Source of the DNA: Podarcis vaucheri
Taxonomy: Eukaryota
Length of the DNA stretch: 64,000 bases
Assembly (NCBI GenBank): GCA_965113315.1
Contig: OZ220368.1
Direction: 5' to 3' (one strand)
The position numbers and the translations under genes were made by a program. Positions within the stretch are counted from its first letter, which is position 1. Each line of letters starts with the position of its first letter. The notes beneath the pieces were generated by a model, which saw only the letters and a list, made by a program, of their open reading frames with translations, searched no databases and was not told where the DNA came from. Positions 1-64,000 of this stretch are shown in pieces.

Positions 1-1746
1 TCGGATACCTTGCAGTGTGTCTTAGCAGAGGCCCAACCAGATACCCAATAATTTCCTGGTTTTCCTTGCCCCCTTGTGTTTAGCCAGATGCAATTCTGTA
101 GTGTGAAAGGAATGTAGACTGCACCGCTGAGAGGGTTTTGAAATAAGTTGCCAATTAATTTGCGAACTGTTTTGATCACAGCCGATTGGTATGCACATTT
201 GTTCACAAATCTGTGAAATGGGGAAATTTCATTTAAATCAGCAGGCTGTTCTTTCTGTGCCAACCTAGGCAACTTGTTGTCTTGTGTGTTTAAGTTTCAC
301 AAAAACCATTGCACTTACTTTAGTAGGGGATCACTTCTTACTCTGTTTCCTGGGGATTTTGCTGGATCAAGCTTCTTGTCTATAGAAGAGTTTTTCACTC
401 TTGATTACCATGTACATGTGCATGTATGTGATTGGTTTTCTCTAGTTATACGCCTAATCAAGCTATACATATTTTTTTGGGAAAAAGGATGGGGGGGGGG
501 GAACAGCCATTGCTGTTTCTTTGTAGCCCCTGGCGTCAGTGTTGCCCCATGCAAGCTCTGATGTAATGATGAAGGGAGCCAATCCCAAGCTCCTGTGAAA
601 CGTGGCTGAGGGATCGGCCTGTGGGTCCAGCAGATTTGCTTCTCTGCAGGCAGAGTGGGAGCTTCACCCCCAAAAGCCTCTTAGCTGCAGTGGCAAGCTC
701 TGCCACCAGTGTGCCTTTGCAGATGGTGCTCTGTCAGTAGGGACAAAAATGGGTGTGTTGGGGGAGCCTTTGGATTCTCGGGACCCAACAACTTCCCACT
801 CCCCTAACAGCCCCTGGAGCTGGCATAGTTCTCCACCCCCATTGCCTTTGAAACCAATGCCTTGGATAATTTCTGTCTTGGCTAGCATGGGCTTGACTTG
901 GGTTTAGGAAGAGGCTGTTCCTTCTCCCTCAACGGCACCCCTCCCCAACCTCTGTCAGGTTGCTCTGCCCATCTCCATGAGACTTTTTGTGCCGGATCTT
1001 AGACTTGTTACAAAGTGTAGACCAGACTTTCTCAGCCTGGTGCTCTCCAAATGGCTTGGACTACAGCTCCCATCAGCCCACAGCTGGAGGGCACTAGATT
1101 GGGAAAGGCTGCTGTGGGCTCTGTCTTCATATCCAGTCTCTTCTCTTCCTCTTTCCCTCCCTCTCGGTTTCACAGAACCAGGGCTGGTTGCTCTTTCAGT
1201 TTTTACCTTTGACATCCTGCTCGTAGAAGAGTTCTGGGAAACTGGAAAGTTTGCCTACCACTTTGTTAAGTGATGTCCCATTAATACTTTTTGGTCTTAA
1301 ACCTCAACTCCTTGTACTTCTGAGCCTAAGGGACAGGAAATGCTCTGGTACAAATAATTCAGTAGATCAGTCTTTGGGTACTGTATTCATGCGAATAAAA
1401 ATAGTTGCTGAATTATAACTGACCGGACCTGGAGTGGAACTTGAGAGAGGTGCACATTTCTCTATACTGGATTTTTAATTTTTAAGCCCTAGATTGCCCT
1501 GTATAAAGGAAACATCCTACATACTTTCTATTCACTCCTGGGCAGATCTGGCAGGAGAAAAGGCATGTCAGGAATCTTGGAATAAATGGTCTGTGCTTTA
1601 TCCTACACTGGTTGGGCAGATCCAAGCTTGTAACACTGAAACAGAAATTCAGTTGGCAAGAGAATAGCTGCCTTCTCCTGACAACAGGTGGCAAGAATAG
1701 GATGCTGGAGGCAGAGAATGAGCCATTGCCCCTCCCCAACCTTTTA

Positions 1747-1895
1747 AGTGTGGTGGAGTCTCCTACTTTGGAGGTCTTTAAGCAGAGGCTTGACAACCAT
1801 ATGTCAGGAGTGCTCTGATGGTGTTTCCTGCTTGGCAGGGGGTTGGACTCGATGGCCCTTGTGGTCTCTTCCAACTCTATGATTCTATGATTCTA
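1747..1895 (+). mobile_element. CR1 LINE 3' end (5'-truncated)
   Basis: End of ORF2 ([22 protein letters not shown]), 3' UTR and (ATTCTATG)n tail. One mismatch to the copy at 32899-33046. Confidence 0.9.
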
Positions 1896-2769
1896 AGAAA
1901 CCTGTGGGAAGTGCAGTAATGTTTGATTTGCAACCATGATGCTGTTAAACCTATTTCATATAAAAAAGAGGGCTACATGTAACTCAGCGGCAAAGCACCT
2001 AGTTTGCACGGAGAAGTCCCAGGTTGTCTTAGGGGGTTTGTGAGAATAAAAGGAGAAAGGAAAGAGCCACAAATGCTTTTTAAAAAAATAATTTTGATTA
2101 TAACCATTTCCAGAATCACATTCAGATATACATTTCCACCAATTTCCCTTCTTCCCTTCCCCGATTGCTTTAATTTCCTCACCATTCCCGCATATTCTTA
2201 TATATCCATTTAGATGACTTTCCCCCCTTTATTCTTCCTTTATTATATATTCCCAGTACTCTTTTAACTATTTTGCATGCCCTTGGAGAAATGGCTGTAT
2301 GAGAACAGAAGAGGAGCCTTGTTCTTCTTGCCAGTGGCCCATCTAGCCCACAGTGGCCAACCAGCTACCTCTGGGAAGCCAGCAAGCAAAACCAACAGCA
2401 CTTGCCCTAGTTATGATTCCTAGCACTTGGCATATTGCTTCCAACAGTGGAAGCAGAACATTGCTGTTCCAGCTGGTAGTCACGGACAACCTTATCAGTC
2501 ATGAAAAAATACAATTGGCTATTGAAGCCTCTGCATTTCTCTCTCTTGCTCGCTCACTCCTTCTTAGAAAAATGTGCCCCTCAACTTCCAGTGTAGCAAA
2601 TGCTTTCCTTTTCCTTTTGCACCTTCTCTGTTGTCTCCCACGTTACAGGTGGGCAGCCTCAACTCTGCTCTTCCCCGAGGGCCTTAAGTCTAGCACCATA
2701 GCTGCTGCGCACCCCCCCCAAGTCCTTGTTCCTTGGCATCTAACTGAGCCCTGTGCATTTCTCCCTTAG

Positions 2770-3369
2770 ATCTGCAACTGGTTCATCAACGCCAGGCGCA
2801 GGCTCCTCCCTGACATGCTGCTTAAGGACGGCAAGGATCCCAACCAGTTCACCATATCTCGCCGTGGTGCCAAATCTGCTGATGTGACACTGACCCATGC
2901 AGCCGCCGCCGCCGCCACCACAGGGTCCGGACTCCTAATGGTGCCTCCTGCCTCCTCTGCCTCCTCCAAGCTGCTCTCCATGTCGGTCTGCTCGCCCATG
3001 ACCTGCCACCCTGCCCGGCCCCTGGCTGGCAGCCTGACTGTGGTGACGAGTGAGCAGGAGAGCCCTCGCCCCACCTTCCAGCAGGTCAAGCTCGAACCTC
3101 ACCCCAAGCAGCCGCAGCTGAGCGCGACGGGCAGCACTCTGGCTCTCCTGACCAGGGCAGATGCCGCCAGCCCCACCAGCGGACTCTTCAACACGCCGCC
3201 GCCGACTCCGCCCGAGCTCTTCGGAGAGGACTTCAGCAGTTTCCAGTTGCTGGTGGAAGTGGCCTTGCAAAGGGCAGCTGAGCTTGACTCGCAGAAGCTG
3301 AGCGGGCAGCTGCCTCCGTCACTGCAGAGAGAGGCCGCCGCGCCAGCCCTCTCCAGAAAAACCAAGTAG
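2770..3369 (+). CDS. TGIF2: TGIF2 (TALE homeobox TGFB-induced factor 2), last coding exon; upstream exons lie outside the window
   Basis: Pyrimidine tract plus acceptor ccttAG at 2768-2769, then [33 protein letters not shown] (homeodomain helix 3 and the TGIF-specific extension). It also has [11 protein letters not shown] and [19 protein letters not shown], with TAG at 3367-3369. [22 protein letters not shown] and EDFSSF match TGIF2 rather than TGIF1 (VCNWF, QDFSGFQLLVDVALKRAAE). Confidence 0.95.
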
Positions 3370-4888
3370 CTTTCTCCAGCCACTAGCTCCTTTTGGAGGC
3401 TTTGGGGGTTCCCCTGCTCCTTCTCCCGAGTTTTTCTGTTGGCCTCTGCACTGAGGGTCTTCCCTGCCAGATGTTAACGCTGTGATATGGCTACCCCTCA
3501 ACCAGGAGCAAAACAAGCCGGGGCTTCCTTGGCCGTTTTGACGCTGTGCTGCCAGCTCACCTCGGCTTCTAGAACGAAACACTGTCTCCGCCGCAAAGCA
3601 GGAGGACAACACATCCTTTGGCTAGCGTTTCACTTTTTCTGGACCTTGCCAGCATCCTTTCCTCCTGTTGAAGCCGCGTGGAGGACACTGTCTGACTAGG
3701 GGGGTGCCTGAACCACGCACAATCTGCTCTTGAAAGGACCGAGAGGCCTTAACGTGCTCTGAGAGAACATGGCTGGTGTTCTGTTACTGTGACTTTGTGT
3801 TTTATTTTTTTGCTGTGGAGCATCCTTGTGCAGAGGTCCTTCTCTTCTCCCACTTTTTTTTGAAGCCTGCTGACATGGAAGAGAACAGGAAAAAGGGTCC
3901 AACACGTAGCGGAGGAGAGATAATTAAAAAACAAAAAAACCAAGTACCTTAAAAATACGAATTATGGCGGGGAGGCGAAATGAGTGGTTTCACCTCTGCC
4001 CAGAGAATCCTAACGCGTGTCCTTTTTGGGGGCGGGCGGGCAGGGGTTGTTTCTGTTTTGCTGTTTCTGTAGCATAACTTCTTTGACATACTCTTGGTCT
4101 GGTGCGCATGAGTGGCTGGCCCCTGCATGTTGCCCAACCGGAGTCCCTGGCATGAGCAGATTTAACTGGAAATGTTAATGTTTGTGGCACCCCTCTCTCT
4201 TTCCACTGGGAGGTGGAGAGGGGGAACAATCAACGACCACCCTTCGAATACTGGTGCCAGTTTAAAAAAAAAGTATGGTGCTGTTTGAGCAATTTTATTA
4301 TTATTTTAGGTTCTGGCTTTTTGTGACTTCATCCATTCCTCTCCCTGTGTTTTCCCCCATGTCATGTTTGGAGATGCACCGATGTGATCAGAGTGGCAGG
4401 GAAGGATGCTCTGCTGGCTGAGAAGCAGCAAAGGGGCATTTCAGAGGTGGGGAAGAGGGATAGGTTCTGGAACAAGACTCTTTGACTGTGAAGTTGCTTT
4501 AAACAACCCTTTCTTCTTTGTTTTTCATTTTGAATTTTGTTGGTCGTGGACTGTAACTCGGGAAATCTAAGGTGTCTTTATGGATGTGCTGACAAAACTA
4601 CCTATAAGGGGGGCGGGGGGGGGTAAACAACCAACCTCCCGACTTTGTTTTGGATCCTTGCTCTCATCATGCTGAATGTAGTTTCTCTTTTGCTGATGGA
4701 GCACAGGTGCCCTCTTGTGGCCAGGAAGGGAGGTTGAACAGAGTAGGGTCTTCCATAGTGAATCACAACCTCTCCTGCAGACTACAAGCTGTGTGTGACC
4801 CTGAAATTGCCTCCCTATATGATTTGATGTGTCCCCATGTACTTGGCAGAAATTTAGACCCACCTGATAGTATCTGATCCCCCTTGAG

Positions 4889-5022
4889 AAGTGTTTTCCA
4901 AACTTGGGTCTCTAGCTGTTTTTGAACTGCAACTCCCATTATCCCTGACCTGATCCAGCTAGCTAGAGATGATGGGAGTTGTAGCCCCAAAATAGCTAGA
5001 GACCTACGTCTGGGAAACACTG
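4889..5022. mobile_element. Palindromic MITE (hAT-like) in the TGIF2 3' UTR
   Basis: Imperfect inverted arms of ~58 bp (agtgttttccaaac...gtctgggaaacactg). Degenerate 8-bp flanks cccttgag/cccaagag. A related copy follows at ~5035-5170. Confidence 0.7.
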
Positions 5023-6709
5023 CCCAAGAGAGAGGGCATGTGGAAGCCCATGGCCCCACCGGATGTTGCTGGAGTTCCAACTCCCATCATCCCTGACCAG
5101 TAGCTGGGGGGGGGGCATGCTGGTTTGGATGGGAGGGAGTTGGGAGCCCCAGCAGCATAAGCAGGGCCATATATTTTCTTCATCTGTGGTCCATGCCCTG
5201 GATTTAAGGGGGCGGGAAGCTGGGGGTTTGCAAGATTGAACTGCTAAGACATGCATATATTTTTCATTGAGTTACGCCCCCCCCTTTGGCCTGAGACCAG
5301 GAACTTGCAAAACACAGAGTGCCCTGGGTGATATGAACATCCACCTTTTTTATTTTAATAGTGCTGTTTCACTGTAAATGTAAGTTAAATAGTGATCTAT
5401 TATATACACCTATATATCTTGAAAAACACTAATTTTTAGAAGGTGTTAGCCTAATTTTTACGTTGCATGAATAGTAAAGCTAAAAAGCCCAGCAGGATGC
5501 AACTTTTCACATTTTTGTTCTCGAACTAGGTGAGCAAACCTGGTGTCGAAAAACGACAAGGACAGCAGTGAGTGCATTGGAGAACTGGAACTAATAGGGT
5601 GGGAATTGTTATGGGCTTAATGGAACATTGTGGTGTGCCTCCCCCCTTTTGCAAATTACAGATTTAGGGCTAAGATTGGTACAACCTGTAATTGCTGCTG
5701 CACAAATAATTGCCTGCTTTCCTTTTGTTGGTACTTTTTGATCTTCGGTGATCCTTTATCAATCAGCAGGGTATAGCGTAACTCTGTCTAGAGAGCTGCC
5801 GTTTTCACATATTGATCCAGAAATTTGAAAAAGCAAATACATTGCCAAATTGTGCTGCTTTCTGTTTTGAAAAGCCTGAAGAGCTGTCGTGTAACATACT
5901 TGGTTTTTTGTTTGTTTGCTTAATTCTAAAATCTTGTGGATTAATTTGACTATTTGCATTGAATCTCTGGAAGGTGGCTCCTTCCATCTCCTTCTCAAGC
6001 TTGGTTCCTATCTTGTTTTCTGGATTGTGGAAGCAAAACTTCTTGCTTCCCCCCCCCCCCTCCAATTTTTTTATTGATTTTCCAAAAATTTTTAGATAGA
6101 CAAACAAACATAAATCTTAACTGTACTTAATCCAATCTTAGTAACATTTTTAAGTGACTTCCTCGAATCCCCCTGACTAAATTTCAGTCTATATTATTAT
6201 AACAGTTTTCCAAAATTGACCTTGCTTTTTATAGGCTTTCAAGAATTATGTATCCCTTCAAAGTGTCACTGAAATTGGCAAGATACTTTTAAGCAGCAGC
6301 ATCCCAAGTCCAACTGAAGATACTTAGTCATGTTCACACTCTTAATTAAAAATGTTTGAGTAGTTTCCCCTCCTCTACCCTCAATTAGGCCCCCTTGACT
6401 TGGGCTGGATTGGCAGCTGTTTGATTAGAATTGTGCCTCCATTAAATGAAGCAGTTTGAACCTTCTTTCCTGGCACTGCAGGAAACCTAAGCAGATCTGA
6501 AATTGCTGCACTAGGTAACAAGAGCAATGTTTCAGTTCCTACAATGCACTGACTATTCTTGCTGTATCTTATTTGTCCAAACGATATGGAGACCTTGTTT
6601 TTGATGGGATGGGAAGTTAAAAAAGGACAAAAAAAGAGAGAATATTCTTTTGTCTGATGTTTATGAAGCAAAAAACTACTGTAAATAACTGTTTTGGATT
6701 TTTTTAATC

Positions 6710-6715
6710 AATAAA
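6710..6715 (+). terminator. Polyadenylation signal for TGIF2
   Basis: AATAAA with a T-rich upstream region and downstream gtttgtatggtctctgtgtgt. A Pumilio-type TGTAAATA lies at 6680-6687. Confidence 0.6.
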
Positions 6716-7828
6716 GTTTTTTTAAAAACACACCACACCTAGTTTGTATGGTCTCTGTGTGTAAGAACTCTGACCTTCCTCTCTGGCTCTTTGCATCCAG
6801 TGTTGTGTGAATGTACGTACAGGTGCATACAGTGACTGCCCTTACCCTATGCAGAGGGTCATAAAAGCAGACAGCAGAATTCTGTAATGTAGAAGCTCGA
6901 TTGGTGAAGGAGTTTGGCATATACAGAACACAACTTAGTCATTTCTTCTTAACGGCAGGTGTGCTAGCATATTGAAAAGGGGAGCTTTCACTGACAGAAT
7001 CAGAGCAACAATCCCTGGTATTTCTAAAGTAGGCCACATACAGTTTTTGTACAAAATACTTTATCTTTCCAGTGCCCTCTTTTTTTTTTTTTAAAAAAAG
7101 TCACATTGGCACTTGGTCCCCTGCTTCCTGAACAAATCAGTGGCAAGAGGGTTTTGCCCCCTACTTTGGGCAGAGGGGGTTGATTTTTTTTTTAAAAAAG
7201 CGTAATATACGTATTAGGAAAAGGGCAGGCAGGCAAATGTTGCACTGCTAGAGAGAGCTCTGCCTTCCCTGCATCCACGGCTACTAATTCTTCCTCCATG
7301 TTCACAATTACGACCAGTTGCTGGAGATCACAGGAGTGGGAAGAACAGGACTACTCCTGTGCTCAGATCCTGCTTCCCAGTTTCCCACAGGCTTATGGCC
7401 ACTGTGAGAACATTTGCAAATTACTTCTCTGGGTATAAAAACAAACCGCCTGGTGGCAGGCTAAAGGCCTGTCAAAATGAAAAAGTGGTGGAAACCATCA
7501 TGGTGGTATGCAAGCTGGACCTGCAAAGGCTGGCTATTTCATAGACCAAAGCAGAGGAGGTTAGTCACTGCCAGCCTTTAGGAGTAAGTTTCCTCCTCTG
7601 ATGGTCTGAAGGGTGTTGGAGAGGGACCTGGGTGCATCCCTGGACCCAGCTAAATTGGGTGAAATCTGGACCATTGACCCCAGTCTCTCAGAAGAAGAGT
7701 TTTCCTAGACTCCTGGATTCACAGCCCAGTTGACTGGCCAATACACACTGGACTGAGCAGCCACTTGATGTTGGAAGGCTGCCCTGGAAAAGGTACTTAC
7801 CAGCACCAATTGTGGGAATGTGGTCTAG

Positions 7829-8179
7829 GTGAAGGTAAAGGGACCCCTGACCATTAGGTCCAGTCGTGGCCAACTCGGGTTGCAGCGCTCATCTCGCTTT
7901 ATTGGCCGAGGGAGCCGGCGTACAGCTTCCGAGTCATGTTGCCAGCATGACTAAGCCGCTTCTGGCGAACCAGAGCAGCGCATGGAAACGCCGTTTACCT
8001 TCCCGCTGGAGCAGTACCTATTTATCTACTTTTACTTTGACGTGCTTTTGAACTGCTAGGTTGGCAGGAGCAGGGATCGAGCAATGGGAGCTCACCCCGT
8101 CACGGGGATTCAAACCACCGACCACCTGATCGGCAAACCCTAGGCTCTGTGGTTTAACCCACAGCGCCACCCGTGTCCC
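7829..8179 (-). mobile_element. Sauria SINE (Squam1)
   Basis: Reverse complement of the GGGACrCGGGTGGCGCTGTGGG head and ACCTTT-type tail. TSD gaatgtggtctag at 7816-7828 and 8185-8197. Confidence 0.92.
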
Positions 8180-10500
8180 TCTGAGAATGTGGTCTAGTTT
8201 GTCTCAAAAAACCAAAGTGTTGGGAGACATTTGTTCTGTATTAGGCAGGAGATTGATAAAAGATCCCAAATCATGTCTGCAAAAATGATGATTAAAATAA
8301 TCCTGGGTTCTCTCAAAGACAAACTTGGATGGGTGTTTTTTTCAGGGTGGGGGAAATCTATGCAAAATCACACACATTCAGGAGGATCTATTTTCACTGT
8401 ACTGTATCTTAACTCCTTTGTAAAAACAAAGCATCTGTATGTGTGTGTGTTCTCCCTGTCCTTTGGGGAGAGGGAAGGGTGATTCGGGGAAAGGGCGAGA
8501 GAAGAAACCGGAGATGATTCCTAACACTCTAAAGAAGCCCATGGGCTGGTAAGGGTTGGCAACCCTTATTCCAGAAGCATGCTGGAAAAAGCCTGCATCA
8601 AAAATTAATCTGAGCATCCTCATTCCACACATCAGACAATAGTTAATTGTAGGTGGCCAATATGAACTTTTGCAGAAATCAAAACATAATTCTGCTCTGC
8701 AACCTCAGGACTATCACTCAGGGTCTCCCATTACTTCCTATTCCTCTTACATTTGATATTAAAGATCACCGCTCTTTGAAGAAGAGCAACAAGCTAAGTT
8801 GTCATCCTTTGTAAACTAAGCTCTTCTGAGAGTGTTCTGAGACAGTTGGAAATGCTACATTTAGCCAATAAAATGATCTCAAAGTCGGAGTAGGGAAAAA
8901 GATATAATTACATTTGAGAAGATTACAGCAGCACTTCTTACCTGGCTTCCTGTGTTTCAAGTGGGTAATATGCAGAACCAAATTGAGTTTACACTCTGGT
9001 ATTACAATATCCATAGGAAAAAAGGAGAAAAAGAACACCCAACTGTGTTAGAGTATCATGCAAGTCCATAAACATGAGTTTATAAAATGCTCTGACCAAG
9101 GTTATTTTTATTTTTATTTTATTATTAATGATTGATTTGGTCATGCCCTCACGGGTGACAAAAAACATTCCCTAATCTAACTAAAACCCTTACTTTTAGA
9201 AACATGATTTCCCCACCCCCACTTTACTTGTTGTATCTGGTTGCCTGCTCTAGAATGGAGTTCAGAGAGTAAAGATCACAAACTGAGGCGTAGGGCACAA
9301 AAGAGGCACCTTTCTTTGTTTTACTGTCGTTTACAATGGCAGCAAGGTTCCCATTACAAGACGTTGGGCCACAGGGTCTAGATACAAGGTTTTTTGTTTC
9401 ATTTTCTTTAAAAAAATATTGCCACAAAGTTAACCACTATGGGGCTAAGCAATTCTTTCTTCCTGCTCCCCCCCACCAGCTATAAAACTAAGGGAAGCAG
9501 GTGAAATCACTTTGGGGTGGGGGGAGGGTCACCTTTTTTGCTTTCATAGTTGGAAAAACAAAATCATGTTATTGATCAAAGCACTATGGACATTGGTTTT
9601 TACATCCTCAGAATTATTAGATAATCAGAACTATAGAAGCATTTTTGGAGCAGTTTCACCAAACAGGGGCATCTCAGTGATGGTTCTTTTTGGGTTGTTT
9701 CTTGAGGGGAAAACTCCCCACTGACCCATCATCTTTCTCCAGAACTATTGCTAGAAGGGATGAGTATGTCACAACCATCTTCCTAGCCTTGTTACTGGGA
9801 CCAAACCTGTTCCTTTCTTTGCATGGTGCGGGAAGAGAAGACTGGACCAATATAAGGAAAGCTGAATCAAATGAATTTTGCAATCTACTTAACAGGCCTC
9901 ACCTGATTGAGGGCAGGCACTGGCTGCAACTTCATTACACCCATGCAGTAGTCTTAAAAGCTCCATTTAACCAAGCTGCTAACTTTCATGGCGCACAGAG
10001 GCGCAAATAAAATTTAACAGGTTTGGAAGTTTGTGTTCCAGAAGCAAGGTTGCTGTTTTTCTCCCTCTCCCACCTACTGGGCCCCCTGCTTTCTGTCCCC
10101 TGCAGATACTGTAGAGATCTGGGTGTCTGGAAAGACAATTGTTTCATCCCTGGATGCAAAGGTTTCTGTCACGAAGAGGGTAGTATTAATGAACTACCAA
10201 ACGTAGGTCATTTGCTACCTTGTCACTCTATTAGGTAAAACTAATTTGTACATAAAGCACTTTCCTCAGACTGGGTGAAGAAGTCTCCTGCAGAGGTGGG
10301 AGGTCTATCAAAGCAAAGGACAATTGACAGTTACACTGATCCAGCCACTGCAATAATTTTTATGCTTCTATGTCATTTCATGCAAGTGATATCCATCTTT
10401 CGGTGCTGTCTTGCAGCTCAAGAAGCAGTGACTACTAATTACACTACTTAAAAAAAAACACAGAAGAAAGAATGCTCAGAGCTATAAAATGAGGTGAAGG

Positions 10501-10506
10501 TTTATT
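10501..10506 (-). terminator. Candidate distal poly(A) signal of DLGAP4 (AATAAA)
   Basis: Minus strand AATAAA followed about 30 nt later by ttctttcttctgtgttttttttt. Confidence 0.5.
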
Positions 10507-11130
10507 GAAATCCAGTCACTTGTAAAACCAGCCAACTGCTGTTGCTTTGATCTCACCCCACCAACTAGATGAAAGCCCACACCTATTTCCTACCTATGGT
10601 TAGCAAAGCTGAAGACCTCCGGAGAGATCTCTGTTCATGACTCAAGCTTCCTTCACAGTGTCTTTTGAATCCAGTACCACTTCTATTCTTATTGCGACAG
10701 ACTGAAGCCACTTCACACACCTTTTTTAGGTGTACACATAAAACACTTTTTGAATACACCTAAGATATAAAAAGGACAAATGTGGTAAATACATGGGTTG
10801 TGTGGGTAGACATGCCAGAGAACAGGGAATCAGTTGTGTTCTCTTCTATGTATACATGTGGGGGGAAAACATTTGTTTGCTGCTACATAATTAGAAGCAG
10901 CAGCACTGAGGCAGGGGAAGTGAAAGGTCGCTTAGGCTGCCGTCCATAAAAACCAATTAAGGTGGATGTACGTAGATTTAACGTTTAATCCCATTGACTT
11001 CAAGCGGGAATCTCCGAGCTAAAAGACACTCACCAGCAACTGAGTCCATCAAGCAATTACCTGCCTAATTCCCGAGATTGCTGCCTTTGGAAACGTGAGT
11101 AAAACAAGTAGCATTCCACACATTTCAAAT

Positions 11131-11136
11131 TTTAAT
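11131..11136 (-). terminator. Candidate proximal poly(A) signal of DLGAP4 (ATTAAA)
   Basis: Minus strand reads ttctttgtATTAAAatttgaaatgtgtggaatgctacttgtttt: TGTA upstream and GT/T-rich downstream. Confidence 0.5.
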
Positions 11137-13092
11137 ACAAAGAACTGTGAAAGTCAGCCATTTGTTTCAAAAGTCAGTCAAGGACTGTCTACCATTGTTA
11201 TAAAGACATTTGAGGTAGGGGAAGGGAAAAGAGGGGAATAAATCAAGCTTGATTTGAAGCCACGGTCTATATGGCCAAGCTTCCACAGGTTACAAAAATG
11301 CACATTATGTGGGCAGCTGGAGAAATCTGTAACACTCTCTATGCATAGACACTGTACACAGCATTCACTGACATGATTTAAGTTGTAGCGTTTTATCATC
11401 ACCTCCTTAAATTACTAATGCACCAGAATAAAATTCCTTTGGAGTTTTGACCACCTGAACAACTTCTATCATCTTCCACAATGGTAGTGCACAGCTTTCA
11501 GACAAATGCACACTTTTTTGGTGGGGGGGGAGGAGGGGGCACAAGGTGTTGGGCAGAGGAGAAAGTTCGAATTGGCTATTTGACTCCTGGCTCCACAAAA
11601 TGAGGCCAAAATGGGAGAGGAGAAAGAGAGGAGGGTCAAACTGAAGGTTGATGACAGCATCCCCAAATAAGTTGGGACACAGAGGGGTGGGATGGGCAAG
11701 AGGAACCTGAAAATATGCAGGGTATATATTTTTGCACACACTTTTACACACATCTAGCTATAGTACATGTAAAAATATATGCTATACATACACCCACCCT
11801 CACCGAGGTGCTTTTTAAAGACACCCTCTGAATGCGTGCATGTGTGAATGGGTACGCATGTGTGCATGTGTGTGTGTGTACGAGTTAAATATACAGATCC
11901 TACTAAGTGTATATGTGCATATGTACACATACATACAGGTGGGCAGGCAAACTGCCAAGTCTCCATCAGCTACCTCCTCTTTGATTTTCTGTACAAAAGC
12001 CATTGTCCTCCACTGGAGAATATTACACACCCCTTTGATACAAGTCCCTCCCCATGTGTAGCAGCTGCTTTCTTATACACAGATCTTTGCACACACAAAA
12101 AAACACACATAAAATTGCAGGGAGGGAGGATTGTAGGAAAGAGAACAGAAGAATGTGGGGGGAACCTATGAATCTATGCTGTATATCTGACTGAGCACCC
12201 TGTGCGGGAAATCTTTCTGTTGCAGCACCATTCAAGGGAGTGTGCACAGGCCACAACAACTATCTTATTGCACTTGTTTTGCTTCCAGGCTGTGTTAACA
12301 TCCAACTCCATTTACATCCCACAGATCTCACCTTCGCTTTACATAATTAAACCAAAGCCCCACTGCCACCCACCCCGGGCCACCTACTCCCAACCCACCT
12401 CTAAGGGAAAACAATACATAATAAAATAAAAAAGCTGCTCGCTAGCAGAGTGCAACAAGAGCACACACTGAACAGGGTGTTTTCTTCTGGAGCTCTGTGG
12501 AAGATTTTACTTCTAACACAGTAAACGACACCATGCAGAAAAAGGATGACAAAGAAAGGGGAGCTAAGAACTACAGAACAGGAGAAAAACTAGGAGCAGG
12601 AGTAGAACGAGAGCAGAGAGGGGGGAAAGAAAGACTTTGTGGAGGGGAAGACAGAAAGAATACAGTGAGGAGAAAAAAGCGCAGCATGGCAAGTGCCCAA
12701 GGCTTTGTTTCAATTTTTGTCCATTTCATGTAAACAAGCTAATAATTCTCCTTAGATAGAACAAGTAAAAAGGTTGCAGTTCCAAGTCTGAAGGGCTGTG
12801 TTTCCAAGAGTCTGTTCCACCACACCACAGCCAGTGTGAAACAGGGTGGGAGAGAGAAAAACCCAAACCACAGAACCAGGAAGGGATTCTCCTTCAAAAT
12901 TTTCATTACTTAAAGCTGGAGGGGGGAAAAAAAGAAGAAGAGAGAGACAGACAGAGAGATAGCCAAATTGGGAGCCCTTTGTACGATTGGCTCTGTGTCT
13001 CTAGACCAAATAAATCGCACTAAATTTAGTGAACCTTATTTTTCCTTTTTAATGGCATGAAAAAGAGTGTGTTTTCTTCCTCTTCCCCTTGC

Positions 13093-13311
13093 TCAAAGAC
13101 GGGTCTGTGCCTCGGGAACGTAGATTTCAATGCTGTCCGCGCTCTCGGTGGCAGAGTTCTGCCGGACTGAGGCAGCGCGCTTGGCTGCCATGAGGCGCTT
13201 GCGGGCTTCCTGGCGCTGTTTATCCACCGAGTCAGAGGCCTTGTCCCGGTTCAGCTGGGATTTAGGTTTGGCTGGCTTCTTTGGCACAGGAGGGGGCGGT
13301 TTCTTCTCTTC
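13093..13311 (-). CDS. DLGAP4: DLGAP4 last coding exon (ends in the Shank-binding class I PDZ ligand QTRL)
   Basis: Acceptor ttttttccctgaAG, then [78 protein letters not shown] and ADSIEIYVP distinguish DLGAP4 from DLGAP1. Confidence 0.95.
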   Translation of the reverse strand, partial: EEKKPPPPVPKKPAKPKSQLNRDKASDSVDKQRQEARKRLMAAKRAASVRQNSATESADSIEIYVPEAQTRL

Positions 13312-16300
13312 CTTCAGGGAAAAAAGAACAGCAAAATGTTAAAAGGAACTGCAGGCAGATCTGTTCTCTTCCTCAACAGTTTTATCTGCAATCAAAGTTC
13401 TGCGCCAAGAATTTAGGCTGTTATTCAGCACATAGGCTTCGGGTTTTTTTTAAAAAAAATGCTGGTAAGCAATGTGAACACATTCAGTATTGGTATTAGA
13501 ACCACTAGAATTCACAAAGTAAGGTTCCCTTGACTCACAACTGTGAGAAAATACAATTGGGGCTTAAATAGACTATTTGCAGTAAAGTAGCATCCATTTA
13601 TAACATTCACTAGTGCTACAATTATGCCTTGTGCACCCTATAGGAGCACAGATCAGAAATGAGATGGGAAACATGGGGAGATTTGGACAGGAGGATCTGA
13701 CTTTTAATCTAGCATTTTTACACCAATTTTCTTAGACTATTTCAGAATGGTCTAAACACTTTCTACTATTTTTCCCCCTTGTCAGGGGAAATCACAGACT
13801 CCTGCAGTCCGTGTTTTTAACAGCAAACAGGGAATATATCAAAACTTTCTACAACCACCTCTAAATTTTGCAAGATGCCTGAGGACCCCAGTATATGCAA
13901 CATTATTATATTTTGTATTTGGTCTCCTTTTTGTAAACTGCCTTGGAAGCATGTGCAATGTGTGTGTGTGAATTTTGAAACTCAAACAATAAAACAAAAA
14001 CTGATCAGGCACATTTACTGGAAGCAAATCCCATTGGTTAGAGCAGCAGGTTTAACTTCCAAGAAACCTCTTAGGATTATGCTGTAAGTTAAGCTACCTA
14101 GCACAGACCAGAGACATTACATTGCCAAGCCACTTTTCTTTTCTTTTCAAATGCTCCACCTGAACTTGTGCTGCTAAGCACCGTTTCTTTATAATGCTCC
14201 ATGCTCACCTTCTTCTCCGGTGGCTCCGTTAACTGCCAGCCATTAGCCTTTAGGTGGTACAGCTCATCAAATTTCATGCTGATGTCTTCGATGGACAATT
14301 GTAAGAGATCCCAAAAACCAGCAAGGTCTTGTGCTGTGGGCCTGGGATTTGAATTGGGGTTCTGAGAGAAAAGAGAATGTGAATGAAAAAACCACAGCAT
14401 TGCAACTTCTACTGTACACTTGCACAGCAATTCTGAGTTAATGTTGAAGATGAGACTTGAATGTTGTTTTTAAGTTCACGTGGAAACTTCTGAATCTGCT
14501 GGCTGCATTCAACATAGCACTAAAGCCGGAAACTTATCTTCTCTCTCCCCCCGCCCCTCCGCTGCACTGCAACATTGGAAACTCTTAATTGCCTGCTGCA
14601 TATCCGTATACTTTTCAAGTACAATTTAATATATTTTGTTTCTCCTGGTTTACTTGGTCAAATCTGTAGTTGCCTCAATCACAGCAATGTCCTCACATAT
14701 CCTCTTTGATCTACATTACCATATGGTTTTAAGTTTTTTTTAAAAAAAACACCATTTAACACTATGGTTGTATGTAGATTGGTACCGGGGAAGAGACAAC
14801 TCATCCAGGGGTCTCTCTGGGATGGGAACAGGGCTGAGTTAAACTGCACTGAGGTACTTGGCAGAAGAGAACTGTAGGCACATTGCCACATTTTTTACTT
14901 CCTAGGCAAAAGCCTAATAAGTGACCAAATACTCCTTCCGCTTAGACACAGTTCATAGCAATTAGAGAGATTTCCACACTCACCAAGTTTTGGTCACAGA
15001 GGCCACGGAATTGCTGGAACTTCTGTGACATTAGTAATTGTGCACTGCCCACTGCACTGAGGACTTTGCCTAAGACTGAATTAGAAAGGTATATTTTAGA
15101 AGATGAAGTGCTTTGAAAAACAGAACATATAAGGATATTTGAGGTGAGAGTGGCTCCTTTTGTCCTTCAGATTTATCTTCCTTTCCCTTCAGTAACCAAA
15201 GTGTTTTTCATTCAGAGCCATTAATGACAAGCCATTAGAAATGACTCATGGCTCCTTTGTGAGGGCATGTTTTGTTAGCCCTTGTTCTACTGCCAACAGC
15301 AATACCCTGTACAGCAGCCACCATCGGGAATGGCAGACAGCCATACTGCTGCCAGTTTCTTTGTTTGTAATACAGTGCTAGTGAAGTCTAGCAGGGATAG
15401 CGAGAAGCCTTATTTAATATTCTCCCAAAGGCCCCTCCATAGCATTTGAGGACACAACACCATCAAAGAGCCCAAGATCTCTGAGCGCAATTTACCCTCA
15501 TCACAGATTTGTGAGCAACTGCTTTCTATTTGCTAGCCTATCTCCACCCAACACTGACTTCATTTCAGTTTTACCAGGTGCAGTGTTTTAGTTGTTTTTT
15601 TTAAGTCACACATAAAAACGTGGAGTTTTTGAATACATCCCTGATGTGTTCCAAAAAAATGACGCTGAAGTCCTCTGTCTACCCACTCTGCAGCCACATT
15701 TAAAGGTCTCAAGAGAGCACTCTCATTCAGGCTCCATTTACACTTTAATTTCCTCAGACTAGGGAATGGAGTGACATAGCTAAACGTGAACTCAAGGAAA
15801 ATTAAATAGCAGATTCTCTCCATAGTAGCACTGAAAACAATGAAGTGGAAAACACATCTGAAGAAACTACGGATTGTTGCTACTGCCCTTACAATATTGA
15901 AGAAAAAAAGAATTTGAACAAGGCTCTCCACTTTCTCTACAAGATCCCCAGTAAAAAAATACGAAGTGTTCCTTTCAGTAAGTTGCTATTTGGGCCCAGC
16001 CTCACACTCATTCATGAACACTGTGCCAGGAAAAGATTTCACCATTTCAGACTGAAATCTCCTTTACCACCAGAGTCAGTTTATTATCCATACCAACCTT
16101 CTTCAGAGAGATTATTCTCTTTGGTCTCTTGGTCCATCTGACGACACCATCCTTCTAACCTTTCAGTCTCCGCCTGCAGCAGCTTCTGAAACCAATACCC
16201 GTCCCTTCGGCAAGCTCCCGGCTGTGTAGGTTCTGATGGAGTGTTGGTGGATGTTTCAAGCCAGGGGTCCGGAGGAGGAAGAGAGGAAGGCTCTAGGGCT

Positions 16301-19300
16301 GGGTCATTGCTATCTCCATAGGAGAGGTTTCTCTTGATCTGGGAGGGCATGGCTGTTTGCCTCGTACTGGCATCAAGGCTGTTGGAGTTGTTGCATGGGG
16401 GACAATCAGCAAGGCTTCTCTCAGGTGATTTACAGGTAGAGTTGTTCGGTTCTTGTGAATCAGAATCTGTATCCTGCTTGGCTGACATGCTGTGAGAGTG
16501 GCTGTTGCTACAAAGAGAAGGAGGGAAAGAGAGAGAATCAGAGGAAGCAGCCCTTGGGGAGGGCCGATTCGTTACTTGGCACACAGACACAACGATCTGC
16601 ATTTGTTCAGGGCACCTGCAGCTGAACTGCGTTTCCTTGCCCCGTTCCTCTCTGCACACAGACACACACGCACACATGCAGACAGACAAAATTATAAGGT
16701 TGCCTGCTCACTGCAATAGGCCATCCAAACAAAAAGACTGGCACACATCTATAATTACATTTCCAGTTCTATTTTTATTTTATTTTTTTATTCCAGGTTT
16801 CCAATGATTCACCTACATTACTCAGCCAACATGCTACTACTGAGAGAGGTTCTGAAACCCATCAATGCTCAGTGATTTGAAGCAGGAAAAAAGAAAGAGG
16901 GAACTAAACTATAAAATGGGAAACTGCAGCTGGACGAGGTTTTTTTTCAAAAAAGCCTGCGTCTTCCACTTACCGCCACTCGTCCTCTACCTGTACCCCG
17001 ATGGACTGGAATTTGGTGGCTGATGGAGGGGGCTCCTCTTTTGCCACTGGCTGAAGGCAGTCAACCTTATTAACAAAAAGATACAAACAAAAAAAACAAA
17101 AACACAAAAACTTGCTGCTAGAATTCACATTTGAAGGAAGGAGGCATGCACGCACGCAAACACACACACATGCACTGGTCATGCAGACACCACACATCAA
17201 AAGGCAGCACATTTTCTTTTCTTCCTTTTTCGCTATGGAGATGGGGAGAGGAAGAGGGAGGGAAACGAGGCTGCTGGCACCATAAACCAGGCCAGTGCCA
17301 TCCTATCTAAAGCTAATTTCAAGGCTGTTGCCATTTGCAGTAGATTTTTGTTTAGTCAGGGATTTTTAACTGAATAGTTATGCATCTGTGATGTGAAATT
17401 TTAAACTATTTTTAATTTTTAAGATTTTTTTCTTATACTTTCCTGATGAAATGATCCTAGAGGAAACTTTAGAAGCACTGGGATGGGGCAAAAGAGAACT
17501 CTGAATAGGAATATTGGCTTTATTACACAGTTATTTGTTTATTCATACCCTGCCTTCTTCCCTGACGGGGCTCAAGGCAGTTTATGGATAAAAACAAGAA
17601 CCACTAATGTTCTTGTATAGACGCCAGGTGAACTTGCTATTAGGAAGAAGGCACAAAGATGCCATATTTATCCTATCCTTCTGCTGCATATTATTTAGAC
17701 GGTTTTAAGTGGCTGGAGTATAATAAAGGAAAGGTTTTAATATTTTGATATTATACTTACAGCTGCTCTTAAAAGGACATTTTAAAGATAGCATTTCCCC
17801 ATCTATTCACCAAGTATTTGGGAATGGGATGGGGAAAAACAAACAACCCAGAGGGAACACAAGTTATTGCTTGCATAAGGAAGAATCAGTGTCAAGGTAG
17901 TACTCAGAACTGATGTAGGCCTCAGAAATGCAACAATTTATAGCTCCGTTTAAAGAGCTTTTGGTGAAGGCGAAGTGACTGCATCAAAGCTCCCAGCAGG
18001 CAAAGCAATGCAAATAAAGTGTGAAAAAGACAGTATAGCACAGGCTGGTGTTATGCCTTGTAGGCGGAGATAACTTCCTAGCTTCAAAGATGCCAGCAGC
18101 TTTTAGCCAATATGAATTTGCATAACCTTTGGCTATCTAAACCCAACACAGTTTTCCTCTAGAGCGCATATTTGTGCCAGTGCACTTCTAGGAGCACAAA
18201 ACTATTCCCATGTGTACTGTAAATAGGCAGAGGGCGGGGAAAAAGAGGAAAGGAGAGTTGGTACAGCATATCTCAGAGGGATGTGACTGATGCAGGATAG
18301 AGGAAGTACACAGTTTCAAGCTTCCAGTGTGAAATGTGAAGAAAAGGTGCAGGTAACTAATAATAATGGTGGAGTGTTTTACAGAGTGTGGGAAAGAAGC
18401 AGCTTTGCTAGCGCCCTGTTGTAAAGAGCTACACAAGTGCTTCTGCAGTTGTGATACAGCAATTGTACTATTACATAAGCTATTTAAATTATTCTTTAAA
18501 AAGCCAACTAAGTGTTAACATAAAATGGAGTGGGGACATAGGACAGTTCTATTATGTCACAGGCATTATCCAATGGGTGCCTGGGATACCAGTATCTTCA
18601 CAACCAACATCTCAGTATCTTCACAACAGAAGCACTAACTTGTCTTTCTGCTGCTAAATTTGGTGAGATTTCATTGATTTGTGGAGTTGGAAGGGCCCCT
18701 GTGGATCATCTAGCCTAACCCTCTGCAATGCAGCAATATGCAGCTGTCCCGTACAGGGACTGAACCTGTGTTTTCATTCACTGTTGTTTCATGCTTGCGC
18801 TTTAATATTTGCTTTTTTTATTTTAACACTATTGCTAACCTGCTCTTGAAGGCTCCTTTTAGGTGGATGAAGCAGGGTACAAATGATCTCATGAATAAAT
18901 AAGCCTGGAGGTAATGTGCCTGGATCCTTTGCAACAAGTGAACAACTGTATGCTTTCTCTGCTTTAAGAAGCATCTACTCTACAGAAAACGTATTTTAAA
19001 AAGGAGAATACTCTTTCCTCCTGTAATGAGACATGCACAAACTGTGTTTGCAGCCTCTGCTTATAAACGTTTCCATTTACCCTGGACATTTCTAGCATGT
19101 TGCTGGCCACTGTGTAATTCTGCCAGATCTGTTTTATTTGTATTTTTTGCTGTGTAAGATTTCATATTTGTATCTTGTTGTACACTGCTATAGTTGGGGG
19201 TTTTTTTATTAAGCAGTTGATAAATATTCTGAATAAATAAGTTGGGTAACCTAGAAATACTCATTGTTTGAAGACCAACACACAAAAGGTTTTGTGCAGT

Positions 19301-22300
19301 AAAGAACATGTATTTGTTGAAGTTAATCTGTTCCTGCTAACAACAATTGGATTTGCACTCAGGTACTTTCTTACTTGGGTGAGCACAAGTCTTTGTATCA
19401 GCATCGGAAGCAACTGCAAAGCTTCCAGTAAGGAAGGAATGCATAGCTGTTCTGGAAATCTGACAGCAGAAGGCAGAACATTACTTATTATTTAAATGTT
19501 CCACAAATTAGCTTTCTTTTCTGCATCACGTACAGCAGTGCATGCATTCCTGACCTTTAACAATGCCATTAGATTCCCTGTGAATTTACAGGAAATGCAG
19601 GAACCAAAGAATCATTATTTGACAGAAAGCCAATGAAAATGTATGTTTAAGTACTTAGTATGCCACTTCCACAATATTTGAACTTGCATGTGTTTTTGCA
19701 GAATTCTGCAGTCAGAACATCTGCCATGCAAAAGTCGAAATCTTACTGACCAACAGCCAAGGTTTACTACACTGTGTGTGGCATATAGGAAATTGATTTT
19801 TCTTAATAAGGTAAACTTCTCTTGATTTAGAACTGAGTCGATTCAATTGCACAATGCACGTCTTAGGATAGGGCTGAACCCTGTGATTCTTTAGCATGTT
19901 TGCCCTGTCAGCACCTCTCTTTTATGGGCTTCAACAAGTGGACTCGTGGTGCTACCAATACGTGGGGTTATCAAAGAAGAATTTTCCTACAGGCCTGTTC
20001 GCTATATATGCCTTAATTAATTCCTTCTCAAGTGCCCCTGGACTTTTATAAAGTCAAAGTTCAGCAGAGGCACACCAAGCGGGCACAGATGCCAGAGCAG
20101 TGAAACAAGGATGCACATGTAAAAATGGTTACATTAAAAACATCTTCTAGTGCTAATGAGAACAAACAATTCCATACTTGTATTCCTATAGATGACAGCT
20201 TCCTTTTGGGGATATTCTCCACCTTTGGCTCCTCACTTGTCAGGGTCCCCTTGTCGCTCTTCAAGGTTGCATTTTTCTGGGGTAACTCGGGAGGCTCCCT
20301 GGCAGGAGGCACAATGCTCCCTCTTGTCACGCTGGGTGGTCTGGTGCTGTCTAAGCTATCCGAGGAATTGCTCAGTCCCGACTGGCTGTTGACCTCGCTC
20401 TTGTGGTCCTGGTTGTCCAGGTAGTTGTCTTGTGCCGATTCGGTGCTGCTCTGCACGGTGACAGAGATGAACGGCTTGGAGGTGGTCCGAGGTGGGACTG
20501 GTGGCGGTGTCTTTTTATAGCCCACTAGGCATGCCGAACCTGCGACAGCGGCAGCGAGAAAGTGTGGAGGGAGAGAAGGGAAGCAGAAGATGGAAGAGAA
20601 AGCAGCAAAAACCCAGTGAGTTGAGAGGAAAGGCAAATTGGTCACAATGTTTAGAGAAGCTAACAAGCATAGATGCAGAATAGGCCAGCCTATGCACGGA
20701 GCAGCCCAAAGCACATTAATAGCCAGCACTACCCTGCTGTGAAATTCAAGAGGAACACCATAACACAGACTGGAAGATAATGGAAAAAGTGAGGAAGAAC
20801 CCTCCAAAAAGCTATAAAGCAAGCCACACTTGAAAGGGGCTACACAGTAGTGGGGTGGAAGCCTGCAATTTTGCTTTATATATAAGGTCCTGATAAAACC
20901 ACCTCTTGGTGTTTGAACCCATCAGTGGAAAGTTTCAGTATCTTGACCAACCTGGTACTTGGACCTAGAAAATGAGAAATGCCACAGAAAGATGCTGTGA
21001 GACACCAGCCATGCTCACTTTTGTTGAAAAACAATATTTTTGAGAAATAAAGCTCCAGGCTTACTAATAGCCACTTAAATTCTGGAACTAGAACAACGGG
21101 GCATTCCACAACTTTCTTGATGTGGAACTTAAACTTCATATAATAAACTTGCTCTATAGTTTCAGTAAATAACAAAGCATTTTGTAGCAGCTTAAAGACA
21201 AAAGAGCCTAATTGTGTGAGTGGAATGACTTCCATTTACTCAATGGGACTTTCCTCCCTCTCCTCCCTCTTGCATGCCCCATGACCTCCTCAAATCTGCT
21301 CCAGAGGGCTGAGGGAACCTCTAAAACAGATTTAGGGGGCACATGGGTGAAGAGAGGGTGTGAACCTTCCATTGTGCAAGGAGAAACCCTTTCTGTGATG
21401 GAAAGCTCACCCCAGAGCTACAATGAATACAAATCGAATCCATTTTGATGAGGCCCAAGCTTTTGTGGGCTAGAGTCAACTTCGTCAGGTGCCAGCTTTC
21501 TTTAGCAGTAACTATAGAATCTCTGGTATAGACATCTGATGAAGTGGAATTATAGTTCTTGAAAGCTTATACTTTAATAAAATTCCTAGTTTGAAGGTGT
21601 CACAATAATTCATTTTTTTCTATAAAAAGGCAGCTCCTGTCAGAAAGTGATCTCACAAATAAGATGGACTTATAAATAAATAAATAAATAAAGCCGTTGA
21701 CACATCCATATTCTACCAATTTTACATGGACCTGGATCTAAGCTAACTGAAAAGTGATGCACATGTGCTGAAATTTGAGAGCTTAGTGCATACTTGTGGA
21801 TGGGTGTCGCTGCAAGAGCTTATAAGGTGGATTCCAACTTCCTTTGACAACAACTACAGAATAGTTGGCATATAAAGTTAACCTAACAATAAAAGTCTTT
21901 ACTCCTATCTAGGGACTATATTAAAATTACCTATATATTTTAAGCATGAAAACCTGTTTTTATTGTAAACCAGCTTCTTTAATTTTAATATTTTATGGTT
22001 TCAAATATGTATTTTGTATATTTTAAACAAGCTATGTGTATTTGAAATTATTTTAATCTTACTTTGTAAGTCAGCTCAAGCATTTTATATAGAAAAATGT
22101 AGGATAAGCTACTGTTTTGCTTGTTTACTTCACAACTCTTCAGCCACTCAGTGGCCAACTCATTATGCATAATTATGTCCGAAGGCAGCTAACCTATGGT
22201 TTTTTTTTGTTGCTGACTTGTTTCAATAAGCCACAGTTAAGATTAACCATAGTTTTTCCAGCTTCAGACGTAAGGCTAAACTATGGTTAGATGAAAAGAG

Positions 22301-25300
22301 TTTCCTTCTTTGGCTACACTGGAGAAAAAATAGGAGAGGCGGATCATTCAAGCACAAGCCTTGCCTTTTCAACAATAGCCCATAATTTATCACTATGTCC
22401 AAACACAACCTCCTAATGCAGTTGATATGAAATACTAGCCCCAAAGTTGTTTCTCTCTGAAGTAGTACCAGAAGACAGAGATGAATAAATGGAGAACATA
22501 CTTGATATTGTTTGTAAGAATGGTTTGAGTGTAGGCAGTTGTACACTGTGCTTCTGTCCACTGAACTATGTGCATTGCATGTGCATTGTATCTTAATTCT
22601 CCCTCTTAGAAGTTAGCTAAAGCAGTCAGTGCTGACAGAAACAGAGTCAAAACAGGACTACAGAGAAACAAGAGGGAGTAAACTGTATACCTGGGTGAAC
22701 CCCAAGACATACATTAAATTTATTGACCAATTCTGCCCCCACCCAAAGCCAGCCCAATGAGCATGCTCAGTAGCCACAGAATGTTGCCTGTCCGTTGTAA
22801 AAGCAAAAGTGGAAAGGAAAGAACAGAATTATTTGCTAGGTGCAACCATGGCTGCCTAGAAGGAATTCTGAACAGGACACACCTGTGAGAAGAACACACA
22901 CTGGAATATTTTGTTGCAGGCCACACCTATTTGAAGCCCTCATCTTTTCCCTGGTCTGTTTTCAGCATTCATTAAAAAGCGACCTTGCATTACGCAAAGG
23001 GCAGTTATTACAAGGACTTTCCTAGGCAGATTACATAATGAATACTGATTTTCCTCCTCATAATTAACTCTGAATAAATACTGTTTGTGGATTGTATTGA
23101 ATATAAACTAAAGAGGAGGAGGGAAATACACCTCAAAAGACTAAGGGAATTCTCACATTGGAAAATGGCACTTGATAGTTTTGTTATGGATGTAAAGCAT
23201 ACACAACTCATCTGCATTGGAAATATTTCTCCTTCCTGGGATGTTAACATAAATAGCCTCCCAATTATTCCTCCTCCTTTTTAAGCCCTAAATGAGCACC
23301 TAAAGGGGAAAAATACTAAAATTAGGAAGGCAGAAGTGATTGTCCTTCCTCTCCTCACAGAGCCATCTATCTATTCCTCAGAATAATCTGCTTCAGAGCC
23401 CCAGAGGATGTGAGGCCACAAGCCTGTGACAGAACAGTAACAAAAGCATCTCAAACTTTTCATCAAAACATTAATGCCTAGCAAGTGTTTAGCTCAATAC
23501 ACAAGAGTCTGGTAAAATATGGTGTTCAAACTGAAGCCTCGGAAATAATCACCTCTATAGTTTGTACATACATACATACATACAGTTTGTTCATACCATA
23601 GTATGGACAAATAATGACTAATCTAATTAGTTTTATTTGTTAGCTATTCTCTAGCATTTAGTAGCTCAGAGGAGCACCTGTCTTATCCTCTATTTCATCT
23701 CTAAGTTCCAGAAGGTATCATCACATGAAATCAGTTACTGAGTAAACCTTTGGTCGACTGCATGCAGTAATAGTCCATCTAGCTTTCTTTCGGGCAGCGG
23801 CATTCCAGCATCTTAGGTAAAGGTCATGCGGAGTCTTCCTACCCAATATCCAGGACCTGGAACTGCAGCATCAGACCTGGGATATTTTGCATGCAAAGCA
23901 GGTGATCTATTTTGCAATATGAAGTGTACTTTTAGCTGGCAAGAATTGGGTGAAACATTACAGGCTCATAGGACGTTTAAAACTCACAGATTTCCTTCAT
24001 CAGCACTTGGGGCCATAATGTCAGAAGCTACAGACATAAAGAATTAGTAATCCTGAATTTTTACTTTCTCTTAGGTTTAGATAAGCACAACACTAGACTT
24101 ATTCCAGTCAAATGAATTTTCTTTTAAACCTATATAAACAGGTTGCTTACTTTTGATATATATGCTGCTTAGCTATCTGTCATTTTTCTGGCAACAGCTA
24201 TTTTCAGAAAATAGCATTTCAGAAGTTGGTACCATCTATTTCGATTAATTATTTCCAGGCATTCTTGGTTGCCTCCAGTCTTGGCCAACATTCAAAAGCT
24301 TGCTGGCAGCTGGCCAAGATTATTTGAATTTGTGTGTGAAGATGTTAAAAAAATGGTTTAATCTTTAAATAGCGGCGACTTCATATTAAACAAGTCAGCA
24401 CAAGAATGCAGAACTAGTATGTATGTACCACACCCCTTTTTTAAACAACAACAACAACCATAACCAAAGTTATATTTGCATGGTTCTTATTTCTTGAAGT
24501 GTTTTACTGTAGCAGAGAACAAACTGGCAGTAGAACTTGACTTTAAATCTAAAAGACTCGTTTGTTGCAAAGCATGGCAAGAACAGCGCTGCAGAGAAAG
24601 AAATGGGCTTTTTATCTGGAGCCAAAAGCATCAGTCAGCTTATTGAGGAACATTTGTTTACTTGGGCAAGAACTCAGTCACTCACAATCCAGGAAGACAG
24701 ACACAGTTATGTGTGATGCTTAGTGCAATGAATGAACAAATAAGGAACCATAATTGTTTCAAAACAATTGTTGACCTGCATTATTCTGTTCTACCCAGTA
24801 TCACAAACCCTTTGAGTTTGTAATGGTGGGGCACCGATATATTAAAAAGTAGAATACCTGGGATTTAAACCAATCTAGTCCCATGGTGGAAGTGGGATAA
24901 AATCAATACATGCTTGACTATTCCAGCATTACTGGATGATTAATTATGATACCAGTTGAGTTCACTAGGTAGTTTCTACACTCTCATCCTTTATAGAGGG
25001 ACAGATACATGTTGCAAATGGGGGAAAGAGAAAATAAAAAAGAGCAATCCAAATAATCATAGGGATAAGATTCATAGTTTAATCATAAGCAGTCACCATT
25101 ACACAATGCAAACCAGGAAAGCACAAGCTAGGTACTTGTTTCTCCTGTGTAGTATGTGGAATGATAACATGCACATCTTGCAAAAGCTAATTTACTGATA
25201 TCTCCTAAAAGCAGTTTGATCACATGCAGTTGACTTTGTAAAATTCCTCAATTCTAAAGGATATTGCAGTTTGATAATGAACTCTGTATCTTGCATTACA

Positions 25301-28300
25301 CTTGAGACACAAGAATTTCAAGACATTCTGTCTCCACATGTGCATAGTTTACAAAGCCATGTACTATTTTACACTATTTTACAGAGGACCCACTCACCTC
25401 TCCCCAAAAAGCCACACCGAAAGGAAACAAACTATCTAGTTTAAAGACGATCGTAGATACAAGAACACACACAGCTACAAAATAAACTAATACATTTGGG
25501 TTATATGGTACTTCAAAAGGCGAAAATGTAAAATTCAGGATGCATGACATTCCAGAATAATTTCTCAGGGAACACATTGGCTGCAAAATAACTTTTTTAT
25601 TGGGTTCATATCAAAATCTGACATATTCAAGAAGGATGTTGTTGTGAGTTTTAGGGCTGGACTTCCAACTTAATTCTACAAAATGGTCCACGCATGATTG
25701 GATTGGCAAAAGTTTATTTAACAAGTTAAAAGTAGCCCTTGGGCATATTCAGATTTAACAATATGAAACCCATTGACCTAAACATATCACTTGCAAAAAT
25801 ACCAAATTTAGACTTTTCCATTTGAAGGGCCTGGGTGTCTTTTATACAGTGTTCCATCTGTTCCACCCTAAGAATTATGTCTGCTCTCCATTAGACACAG
25901 CAAAAACACTGCAAAGTATGCTGCAGAATGGATTTCAAGTACCGTATTTTTCGGTCTATAACACGCACCCAACCATAACACGCACGTAGTTTTTAGAGGA
26001 GGAAAATCCATAGGCATGCCACCCATAGGCATTCCCTCCATAACACGCACAGACATTTCCCCTTACTTTCTAGGAGGAAAAAAGTGAGTGTTATGGTGCA
26101 AAAAATACGGTAAATTACTATCATAATGGCAATTCCCTCAGTACTCACACAGCTAATATTAAGCCATTTTGCAATATTTGCCTCTTAATGCCCTCATCTG
26201 TAGAGTTGTACAGTGTTTCACTAAGGCTGTGATCCTAAACACAGCTACTTGACAATAAATTCCATCAAGATTTGCTTCTGACAGGTGTGCTTGGTACCAG
26301 TGACAAATCTGGTATAAGGTATTTGATTTCCAGTGACGAGCTGCCCTTTGCTAAGCCTATTACAAGTTAAGATAACATAATGTGCAAGTACTGAGAGAGA
26401 GACTATTAAGAAGGTCACATTTCACATGGATAATTTGCTCATATTCAAGGGAAATGATAGCCTTCATTCTGATGGGACTGATTTCAGGGAATCCAAATGC
26501 TTGCTTGAGCTTGGAACAAACCCATGTACCTTTTAACTCCATGCCACCTTGCAGGCACTTTACTATTTTTTGCTGCAATGGCTTGGTACCCCTTTAATCA
26601 GATGCAGATTATTCAAAGATTTGGCTCTGCCTGCAAGTCAGACAAACAGGGTGCACCCTAAGCATTCTTGATTCCATTCATCTTTCAGTGAAGTGGATTG
26701 TTAGGCAACTGGTACAGAGGCTGGGAGACTTAATAGAACATTAGAATGCAAAGGTCCTCTTTATAATACAATGTGTTCCTTGTAGCAACCACCCACAGAG
26801 ATGGATACAAGGTGGCAAGTGCTTAAAAGGTGTGCTGGTTTGTTGTGTGGTCTAAACAAGCTAGTGTTATATTGAATGTACACTGAGTTTCTCTTTCTAT
26901 GTTCTTCTATCCACCATGGCAGAAGAGAGGCAGAAACATTCATTTGAGCCTTGCCCATGAAACACCCAATACAAGTATGGTACATCTGTACTAGAGAACA
27001 ACAATTCATTAATCAAAAATGATTTCTAAAAACTATTTTGGAAGGCACACACAAAATTGGGTTTAGATTTAAATAAATGTTTCTATGGCAATAGCTACTC
27101 TCTCAAAATAGAATTTTATTGCTCACTATGAAACACAGGAATGATTGCAGCTTTCTAAATTTAGACAGGGGACCAAGATAATCAATTCCATTTTAGAATA
27201 ATCCATATTTTTTCAGTGATGAAAAGATCTCTGCTTGTTCAGCCTTTGAATGCCTGAGCCTCTACTGAGAATACTGGCTGAAAAGTCTTTAAATATATTT
27301 TAAATTCATTAATTATCTGCAATATGCAGCACCTTAAAAAAAAAAAAGTCTGTTCCCTAAAGCACATAAATGAGATTCAGGACTGGTGACGTTTGCCTTT
27401 GTACAGGGCAAAGCTGCAAAAATTGTTTGCTTCTGTTGCTACAACATCAAAGGAGGAATAGTAATCAGTATGCAGCCCAAGACACCTCTATTCCCAATTA
27501 GTGATGACAGCAGTTCTAGAAATTGTGATGACAGCACAGAGCATAAGTAACAAGATTCTGTGAGAAGCAAAGAAACTGGGAATGTATAGATGAAATACTG
27601 GGTTGGATTCCAAAATCCAGTCGGTGGAGTTGTTCTGATGTAAAAGGCACCACTGGTGTCTGTAATGCAAATGGAAAGGAGGCATTGTACTGACAATTCA
27701 CCCCCTCCATTACAGCACCCCCATCACCTCTTACGCTGTGCTGGAGGGTCCACCAACGTTTCAAAGCAGATGGGTGTGTGTTCAAGGGGTAGTGTTGATA
27801 AAATCAGTGAGAAATAGCACCTAGCACCTTCCATTAGTTGATCCTCCACTGGATCAAAGACCAGTCATGGAAGGAGTCCTGTGACTGAAAGGGCAGCTTT
27901 GGATCCATTCTGCTATATAACCTTATACTTCCCCCACTGCAGCCTACCATCTCATAATTTCCAAATGAATGAGAAGATTCAACAATCCCAAGCAGCAGCT
28001 GCTACTAAGAATACAAGTCAGTTTCTTTAAATCAATTTTTCCCCATTTTGCTACGCTAACTAATGTTGGATAATGGCTACGTTTCACCTTAAGGCAATTA
28101 GCAACATCTCCTTATTTTTGGAACAGAAGATCAATAAATCCTAATACTTATAAAAGTTTCTCTTCTTCTATCTTTACAGGCAACATATTTTATTTTCCTC
28201 TGGGAGCTCCCACAATAATTTCATCAGCCTACAAAAGGACCTGACCTACATTCTGCCTCTCCCGTTGCTAGGGCCTATATCAGGTTTCTTAACAGCTAAC

Positions 28301-31300
28301 TCTTATTTCGGCTACCTTGATTTCTTTTTCTGGAATATCTATTTGTCATTGTTTAAAAAAAGAGAAACAAGCCAGCACTTTTGAATTATTCCCAAGGAAG
28401 TTGGCCGCAAGCAAAGGAATATTCATAGTAAATCTTTGTTTCTATTATCAACACACCTATTTTCATTACTTTGGAAGAAATGCCATATCAGTATTATTTG
28501 GGGATGGAGGTTATACCTTGGAGTAGATGGTGGGCGGTGCAAGTGTAATTTTTGTATGAAGAGGGATGCATGTAAGGAAAATCAGTGTGGTGTAGTATTT
28601 AACAAGTGGGACTAGGAGTGAGGAGACCCAGATTCAAATCCTCTCTCAACCATGAAGTTCACTGGGTGCCTTTCGGACCAGCTGTTCTCCATAACATTCC
28701 TTGGTGGTTGGTCAGGCTGGGAAAACAACAGAGTAGGAGATGGGGAGAAGAAGAAAAGGCTGCATACTACATCTTGAGCGCTTTAGAGTAAGGGCAGCAT
28801 AAAAATGTAATTAAGTAAAATACTGTCCACCTACAGTAAAATGGGCTGGAAAAGAAGAAAGGAAAGAACTGGGAGCTCGCTTAAGAGTGTGCTCTTGATT
28901 CTTTCATTTTAAGTTGGGTAACCTGATATCATGGTGATGTCATGCGACTGACAGGTGGATGGTGCCACCCACTTGTCAAAATAGCCACAGGGGTGGGGGA
29001 GCTCTTCTGGCTCACTGGCCAAATCCTGTTCCCCACTGCTGATCTAGCTCTTCCTCCATCAGTGCTAACACACACACACCAATGTGATCTTTTAATGCAT
29101 AATAGCAGTGAGCTGGTTCTGTCCCAACCATGAGTCACTCTAAACACAGGATGAAAGAAGCTTCACTTGGATGCCCGGAAAGGAAAAGAAAAGCTGCTGG
29201 AGGGAGCTGAGGTTTTGAGCAGTTACTTACAGGATATCATAATTTGCTCGATGAACTCTACTCAGCTGATTTCAATGTCCTCTGCAGCAGGTATCTTCAA
29301 CCTTTTTAGACTCATGGTCCACTTTTAACCCAAACATACATGCAACTGACACTCAGCTTTCTCAAATTCAGGTGCAGCTGCTGGTGTCCTAAACCAGTGC
29401 CTGGGCATGGTAATGGACTGTATGAAGGCAAATGAACTGAAACTCAATCCAGACACAATTGAGATAATGTTGGTGGGTGATTCATCACCTGAGTGAACGG
29501 CTTTCAGACCTATTCTGAAGGGGGCTGTACTACGCGCTAAAGAATATCAGAGACACAGTTTATAGGTGTTTATTCATCCAGCATTGCCATTACAGTCCTG
29601 AGTGGCCTCTGTTGCCTGGAGTATCTTTTATCGGCTATTACCATATGTAAATTGAGATAACGTAGCTACAATTAACCATGCACTGACAACCCATCTATAT
29701 TGCAGTGAGTTGTACAAATGGCTGCTTCTGTTTTTTACAAGGGGCTGCTTTTAAAATAATTTGGAAACTGCACTTAATCCAAAATAGGCCTGTATCATTA
29801 TTAACTGGACAATTAGCTCATATTATGCTAGTGCTTCATTAGCAGCACCAATTGCCAAGCCTGTCTCCAGACACAGTTAAAAGTGTCGGGCAACTGAAAC
29901 CTCAAGATCTGCTCCAGGTGGCTGTCAAGGAGTGGGCCTTCTTAGTGCTAGGATTCCTGTTCTATAACACTCTTCCCACAGAAGCTCATCTGGCACCTTC
30001 TTTAAGTGCATGCAGGTGAAGACTTTTCTCCCAGGGTTTAAAATCCAATTTTAAAGTATTTAACTAAAAATATACAGCACATAAACAGTGGTTAACTGTT
30101 TCTATTATCCTCTCTGTTGGAAAATGTTTATGCTGCAGACTGTTGATTCTAATACTTTGTGTTTATAGTATTTTATCATTTGCATTGTGAGCTTAGGAAA
30201 GAAAAAAAGTGTTATTGGGTAATGTTATATAATCACAGGAATAAATGCTCTCTGAATAAACACTCTGAACAAACATTGCATAGTGTGGAAACATTATAGA
30301 CCACAGCTGAAAAATCATGCCACCAGCATATTAAGATAGCAAGTGAACAATTTTGGCAGAAGAGAGCAGATAAAATTCTTAAATCATGTGCCATTAACCT
30401 TCAGGGGCTTGCTTTTTCATTCTGGACTACGTGTTTAAACTCTGCTCAGTAAGGAACCCAAAGAATGACCACGCTAGGACAATTTTCTCCTTGGGAAGGA
30501 GTGTCACAATTAATAAGAAACTATTTAGACATTCAAGCTACCAAGCCATCACCTGGAACACAGTTATTCAAAGAGCAAACACTAAATTTTATTTTTCTAA
30601 TATTGGAAGCCCTTTTGCATCCACCCTATTAATTTAGAGCAGGTTTACAATCTGCAAGCTGCTCTGAAGACTGTGGTTCTCACTTGGAATCCTAGTTTAA
30701 GTTAGCATTTCACTCGAAACAGCAGTAGCGGACATTGCAAATACCAGAGATGCTGACTCAGCATTGCCTTTGTTAAATTAAATGCAAAGTTTCCCTTGCT
30801 TGCCACAGTTTGAGTGATCACCCATTATATGCCCTGTACAGAACCAAGGAGTGTAATTGTATCCGATGTGGCTTTTGCTCATGAAAAACTATCAAGGGTG
30901 AAGAATTTTGCATCAAGGCCAGAGCTTCCTTTCCCTAATCTCCAGAAAGGAAAACTACAGACAGATGGGTCCAGTCAACAGCAGGAAAGCACGAGTCAGT
31001 TTCTAGGAAACCACATTAAATTTAATTAGCCATTGCTTCCCTATAATTGGGGAGAAAGTAGAGAAGTTTTAGATCCCTGCATTCCATATACTCTCAGTTG
31101 ATAGATATTACAATTTAGAGAGATCAGCAAGGGAACATTTTCCTCTGCAAGAAAAAAAATACTGACTTTGCATTCTTTAAGAAATCAGCATTAACAGTTT
31201 TCATTGGGAGTTATGATGAAATTTCCTTTTGTAAGTTTGGATCATACTTTGCTACGATTTTGATCTTTATTGTGGTGCTCATGTTTTGGTGGAGAGGTGC

Positions 31301-34300
31301 AGAATTTGTTATTTTTAAAGTAGTGCTGGATGAGCTGTTTTCGGAACTTTATTATTCTCTTGGTTATTTTTTTCTGATTTTAGCTTTTTTCATTTTATGT
31401 AATTGCTGATTTGCTTTAAGGCATCTTTTTGTATAAAGCAACTAATACAATAAATAATAATTATCCTTGCTTCAGACATGCAGAAAGAAACCTTCTAATA
31501 CTATAGAATGTTTTGAAACAGTCATAGACCAGCATTGTTTTGCAGTAAATCTCCCTTTCTCCCTGTCTCTCTGTTTTTTAACTACAGGCCTCAACAATGT
31601 TAAGAGCATCATTAGTTCCTGTGTAAGTAATTTTCTTTTAAATTTGTTATTCTTTTTTTAAAAAAGCATAATTTGGGCAGTAACCTGAAATGCACTGAGA
31701 AGTCAAAGCTGAAATGGAGACTCCTTTCATTCATCTGACCCTCTTGGAAGTGAGCAGGGCTGTCTTAAGCATATGCAGTGCCAGGGTGCAAAGATCCGCC
31801 CACTGCCCCCCCCAGTTGCCCACTCCCAGGCGTGCAGGAGGTTGGAGCTGGCCAGCCGCCCCCGAACTTGCGGTGCAGAGCCTGTTGCAGCGCTCTGACC
31901 AACGAACGGGCTCTTCCCCGGACTCAACTCTCAGGCCCCAGACTCTCGGCCTGGCGCCCCTGAGAACCTGGCGCCTGAGTGCCCCATACCTATTGGTAAG
32001 ACGGCCCTGGAAGTGAGTGTACTCCACAAACTTGACATGAGCCAACAGTGTGACGCAGCAGCCAAAAAAGCCAATGCAATTCTGGGCCGCATCAATAGGA
32101 GTATAGCATCTAGATCAAGGGAAGTAATAGTGCCACTGTATTCTGCTCTGGACGCGGGTGGCGCTGTGGGCTAAAGCCTCAACGCCTAGGGCTTGCCGAT
32201 CGAAAGGTCGGCGGTTCGAATCCCCACGGCGGGGTGCGCTCCCGCTGTTCGGTCCCAGCGCCTGCCCACCTAGCAGTTCGAAAGCACCCCCGGGTGCAAG
32301 TAGATAAATAGGTACCGCTTACCAGCGGGAAGGTAAACGGCGTTCCGTGTGCGGCTCTGGCTCGCCAGAGCAGCGATGTCATGCTGGCCACGTGACCCGG
32401 AAGTGTCCCCGGACAGCGCTGGCCCCCGGCCAATAAATGTGAGATGGGCGCACAAACCCCACAGTCTGTCAAGAATGGCCCGTTCGGGCAGGGGTACCTT
32501 TACCTTTACCTTTTATTCTGCTCTGGTCAGACCTCACCTGGAGTACTGTGTCCAGTTCTGGGCACCACAATTCAAGAAGGACACTGACAAACTGGAACGT
32601 GTCCAAAGGAGGGCAACCAAAATGGTCAAAGGTCTGGAAACGATGCCTTATGAGGAACGGCTAAGGGAGCTGGGCATGTTTAGCCTGGAGAAGAGGAGGT
32701 TAAGGGGTGATATGATAGCCATGTTCAAATATATAAAAGGATGTCACATAGAGGAGGGAGAAAGGTTGTTTTCTGCTGCTCCAGAGAAGCGGACACGGAG
32801 CAATGGGTCCAAACTATAAGAAAGAAGATTCCACCTAAACATTAGGAAGAACTTCCTGACAGTAAGAGCTGTTTGACAGTGGAATTTGCTGCCAAGGAGT
32901 GTGGTGGAGTCTCCTACTTTGGAGGTCTTTAAGCAGAGGCTTGACAACCATATGTCAGGAGTACTCTGATGGTGTTTCCTGCTTGGCAGGGGGTTGGACT
33001 CGATGGCCCTTGTGGTCTCTTCCAACTCTATGATTCTATGATTCTATGAAATGCAGCAAATGTTCAGCCCCCTACTCCATTCCCAATGACACAAAGATAC
33101 TGAAAGCTTGAGTTGAGCAGTCTCCAGCAAAAATTTACTATGTGAGCCAGACATGTTAGAAATGTGCAATTTAAAGCAACACATATCTGGGTAGGAAATA
33201 TGAATGTCAGATTCTGATTGCAGAGACACATTTTTCCACTACCCAGCATTATTCTAAGCATTCTACACTGGACAACAGAACATGAAAGGGAGGTATTTTC
33301 TTGAGTGTTTTATTTGTGCCCCAGGAAAAGTTTTCATATATTTTTTAAATAACAAGGTTTAATGTACAATCCAAGTTTCAACTAACAAAAGACAAGCATC
33401 AGATAAAAGCCTTTCCCAAGCATACCTAAGACTATGACTATATCCCAAATGGCAACAAGCCAAATCTTTTTACAGCCCAATTTCTCCTTTACATGAGACT
33501 ACTACAAAACGTTTCCCTAGATTCAAAACATTAAGACTCTCTGCTTCAAAGTTTCAGACAGGAGAATCTTACAGACGTTCTGCCAAGTAATTAGAAATGC
33601 TTTACATATGTGTCTATGGAAGATGCTCAAACATGTTTAGTGCACTTCCAGTCAAAGCAACAAACTCATTTGCACAATGCACAAGCCTGAGCTACAGCTG
33701 TTTTTGAAGATATAACACTAAACAGCAAAAGGCTGGCAGTAAGCAAACGCTAACAAATGTTTCTACTGCCTCAGTCAATTTAGGGGATCCAGCTAAGTAG
33801 GAAATTAGACTGAAAGGTCATTTCCTCAATGTGACATTCCTGAGACTATTATGTGTCTACTTTTTTCATTCCAATGGTCGAGTCAGATCCTCCCCCCTTC
33901 CTTTTCTGGTAATGGGCTTTCATCCTGCCAGTATGAATTTGGAGTCTGTTCCTTGAGTTACTAATTTTTTAGACTTTCATAAAGAGCAAGTAGCTTCTAA
34001 GAAGTTTTGCCACCACCGCCATTTAACCTTCAACATAAAAGGAGCTTTTAAATCCAGAGTGAATCAAGCAATACCACTGCCTCAAACATTCTCAAACATT
34101 AAGTCAGAAAGGCTAAACTAGTGCCTACAGTTATTTACAAATCTTGTTTGCAGAGGCATATACATAGCAAAAAAGAACAAAGCATTGTAGTTAACTTCAG
34201 AATGAACAAAGAACTTGCTGCAAACCATTTTGAAAGCCAAAACGACCTGTTTCTTCACGTGTAAACGTTACAATTTCTGAGAGTAGCTCCCTCTTTTCTC

Positions 34301-37300
34301 ATTTAGTTAAGAAAACTTAGACAAAACAGGTTTATTTTCAATATTCATATAATCACAGAATTGTAGTATTGCAAGGGACCCAAAGGGAGCTCAACAGCTT
34401 TCAGAATGCTAGTCTGGTGATTTATTTATCCTCCACCACTGCAGCTTTCCTTTTGGAACTATAAACTATCAAGACATCTTTCTAAATGTCTGTGCATTTC
34501 CACACAAAGCTATCAAACCTTGCTCTTGTACTCCAAAATAAAACACAAAAGAAGGTTTTTTCTTAACCTGAACATACAGGCACACAACACAAAGCAAAAC
34601 AAAAAGAGGCAATGTATAGGATAGGTCTGCCTCAAGACTCAGCTTGATACATGGATAGTTAAGAAACTCTGAAGATAGCACCACAAATCTGTAGCTATTG
34701 AAAATGTAGGCTCACCTAAACTTGGAACTTACCAGTGTCACTCGGGATGAGAAACTAGCAAGAAAGCAACAGAAAACCTCAGCCCTATAAACAGCTACAT
34801 TGCTATCTCCAAGGAGACCATCAGCAACATAATAATGAGACTACAGTGACCAACAGCTGTGATGTATCCTTTATTTTCTTTCTAAAAAGAAGAAGAAGAA
34901 AGGAGATGGCTATTTGCTTCTTGCCAGTGACTTCCCTTCCTCTTCCCACCCCATGCACACTGAAAATTATCTTCCAGTCACCTAGCTACAGAAATAAATG
35001 TAGACACCACCACCCCAAAATCAGAAATAGGAATTGTACTTCATCCAGCACCTTCCACAAAGAAAAGTACATGAATGTTTCTTTTGAAACAAGTTATCAC
35101 ACTTAGCTATACATAGGAGCAGAGTGGTTCATTTCCAAAATGGCTTTACTTAATATCATATCAACCATTTTAAAGATTTGTTGCCAAATGCTTTTTCAGC
35201 CAGGCAACAGCATATCACAAGGGTTTGCAAGCCGTGGCTTTTATGCCAAGAGCTGTTCCTCCAAGACAATACCTTCCTTCCACCCATTTAAGTGCCGTCT
35301 TATGTTCTGTGTGACACAACACTATCTAAATGTGGCTTTACTAACCTGGTGCCTGCCATATGCTTTGAACTACAACTCTTACAGCACAGCTGAGGCTGAT
35401 AAGAGTTGTAGTCCAAAACACATGGAAGGCACCGGGTTGGCAAAGACTGATCTGAATGCTAACAGATGTTTCTTGGCATTAAGATACAACCTGTTGTGCA
35501 GGAATCAAACTCTGAGCCTGGTTATACCATGGCACAGTAGTCAGAGCCCAAACATTCCGTTTCTGGCACAATTCATAGATCACTTGAAGATTCTATTAAT
35601 AGTTTAGACAAGAATGTTATGCTTGCAGAAAACCAACATCCCAAATAACTTGACTTTTAAACATTCAGTACAAAAAGCTCCTGGGAGATACCAACTGCTT
35701 CCATACAGGAATCTCTCCCTCTGTTTATGGATATAATGGGGGTGGGGGTGGTTAGAGGCACTAAAATATTGCCAGTTTTCACAACTGTTAAGAATGGCAC
35801 TTATTAAATGCAAATGAGAGATACTTTTTATGGATACACCCTTAAATACTGTATACAAATCTAAACAGTTACTGACTGGATCATTCCTTTTTCCAAAATA
35901 CTACTTTTCAGTACATGTGTACTTAATAAATATAAAGAAGTGAACAGGAGATGGGTGAAGTAGAGAGACACATCTTGTTAACTAAAACTTGTATCTCCAG
36001 GAGAGTTTGAAAGATGCATTAGGAAAAACATCAAATTTGTTTTCTTGGGCATGTGCCTGCAGATTACAGACATGCACTTTGAACAGTTTTCTAGACTCTT
36101 CCCTGTAGTCACCTAAAGAATTAAACACAGAGGAATGTAACATGATAAAGTCACTAAGCAGCTTGTGAAAAGCGACTGAAAGACAAAATACTGCCAAGCA
36201 TACTTTTGGAAACACAGGATATTTGGAATTCAAAAGACAAGAGGAAATATGTTGTTTTAGGGCTGGTGGAATGAGCACCATTTCACTTGGGCTTTCCAAT
36301 TCTTGCGGGTTTCAGAATGACATAAAACTGCTGAAATCCCTTGAAGTGTCTTTGTTCCCAGCTACAACTATATGCTATCTCTTGGCCAACCAAATGGTTG
36401 GTACATTCCAAGAAATACAAACTGGGTTCCAGATGGCTGTTGCTTAGCAGCAGCCCACATGCTTAGTTGCTCAGGGAACAGGTTCCTTGCATTCTCATTA
36501 GACAGCTGCCTACTGAAACTGCTACGTAGTCCTGTCTGGGAAGATTTCTCATACTCAGCTACAAGCTGAGACAAGGATTTCAGTTAGAGCTACAGAATAT
36601 GAATACAGCAAGTTAAAAAAAGGGCTCCAAAGCAATCATCTGACCTCAAAATGGTTTTAAAGCTTGGACATGCATCTTATTTCATCTTACAAAGCAAAAT
36701 GGAACAACGTTGCCACCAACATCTATTAAACACTCCAGACTGGAGAGTGTGTGATACAATTTGCCTGTAACAACGCATTATTCATCCAAACAAAAAACCA
36801 AAATAGCAACATGTTTGCCTGGAGCTATAAGCACTGATGATCAAAATGTTTTCAAAATATGGGAGCATCACCATGAGGAGACTAGGAAGACAAAGCACTC
36901 CTAGGATTATTTGGCATCAATATTTGCTAGCTTGCATCATATATGATATTTACAATTTTCAGTGCAACATAACTGTGAAATGTTTGATATCCAATGAAGG
37001 ACAACAGTGTTGAAAACAACTTTTTTTTCATTCCAGACTGATCCTCTAATGCATGCAGATGCAGGATGAAAGATAGACAACAGGACTTTGACTAGAGCCT
37101 CCTTCATAGAGGTGGTAACATAAATGCTTTCTGAGCACAAAAGGGCAACAGCATAGAGTACTGGACACAGTTCACAGACAACTTAAACACCAGACAGGAC
37201 TGATTCAGTGTATTACTCACCCATAGTATTACTTGGTTAAATCAAAAACCCTAGAATTCCTTTTATTTTCTGTCATACATATGAGATATAGGGTTAATAC

Positions 37301-40300
37301 CTTTAAAATTATCTTAACAATGATTTCCATAATGGGTCTTTAAACCAAGTTACTCAGTATTTGTTCAAAAACCTTTATTTGCATAAAATACCCTCAGTTC
37401 ATCAACAGCAGCATCTGAGTTTTTCGCATTGGTGTCCAATTAAGCACCCCATACTTAGAATTACGTGTCAAGTTTCCATGTCCCATTACACTACTGAGGA
37501 TAACACAACTGGATACTAGGAAACCAGGCTTACAGATTTAAGACGCACAGCGAGGAGAAAGGAAAACACTGCAATTTGATCTTGGATGCCTTCATGCAGT
37601 TTCCTTACCAACTAAAGTTTTCATGAAAGTTAACTTTAGGCGACAACGCTACCCACAGTTACATGGGAGTAAGCCTCATTGAATTTAAATAGGAGTTACC
37701 TCCAGGTATATAATGCATTAGATTGTAGATGTAATCAATAAGAAGAACTCCAAAAGTGCTTTGTAGTCTTCTGCTTTTAGAGCAAATATTGAAAAATTTA
37801 TATTGCTGCTTGGTGCATTCAGTGGGTTTCTGTCCAGCCTTCAGTACAAACATTGTTCCCTTTCTCCAACAACCTAGTGTATGCCCACTGCATGTTTGGA
37901 GGTGCATGTCTCCCCTCTACATTTTACATACTGACCACAGCAAATGCTGGTGGACACACAATGTCCATTACAGAAGCGTAAAACTAATGGAAACAAGTTA
38001 TTTGGAACTACACTGGATACAACCCAAAGTTTCCAAATATAGAAAAAGTGCAGAGATAGTCTATGCCTAGCCTGAAAATGATAGTATTATTTCTAATGGA
38101 CAGTGCTTACGACTAAGCGCCAGTCAAGTGCCCAATGGATTGAGAGCCTGAAATTGCAGAAAGAGGTATGTCTTACCTTTTAAGCATCAAGCAATAGGAA
38201 AAAACTGTACACTTACTTGCGATGCAACTAATCCTACCATCACACTGAATGACATCCAGCAGATTTTCAAAATATATTCAACTGGAAGTAATACTTATGA
38301 GAGTTCTTCATGCAAGAGAAACACATCAAAGAGCTTTGCCAGAAAAATAGCATTGCAAGGTCCTTGAGAATGAAAATGAAACCCATTTGTCCACTAATGT
38401 TACATAGCATTTGTTCATTTTGAGAATGCAAACAAATTAAAAATACAATCTCATCCAAGGGAAGACAAGTTAGAATTGAAGAGTCTTGAGCTATGGATTC
38501 TTTCATAGTGTGGGAAGGCAGAGGTAGGCATGATTCATGTAAAGGGCTTTTTAATCAGTTCCCACTCTGGATGGTTTTTAGAAACAGCATTCTTTTAAAA
38601 ATAAAAAGAATAAGCAGGAGTTTCTTCATGTTATTATTAGGGAAGCCCATCAAAAGCGATTTCCTTTTGTTTGGGGCTTGCTTCCTGACTCACCTCTGAT
38701 CCTTGTTTGTGAGAAGTGCTAAGAGGTTGGGAACCCCAGATTAGATCAAGACCACATGGTGCAGGCTTTTAAAAAACCCTTCTCTCCTGTGCCATTTTCC
38801 TTATCTAACTTGTTCTCCCTCTTGAAGCAAAGGCACATGTTCCTCGCCCCACCCCAGGCAAATGCTAGCATGGGAGCAGCAACTTATATTGTGAAAATAC
38901 AAGATAGATTGATTTAAAACCTTGCCAGTACTACAGCCTCAATCGAATGGGAATGGGGGCTTCCCCATGGCTGCATTTTAACTCAAAACCACAGGAGAAG
39001 TTGTTGATAAATGGCAACTATACTATCTCTTAATTTTCCTAGTATGCGGATACTGTTTGTTATTGTAACTTCTTTTTTTCTATTTATAATTTGTGTTTAG
39101 AAAATTCAATAAATGTGTTTGTGGAGGGAAGCACAGAGGAAATCTGATCATGGATCTCCCACTGCCTTGTGTAGTTTGGTCTTCACAACGCCTTTTCTTC
39201 TTATTAAAAATGATATGAACCAATATTATTTAATAATCTTTTGAACATATGCCCATGTCACACAATTTGGAATGCGGAGATTTCCATGTTAGACTGGAAT
39301 AACAAGAATGTAAAGTGATGACAGCATCAAAGTAAAATTGCTCTAAGCTCCTATGTATGCATGCGCCCCAACTATGCTAGAATGTTTTTGAAGTTGGTTC
39401 CCAGCCAAAATGTGCCAAATTCAAGTTCAAACTAGCTGAGAGGGGAAAAACAGAGTGGTGTGATGTATGCATCACTTTGCTAAGGCACAATACCTGTTAT
39501 TCTTAAGGAGGAGGTAAAGTAACACCCTGGACCCAGGGTATTTGACAGCTACTGTCTAGTTGCCGATACACCCTTTTGGGAGATAGTGACTGAGAGGGTA
39601 GTGACAACCCAACCCAAGCACTTGGAAGAAACCAATTATCTGGACTCATTTCACTCTGAGTTCACACCTGGTTTTGGAAGTGAATCAGCATTGGTTACCC
39701 TGACAGGGACATGGTAGTGCAACCCTGGCATTTTGCTTGAGCTCTCAGTAGCTTTTGATAACGTAGTCACTGTATCATGCTAGACTTGCTCAGAGGGTTG
39801 GAAGTAGGAAACACTGTGTTACAGTGGTTCTGCTCCTACTTTTAGGGTTGGTATCAGAGTAGCACTGGATGCTTGTACCTTGGCGGCTCAGCTATGGAGT
39901 AAAACAGAGTCCCATATCATCTTCAGTGCTGTTCAGCGTCCATATGAAACTGCTAGAAGCCGTCATTAGAGGATCTGAAGCACAACAACATCATTATAGT
40001 GATAATACTCAGCTTGATTTCTCCATCTGAATCAGGCATGGCCATACAAGTTCTGGATCGGTGTCTGGATGTGGATTGGTGTTTGGGCACAGCAATGGGC
40101 TAGATAAGGGTCAATAACCTGACGTTGAATGCTGGCAAGGGTTCTGAAGGAGTAGGTATGTAGTCTGGGGGTGCTCCAGGAACTATTTTTGACTTGGAAA
40201 GCCCAAGTGGCTGTAGTGGATAAAAGCATCTTTTACCAGCTTAGTGAACTATGCATACACAACCTCAAGACTTGATTCCAATTTGCTAATGGGCCAGGTT

Positions 40301-43300
40301 TAAGGTTTGGTATCAACCTACAAAGCCATAAATAATTTGGGACTAGGAATCCAAAGGAACGCCTTCTCCTGTACAGACCTTCCTGGTCATTAGGGCCATC
40401 TGCTGAGATCTTTATGGTTATGTGGAAGCTCATCTTACAGCAACCAGGAAGAGGTTTTTTTTTCCTGTGCATTGACAGTGCATGCTGAAACTATATGTCT
40501 TTACTGAAGGCTTTGCTGGCTATTGACAGCAGTCATTTGTCATAATTTTTATGTTATATTTTGAACTGCCTACCAAAGCTGTTAAGTTTATTTTGCTGTT
40601 ATTGTATTTTAATGGATTTTATTGTAAGCTGCCATGAGATGTTTTTATGATATGTGGTATGCAAATAGATTAATGGATGCAAGGTTAGAAAATGGGGAAT
40701 GTCCTGGTGTCAGCTTCTTGGGCTCTTCATCAGATCCCCCCCCCACACACATACAGAAGTGCAGGAAGACACCTGGTCATATCAGAGACTTTAACTCCCA
40801 AGACACTCCTGCAGGGACCCTGGGAAGCCAGCTGTGGATGTTATACAATCCATGACATCTTCCAACCCTTCTGTGACCTATATGGATGAGAAAACCAGCA
40901 CAGGCTGAAGAATCTGGTACATGCAGGGTGTATAGATTTGATGCACTGCACCAGTGTCACAGACCCCCAAGACAAACACGGATGCAGTTTATTTAAATTC
41001 CTTCTACCTCTCTAATAAAAGGGTATTAATAGGCCAATTATTCCCTATAACTCACTTTTCTAGCTTCGTTACCCAAGATTGAAAAAATGAATAAGCCAGT
41101 TTTTACAACCACACTAGCTCATCCTTTACGACATGCAGCAAGTCAAATCACATTAGCGTCTGTGACCTCATCACATTACACAGGTCTTGGCAGAGAGTCC
41201 AATTCATCATGTGAGTAAACATGACGGCTGCAGACTCTGAGATACTTATACAAGGATTGTTGAAAGGAAGTGAATCGGAAGTGCTTCTACCGTGTCCTAC
41301 GCTCTTCAACAAGTGAAAATGAAAACTTGGAAGAGCTTAGCAAGTCTGCTACTAGTCTGTACAGAGGCCAAAGTCAATCATGTATCAAATGCTGCCACTG
41401 GAACTCAGCCTAACAGATATTTAAGACAGTGCACAAACAAATGTTTGTTAACAGAGCTTCAGTCAATAAACAGCAGCTGAAGGTTTTTGAGCTTCTGCCA
41501 CCTTCAGTAAGCATAGCTGCAAAAAAGAGGACATCTAATATTTGCCAAAGTGTGTAAGGCCTCCACCCAGCCCAAAAGTGTGTAAGTGCCTCCACCCAGC
41601 GCAAATTCCAGAGTTTGGGAAGAGAACTGCAACTTGGCTAGATACCATATTTAATTCCATTGAACCCACTGAACCATTTCTGCAATTTTGCAAAACCAGT
41701 CTAAAATGAGAAAAAGCTTAGATGCAGAACCAGACACCTCCTGTTCTACACATTCAATGATACCACAAGTTTGTGACATGACATCACTAACTGTTTCTGT
41801 AGCAACTGTTTCCGACAGAAATGAATCAGTCAAACAGGGGGTGGCCAATTAGAGAGCAGTAGAACAGGCTTTATAGGCACACAAAGACTTTGTAACTGAC
41901 AAAAATAGGAAAGCAAATTATAGAACGTACAAATAACTTAATGAGCTCAATCTAATGGGTTTCAGGAATGCCTGCTATATTTAGATCTGCCCAACTGCAT
42001 CTTAAAAAGCAAAACAAAAACAGTGTTCCATAATGGAAATGGTAAAAGCTTTAAAATACANNNNNNNNNNNNNNNNNNNNNNNNNNNNNNNNNNNNNNNN
42101 NNNNNNNNNNNNNNNNNNNNNNNNNNNNNNNNNNNNNNNNNNNNNNNNNNNNNNNNNNNNNNNNNNNNNNNNNNNNNNNNNNNNNNNNNNCCTTTGTGGG
42201 GGGAAATCCCCTGGCTAGGAGAGCAAGAAACAACCTCCTGCTTGGCAGGGGGTTGGACTCGATGGCCCTTGTGGTCTCTTCCAACTCTATGATTCTATGA
42301 TTCTATGATTCCTTTTCTCTGAATTCTGATTTCAAAGAATTTTTTTAAATTAAAAACTACATACTTCCAAAATTCGTTTCCTTGGGGTTTTGGGGTGAGG
42401 AGGGAAGGGAACAATGCCAATATATTAATCAGTACTGTTCTATGCCAAGTGAGCAAATAGCAGGTCCAAGCATTTCAAAGCATGAGAATAGAAATTAAAG
42501 TAGTATTTTCTTGTGCACAAGAGTTGCCTGGCACAGTGTCCTCTTTACAGCTACAGGCTGGGACCTACAAGGCAGAGAAAAAGCCACAGCAGTAGAACAG
42601 TAGGATGCTCCACGGGATTGGAGAAGGGCTGAGTGGCAGAAGACGAATGTGCTGCTCAGATGAGCTGATGATGAGCCAGGCATAGGCCCCTAAATCTGGA
42701 TTCTGATATGCAGCTCTTAAGCTTAAGAATCTGGGGAATCACAACAAAAATCAACCCGTAATAAAATACCCAACAAGAATACGATCCCCAAGATATACTA
42801 CTGAAATAGTTTTGAGGAAGGCAGAATAAAGAGGCAGACTGAACCAATGGGCTGCACTATCGTAACTTATACCACACTGACTCTTCTCAAATCCACAAAC
42901 TCTGTCTTGCTCTGTCTTTAGTAGATGAGATTGCTTATACTACTCTTGTGTTCCATGGACACATGCAGGTGAGCAAAGCGTTTTTGAGAATGGTAATGTC
43001 CTTAAAAGCAACAACACAACAGACTTCAATAGTACTGCAGCACCTCAAAAGTGCCACCAATGAAGGCTTCTGATAAAATACTAAAGTCTTCTAAAGCTGA
43101 GAAACACCATGCAAATCTTATTTTATAATAAGTGTGTGTATTGAATGAGAGAGTACACCCTCAAGAACCCAAGATCCAGTAGAGAAAAGACAGAAACAGG
43201 ACTATGCTCCTGTTTAGTTTTAGTAGCTCTAGCCAAAAGCTATACCTCACAACAAGTAATTAGGATTGTTAAGACCTCAGGGTGGAGTAGCAACTTTGCA

Positions 43301-46300
43301 GTTGCAAAATTAAGTGGCGCTGCACAGGGCTGGGCAAGGAAAAAACCCATTTCATGTATTGGCTATAAAGGACATACTTTGCAGCTAAAATTCAAGTTCA
43401 TACAACGCTAATTTCAGATTGTCTGGAAGTTTAGCTCACATAATTGTAGGCTCTCACTTGTTCAGTTCTCAAGAGCTCTGGACTACAAGGCAGACTTATT
43501 TCAACAGCATCAAACATACCTGAAAGTATCTGCAGGAAAGTGTTATGGGTATGAGAAATCCCATTAGGAATAGTGTTGGTCTACATAGGAAATTTATTTT
43601 TAGTTATCACAACCTAAACTTTGGAGACAACATCCTGTAGTACAGAAGTTTCACAGTGCAAGGGGGAGCAGTTAAGGCAGTGTATAAAAGTAACAGAAGA
43701 AAAGCTGGAGCAAATTAATGCAAAAGGTACAGTGTTAATGCTCCTTTTATGAGCCTGTGACTTTTTTGTCCTATCCAATGATGAGAGGGAAGAAAGAACT
43801 GAAGGAATACAGAAACACTTACCTTATTTAATGATCTGTTCACAGACACTCAATCAAAGGGAGTGTAGCTAGAAATAGAAACTGCAGAAGAAAGCAGCCT
43901 CCAAACCTGAGATTGACAAAAATTACCTAAAAGCAAACTCAGCCGTCATAAAGGACTAGCCCAGTTCTGTCTTTGGACTCAAAAATATACCTCAAAGCTT
44001 GTGCTAATGAATAATGAGACACTACAGTGGTGCCTTGCAAGACGAAAAGAATTCGTTCCGCGAGTCTTTTCGTCTTGCAATGTTTTTCGTCTTGCGAAGC
44101 ACGGTCCGTCGCAACTGCGCCTCTTCAAGCGGATTTTTTAAAAAAGCGCAAGACGTTATTTTCACCTTGCGAAGCAAGCCCATAGGGAAATTCGTCTAGC
44201 GAAGCAACGCAAAAATGGAAAACCCTTTCGTCTAGCGAGTTTTTCGTCTTGCGAGGCATTCGTCTTGCGGGGCACCACTGTACTGCATGCAGTTATTTCA
44301 CTAGAAATCATGACTTCAGTATAAAGAACCAGACAGTTTGAACCACATTTGAGATAACATGAAATTCAATAGGCATTAAATACAAAGTATATTAACAACT
44401 GACAGCACTGTGGTCAGTAAACACCCATGATGAACTGAGTTCAAAGGAGTTTTATCCCCATGCTCTACATGATGAATTCAAGAAGCACATAGCATCCTAT
44501 TCTGTAATGCATCCTGTAATGGAACCTAAACAAATATAACTGAAATAGCCACGTATTCTTCCTTGCTCACCCCTGCTTTTGCTTTTTGCTCCAGGGGCAG
44601 GGACCTGTCCTCTGACTTGCTGTCAAGTGCCATGTATGCCAAAGGAGGTAAGACAGGGCTGCAATCTGAAGTACACTTAATTGAAAGTGCACCCCACTGA
44701 ACACAGGAGCAAACACAAAGTGTTGGAATGAGTAAAATACTGCTGCATAGTTATATGCAACTGAAATGCCTGCCAATGCGACCTTCCACTGACACCTATA
44801 CGAAAGAAAAGCTATATATTTATGTAAGTAAATTCTGTATTTACAAACTGCAAGGGGGGGGGGAGAGCTCATGTAAAAGGCAAACTTAGATGGGATACAA
44901 CTCAGAAGCAGCTAAAATACTGACAGTTACCGGTACCTAAATACCAAGCTGGCAAGACTGCTTGAAGCACCTAGTTTAAAGATGGGGACACAGGATTAAA
45001 GAACACAAAAATCTTCTTGAAATAATATAGAGCGACTGTAGGTTGAAGTTTGACTCATAATGTACATGCAACATATGTTTGGCAGGTAATCACTAACCAG
45101 TAGCATGAGTCAACTTTCCCTTTAAATTGTCTCAGTATCATAAGACTGGAAATGATGAAGGAGTATGCTAGAGGGATGGAGTGTGATTTTAGCCCAGTTT
45201 TTGCTAGCCTAGTACCCTTTAGATGTTTTAGACTACAGCTCCCATCAACCCCAGCCAGCACATGCACTACTAATACTCTAGAGATGAAGCAGATGATTGC
45301 TTTCACTTTTTTGCTTTCAGTTTTTGACATAGCCACAACCCTTGGGAGTCAAGCTCCTTTCACTCCTCCTAAGCTACCACACTTATTAAGAACACACGGT
45401 TAGCTCACCGGTAATTACATTGCAACACAGAGACACCATTAAAACACACCCTCTCCAAAACATTAAAAGCCTGAAAACGGCAAACTAGGAAAGTGACTTT
45501 ACAGGTTTCTGAAGAATGAAAACAGAATTCTACATGCAATCCTTTAGGGCTTAAAATGACATGTCAAAACTGGCAATTGTAAAATATTTTCACTTTTTTA
45601 AAAAAGGCAGTCCTATATTGTAAAATAAGATCTCCCCCCCCCCCATCTTATAGGGGCTGTGGTTACAGTTTAAAGGTATCCTAGTAACAGCAGCAGCGAC
45701 CAAGAAATGCCATTACTCTCCTGTGGTTTACCCCGGAAGTTTGTTTTTATTAATTATAATTATATACGCTCCCATCAATACACGTCCCTTGGGAGCCGAT
45801 CACCAAAATTAAACCCAATTAAAAATCAAAAGTAGGAGAGATAGATAGATGTGAGAGAGAAAACAAACCCCAGCATACCCAAACGACCTCATTTCCCCTT
45901 CCACAAAGGCAGCCCAAAGCAGTCCCGATGCAACTACAGCGGCGACTTCCAACTACCGGGTGGCGGAATTTAAAAGGCCCCACTCCCAAATTCCTCTCAC
46001 AACCCGCGTGCTTCTTCTTACCCTCGTGGGATTGAAGCCCAGAGTGGCGCTTCCCGGCTGAGAAGTTTCCATGGAGAGAGAGAGAGAGGGGAGAGGAGGG
46101 CAGGGTGGCCTTGCCTGGCTGCCCGCCGGCCCACGGGTGGCGAAGAGAGGCAGGGCAGGCGCCGCACCGCCAGAGGCAGGGGAGAAACTTTCCTTCGCCC
46201 TCCTCTGTTGAGTCAGACGCGCCGCCTCACCCCGAGGAGGGACAGTGGGAGGCGCTGCTCACAAGCGCCCTTCCTCCCCCCATTCACCTCCGCCGGCCTC

Positions 46301-49300
46301 CACGCTCGCTTCCCCGACGCGCCCCGCCCGGGCCCTGCCTCCCTCAGCCGGCGCCGAGGCGCTACTACGCCGGGGAGGAGAGGCTTCTTCCTCGCCCGGC
46401 CTGGCCTGGCTGGAAGCGGCACCGGGGCCGGCCGCGAGCCCTGCGTTGGCAAGGCGGGAAGCCCCGTTTCTCCGCAGGACACAAACGCCTACCTCGCCGC
46501 CGCTGCTTCGCGGCCTTGCCGTAAAGCCGCCCCTCAGCCCCTCCGAGTCCGGGGCGGGCGGGATCCGGGGCGAGGCCTGTGATGGCGAGACGCGGGTTCG
46601 AGGCGCCTCGCGGTTGGGGCCCAGCCCGGAGAGCAGCTTCACGCTTCCGACCCACGAGTGGGTGGGGAAGCGCTCAGGGACTCCACGGAGGGTTCCCCCC
46701 CCCCGGCCGCCTCTTCGGAGTGCAGTGGGAACGCTGCCATTCAGGCCTTTAATTACCCAATCTATGGCCTTTAAAACTGTGTAGGGGAGGGCGGTTACTG
46801 TTTTTGTTTGTTGCTAAGGTTTGCATTTTCGTTTAATTATATTGTCTACCGCCCTGTAATCCTCAGAGGAAGGCTAGTATGGGAATTTCAGGATTCTGTC
46901 CCAGCAGAATCTGTTTCACTGCTGGTGAGAAAGAAGGTGGGGGTCAGCATCTATTGGTAGGACTCTGGGCAATCTGCAGTTGAGATCATCAAGGATTTCT
47001 GACTTCCATTTTTTAAAAAACTGTTTTTGCTCTCCAAATAGGCTACCAGAATGAAGAAAACGGGGGGGGGGGGGGAGAGAGAGAGAGACCAGGAATGGCG
47101 TTTTGCTTCTGAAAATGAATTCATGGGCTGAAATGTATATGCTCAAAAAGTCCTTGATTGTTTTGACCTTGTTTCCAGCTGACTGGCCTCAAGGTGGCAA
47201 GGGGAGGGGGGGTGTTGATACACCCCTGGGTTAGGGGGTAGCCCATTTTTGGCAGACCTCCTCCTAGTGGTTTCTAGGATTTCCCAAAAATCCTGAGCCA
47301 GGTGGACCTTGGTTGATCCTGCATTTAAGATGCATTTACTGCTTTAATATGCTCATTGTTTGCTACCCTGGGCTTCTTTGGAAGGGTGGGATATAAGTTA
47401 AATAATAATAATACTATGACTTACATGTTTAAAACCTAATCTACACATGCAGAATGAGATGTTAAATTAGAATGCCACCACAGGCTTTGAACACTCCCAT
47501 GCAAAAAACACAAATCCACCAACACAAGCTAGCATATCATGGAGAATGGACTGTAGTCTCACCCACTTCTCACCGTGTTAGTTCTCTCTCAGAAAGCTCT
47601 TAGCACACGTTGTGTGCTGTACTGGAAACCAAGACCAAGCAAGAAAGCATACACAGGATAATTTAGCACAGATTAATTATGCTGCAACAAGCAAGCGATT
47701 CCAACTAAGTCCTATTGCTTTCTGGCAGAGCAATTCAAACCCCATCTGGGCAAAGGCAAGGTGTGATGAAGCAGCAATCACCACTGCAACTGCAGCCTTG
47801 TTCATTGTTTACACCTGCTAGGACAGAAGGTGGAAAGACAGGCAGAGTGATCACGCCTGATGCCATCAGATTATGCCAGTTGGAATGGCTCCAGTGGATT
47901 GTAGTCTGCTCAGTCCTTCCCTGCTTCCACAACACCCTATTTGAGAGCTTTCCAAGTGCTCTGCTGCACTTTCAGTAGGCAGCACAGAGTGCTCCAGGCC
48001 AGCAGACTGACACAAGTCAGGAGACTGACACCAGCTTTTCTAGTCTTCGCACCATCCAGCACCCACCTCCCAGTGCAGCAGATCAGGAGTTTGGACTGTA
48101 ACCAAAGTTTGTCATGCAACTGGTGGTGCAAGAGGTGTAGTTTTAAGTACATAGTGCATGTCAACCCACTCCTGTCATACGATAAAGTGACAAAAAGACT
48201 TTTGAGAACATAGTTACTATTTCTTCACGACTGACAATATCCTGAACCTCACCCCTATTTGAATTTTGACACTTTTAGTATTTTAAGTTTGCTTTATTAC
48301 ATGTGTACCCTGCCTTTCCTTCAAGGTACTCAGGGTAGTGTATGGGAGCTTATTCCATTTTATCATCATCTGCAAGGAAGGTGTTATTTATTTGATAGAT
48401 TTATATTGTGCCCTTTCTCTAAAATGGAGCATAGGCAGCTTACAGCAATAATAAATTACCATAATCAAAAGAAAATACTCAAATAAAAACAATGAACATC
48501 TGTGATAAAACTGTAGAACCTCACCACAAATACTACTTCAACATCTGAATGCCTGGACAAGTTCAACTCCTTTTACTTATTTATTTTTTGCAGTGGCTGA
48601 ATATCAAATGCCATTTGGGAGGGAATTTCAGAGGTGAAGGGCCACCACTAAAGTAGCCCTGCCTTATGTCACTTGTCCTTTCAAATAACAGTCAGTTACT
48701 CAAAGCCACCCAAGAGAGGACAGTTTTCTCAGATGTCTTGGTCCAAGTCCAACATAAACCATACAGATTCCCTAATGAACTGAATAGGCCAAGTAGGCCA
48801 TGGTTAATCCTTTGTAGTGCTGCTATGCAGTCCAAGCAAGCTGGTATTTTTAATTCCAAAAGTAAGTAGTAAGGCATTTGCAAACCTCAATTTTGAAAGT
48901 ATTTGATAGAATAGGTTGACAAGCAGAAGCACAGCTGCTACATTCTTGTTCACTGCTGTCATTAGGGCACCTTATGGAAACCTAGAATCTTTAAAAAGCA
49001 CTTGTTTCATAAGGACTTTAAACAAGCTAGTAATAAATCAAAACAGGGTGTTAAATTTTGACTACAGGGATGTTCCTACAGCCTTAAAAGGACTTGAGGC
49101 AGGACCATGACACACATTTACATACAAGTTTGCTAATGCAAATGTATAGTGCAAATTAGGCTGACTCAGAGGAAAAGCTGCCCTGTAAGTAAATTCAAAT
49201 AAGAAATAAAGGGGAGACATGGGGATGGATGGACACCAGATCTAGGGTCTAGTACATAAGATCCAGGGCCCAGCCCCCCCCCCATACTCCCTCCCAACAT

Positions 49301-52300
49301 CATTGCTTGACCACTGTATTTTGTATTGTTATAAATAATGAGACCCCGAAAAGTCATTATATCCAGAAAGAACAGGTGGGAAAATAAGAGACAAGGTTTC
49401 AAGTGCAGCACTTTTTAGATGTGTCACATTTTAGGGCAAATTGGACAGGTGTCTTCTACACAAACAAACCTGAAACCTACTTCATTATCTCAGTCAGAGC
49501 ATATTGTGACTAGGGCTGGGCAAGATTTTCAACATTGTGATGTATCACCAGCTAGACATTGCAGTTTGGCAATATACCACGATGTTGAAACAAAATCCAT
49601 TGGCCCCAGCCAGCTAGAGGCAGGGTGAAATTGCCACAGCTCTTGACGCTGGAGCTGGAACCCTTTCACTTCAATGCCTTGCAGGAGGGCCAATGCAGTT
49701 GGGCTAGGCCACTGCTCAGCTGGGGGGCAGGAGGGCTCCCCCCCCGCCAGCTGAGCGAATCCCGAGGCCTCAGCAGCATTGGGCTTTGCTCAGCTGTGGC
49801 GTAGAAGCCTCCCCCAATCCCATCTGCAGCATTGGATCACTCAGATGGGGTGGGGCTGGGGAGGCTTCTTCCACTCTGCATCTGAGCGATCCAACACCGC
49901 AGCAGCATTGGGCTTTGTGCAGCTGGGGCGTAGAAGAAGCCTTGCCCCCCAGTGATCCAATGCTGCTGAGGTGTCGGGGGTCGCCAGTTTCACAGAGCCC
50001 CCACCCTGCTGCCAACTTGGGCAAGCCAGCACTGGACAGGGGCACCATGAAATGCTTGGCTGAAGGGAGCGGCAACCGGGTGCCCCTCGGCCGAGCAGTT
50101 TAAAGATGTGGAGGGAGGAACAAGCTGTATAGGCACCTCGCCAGTGCAGCTTGTTTCTCTCTCTGTGCTGTATGTGGGCAGACCGCAATGTCAGTTTCAC
50201 TCAGCAGTATATCGCTGGTGAAACAGCTGCACTTCCGAGTCCCTCTGCTAGCAGCAACCCTTGGACGAAGTTATGCTGCTAGCTGAGGGACACAGGAGCG
50301 TGGCCGTTTCATCAGCGATATACCGCTGAGTGAAGCCAACATCACGGTCTGCTCCTCACACCAGTCCTGGGCAGTATATCAATATACCGCCCAGGCCTAA
50401 TTGTGACCTACAGCAAACAAAGTACTTAGGCTGTGCTCCACTTGTTTCTAGACATGAGTGCTTTTGAAGTTCAAGCACATTGTTCATGCAGAATGGAGGA
50501 AATTTATACCACCACTGTGAATATGGCACCTGCCACAAAGTGGAATGCTGGGGCAGTGTATAAAAGCCTGTTTTGAAGGTATGCATTTTTTACAGCCCAT
50601 TCATAGTTAAGAGAACCAGAGTGACACCTACTGTACAATGGTTGGGTTGTAAGCAGAGGCTGCAACAAAAGGCTTTTAGCAAATCGGGAATATTTTCCAG
50701 CACTTGAGTTTCTAGTAAGCATATTGGCGCAGCATCAATAAGCATTCTATAGTACATTATACCTACTATTAGCTGTGGAAGTAATGAATGAAATGATTAA
50801 TTTCCATGTTCCAGGTCTAGGTTTCCAGCTAAAGTAGAATCCAGTGCCATAAAGGTCCTCGTCCACTCTACTTGTTTACTGTACTATGTTTGCATTTGCT
50901 GATGCAACAAGCAGTAGTAGTCATTGTAGACAAGTCTTCTACAGCACAATCCTATACATGTCTAATAGTAAGTTCCCTTGATTTCACTGGGGCTTACTCC
51001 CAGGTAAGGAGATAAGAGTGATGCCTTTGTCTGCCATTTGGCAGATGACGTTGTTGTTGTTGGCATCTGTCTGTTTTGAGAGACAATGGAGTGTGCTTCC
51101 GAGGCACAGAAGTGACCACAATTACATTCATACTATTTAGTCTTTTGAAACTCAAAAGCAGGGTGCCTGATGATGTTTTTTTAAAAAATGGAACCAGATT
51201 TTTATCACATTTCCATTATAGCAAATCGGGGGGGGGGGGGAGAGAGATCTGGCTAACAACAAGATCCAAATGTATTAAAAACAAGCTAAAGCCCAAAATT
51301 TAAAATCTCAAACCGAAACCATGACCCTTTTCACACAGTCATAGAATTGTCAAGTTGAAAGGGTCTATGTGGGTCATCTAGTCCAACCCCTGCAATTCAG
51401 GAATATTTTGGCCAATGTTGAATCCACAACCGTGAGAGTGAGTGCTATGCTCAACCAACTGAGCTATAGCTATATCCTACAAACTGAGTTAATGCCTGAC
51501 TTTTGTGTGTGTAAGAGAAGAGAAATCTGACTTTTCAAGGTCCTTAATAAAGGATATAATGAATCATGCATTTATTGTGGGCTTCCTACTAGAACCAGGG
51601 ACTGGCCAAACATGGGCACTAGGATCTATGAGACTCCATCCAGCATCACCCCAGAGTCTTCTGCTAACCCCACCTGAGTGAATGGTATATTCATTTAATG
51701 ACCTCTAAATTTCCTAGCAATGCATCCAGTTCTGCATTTCTGAATATTTATGACTTTAAAAATAAATGTGCTTATTAACAGTAACCTTCTAGAGCAAGGC
51801 TGGGGAACCTTTGGCCAGGCAGGTGTAGTTGGAACTACAGCTGCTATCCTCCCTGACCATGCTAATGGGAATCTAAGAACATCTGGAGGGCCATAAGATC
51901 GCCAGCCCTATTATAAAGAAAACACTGTTCTGCCCAATAACTTTCTATCATTTCTGTCAAGTTCAATGCTGTTTGATAGGGTTAAGTCACCTTGGCAGCA
52001 TGGGAGTGGCAGGAGTGCTGTTCCTTTCTGTGTCAGCAGGATAGTGCAAGCACTTCTGGACTACATGCTGAAGCTCTTCCCAATGCCAGCATTAGCACAG
52101 CTTTTAGACAATAAACGTTGGTGTGGAGAGGAGCCAGTGTGGACTCCTCCCATAGAGTATTATGCTGTGGCTCAGGGAACTGGAGCACTGTTTTTGCAAT
52201 GTACAGACTTCCAAGCAGAAATCAGCTACATGGTTGCCTCCCTTTGCCATGAAGAAACAGGTATAACTATAATATTAAAAGCATATAGACTGCATTAGCA

Positions 52301-55300
52301 AAGCTTTTGCATACCAGGTAGTTTTTGCATACCAGTGATGGGTATGATCAACTTGCACTGGCCAACAATTCTGACCCCTCCTCAGCTGGTATATGCAGCC
52401 AACAGAGAAGGGAAGTCATCACGTGCTCTCTGCTCATCAAATGATACGAGGGGGCAGGATGTATCCCCGTCAGGACAGTGGGCTTCACCTTCTCTGGCAC
52501 AGTGTCTACTTCAATGTTTTTCTTTTTCTGCAGCTATTAAAATTAGGTCGGGGGAAGAATAATATGCTTGGGGGGCAGATCAGGCCCCAGAACTGTGCGG
52601 TTACCTATGCCTGCTCTGTTTAGCTGTAAATTATATTTTAATCGTTACCTCGACCAATGTAGGCATATAAGTTTAGGAAGTATGTTAATTTTACAATGTG
52701 AAGCATGAAATAAATTGTCCCTTGTTTTTAGTTTTGTTTTGCAATCCACTCATCATATAGTATGAAGTTGTTGGGTTTATTTTCCTGCGCAGGCTGAGAA
52801 AGTCTTCTCTTTCTGTCCCTTGTTCACTCCTCTTTCCCCCCAACCAAAATCAATCTGTCTGGAGTGACTTCTTTTGCTATCTTTCTAGTGACATAAAGGG
52901 AACTGACAGGCTTAGCCCAGAGTGTGCCAGCAGGGTTATAAGTGTAACTGTTCTTGTATGCACGGCTTGATATGAAGAAATGGCAACAGGGCAGGCCAAG
53001 GCACTTTGACTGACACAGGTACAGCAATTCCTCCTCCTGCTTCACAGCACGGACCACGGCAAGACTCCACAAATCAAAGCCCATTACTGCTTCATTGCTG
53101 CAGCACATCAGAGGGCAAACTTGAAAGCTAGCTTGCAGGAGAACAGAAGTTCTCTCAGGTTATTCCTCCTGATAAAAGACACTGAATTATTTAGCATGCA
53201 TTATGGAAAAATTAAGAAACAGAGCTGCAGTATGAAAGATCAAGGCAGTTTCAGAAGCACTTATCCCAGGCAACCAAACCTACTCATGGATACAACACGC
53301 ACTTTTTTTTTTTACCTTGAGGGAAAGTAGTGAGTACTTAATACAGTTGCTTTCTTCAGACCGCATTGTCAGTGGCGTTACATATCGTATTTTTCACTCT
53401 ACAAGACGCACCAGACCATAAGACGCACCTAGTTTTTGGAGGAGGAAAACAAGAAAAATATTCTGAATTCCAGAAGCCAGAACAGCAAGAGGGATCACTG
53501 TGCAGCGAAAGCAGCGATCCCTCATGCTGTTCTGGCTTCTGGGATAGCTGCGCAGCGTGCATTCACTCCATAAGATGCACACACACTTCCCCTTACATTT
53601 TAGGAGGGAAAAAGTGAGTCTTATAGAGCAAAAAATACGGTACTTCTAGTATTTTGGGGGGTCAATCACCCAGAGAGAGTGGAGCGGCCTAACTAGAAGA
53701 CTTTAGGGCAGTAACTCCCTTACCCACCCACCCTGTAACTTAAGCATTACAGTCACACTTACCTTAAGGGTTTTGCTTGACTGCAATATGTCTTTAAACT
53801 CTGGTAATGTTTCCTTAGATAGAAAGTAGCTAGTGTCCAAAATCAATTGCTCTGCCTACTTTTGCCGTTGGACCCATCTGACACTGGAATATTCCCCCCC
53901 CCCCCGGGAATATTCACGTGATCCATATGCGTTTAAGTAGTTAGGAGTTGGGTTATTTACCCTGCCCTGCATGGTTTCACAGGGATTCTGTCCCTTTCAG
54001 GATACATTTGAAGTCTGGATTAGTCTTTTAAACAAAGGGTAATCTGGCATCACCACCCTAGAACCTTTAATCGAAATTTCCCCAAGATTATTGTAAATGG
54101 TGCTGCTATTTTAAAGTTTATTTTCCATTTTTTCTTTTAAAAATGTTGCAAATCTAGCAATACAGGACATAATAGTTAGCCCCATGTTATTGGCTTTCAT
54201 CATGACCAGTTTTCTTGCAACAAGGCTGGTTTTGCCTTTTGAAAGGCTTCCTAGTCCTATTTTCTCTGCTGCAGTCATACTAGGGCCCTGCCCAATATTA
54301 CTAACTCAATCAAAACACACCTCCAGCTTTGTATCCCAAGCAATTCTAGTTTGCAGGATCTGCTGTCCTTCCTCCCCAAGAGAGACTACTGTTGCACACC
54401 CTACACTCCCATTTAAATAGGACTGCAGATTGATTTAATATGCTGCTCATCAGAGACAAAGTGCCCATCATTCATTAAAAATGCATGACTAGTGGATCAG
54501 GCAAAATTCCCAGTCTCCTCGTTAAACCAGCACATTTACAAACACTGTTTAAGAACACATTTAAACAAACGGAAATTAATGGCACATAATGTTTTCTGCC
54601 ACATAGCAGCGGTGTCAATATCCGCACAATCCGCAATTTTTAGGTAAACCACTCCTTCAGTACTTCAGCTAGAAAGGTTTTTATGCAGCTAATCGAAGCT
54701 GGAGACCCTGATCATTGTGCCTTGAAAAACCATCTTTGCTTCGTCCTCTTTCCAGACAGCAAGTCTGTTTTCAGAGAAAGATTCCAGCAAGGTTTTCTTT
54801 TTTCTTTTTTGCTTCTTAGAAATTGCTTTTGTAGGCAAATTCACCAAATATCTTCATGACCAAATGTGGACTTATGAAACAAGGCCACACACTGTCTAAA
54901 CTTCATCCTTTCAGCTCACATATTTGCAGCGATTTGCACCGCACTGAATCCAATTATGCTGCTTCAGCCCATGGAAGCAAAAAAATAAAAAAAAAAAAAT
55001 GCTAAGCTGAACTATGAAGACATAAAGAACAGAAGTGGGAGGGACAACAACCAGAAGAAGTCTTTCTGCAGTTTGGTTCAAAAATGTTGCCTCTGGGGAC
55101 AGGAATGTGTGAACCGTCATTAAAAGATTTATTCAGCATTATGTCACTGCCACATGGAATGCCTTCCTTTTTTTACTAACAGTGGCTTGGTGAATATAAG
55201 CACAAGCATAAGTCCCCCCCCCCCCTTAAAAAAGGTTCATCTGTAAATGCCTCATAACAACAGCAGTGAAATCTCAGCCCAAAGGTTTGGCTGCAAGAGA

Positions 55301-58300
55301 TGCCAATGGGGGGAAATGGGATTGCTTAGAGTCTCTCATTAGAGACAATGAGTTAAACTGCTAGTGCACACAGTCAGGTAGTTTATGTCCTTGCACATTA
55401 TGAAGTATTTGAGCAGGAGTGAAAGACAGTATAAGGAGAGGAACAGGTGCACTGGCAAACTGAGGACAGCTGCAAGTTCTTTCATGACTGAGTCAAGGAA
55501 CTGCAGTTTACTCAGAGGCCTCACCCATTTATCCACAAGCCAATCCCTATAAACAGACTTTCCGCAGGCTGAATTCTCACAAGCAGAGAAGCCAGTGCTG
55601 GGAACCCTGTGTTTGGGCTGTACCACATCAGACGGCAGGTGGTGACTCAAAACATGGCTGTTAGCCTTTGGAAATGGCTATGTCCATCTTGGAATTTTTA
55701 TAGGTGGGCTTGGCAATTTCACATTTCTTTTCTTTTACCTGCTTTCATATTTTGTTTGATCTGTAATAATTCTTATTGTGCCTTGCTCCAAGCTCTAATG
55801 ATGAAAGGCAGAATATAAATAAATCAGTGCTCCTCGGTACAAATGGATTCTCTCCTTAACACATACACAAGAGGGAGAAGGGATATAATCTTAAATCCCC
55901 CCCTAACATGGCTTTTCACATCCAGGGATATATATTTAAAATCAGCCCAGCGCAAGCTTATGATTTTGACTGGGAGAACCAAGCCCCATTTCCACCTTGC
56001 AAATCATGATTTGCTCTGTAGAGACATTACCCTCAAATGGTTTTCCTTGTCACTTATATAGCTTGGTTGTGATATGGCTAAACATATAGTAGTCATGCCC
56101 ACTGATACCCACTGAAGGGCCACAAAAACGGTGGGGGGGGGATTCCGATATGCTTCATTACCACTAGACAACTCTGCCTTTGGGCTACCATATAAAACAG
56201 ACCCTCTTCTATGCATCAATCAGGGTCTTGGTAACCTTTAAAGCAAATTTCTAGGCTTTAGGGTTGTTTGAAGGTGTGATAGCAAAAGTTTACAACATTG
56301 TCCACAGTATCAAACAAGCTGCCATCTCCTGGCCTCAATGCAAACAAACAACAACAACAACACACTTTAGAGTAATCAAAGTACTTCACATACTCTCTAA
56401 AGCAAATTTTTCAACAGGCCTGGGAAATAAGCCAGCATTTATATTTCTACATAATGGAATAGGTGGTGTGCCTAAGGATATCCATGGGTTTATGAGATAA
56501 AGTGAGTTTTTAAACGAGGAATCAAGCAGACCCCTCTTTACAACGCTTTTCACCTTCTCATCTTTTAGCACGAAACAGGTGAGGAACCTGTAGCTCTCAC
56601 TGGTTGACTCTCATCAGTCCCACGGTCAATGGTCAGAGATGATGATAAGCACAGTCCAGCAGTATTTGGAGAGCCACAAGTTTCCCATCCCTCGTGTAAA
56701 GTGAACCAGTGTACCTTTTACTGTTACAACAAGCCCTTTCAAAGTACAGTAGAACCAAGAACATAGTTGCAGAGTCCGTAACTAATGTGACTAGGATAGC
56801 AATATTGATATTTTATTTCAGGGTTTTTAAAGGTAATCTGACAGCATGTTCAGAGACCCCTCATGTAGCTTTTATCTGGTCATGCCTGTATCTTATTTGC
56901 CACAGGTTGTGCAGCTTTTTGTGGGGGAAGGGGGACAGGTAATTCTGAACCTTTTTGAACAAAATTCTGCTCAGACATAAGATATACAGTATATTGCACT
57001 AAACTTGTTGGTAATCACCCTAGTAAAAATTAAGTGTGTGGGTGGGGGGGGGGGAGAGAGAAGGAGAGTCCATTAACTCTTGCATCTTGTCTGTTAGTTG
57101 AATTAGGAGTACAATTTAGAGCTATCTTTTCCTATCTGGTTTCAATATTAATGCCTCAAATCTGCAGTGCGTTTTCTGTAGCCACATGTAAAGTAGTTTG
57201 AGGGGGTGAGCTGGATAAGATTTCCTACCAGAAATGAATACCGTATTTGCTAAAGACAGAAATTATTTTTTGAAAATTAATTGGCTGCACCAGTGTTGTG
57301 GAATACCATGCTTTGCGAAGTGCAGATGGGTTCCTCTACCAGCCAGCAAAAGCCACAGATGTTTTTTCATAGTGGAAAGCAGTGTTATTTGTGACGGTCA
57401 TTTTTACCTGTCATCTCCAACACGGCTGCCTTTTAAACGTGTTTAAATGTGTAATTTGTGTATTTTTATTGCTGTGTTACATTTTTTATTGCACTGTGAT
57501 TTTAAATTTTGTAAGCCAATTTAAATGGTTCATGGGCTTTAAAAAGACAAATGTTTATATGGGTAACAACTAATACAGAATTGGTAAGCTACGTTAGAAA
57601 ACAGTTCATATAGCAAGATGAACCAGCCTTTGAAAATCTACAACAAGCCTTCTTGCCTTTTCTGTTGCCCCGCATGACAACAATTTGCTAAAATGCACAT
57701 GGGTACAGACTTCAGTACTGTATAAGCAAAGGGCTCTCGTAAAAGCCTTCCCTCCCATTGCTTCTCTATCCACACAACACAAGTTAGGGCAACATTGCAT
57801 CAGTTTTCCCAGGAGTTCACTGTTGTGTCCTTCCCCAACTTTACCAAATTTCTCTCAGCCAGAAAAAGTTGTAGGACACCACCAGCTGAAGAATACCAAC
57901 ACCAAAATTTAGAAGAGGAATGGAATACAATGCATGAGACCATGAGTAGGTTTTTAAAAATAATATGTGTTACATATGCCAGCCGGAACTTAGTTTTACT
58001 CAAAACTGACTCAATGAATGAACATGACGTTGGTTCATTAATTTCAATGGGTCCACTCTGAGTAAAACTTGAATACGGTACTGCTTTAAGTATCCTGAAC
58101 TTTTGGATAAACCTATCACTCAATGTCACCAATTTAGTTTCAGGCAAAAGTAGTAACTCTACCTGCAGAGTGGCACAACACACCAATATCACTTTATGAC
58201 TGCAACAGTCTCCTCAAAGTATCTATCTACCAAAATATATAAACCAGCCTTTTACTGCTTAGGAATCACCAGGCAGTTTCCAACATAGTGTGGAATTCAA

Positions 58301-61054
58301 TATCATGCACTTCAAACCATTTTGACTGTGTATGAAATTATCCCCCCTCTTTCCCTCCTGCATGCTATTCTGAGGGTTCTCTCAACTCCCCTCAAATCCA
58401 ATTGCAGGGTAGGAGAGTGCAGAAAGCCCCACTGCAAAAGCTGAAGTCAGACAGAGCTTCTTTGGCTAACTCTGCCCATTATATCTCAACACATGATGCA
58501 ATAAAATACAATGTACAGCAGCAATGAGATAACTACTAACCCCCATTCAAATGCTGACCTAGCTTGACTCCACTTAGTTTACAAGTCTGACAAAGTTTTA
58601 AGTTTAGCTTCAATTGTACCATTTCTATAGTATTTCTACCAAGTGTTCAGATTCTCAACAAGGGATGACTATTCAACCATGTGTAAGCAGACTTCCTCCC
58701 CTCCTTAAAGCCCTTCTGCCTTCTGAAATTTGCTCCAGAGGGTTACCCAACTCTCCAGAGATGCGGAGAGTGCACAGAGGCTGTCCGAACACCCAGGTGG
58801 CTTGAGAAGCAGGGGTAAAATGAGGGCCCCAGCATGGAATCACAGAATTGTCAAGCTGGAAGGGACCACAAGAGTCACCAAATCCAACTCCCTGCAATGC
58901 AGGAATCTTTTGCCCAATGTGGCACTCAAACTCATGACCCTGAAATTAAGAGTCTCATGCTACATATGCTCTTTCTGCTAATTTTTCCTGGTCCTCAAGT
59001 ATTCTCTTGCACATAAGGTGTCAGGGCAAAAATGACTGCAGCTTTTGTCAGATTTAACATTTATGATATAAGGGACTTTCTGAAATTGCCTCTACTGACA
59101 TAAGGGACATCCAGTCCATTACACATGGCAATTATGCCACAAGGATTATTTGCCTATTCAGGCACACCACCTGGCTTCCTTACAGTAAGAATACACTCAG
59201 GTCCTTGAATTACTTTGCTTTGCATTCATACACAACAATAAAACCATTCTGCAAGCCCAGCGTCGCTTTAGCAATTCTCTACCTCCGGTGAGCATCTCAT
59301 GAAGAAAAGCCAGGCCAGGGATTACCAAGCAATAAAGTATTCTGGCCAATTAAGGACTCATTAGTTCAAAATAAGCAGCACTCCAGGCATACCTTCCTCT
59401 ATAAACAGAGTATGTCATTGCAACACCTTCTGCTGCCGTTGTCAAGAGGCTATTTTCTTTTGGGAACCAGTTCAGATAGGCAAGCCCTGGGGATGGAAAG
59501 GGCTGACTGCAAAGCAAGGACAGGTTTCCCTTCAGTAAAAGGGAGGAAATAGTTCACTAAGGAGAGAAAGAGAGAAGAGGCTCCAGACCTTTTTATGTCC
59601 CTTTATGCAGCTGTATACTGATGACAGAACAAGCAGTTTAATTTTAGCATCGTTTTATGTACTCAGGAATTTGTTTCATAATGAATAAAGATCTGGCAGG
59701 GTGGAAGATGTGTTCAACATAGGAGAGGAAAAATAAGCAAACCATATTTGGAAACTGAATTCCAAGGTGTGTTAGGACTGTAAAAACTTTACTCATAAAT
59801 CCACCGGCTAGTCTGCATGCATTCATTAATTCTGTCATATTATCATCATTTAAAGCTTTTTTTTAAAGTACTCTCTAATTTTGCAGTGCCTGAGCCACAT
59901 GCTTAAGAGCAAAATCACACTTTCAGATAACTGGGCATCTCAATGGAGAATTTCTTGTTCTATGAGGCACTGGTTTTTATATCTGTAATATATCGTTATA
60001 TCTGCTTAGGGCTCCTTAAGAAATCCCTAATGAGTTCATTTCCTGTAAGTTCTTTCAGTTCTACAAGGGAAAGAGGGTGTCCTTTCATGTCACCTTTCCT
60101 ACTACTTTGTGGCTTTAGGCAGTATGTGATGTGAAGAAGCCTTAAATCAGCAGTTTTCCCCCAACCCATTAAGAAAACCCTGTTTCCTAGGAGCCTTCAG
60201 CAGCAATCTGCGACAGGACACATCTCAATCACAACTGTACAGGTTTGCACAGTTTGTGGCCAGACAATTTTTATGTCACACACATGGAAAATATCAGAAC
60301 TTTTAGTACCATTTTTTTATATTAAAAAGATAACACAAATGCTCAACTAACAGCAGTGCTATTAAGGAAAAACTAGATGATTAACCCCCAATCTGTGTCT
60401 TTTCATTACTCAAGCAGACACAAATGCACATATGGCTCACGTTTAGTCTGGGATGGCATAAATATAGGAAAGTGATTTCATATCCTGTCATGATCTGGAA
60501 TGCCACGAGTAGACTAAATATATCTCAGCAAAAGTGACAACAATTTCTGATCAAGCACAGAGCCATGCAGTGGGGAGAACCGGGCATATGTGCCATCAAC
60601 CTCGCCTTCCCTCCCCCATTAATACAAGCCACTCAAGCTCAGGATTTAGCTGAAAATGCAACCGGATAGGCAGGAAAAAAGGGAAGCGGGTAAGCCATTG
60701 AAAAAAACCAAGCCTTTCCCACATCCAAGCAGCCTACCCTCAGCTCCCGCCCACTTACTCGGAGCACTTCTGTATCCGAAAGCAATTCGCTCACAACAGG
60801 AAATGGGAATGATTTTTTTTTCTTTTTTGCATTTAAAGGTCTACCAGCTAGAGCATTATGCGATATATGCACAGAACGAATGCATTCAAAATGACAGCCC
60901 GACAAACTGAAAACAATACAGGATATATATATGAAGCACAACCTTGAGCGGCCGCTTGCAAAGCCTTCCCGAGATTTGCATGCCATAATGGAAAAAAGCC
61001 CACACACAATTCGGTACACTCACATTGTTTAAATAGCTCCAGACACAAAGCCAT
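13093..61054 (-). CDS. DLGAP4: DLGAP4/SAPAP4 short isoform, complete spliced CDS: complement(join(13093..13311,14209..14361,14984..15075,16098..16507,16974..17065,20178..20539,61024..61054)), 1359 nt, 452 aa
   Basis: All six introns are GT-AG and their phases are consistent (1,0,2,1,0,0). The protein runs [40 protein letters not shown]...[13 protein letters not shown]. Exons of the long isoform (GK-binding repeats) were not seen and must lie beyond 64000. Confidence 0.9.
14209..14361 (-). CDS. DLGAP4: DLGAP4 exon, GKAP-homology (GH1) domain C-terminal part
   Basis: ttctctcAG|[51 protein letters not shown]|GTGAG; 153 nt, phase 0-0. Confidence 0.95.
14984..15075 (-). CDS. DLGAP4: DLGAP4 exon, GH1 domain
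   Basis: ttcAG|(V)[30 protein letters not shown]|GTGAG; 92 nt, phase 1-0. Too short to appear in the ORF track. Confidence 0.95.
16098..16507 (-). CDS. DLGAP4: DLGAP4 exon
   Basis: tctctttgtAG|(R)[16 protein letters not shown]...IKRNLSYGD...PPPDPWLE...[39 protein letters not shown]|GTTGGT; 410 nt, phase 2-1. Confidence 0.93.
16974..17065 (-). CDS. DLGAP4: DLGAP4 exon with the second dynein light chain (LC8) motif SIGVQVE
   Basis: Long T tract plus taataAG|[32 protein letters not shown]|GTAAGT; 92 nt, phase 0-2. Confidence 0.92.
18678..18770 (-). mobile_element. Fragment of a tRNA-derived SINE with CR1-type tail (Squam2/POM-SINE-like)
   Basis: gagttggaagggcccctgtggatcatctagcctaaccctctgcaatgcag, similar to the copies at 51340 and 58836. 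Confidence 0.6.
20178..20539 (-). CDS. DLGAP4: DLGAP4 exon (Pro-rich PPPVPPR; first LC8 motif SIGIQ)
   Basis: ctgtcgcAG|GT TCG GCA TGC: [37 protein letters not shown]...[11 protein letters not shown]|GTATGG; 362 nt, phase 1-0. Confidence 0.95.
21445..21606. mobile_element. Penelope-like element terminal fragments in inverted arrangement
   Basis: ctgatgaagtggaattatagttcttgaaagcttatactttaataaa...aaggtgtcacaa, preceded by an inverted partial copy (aagcttttgtgggctagagtcaacttcgtcag). Family assignment is from recall. Confidence 0.45.
25942..26110. mobile_element. Tc1/mariner-superfamily (Tc2-type, CCGTA termini) MITE
   Basis: TA|CCGTATTTTT...AAAAATACGG|TA, with an internal repeated ataacacgcac. 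Related to the copy at 53385. Confidence 0.85.
28583..28812 (+). mobile_element. Old tRNA-derived SINE (Squam3/MIR-like)
   Basis: A-box-like gtgtggtgtagt, B-box-like ggagacccagattcaaatcc, core ccatgaagttcactgggtg, and an A-rich end. Confidence 0.6.
29330..30030 (+). mobile_element. Degraded L2 LINE (RT C-terminal region)
   Basis: Remnants of YADDTQL (gcaactgacactcagc) and LNQCL..VMD.M.AN.LKLNPD, with many stops and frameshifts. Confidence 0.75.
31755..32009. mobile_element. Non-autonomous hAT MITE
   Basis: TIR CAGGGCyGTCTTA at both ends. Perfect 8-bp TSD gaagtgag at 31747-31754 and 32010-32017. Confidence 0.88.
32024..33049 (+). mobile_element. CR1 LINE 3' fragment (dead ORF2), interrupted by a Sauria SINE
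   Basis: [42 protein letters not shown]...[11 protein letters not shown], premature TAA at 32817-32819, and an (ATTCTATG)n tail. Confidence 0.93.
32152..32513 (+). mobile_element. Sauria SINE (divergent subfamily) nested in CR1
   Basis: Head acgcgggtggcgctgtggg and tail (ACCTTT)3. Perfect 13-bp TSD tattctgctctgg at 32139-32151 and 32514-32526. Confidence 0.93.
34733..34754 (-). CDS. Candidate 22-nt microexon (FLIPSDT-G in phase 0-1)
   Basis: gaggttttctgttgctttcttgctAG|TTTCTCATCCCGAGTGACACTG|GTAAGT: clean pyrimidine tract, consensus donor, and TGC motifs at -6 and -14. Confidence 0.4.
39600..40650 (+). mobile_element. Degraded L2 LINE (RT domain with internal deletions)
   Basis: Remnants of [30 protein letters not shown] and Y.D.TQL.FS (tatagtgataatactcagctt), plus a T-rich 3' tail. 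Confidence 0.7.
42061..42190. other. Assembly gap (130 N)
   Basis: Run of n. Confidence 1.
42236..42310 (+). mobile_element. CR1 extreme 3' end
   Basis: tcctgcttggcagggggttggactcgatggcccttgtggtctcttccaactctatgattctatgattctatgatt, identical over the shared span to the tails at ~1826 and ~32977. Confidence 0.85.
44025..44280. mobile_element. pogo/Tigger-type MITE
   Basis: TA TSD and a 22-bp TIR CAGTGGTGCCyyGCAAGACGAA (2 mismatches). Internal copies of ttcgtcttgcg; CpG-rich. Confidence 0.9.
45920..46745 (-). promoter_or_regulatory. Second intragenic CpG island, probable alternative DLGAP4 promoter
   Basis: About 800 bp of CpG-dense, non-repeat sequence inside an AT-rich intron. It carries several - strand donors (GAG|GTAGGC at 46493, GGG|GTGAGG at 46231, AGG|GTAAGA at 46022). 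An ETS site CCGGAAGT lies at 45733-45740. Confidence 0.75.
46022..46072 (-). CDS. Candidate alternative first coding exon of DLGAP4 ([17 protein letters not shown])
   Basis: tccATGG, 17 codons, then AGG|GTAAGA (phase 0). A CT-rich leader precedes it. Inference only. Confidence 0.35.
49511..50399. mobile_element. Non-autonomous hAT element (889 bp, TAGG termini)
   Basis: TAGGGCTGGGC...GCCCAGGCCTA. Perfect 8-bp TSD attgtgac at 49503-49510 and 50400-50407. No transposase ORF. Confidence 0.88.
51340..51467 (-). mobile_element. tRNA-derived SINE with CR1-type 3' tail (Squam2/POM-SINE-like)
   Basis: Minus strand: atagctcagttggttgagcat (A box)...gcaggggttggactagatgaccc...acaattctatg. Confidence 0.75.
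51795..51910. repeat. Degenerate copy of the abundant palindromic 'actacaactcccatc' MITE family (other copies at ~1022-1110, ~35330-35450, ~45190-45260, ~56575-56690, ~63590-63690)
   Basis: aaggctggggaacctttggcc...ggaactacagct...catctggagggcc...ccagccct; motifs shared with 4889-5022. Confidence 0.55.
53385..53640. mobile_element. Tc2-type MITE with an internal 31-bp-stem hairpin
   Basis: TA|tCGTATTTTT...AAAAATACGG|TA with repeated aagacgcac. Inverted arms at 53470-53500 and 53512-53542. Confidence 0.85.
58836..58962 (-). mobile_element. tRNA-derived SINE with CR1-type 3' tail
   Basis: gaatcacagaattgtcaagctggaagggaccacaagagtcaccaaatccaactccctgcaatgcaggaatcttttgcccaatgtgg..., same family as the copy at 51340. 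Confidence 0.7.
61024..61054 (-). CDS. DLGAP4: DLGAP4 alternative first coding exon of the short isoform ([11 protein letters not shown])
   Basis: gtcATGG (good Kozak context) ATG GCT TTG TGT CTG GAG CTA TTT AAA CAA T|GTGAGT; phase 1 joins T|GT to give Cys. It matches my recollection of the mammalian short-isoform start MALCLELLKQCSSCLV, and it sits at the edge of a CpG island. Confidence 0.88.
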
Positions 61055-61149
61055 GACACAAGATGGGGGGGGGGGGTAAAAAGGGAGAAAGAAGGGAAAG
61101 AGAGAGAGAGAGAGAGAGAAAAGAGAAGAGGAGACTGTTCTTCCTTTCG

Positions 61150-62345
61150 CCTTGAAAGCGAAGAGAAGGAATCGCACTACGGCAGAAGGGCAGAGCCGGG
61201 TTTCGCCCTGTTCACTGAGAAAAAACACACGACAACAACAACAGCGAGCAGCTCCCGGGCGAAGAAGGAGTGGACGACGGGCGAGAGACCAGAGCCGGGG
61301 CGGGCCTGCGGAGATCCGGGCCGCGGGCAGCGGCTGCTGGGCGACGATGGAACCGGCGCTGGAAAAAGACACAAAGTAACCGAGCCGCGCAAGCGAGCTT
61401 TGGCCGCGCACACTCACCCTCCTCCCTCACTCAGCCAGCCCCATCCGCTCCCGTTATGTACTTCCAAGGGGAGGAGCGTCGGGGGGCTGCGAAAGCCCCG
61501 GGTTCGCCACGCCCACCTTCGCCGGGCAGCGCCCGGAGACCGGAGGAGGCAGGCCCCGAAGGCGGCCAAGGGCTGCGGGCGGCGCGGCGCAAGGGCTGAG
61601 AAGACCGAGGAGGCCGGGCTGGAGGAGGAGGAGGAAGACACCCAGCCGCTCCCGACGGCGGGGGAAGGAAGCCTGGCCGGGGCTGCCAATGGCAGGAGAG
61701 GGGAGGGCGCTGCCGCGCCGCCCGGAGCCTCGTCGGCTGTGGCGAGGCGCGCAGGACGAGCCAGCCGCTCCTTGCAGCTCACGAGCGCCCTCCGCGAAAC
61801 CAGTTCCAGCTAGTATTCCGCACATGCTCACAAGGCGCCCATTCGCGCGCTGCCTGTCCCCCCCCCTTTTTTTGCGGGGAGGAGTATGTGTGTGTTGGGG
61901 GGGCGGAGAGATTTGGAGAGCGCGTGAAGGAGGTGGGGGCCGCGCGAGAGGCTCCTTCCCCCGCCGCGGCGGTAGGTGTGGCGCCCGAGTGGGCGCAGTT
62001 CTTGGCTCCCACCGGCGCCCCGCTACACGCGCGCGCCAGCTTCGCGAGGCTTCCTTCCCGCGGGGGCGGGGATGGGCGGGAAGGACGAGCAGATGGGCGA
62101 CAGGTGTGTCTGCGCGCGCGCCCCCGGGGAGGGGAAGGAAGGGGGCGCTTCCTGGCAGCGCGGCGAAGATGCCGGTGGCGGGAAGAATCGGACCGGCGGG
62201 GCGGAGGGAAGAACCACGCGCGGCTCCGAAGCAGCCCTGAAATAGCTCCGGATCTCGCCGAGGGATGCTTTCCATCTTTGGTTGCTTCGAGGACAGGCGC
62301 CCAGGGCAGGCTCCCCCCATCCCAGCTGCAGCTCCCACGCCATTT
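61150..62345 (-). promoter_or_regulatory. CpG island / internal promoter of the DLGAP4 short isoform
   Basis: Abrupt GC- and CpG-rich segment with GC boxes (GGGGCGG near 61900, 62063 and 62198), immediately 5' of the [10 protein letters not shown] exon. Confidence 0.85.
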
Positions 62346-62353
62346 GCTTCCAT

Positions 62354-62888
62354 CCTAGGAGCCAATTCGTGGGAGCTGAGATCCCATTGACTCCCCCCCC
62401 AATAAAGTATTTGAGGGGCCACCACCCCCGAGTTGATGGGTAAAAAGGTAAAGGGATCCCTCACCATTAGGTCCAGTCGTGGCCGACTCGGGGGTTGCGG
62501 CGCTCATCTCGCTTTATTGGCCGAGGGAGCCAGCATACAGCTTCCAGGTCGTGTGGCCAGCATGACTAAGCCGCTTCTGGTGAACCAGAGCAGCACACAG
62601 AAACGCTATTTACCTTTCCGCTGGAGCGGTACCTATTTATCTACTTGCACTTTGACGTGCTTTCGAACTGCTAGGTTGGCAGGAGCAGAGACCAAGCAAT
62701 GGGAGCTCACCCCGTCGCAGGGATTTGAACCGCCGACCTTCTGATCAGCAAGTCCTAGGCTCTGTGGTTTAACCCACAGCGCCACCGGGTTTTGCCATTC
62801 AAATGGTGTGTGTACACCACATTTTGTGTTTGATCATACAGGGTGGGGCTTATCTGCCCCCCATATTTTATTCAAGTTGGCACCCCTG
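62354..62888. mobile_element. hAT-like MITE split by a Sauria SINE
   Basis: Imperfect termini cctaggagccaa / ttggcacccctg, with 8-bp flanks gcttccat / ttttccat. The two halves join across the SINE at gggt. Confidence 0.55.
62442..62786 (-). mobile_element. Sauria SINE
   Basis: Highly similar to 7829-8179. A few 5' bases are missing, and gggt flanks both sides. Confidence 0.92.
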
Positions 62889-63095
62889 TTTTCCATCAAA
62901 ACCAAGGGCGGAGGATGGTGCCAGTTTCATTGTCCCCAATGATTGGCCTCAGCTCTGCGTGGATTAAATTTCAGGCACAGTTTTATGCCCTGTGGCTGCC
63001 CCTTCCTTGGGATAGCCTGAGGCTATCATTATTAAAATATTTTTGTACTAGCAGTTTATCTCTCGAGTTTATGGCAGGAGTAGGGAGCCTGTGAA

Positions 63096-63437
63096 GGGAC
63101 GCGGGTGGCGCTGTGGGTTAAACCACAGAGCCTAGGGCTTGCCTATCTGAAGGTGGGCGGTTTGAATCCCCACGAGCTCCCGTTGTTTGGTCCCTGCTCC
63201 TGCCAACCTAGCAGTTCGAAAGCACATTAAAGTGCAAGTAGATAAATAGGTACCGCTCCGGCGGGAAGGTAAACGGCGTTTCTGTGCGCTGCTCTGGTTC
63301 GCCAGAAGCGGCTTGGTCATGCTGGCCACATGACCCAGAAGCTGTACGCCGGCTCCCTCGGCCAGTAAAGCGAGATGAGCGCTGCAACCCCAGAGTCGGT
63401 CACGACTAGACCTAATGGTCAGGGGTCCCTTTACCTT
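63096..63437 (+). mobile_element. Sauria SINE
   Basis: GGGACGCGGGTGGCGCTGTGGGTTAAACCAC head and ccctttaccttt tail. TSD tagggagcctgtg (63081-63093) / tagggaacctgtg (63438-63450), one mismatch. Confidence 0.92.
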
Positions 63438-64000
63438 TAGGGAACCTGTGTCCCTCCAGATCATTGGACCCCAAAGCCCTGCTGGATCAGGCCAAATGCC
63501 CATGTGGGCCAGCATCTTATTCTCACATTGGTGAGCAAGTTACCTATAGGAAACCATCCAGCAGGAATGGGAGTGCAATAGAGTGCTCCTCACTTGATGA
63601 GACTCCCATCAGCCTCAGCCAACAAGGCCAGCGGTTAGGAAGGATGGCAGTTATAGTCCAGCAACATCTGGCTGCCCCCTTGGCAACCCCTGTTTTACCA
63701 ACAAGGCACAAGATTATTGCTGGCTTCTTTTTGCAAACTGCTTTGAGGGCTCTTTTTTAAAAAACAAAAACACCCCCCCAAACCACAAACCAAGTCAAGC
63801 CGTATATACATTTTAAGAAATAAAATATTGGGGGGGGGGGTATACAAATCTGGCCTCTAAAAAGTCAGAGCATTCAGTATGACCTTGGGCAAGTCAACAT
63901 CTACTGCACAGGGCTATTACAGTGAGTTAAGGGAAGCCACACAGGCACCTTGACCTCCGTGGAGAAAGCGAGAGTTAAAAATAGAATGAATGAACAAGAA

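Follow-up and report, generated by a model that had tools for sequence, protein, structure and literature searches.

The window analysed here, a 64,000-nt stretch of the Podarcis vaucheri genome, carries exons of the synapse-scaffold gene DLGAP4 on its minus strand. A CpG island at 46001–47000 (not assigned to a strand; GC 0.70/0.58, CpG observed/expected 0.78/0.75), likely an internal DLGAP4 promoter, surrounds an exon with an ATG at 46072–46070, 51 nt of coding sequence (17 codons) running down to 46022 on the minus strand, and the phase-0 donor AGG/GTAAGA. The Kozak context of this ATG has T at −3 and G at +4. Two bulk RNA runs of unstated tissue, X23 and X24, about 12% of each of which was examined, cover the exon with 33 and 32 reads, respectively. 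First mates lie on the plus strand only, which in usual stranded libraries places the RNA on the minus strand, the strand of the gene. Depth is absent below 45988 in the bulk runs, and 21 + 21 loose ends (X23 + X24) fall at 46020.

The 46-kb CpG-island exon is a real, transcribed and spliced DLGAP4 exon. Its CpG-island setting, its transcription on the gene's strand and its splicing to downstream DLGAP4 exons (20539 in X24, 20964 in X23) are those of an alternative first exon. A preliminary description of this DNA had proposed an ATG exon with these boundaries and splice motifs, and the splicing of 46022 in two bulk runs bears it out. On the upstream side, X23 and X24 contain no loose ends and depth is only 1–4 above 46200; at that depth no clustered read starts were seen over the island in the bulk runs, so the transcription start site was not located. 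We give this alternative 5' exon, which is likely a first exon, as 46022–46563 (minus strand), where 46563 is the furthest bin with bulk-run cover rather than a defined 5' end. At several sites the X23 and X24 reads do not match the window, and they may therefore come from a related species. All three of the read variants listed within the 51 coding nucleotides fall at first or second codon positions, and all three, read off the genetic code by hand, alter the residue.

Analysis of the loose ends reveals the splice partners of 46022. In X24, the majority partner is the shared coding exon at 20178–20539 (minus strand), joined directly at 20539 and entered in phase 1 (consensus of 21 reads, agreement 0.73). 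In X23, the majority partner is a longer form of the exon that begins at 20964 (21 reads, agreement 0.87), which reads past the donor at 20952 and is given here as 20933–20964 (minus strand), its 3' end not being fixed. All 21 + 21 spliced reads end at 46020, which fits partners that start with GT, as those at 20539 and 20964 do. Computed by coordinate joining, the direct splice yields a 21-codon ORF that stops at TAG 20527–20525, in agreement with the earlier claim that this junction is out of frame with an early stop, and the long 20964 form yields a 26-codon ORF that stops at TGA 20937–20935. In the majority splice forms, the predicted role of the ATG and 17 codons at 46072–46022 is thus to begin an upstream ORF of 21 or 26 codons. 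In the direct form, three short ORFs are computed before the next in-frame ATG at 16488 (16486–16488, minus strand), the start of a 284-aa isoform that contains the GKAP domain and is represented by 284-aa RefSeq models in many squamates. The consensus does not resolve minority forms, which make up a fifth to nearly half of the loose-end reads and could contain much of an in-frame form.

Such an in-frame form is already annotated. The 46-kb exon opens the RefSeq models XP_077785349.1 (Podarcis muralis isoform X4) and XP_034980213.1 (Zootoca vivipara isoform X7), of 463 aa each, which share the ATG exon and the downstream exons with the window gene. The 46-kb alternative 5' exon is therefore not new, and its N-terminus, presented in the preliminary description as unfamiliar from mammals, was in the databases through another connector. 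This connector is the 13-nt exon 20952–20964 (minus strand; VQVP plus one base), not the 22-nt segment discussed below; we note that these are predicted models, whereas out-of-frame forms dominate the reads here. The 13-nt exon is the sole minus-strand match in the window of the back-translated pattern, and it is also found in model P0129. Joining the 46022 donor, the 13-nt exon and the shared exon gives 463 aa, of which 460/463 are identical to XP_077785349.1 (P0127) and 457/463 to XP_034980213.1 (P0137). The shared exon itself is identical at 120/120 aa to a Zootoca DLGAP4 model, and the GKAP homology domain PF03359 is present in P0127 (E 1.5e-152) and P0190 (E 2.7e-133).

The peptide encoded by the 46-kb exon changes far faster than the shared protein. 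Relative to Zootoca, 3/17 residues differ, against 3/441 in the rest of the protein (Fisher P=0.0008), and relative to P. muralis 2/17 differ, against 1/441 (P=0.004); purifying selection on the 17-codon peptide is thus not apparent from these sequence comparisons. For comparison, the conserved 5' exon of isoform b (coding part 61024–61054, minus strand, phase 1) gives a joined form identical at 452/452 positions to model P0151, and the window shares its peptide unchanged with 19 models (61 models counted, chosen by their first six residues). Rapid change is common at extreme N-termini, functional ones included. A homologous 46-kb N-terminus is found in 3/262 proteins that have the start of the shared exon (P0127, P0137 and P0168). 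A Rhineura model contains a homologous exon, identical at 10/17 residues, with a different connector. In models from Podarcis, Zootoca and Rhineura alike, both the ATG and the frame from it to the donor are preserved, possibly a sign of selection on the start codon. The N-terminus is absent from the RefSeq numbered series of P. raffonei (X1–X5) and L. agilis (X1–X6), in both of which 284-aa models are present, and searches of cluster representatives with residues 1–40 of P0137 (9 matches) or 1–45 of P0127 (16 matches) revealed no further carriers.

These observations bear on a further possibility, that selection maintains the 13-nt exon in lacertids as a frame adaptor; the 46-kb promoter would then make a functional isoform of 463 aa, and the donor at 61517 one of 549 aa. 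The connector is common to the P. muralis and Z. vivipara models, RefSeq lacertid models use it to frame two different phase-0 donors (46022 and 61517), and its acceptor is used in X23. However, most X23 reads continue past its donor into the stop, the upstream peptide is poorly conserved, and none of the N-termini listed from outside lacertids carried the connector. Gene-model pipelines, moreover, favour any in-frame path. We consider a selected adaptor unlikely.

The preliminary description had instead connected the 46-kb exon through a 22-nt microexon candidate at 34733–34754 (minus strand), and its account of the segment's sequence holds on recomputation. The segment has a TAG acceptor, a pyrimidine tract, a CTG/GTAAGT donor and UGC at −6 and −14, and the three-piece join 46022 / 34754–34733 / 20539 encodes 466 aa by coordinate script. 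That a 3n+1 microexon restores the frame is correct in principle, but the RefSeq models do so via 20952–20964 and not via 34733–34754.

In several respects the segment resembles the neural microexons regulated by SRRM3/4, for which two reports describe UGC between branch point and AG together with a strong donor (bioRxiv 10.1101/2024.09.17.613571, PMC12871342). At 22 nt between AG and GT, it lies within the 3–27 nt given for neural microexons in one of them (PMC12871342), its UGC is similarly placed, and its donor matches 6/7 consensus positions by simple count. The UGC placement discriminates weakly, as a UGC stands at −14 of the shared exon too and 14/42 decoys on the minus strand of the flanking DNA carry one. 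The segment differs from this class in that it is not frame-preserving, being 3n+1 and in frame solely behind a phase-0 donor, in that its inclusion was not seen, and in that it has no conserved peptide. It also lacks an extended region between branch point and AG: the AG-free zone of its acceptor spans 23 nt, the shortest among the eight acceptors measured, and the nearest yUnAy adenosine, a branch point guessed from the motif alone, lies at −34, against a median branch-point distance of 45–47 nt for neural microexons (PMC12871342).

How often such a segment arises by chance was estimated with cut-offs set post hoc at its own score (donor 6/7, 14/17 pyrimidines). At these cut-offs, it is the sole match in the 25.5-kb intron, with one match on the antisense strand, a mean of 0.13 matches in 30 shuffles, and one match on one strand and none on the other in 200 kb of flanking DNA. 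The splice sites of the 22-nt segment, the best-scoring microexon-like element of the intron, thus beat most decoys and amount to about a 1-in-8 event per intron. With looser cut-offs the intron contains 10 candidates, 6/10 of them frame-restoring; consequently, the frame match does not single out the 22-nt segment. An apparent sense-strand surplus of frame-restoring decoys (6/10 against about 1/5 in shuffles) was gone at a still looser cut-off (8/21 sense, 7/16 antisense).

Evidence of use was not found. None of the 42 spliced reads listed from X23 and X24 (tissue unstated) ends at 46022, where reads joined to the 22-nt segment would end. By summed depth, X23 could contain at most one read of this kind, and X24 no read, which places the 95% upper bound on inclusion between 7% (0/42) and 11% (1/43). 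In X23, depth is 0 in the bin 34631–35107 that holds the segment, although the same alignment placed 21-letter pieces elsewhere, and the encoded peptide occurs in 0/298 proteins compared. The contig runs X1, X3 and X4, whose status as RNA is guessed, show patchy unspliced cover; their listings, crowded by repeats, gave no informative joint among the best 15 of the 17 joints and the best 24 of the 484 loose-end rows; the sole contig listed across the segment (X3, 34356–35229) is unspliced. Separately, a joint at 38476–45592 in X23 (26 reads) was rejected: its two pieces, each of about 21 letters, match by chance around 36 letters that belong to neither side. With no supporting read in either bulk run, its peptide absent from the proteins compared and a different connector in RefSeq, the segment is not supported as the connector of the 46-kb exon, and it is likely an unused decoy. 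The literature consulted yielded no paper on the lizard exon, nor any on a DLGAP4 microexon in this position; a Dlgap4 exon switch is reported in mouse (PMC7815907).

Two explanations would nonetheless give the segment a role. If SRRM3/4 included the 22-nt exon in neurons, RNA from the 46-kb promoter would yield the 466-aa protein. The strong donor, pyrimidine tract, UGC positions and correct frame of the segment speak for such a switch, as does the rarity of segments that score as well (about 0.13 per 25.5 kb), and the runs examined include none known as brain. Neuron-only inclusion would have escaped them, since X23 and X24 are of unstated tissue and were read to about 12%, and the single-cell runs X21 and X22, with just 1 and 3 reads, are uninformative. 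Against it stand the spliced reads, the zero depth in X23, the missing peptide, the RefSeq connector and the short AG-free zone, and inclusion would break isoforms a and b, where entry in phase 1 meets an in-exon stop (TGA 34740–34738). We therefore regard a neural switch as very unlikely. Its most elaborate version, in which the exon is an SRRM3/4-dependent two-way switch of lizard neurons that frames the 46-kb RNA (466 aa) while stopping isoforms a and b, and so sets with promoter choice which DLGAP4 scaffold is made, seems to us highly improbable. The same stop allows the segment to be a real, rare poison microexon of the phase-1 isoforms a and b, independent of the 46-kb ATG. It has good splice sites, the upstream exon of the long isoform ends in phase 1, and decay of such RNA would conceal the segment from both reads and protein models. 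Given the absence of reads on the segment in X23 and the unspliced state of the sole contig across it, this too is quite unlikely.

Since the majority forms stop after 21 or 26 codons, the 46-kb exon is likely mainly an untranslated leader. In sum, we think it probable that transcripts for the known 284-aa isoform use this exon as a leader that carries a short upstream ORF, and that the 22-nt segment is an unused decoy. The 46-kb island gives rise to a transcribed, spliced alternative 5' exon and to majority transcripts with a predicted 21- or 26-codon upstream ORF, and ribosomes may reach the 284-aa start at 16488 by scanning through the weak-context ATG or by reinitiating downstream of it. 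Alternatively, part of the RNA that contains the 46-kb exon may undergo nonsense-mediated decay. The 13-nt exon may also provide a minor, apparently lineage-specific in-frame form, whose product would be the 463-aa protein of the RefSeq predictions for two lacertid genera. The 284-aa lizard model presumably corresponds to human DLGAP4 isoform c. Its ORF, the expected product of the out-of-frame transcripts, resembles human isoforms b and c and the 283–284-aa sauropsid models. Human isoforms b and c are described as short, widely expressed and without the 14-aa repeats that bind DLG/PSD-95 (PMC4222360, PMC5583998).

On the present findings the locus is of limited importance: the alternative 5' exon of this lizard synaptic gene has been annotated before, and the microexon proposed alongside it is without support. 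If neuron-only inclusion of the 22-nt segment were true, it would be an unusual microexon that opens the frame of one isoform and closes those of two others. For annotation, the locus calls for caution, since the in-frame N-termini that combine a phase-0 first exon with a 3n+1 connector vary between species here and most reads seen are out of frame.

The window carries the 3′ part of DLGAP4 from a lacertid lizard on the minus strand; the exon shared by its isoforms (20539-20178) matches a Zootoca model at 120 of 120 residues, and the isoform-b form assembled from the window, whose conserved 5′ exon occupies 61054-61024 (minus strand), is identical to a Podarcis raffonei model (452/452). For this gene, the preliminary description had proposed a further N-terminus, read from a 17-codon ATG exon in a CpG island at 46 kb (46072-46022) and brought into frame with the shared exon by a 22-nt microexon (34754-34733). 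The ATG exon is real, but it is already annotated in RefSeq, with a 13-nt exon as connector instead of the 22-nt piece. Cluster look-ups returned two models of 463 aa each, XP_077785349.1 (P. muralis X4) and XP_034980213.1 (Z. vivipara X7), that open with a homologue of the 46-kb peptide, continue with VQVP, and then enter the shared exon. On the minus strand the VQVP connector matches only 20964-20952; this 13-nt piece, bounded by AG and GT, lies 412 nt ahead of the shared exon, and the window form built through it is identical to the P. muralis model at 460/463 residues and to the Z. vivipara model at 457/463. A third RefSeq lacertid model, P0129, uses the same 13-nt piece behind a phase-0 donor at 61517, while a Rhineura model has a homologue of the 46-kb exon (10/17 identical) with another connector, which resembles the window from 45732 onward (7/20). 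In a partial sample of 298 proteins (best 120 of 2607 matches, at most 15 members per cluster, no named mammal), the shared-exon start occurs in 262, the 46-kb peptide in 3 of these 262, and the peptide of the 22-nt piece, matched as any stretch of five residues, in none of the 298. Neither P. raffonei (X1-X5) nor L. agilis (X1-X6) has a 463- or 466-aa form among its models compared, a set that lacked isoform X5 of P. muralis and several isoforms of Zootoca.

Two bulk RNA runs of unstated tissue, X23 and X24, were read to about 12% each in search of splice partners; their reads carry several differences from the window and possibly derive from a related species. On the 46-kb exon there are 33 and 32 reads, whose first mates lie on the plus strand only, and no coverage extends below 45988. 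Two single-cell runs contributed 1 and 3 reads. Each bulk run shows one row of loose ends, i.e., unplaced read tails, with 21 reads at 46020. The consensus of these tails is the start of the 20539 exon in X24 (agreement 0.73), and in X23 (agreement 0.87) the 20964 acceptor with sequence that continues beyond 20952 as far as 20933 or further; extended past 20952, the 20964 form meets a stop after 26 codons. Most X23 reads from the 46-kb exon enter at 20964 and pass the 13-nt donor (20933-20964, minus strand), and the longer exon has candidate donors after 20903, 20830 and 20715, or may run through to 20539. Since both partners start with GT, their reads end at 46020. Reads continuing onto the 22-nt piece are computed to end at 46022, where neither run has a row (at least 3 reads are needed for one). 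Summed depth allows at most one read onto the 22-nt piece in X23 and none in X24, and the 95% upper bound on its use in the bulk runs is 7% to 11%. Wider placement of X23 reads gave depth 0 in the bin containing it, although pieces of 21 letters found a place elsewhere; the 15 of 17 joints listed include none from 46022 to 34754. Minority forms, whose estimated share of the loose ends is about 22-45% according to their identity, may contain a large part of the in-frame transcripts through the 13-nt exon. The 22-nt piece as connector is without support in X23, X24 or the 298 proteins.

All coordinates and motifs of the proposed path are present in the window: the three pieces join to 466 aa, and the 46-kb exon spliced straight to the shared exon gives an ORF of 21 codons. 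With microexon cut-offs fixed post hoc at its own score, the 22-nt piece is the sole match in the 25.5-kb intron, with 1 match on the antisense strand, an average of 0.13 in 30 shuffles, and 1 and 0 matches on the two strands of 200 kb of flanking DNA; judged by sequence, it looks better than most decoys. Looser cut-offs yield 10 candidate microexons in the intron, 6 of which restore the frame, so that a frame match does not discriminate the 22-nt piece. Four further 3n+1 AG/GT segments on the minus strand (43520-43529, 40119-40143, 34982-34985 and 31685-31694) would likewise restore the frame, have fair splice-site scores and are candidates without sign of use. A 130-nt N stretch (42061-42190) in the intron is unreadable.

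The 22-nt piece had also been proposed as a neural switch regulated by SRRM3/4. Compared with such microexons, as defined in bioRxiv 10.1101/2024.09.17.613571 and PMC12871342, it fits on length, UGC and donor strength, but it does not keep the frame for isoforms a and b. Furthermore, it lacks their extended 3′ region, its AG-free zone of 23 nt being the shortest of 8 acceptors. UGC is found in 74-79% of SRRM3/4 microexons and is not strictly required, according to bioRxiv 10.1101/2024.09.17.613571. The piece is not filed as an SRRM3/4 neural microexon, and a neuron-only role is improbable. Overall, the original observation is confirmed and its interpretation partly supported, with the named 22-nt microexon unsupported.

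About 4.5 kb outside the window (L003:4542 region, minus strand; G000:C25, about 79.067 Mb), the long isoform's final upstream exon ends in phase 1. At this junction, long-isoform models vary by 1-3 residues between species and isoforms, a pattern suggestive of tandem donors or acceptors. In RefSeq, the lacertid models X2/X3 open with the ATG at 61825, inside the isoform-b CpG island, and exit via donor 61462 (phase 1) or 61517 (phase 0, via the 13-nt exon; region 61462-61825, minus strand). The segment 52333-52419 (minus strand) is homologous to the 5′ exon with which Lacerta agilis model X4 (P0134) begins; its 87-nt ATG-to-donor stretch, in phase 0, has a stop in the ATG frame, and the L. 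agilis X4 N-terminus is therefore not kept between the two lizards. The shared-exon acceptor (20540-20640, minus strand) combines a long pyrimidine tract with an AG-free zone that exceeds 98 nt; the zones of seven further acceptors that were measured are far shorter. A 199-codon open frame (2770-3366, plus strand), arranged tail to tail with DLGAP4, resembles the last exon of a homeobox gene, presumably of TGIF2 type; a Pfam search of this frame gave no match. A repeat of about 350 bp occurs in four copies (78-89% alike; 7832-8180, 32150-32508, 62444-62786 and 63095-63438), the last two forming an inverted pair directly upstream of the 61-62-kb CpG island.

The 17 codons of the 46-kb exon hold 3 differences from Zootoca, against 3/441 in the remainder (P=0.0008), and 2 from P. 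muralis, against 1/441 (P=0.004). Three read variants are listed in the 51 nt, at the first position of codon 13 and the second positions of codons 5 and 4; all are residue-changing by the standard code, and the two in X24 yield the residues of the P. muralis X4 model (P0127). In contrast, the window shares an identical isoform-b peptide with 19 models. What counts against a lack of selection on the 46-kb exon is that its ATG, in frame with the donor, is maintained in three genera, and that N-termini may vary yet be functional.

A literature search found no paper on this lizard DLGAP4 exon. Published work mentions first-exon changes in rat Dlgap4 (PMC12953806), a neuronal exon switch that could not be placed on the gene (PMC7815907), and, in the cortex of mice, many Dlgap4 transcripts that retain introns (bioRxiv 10.1101/2020.10.14.339200); Dlgap4 is also listed among promoter-switching genes (PMC5470264).

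In sum, the island is transcribed and the 46022 donor is used, with majority partners that are out of frame. The next in-frame ATG, at 16488, is computed to start a 284-aa ORF, preceded by short ORFs, of which the direct form has 3 and a form in which the 20964 exon continues to 20539 would have 7. The out-of-frame RNAs probably yield this 284-aa protein through reinitiation or leaky scanning, or are partially degraded, and a minority passing through the 13-nt exon may yield a protein of 463 aa. Three variants of human DLGAP4 are annotated, of which b and c are widely expressed and without the 14-aa repeats, according to PMC4222360 and PMC5583998. All lizard forms discussed would also be without these repeats, so that the difference between a 463- or 466-aa form and isoform b would be confined to the first 21-24 residues of the former.
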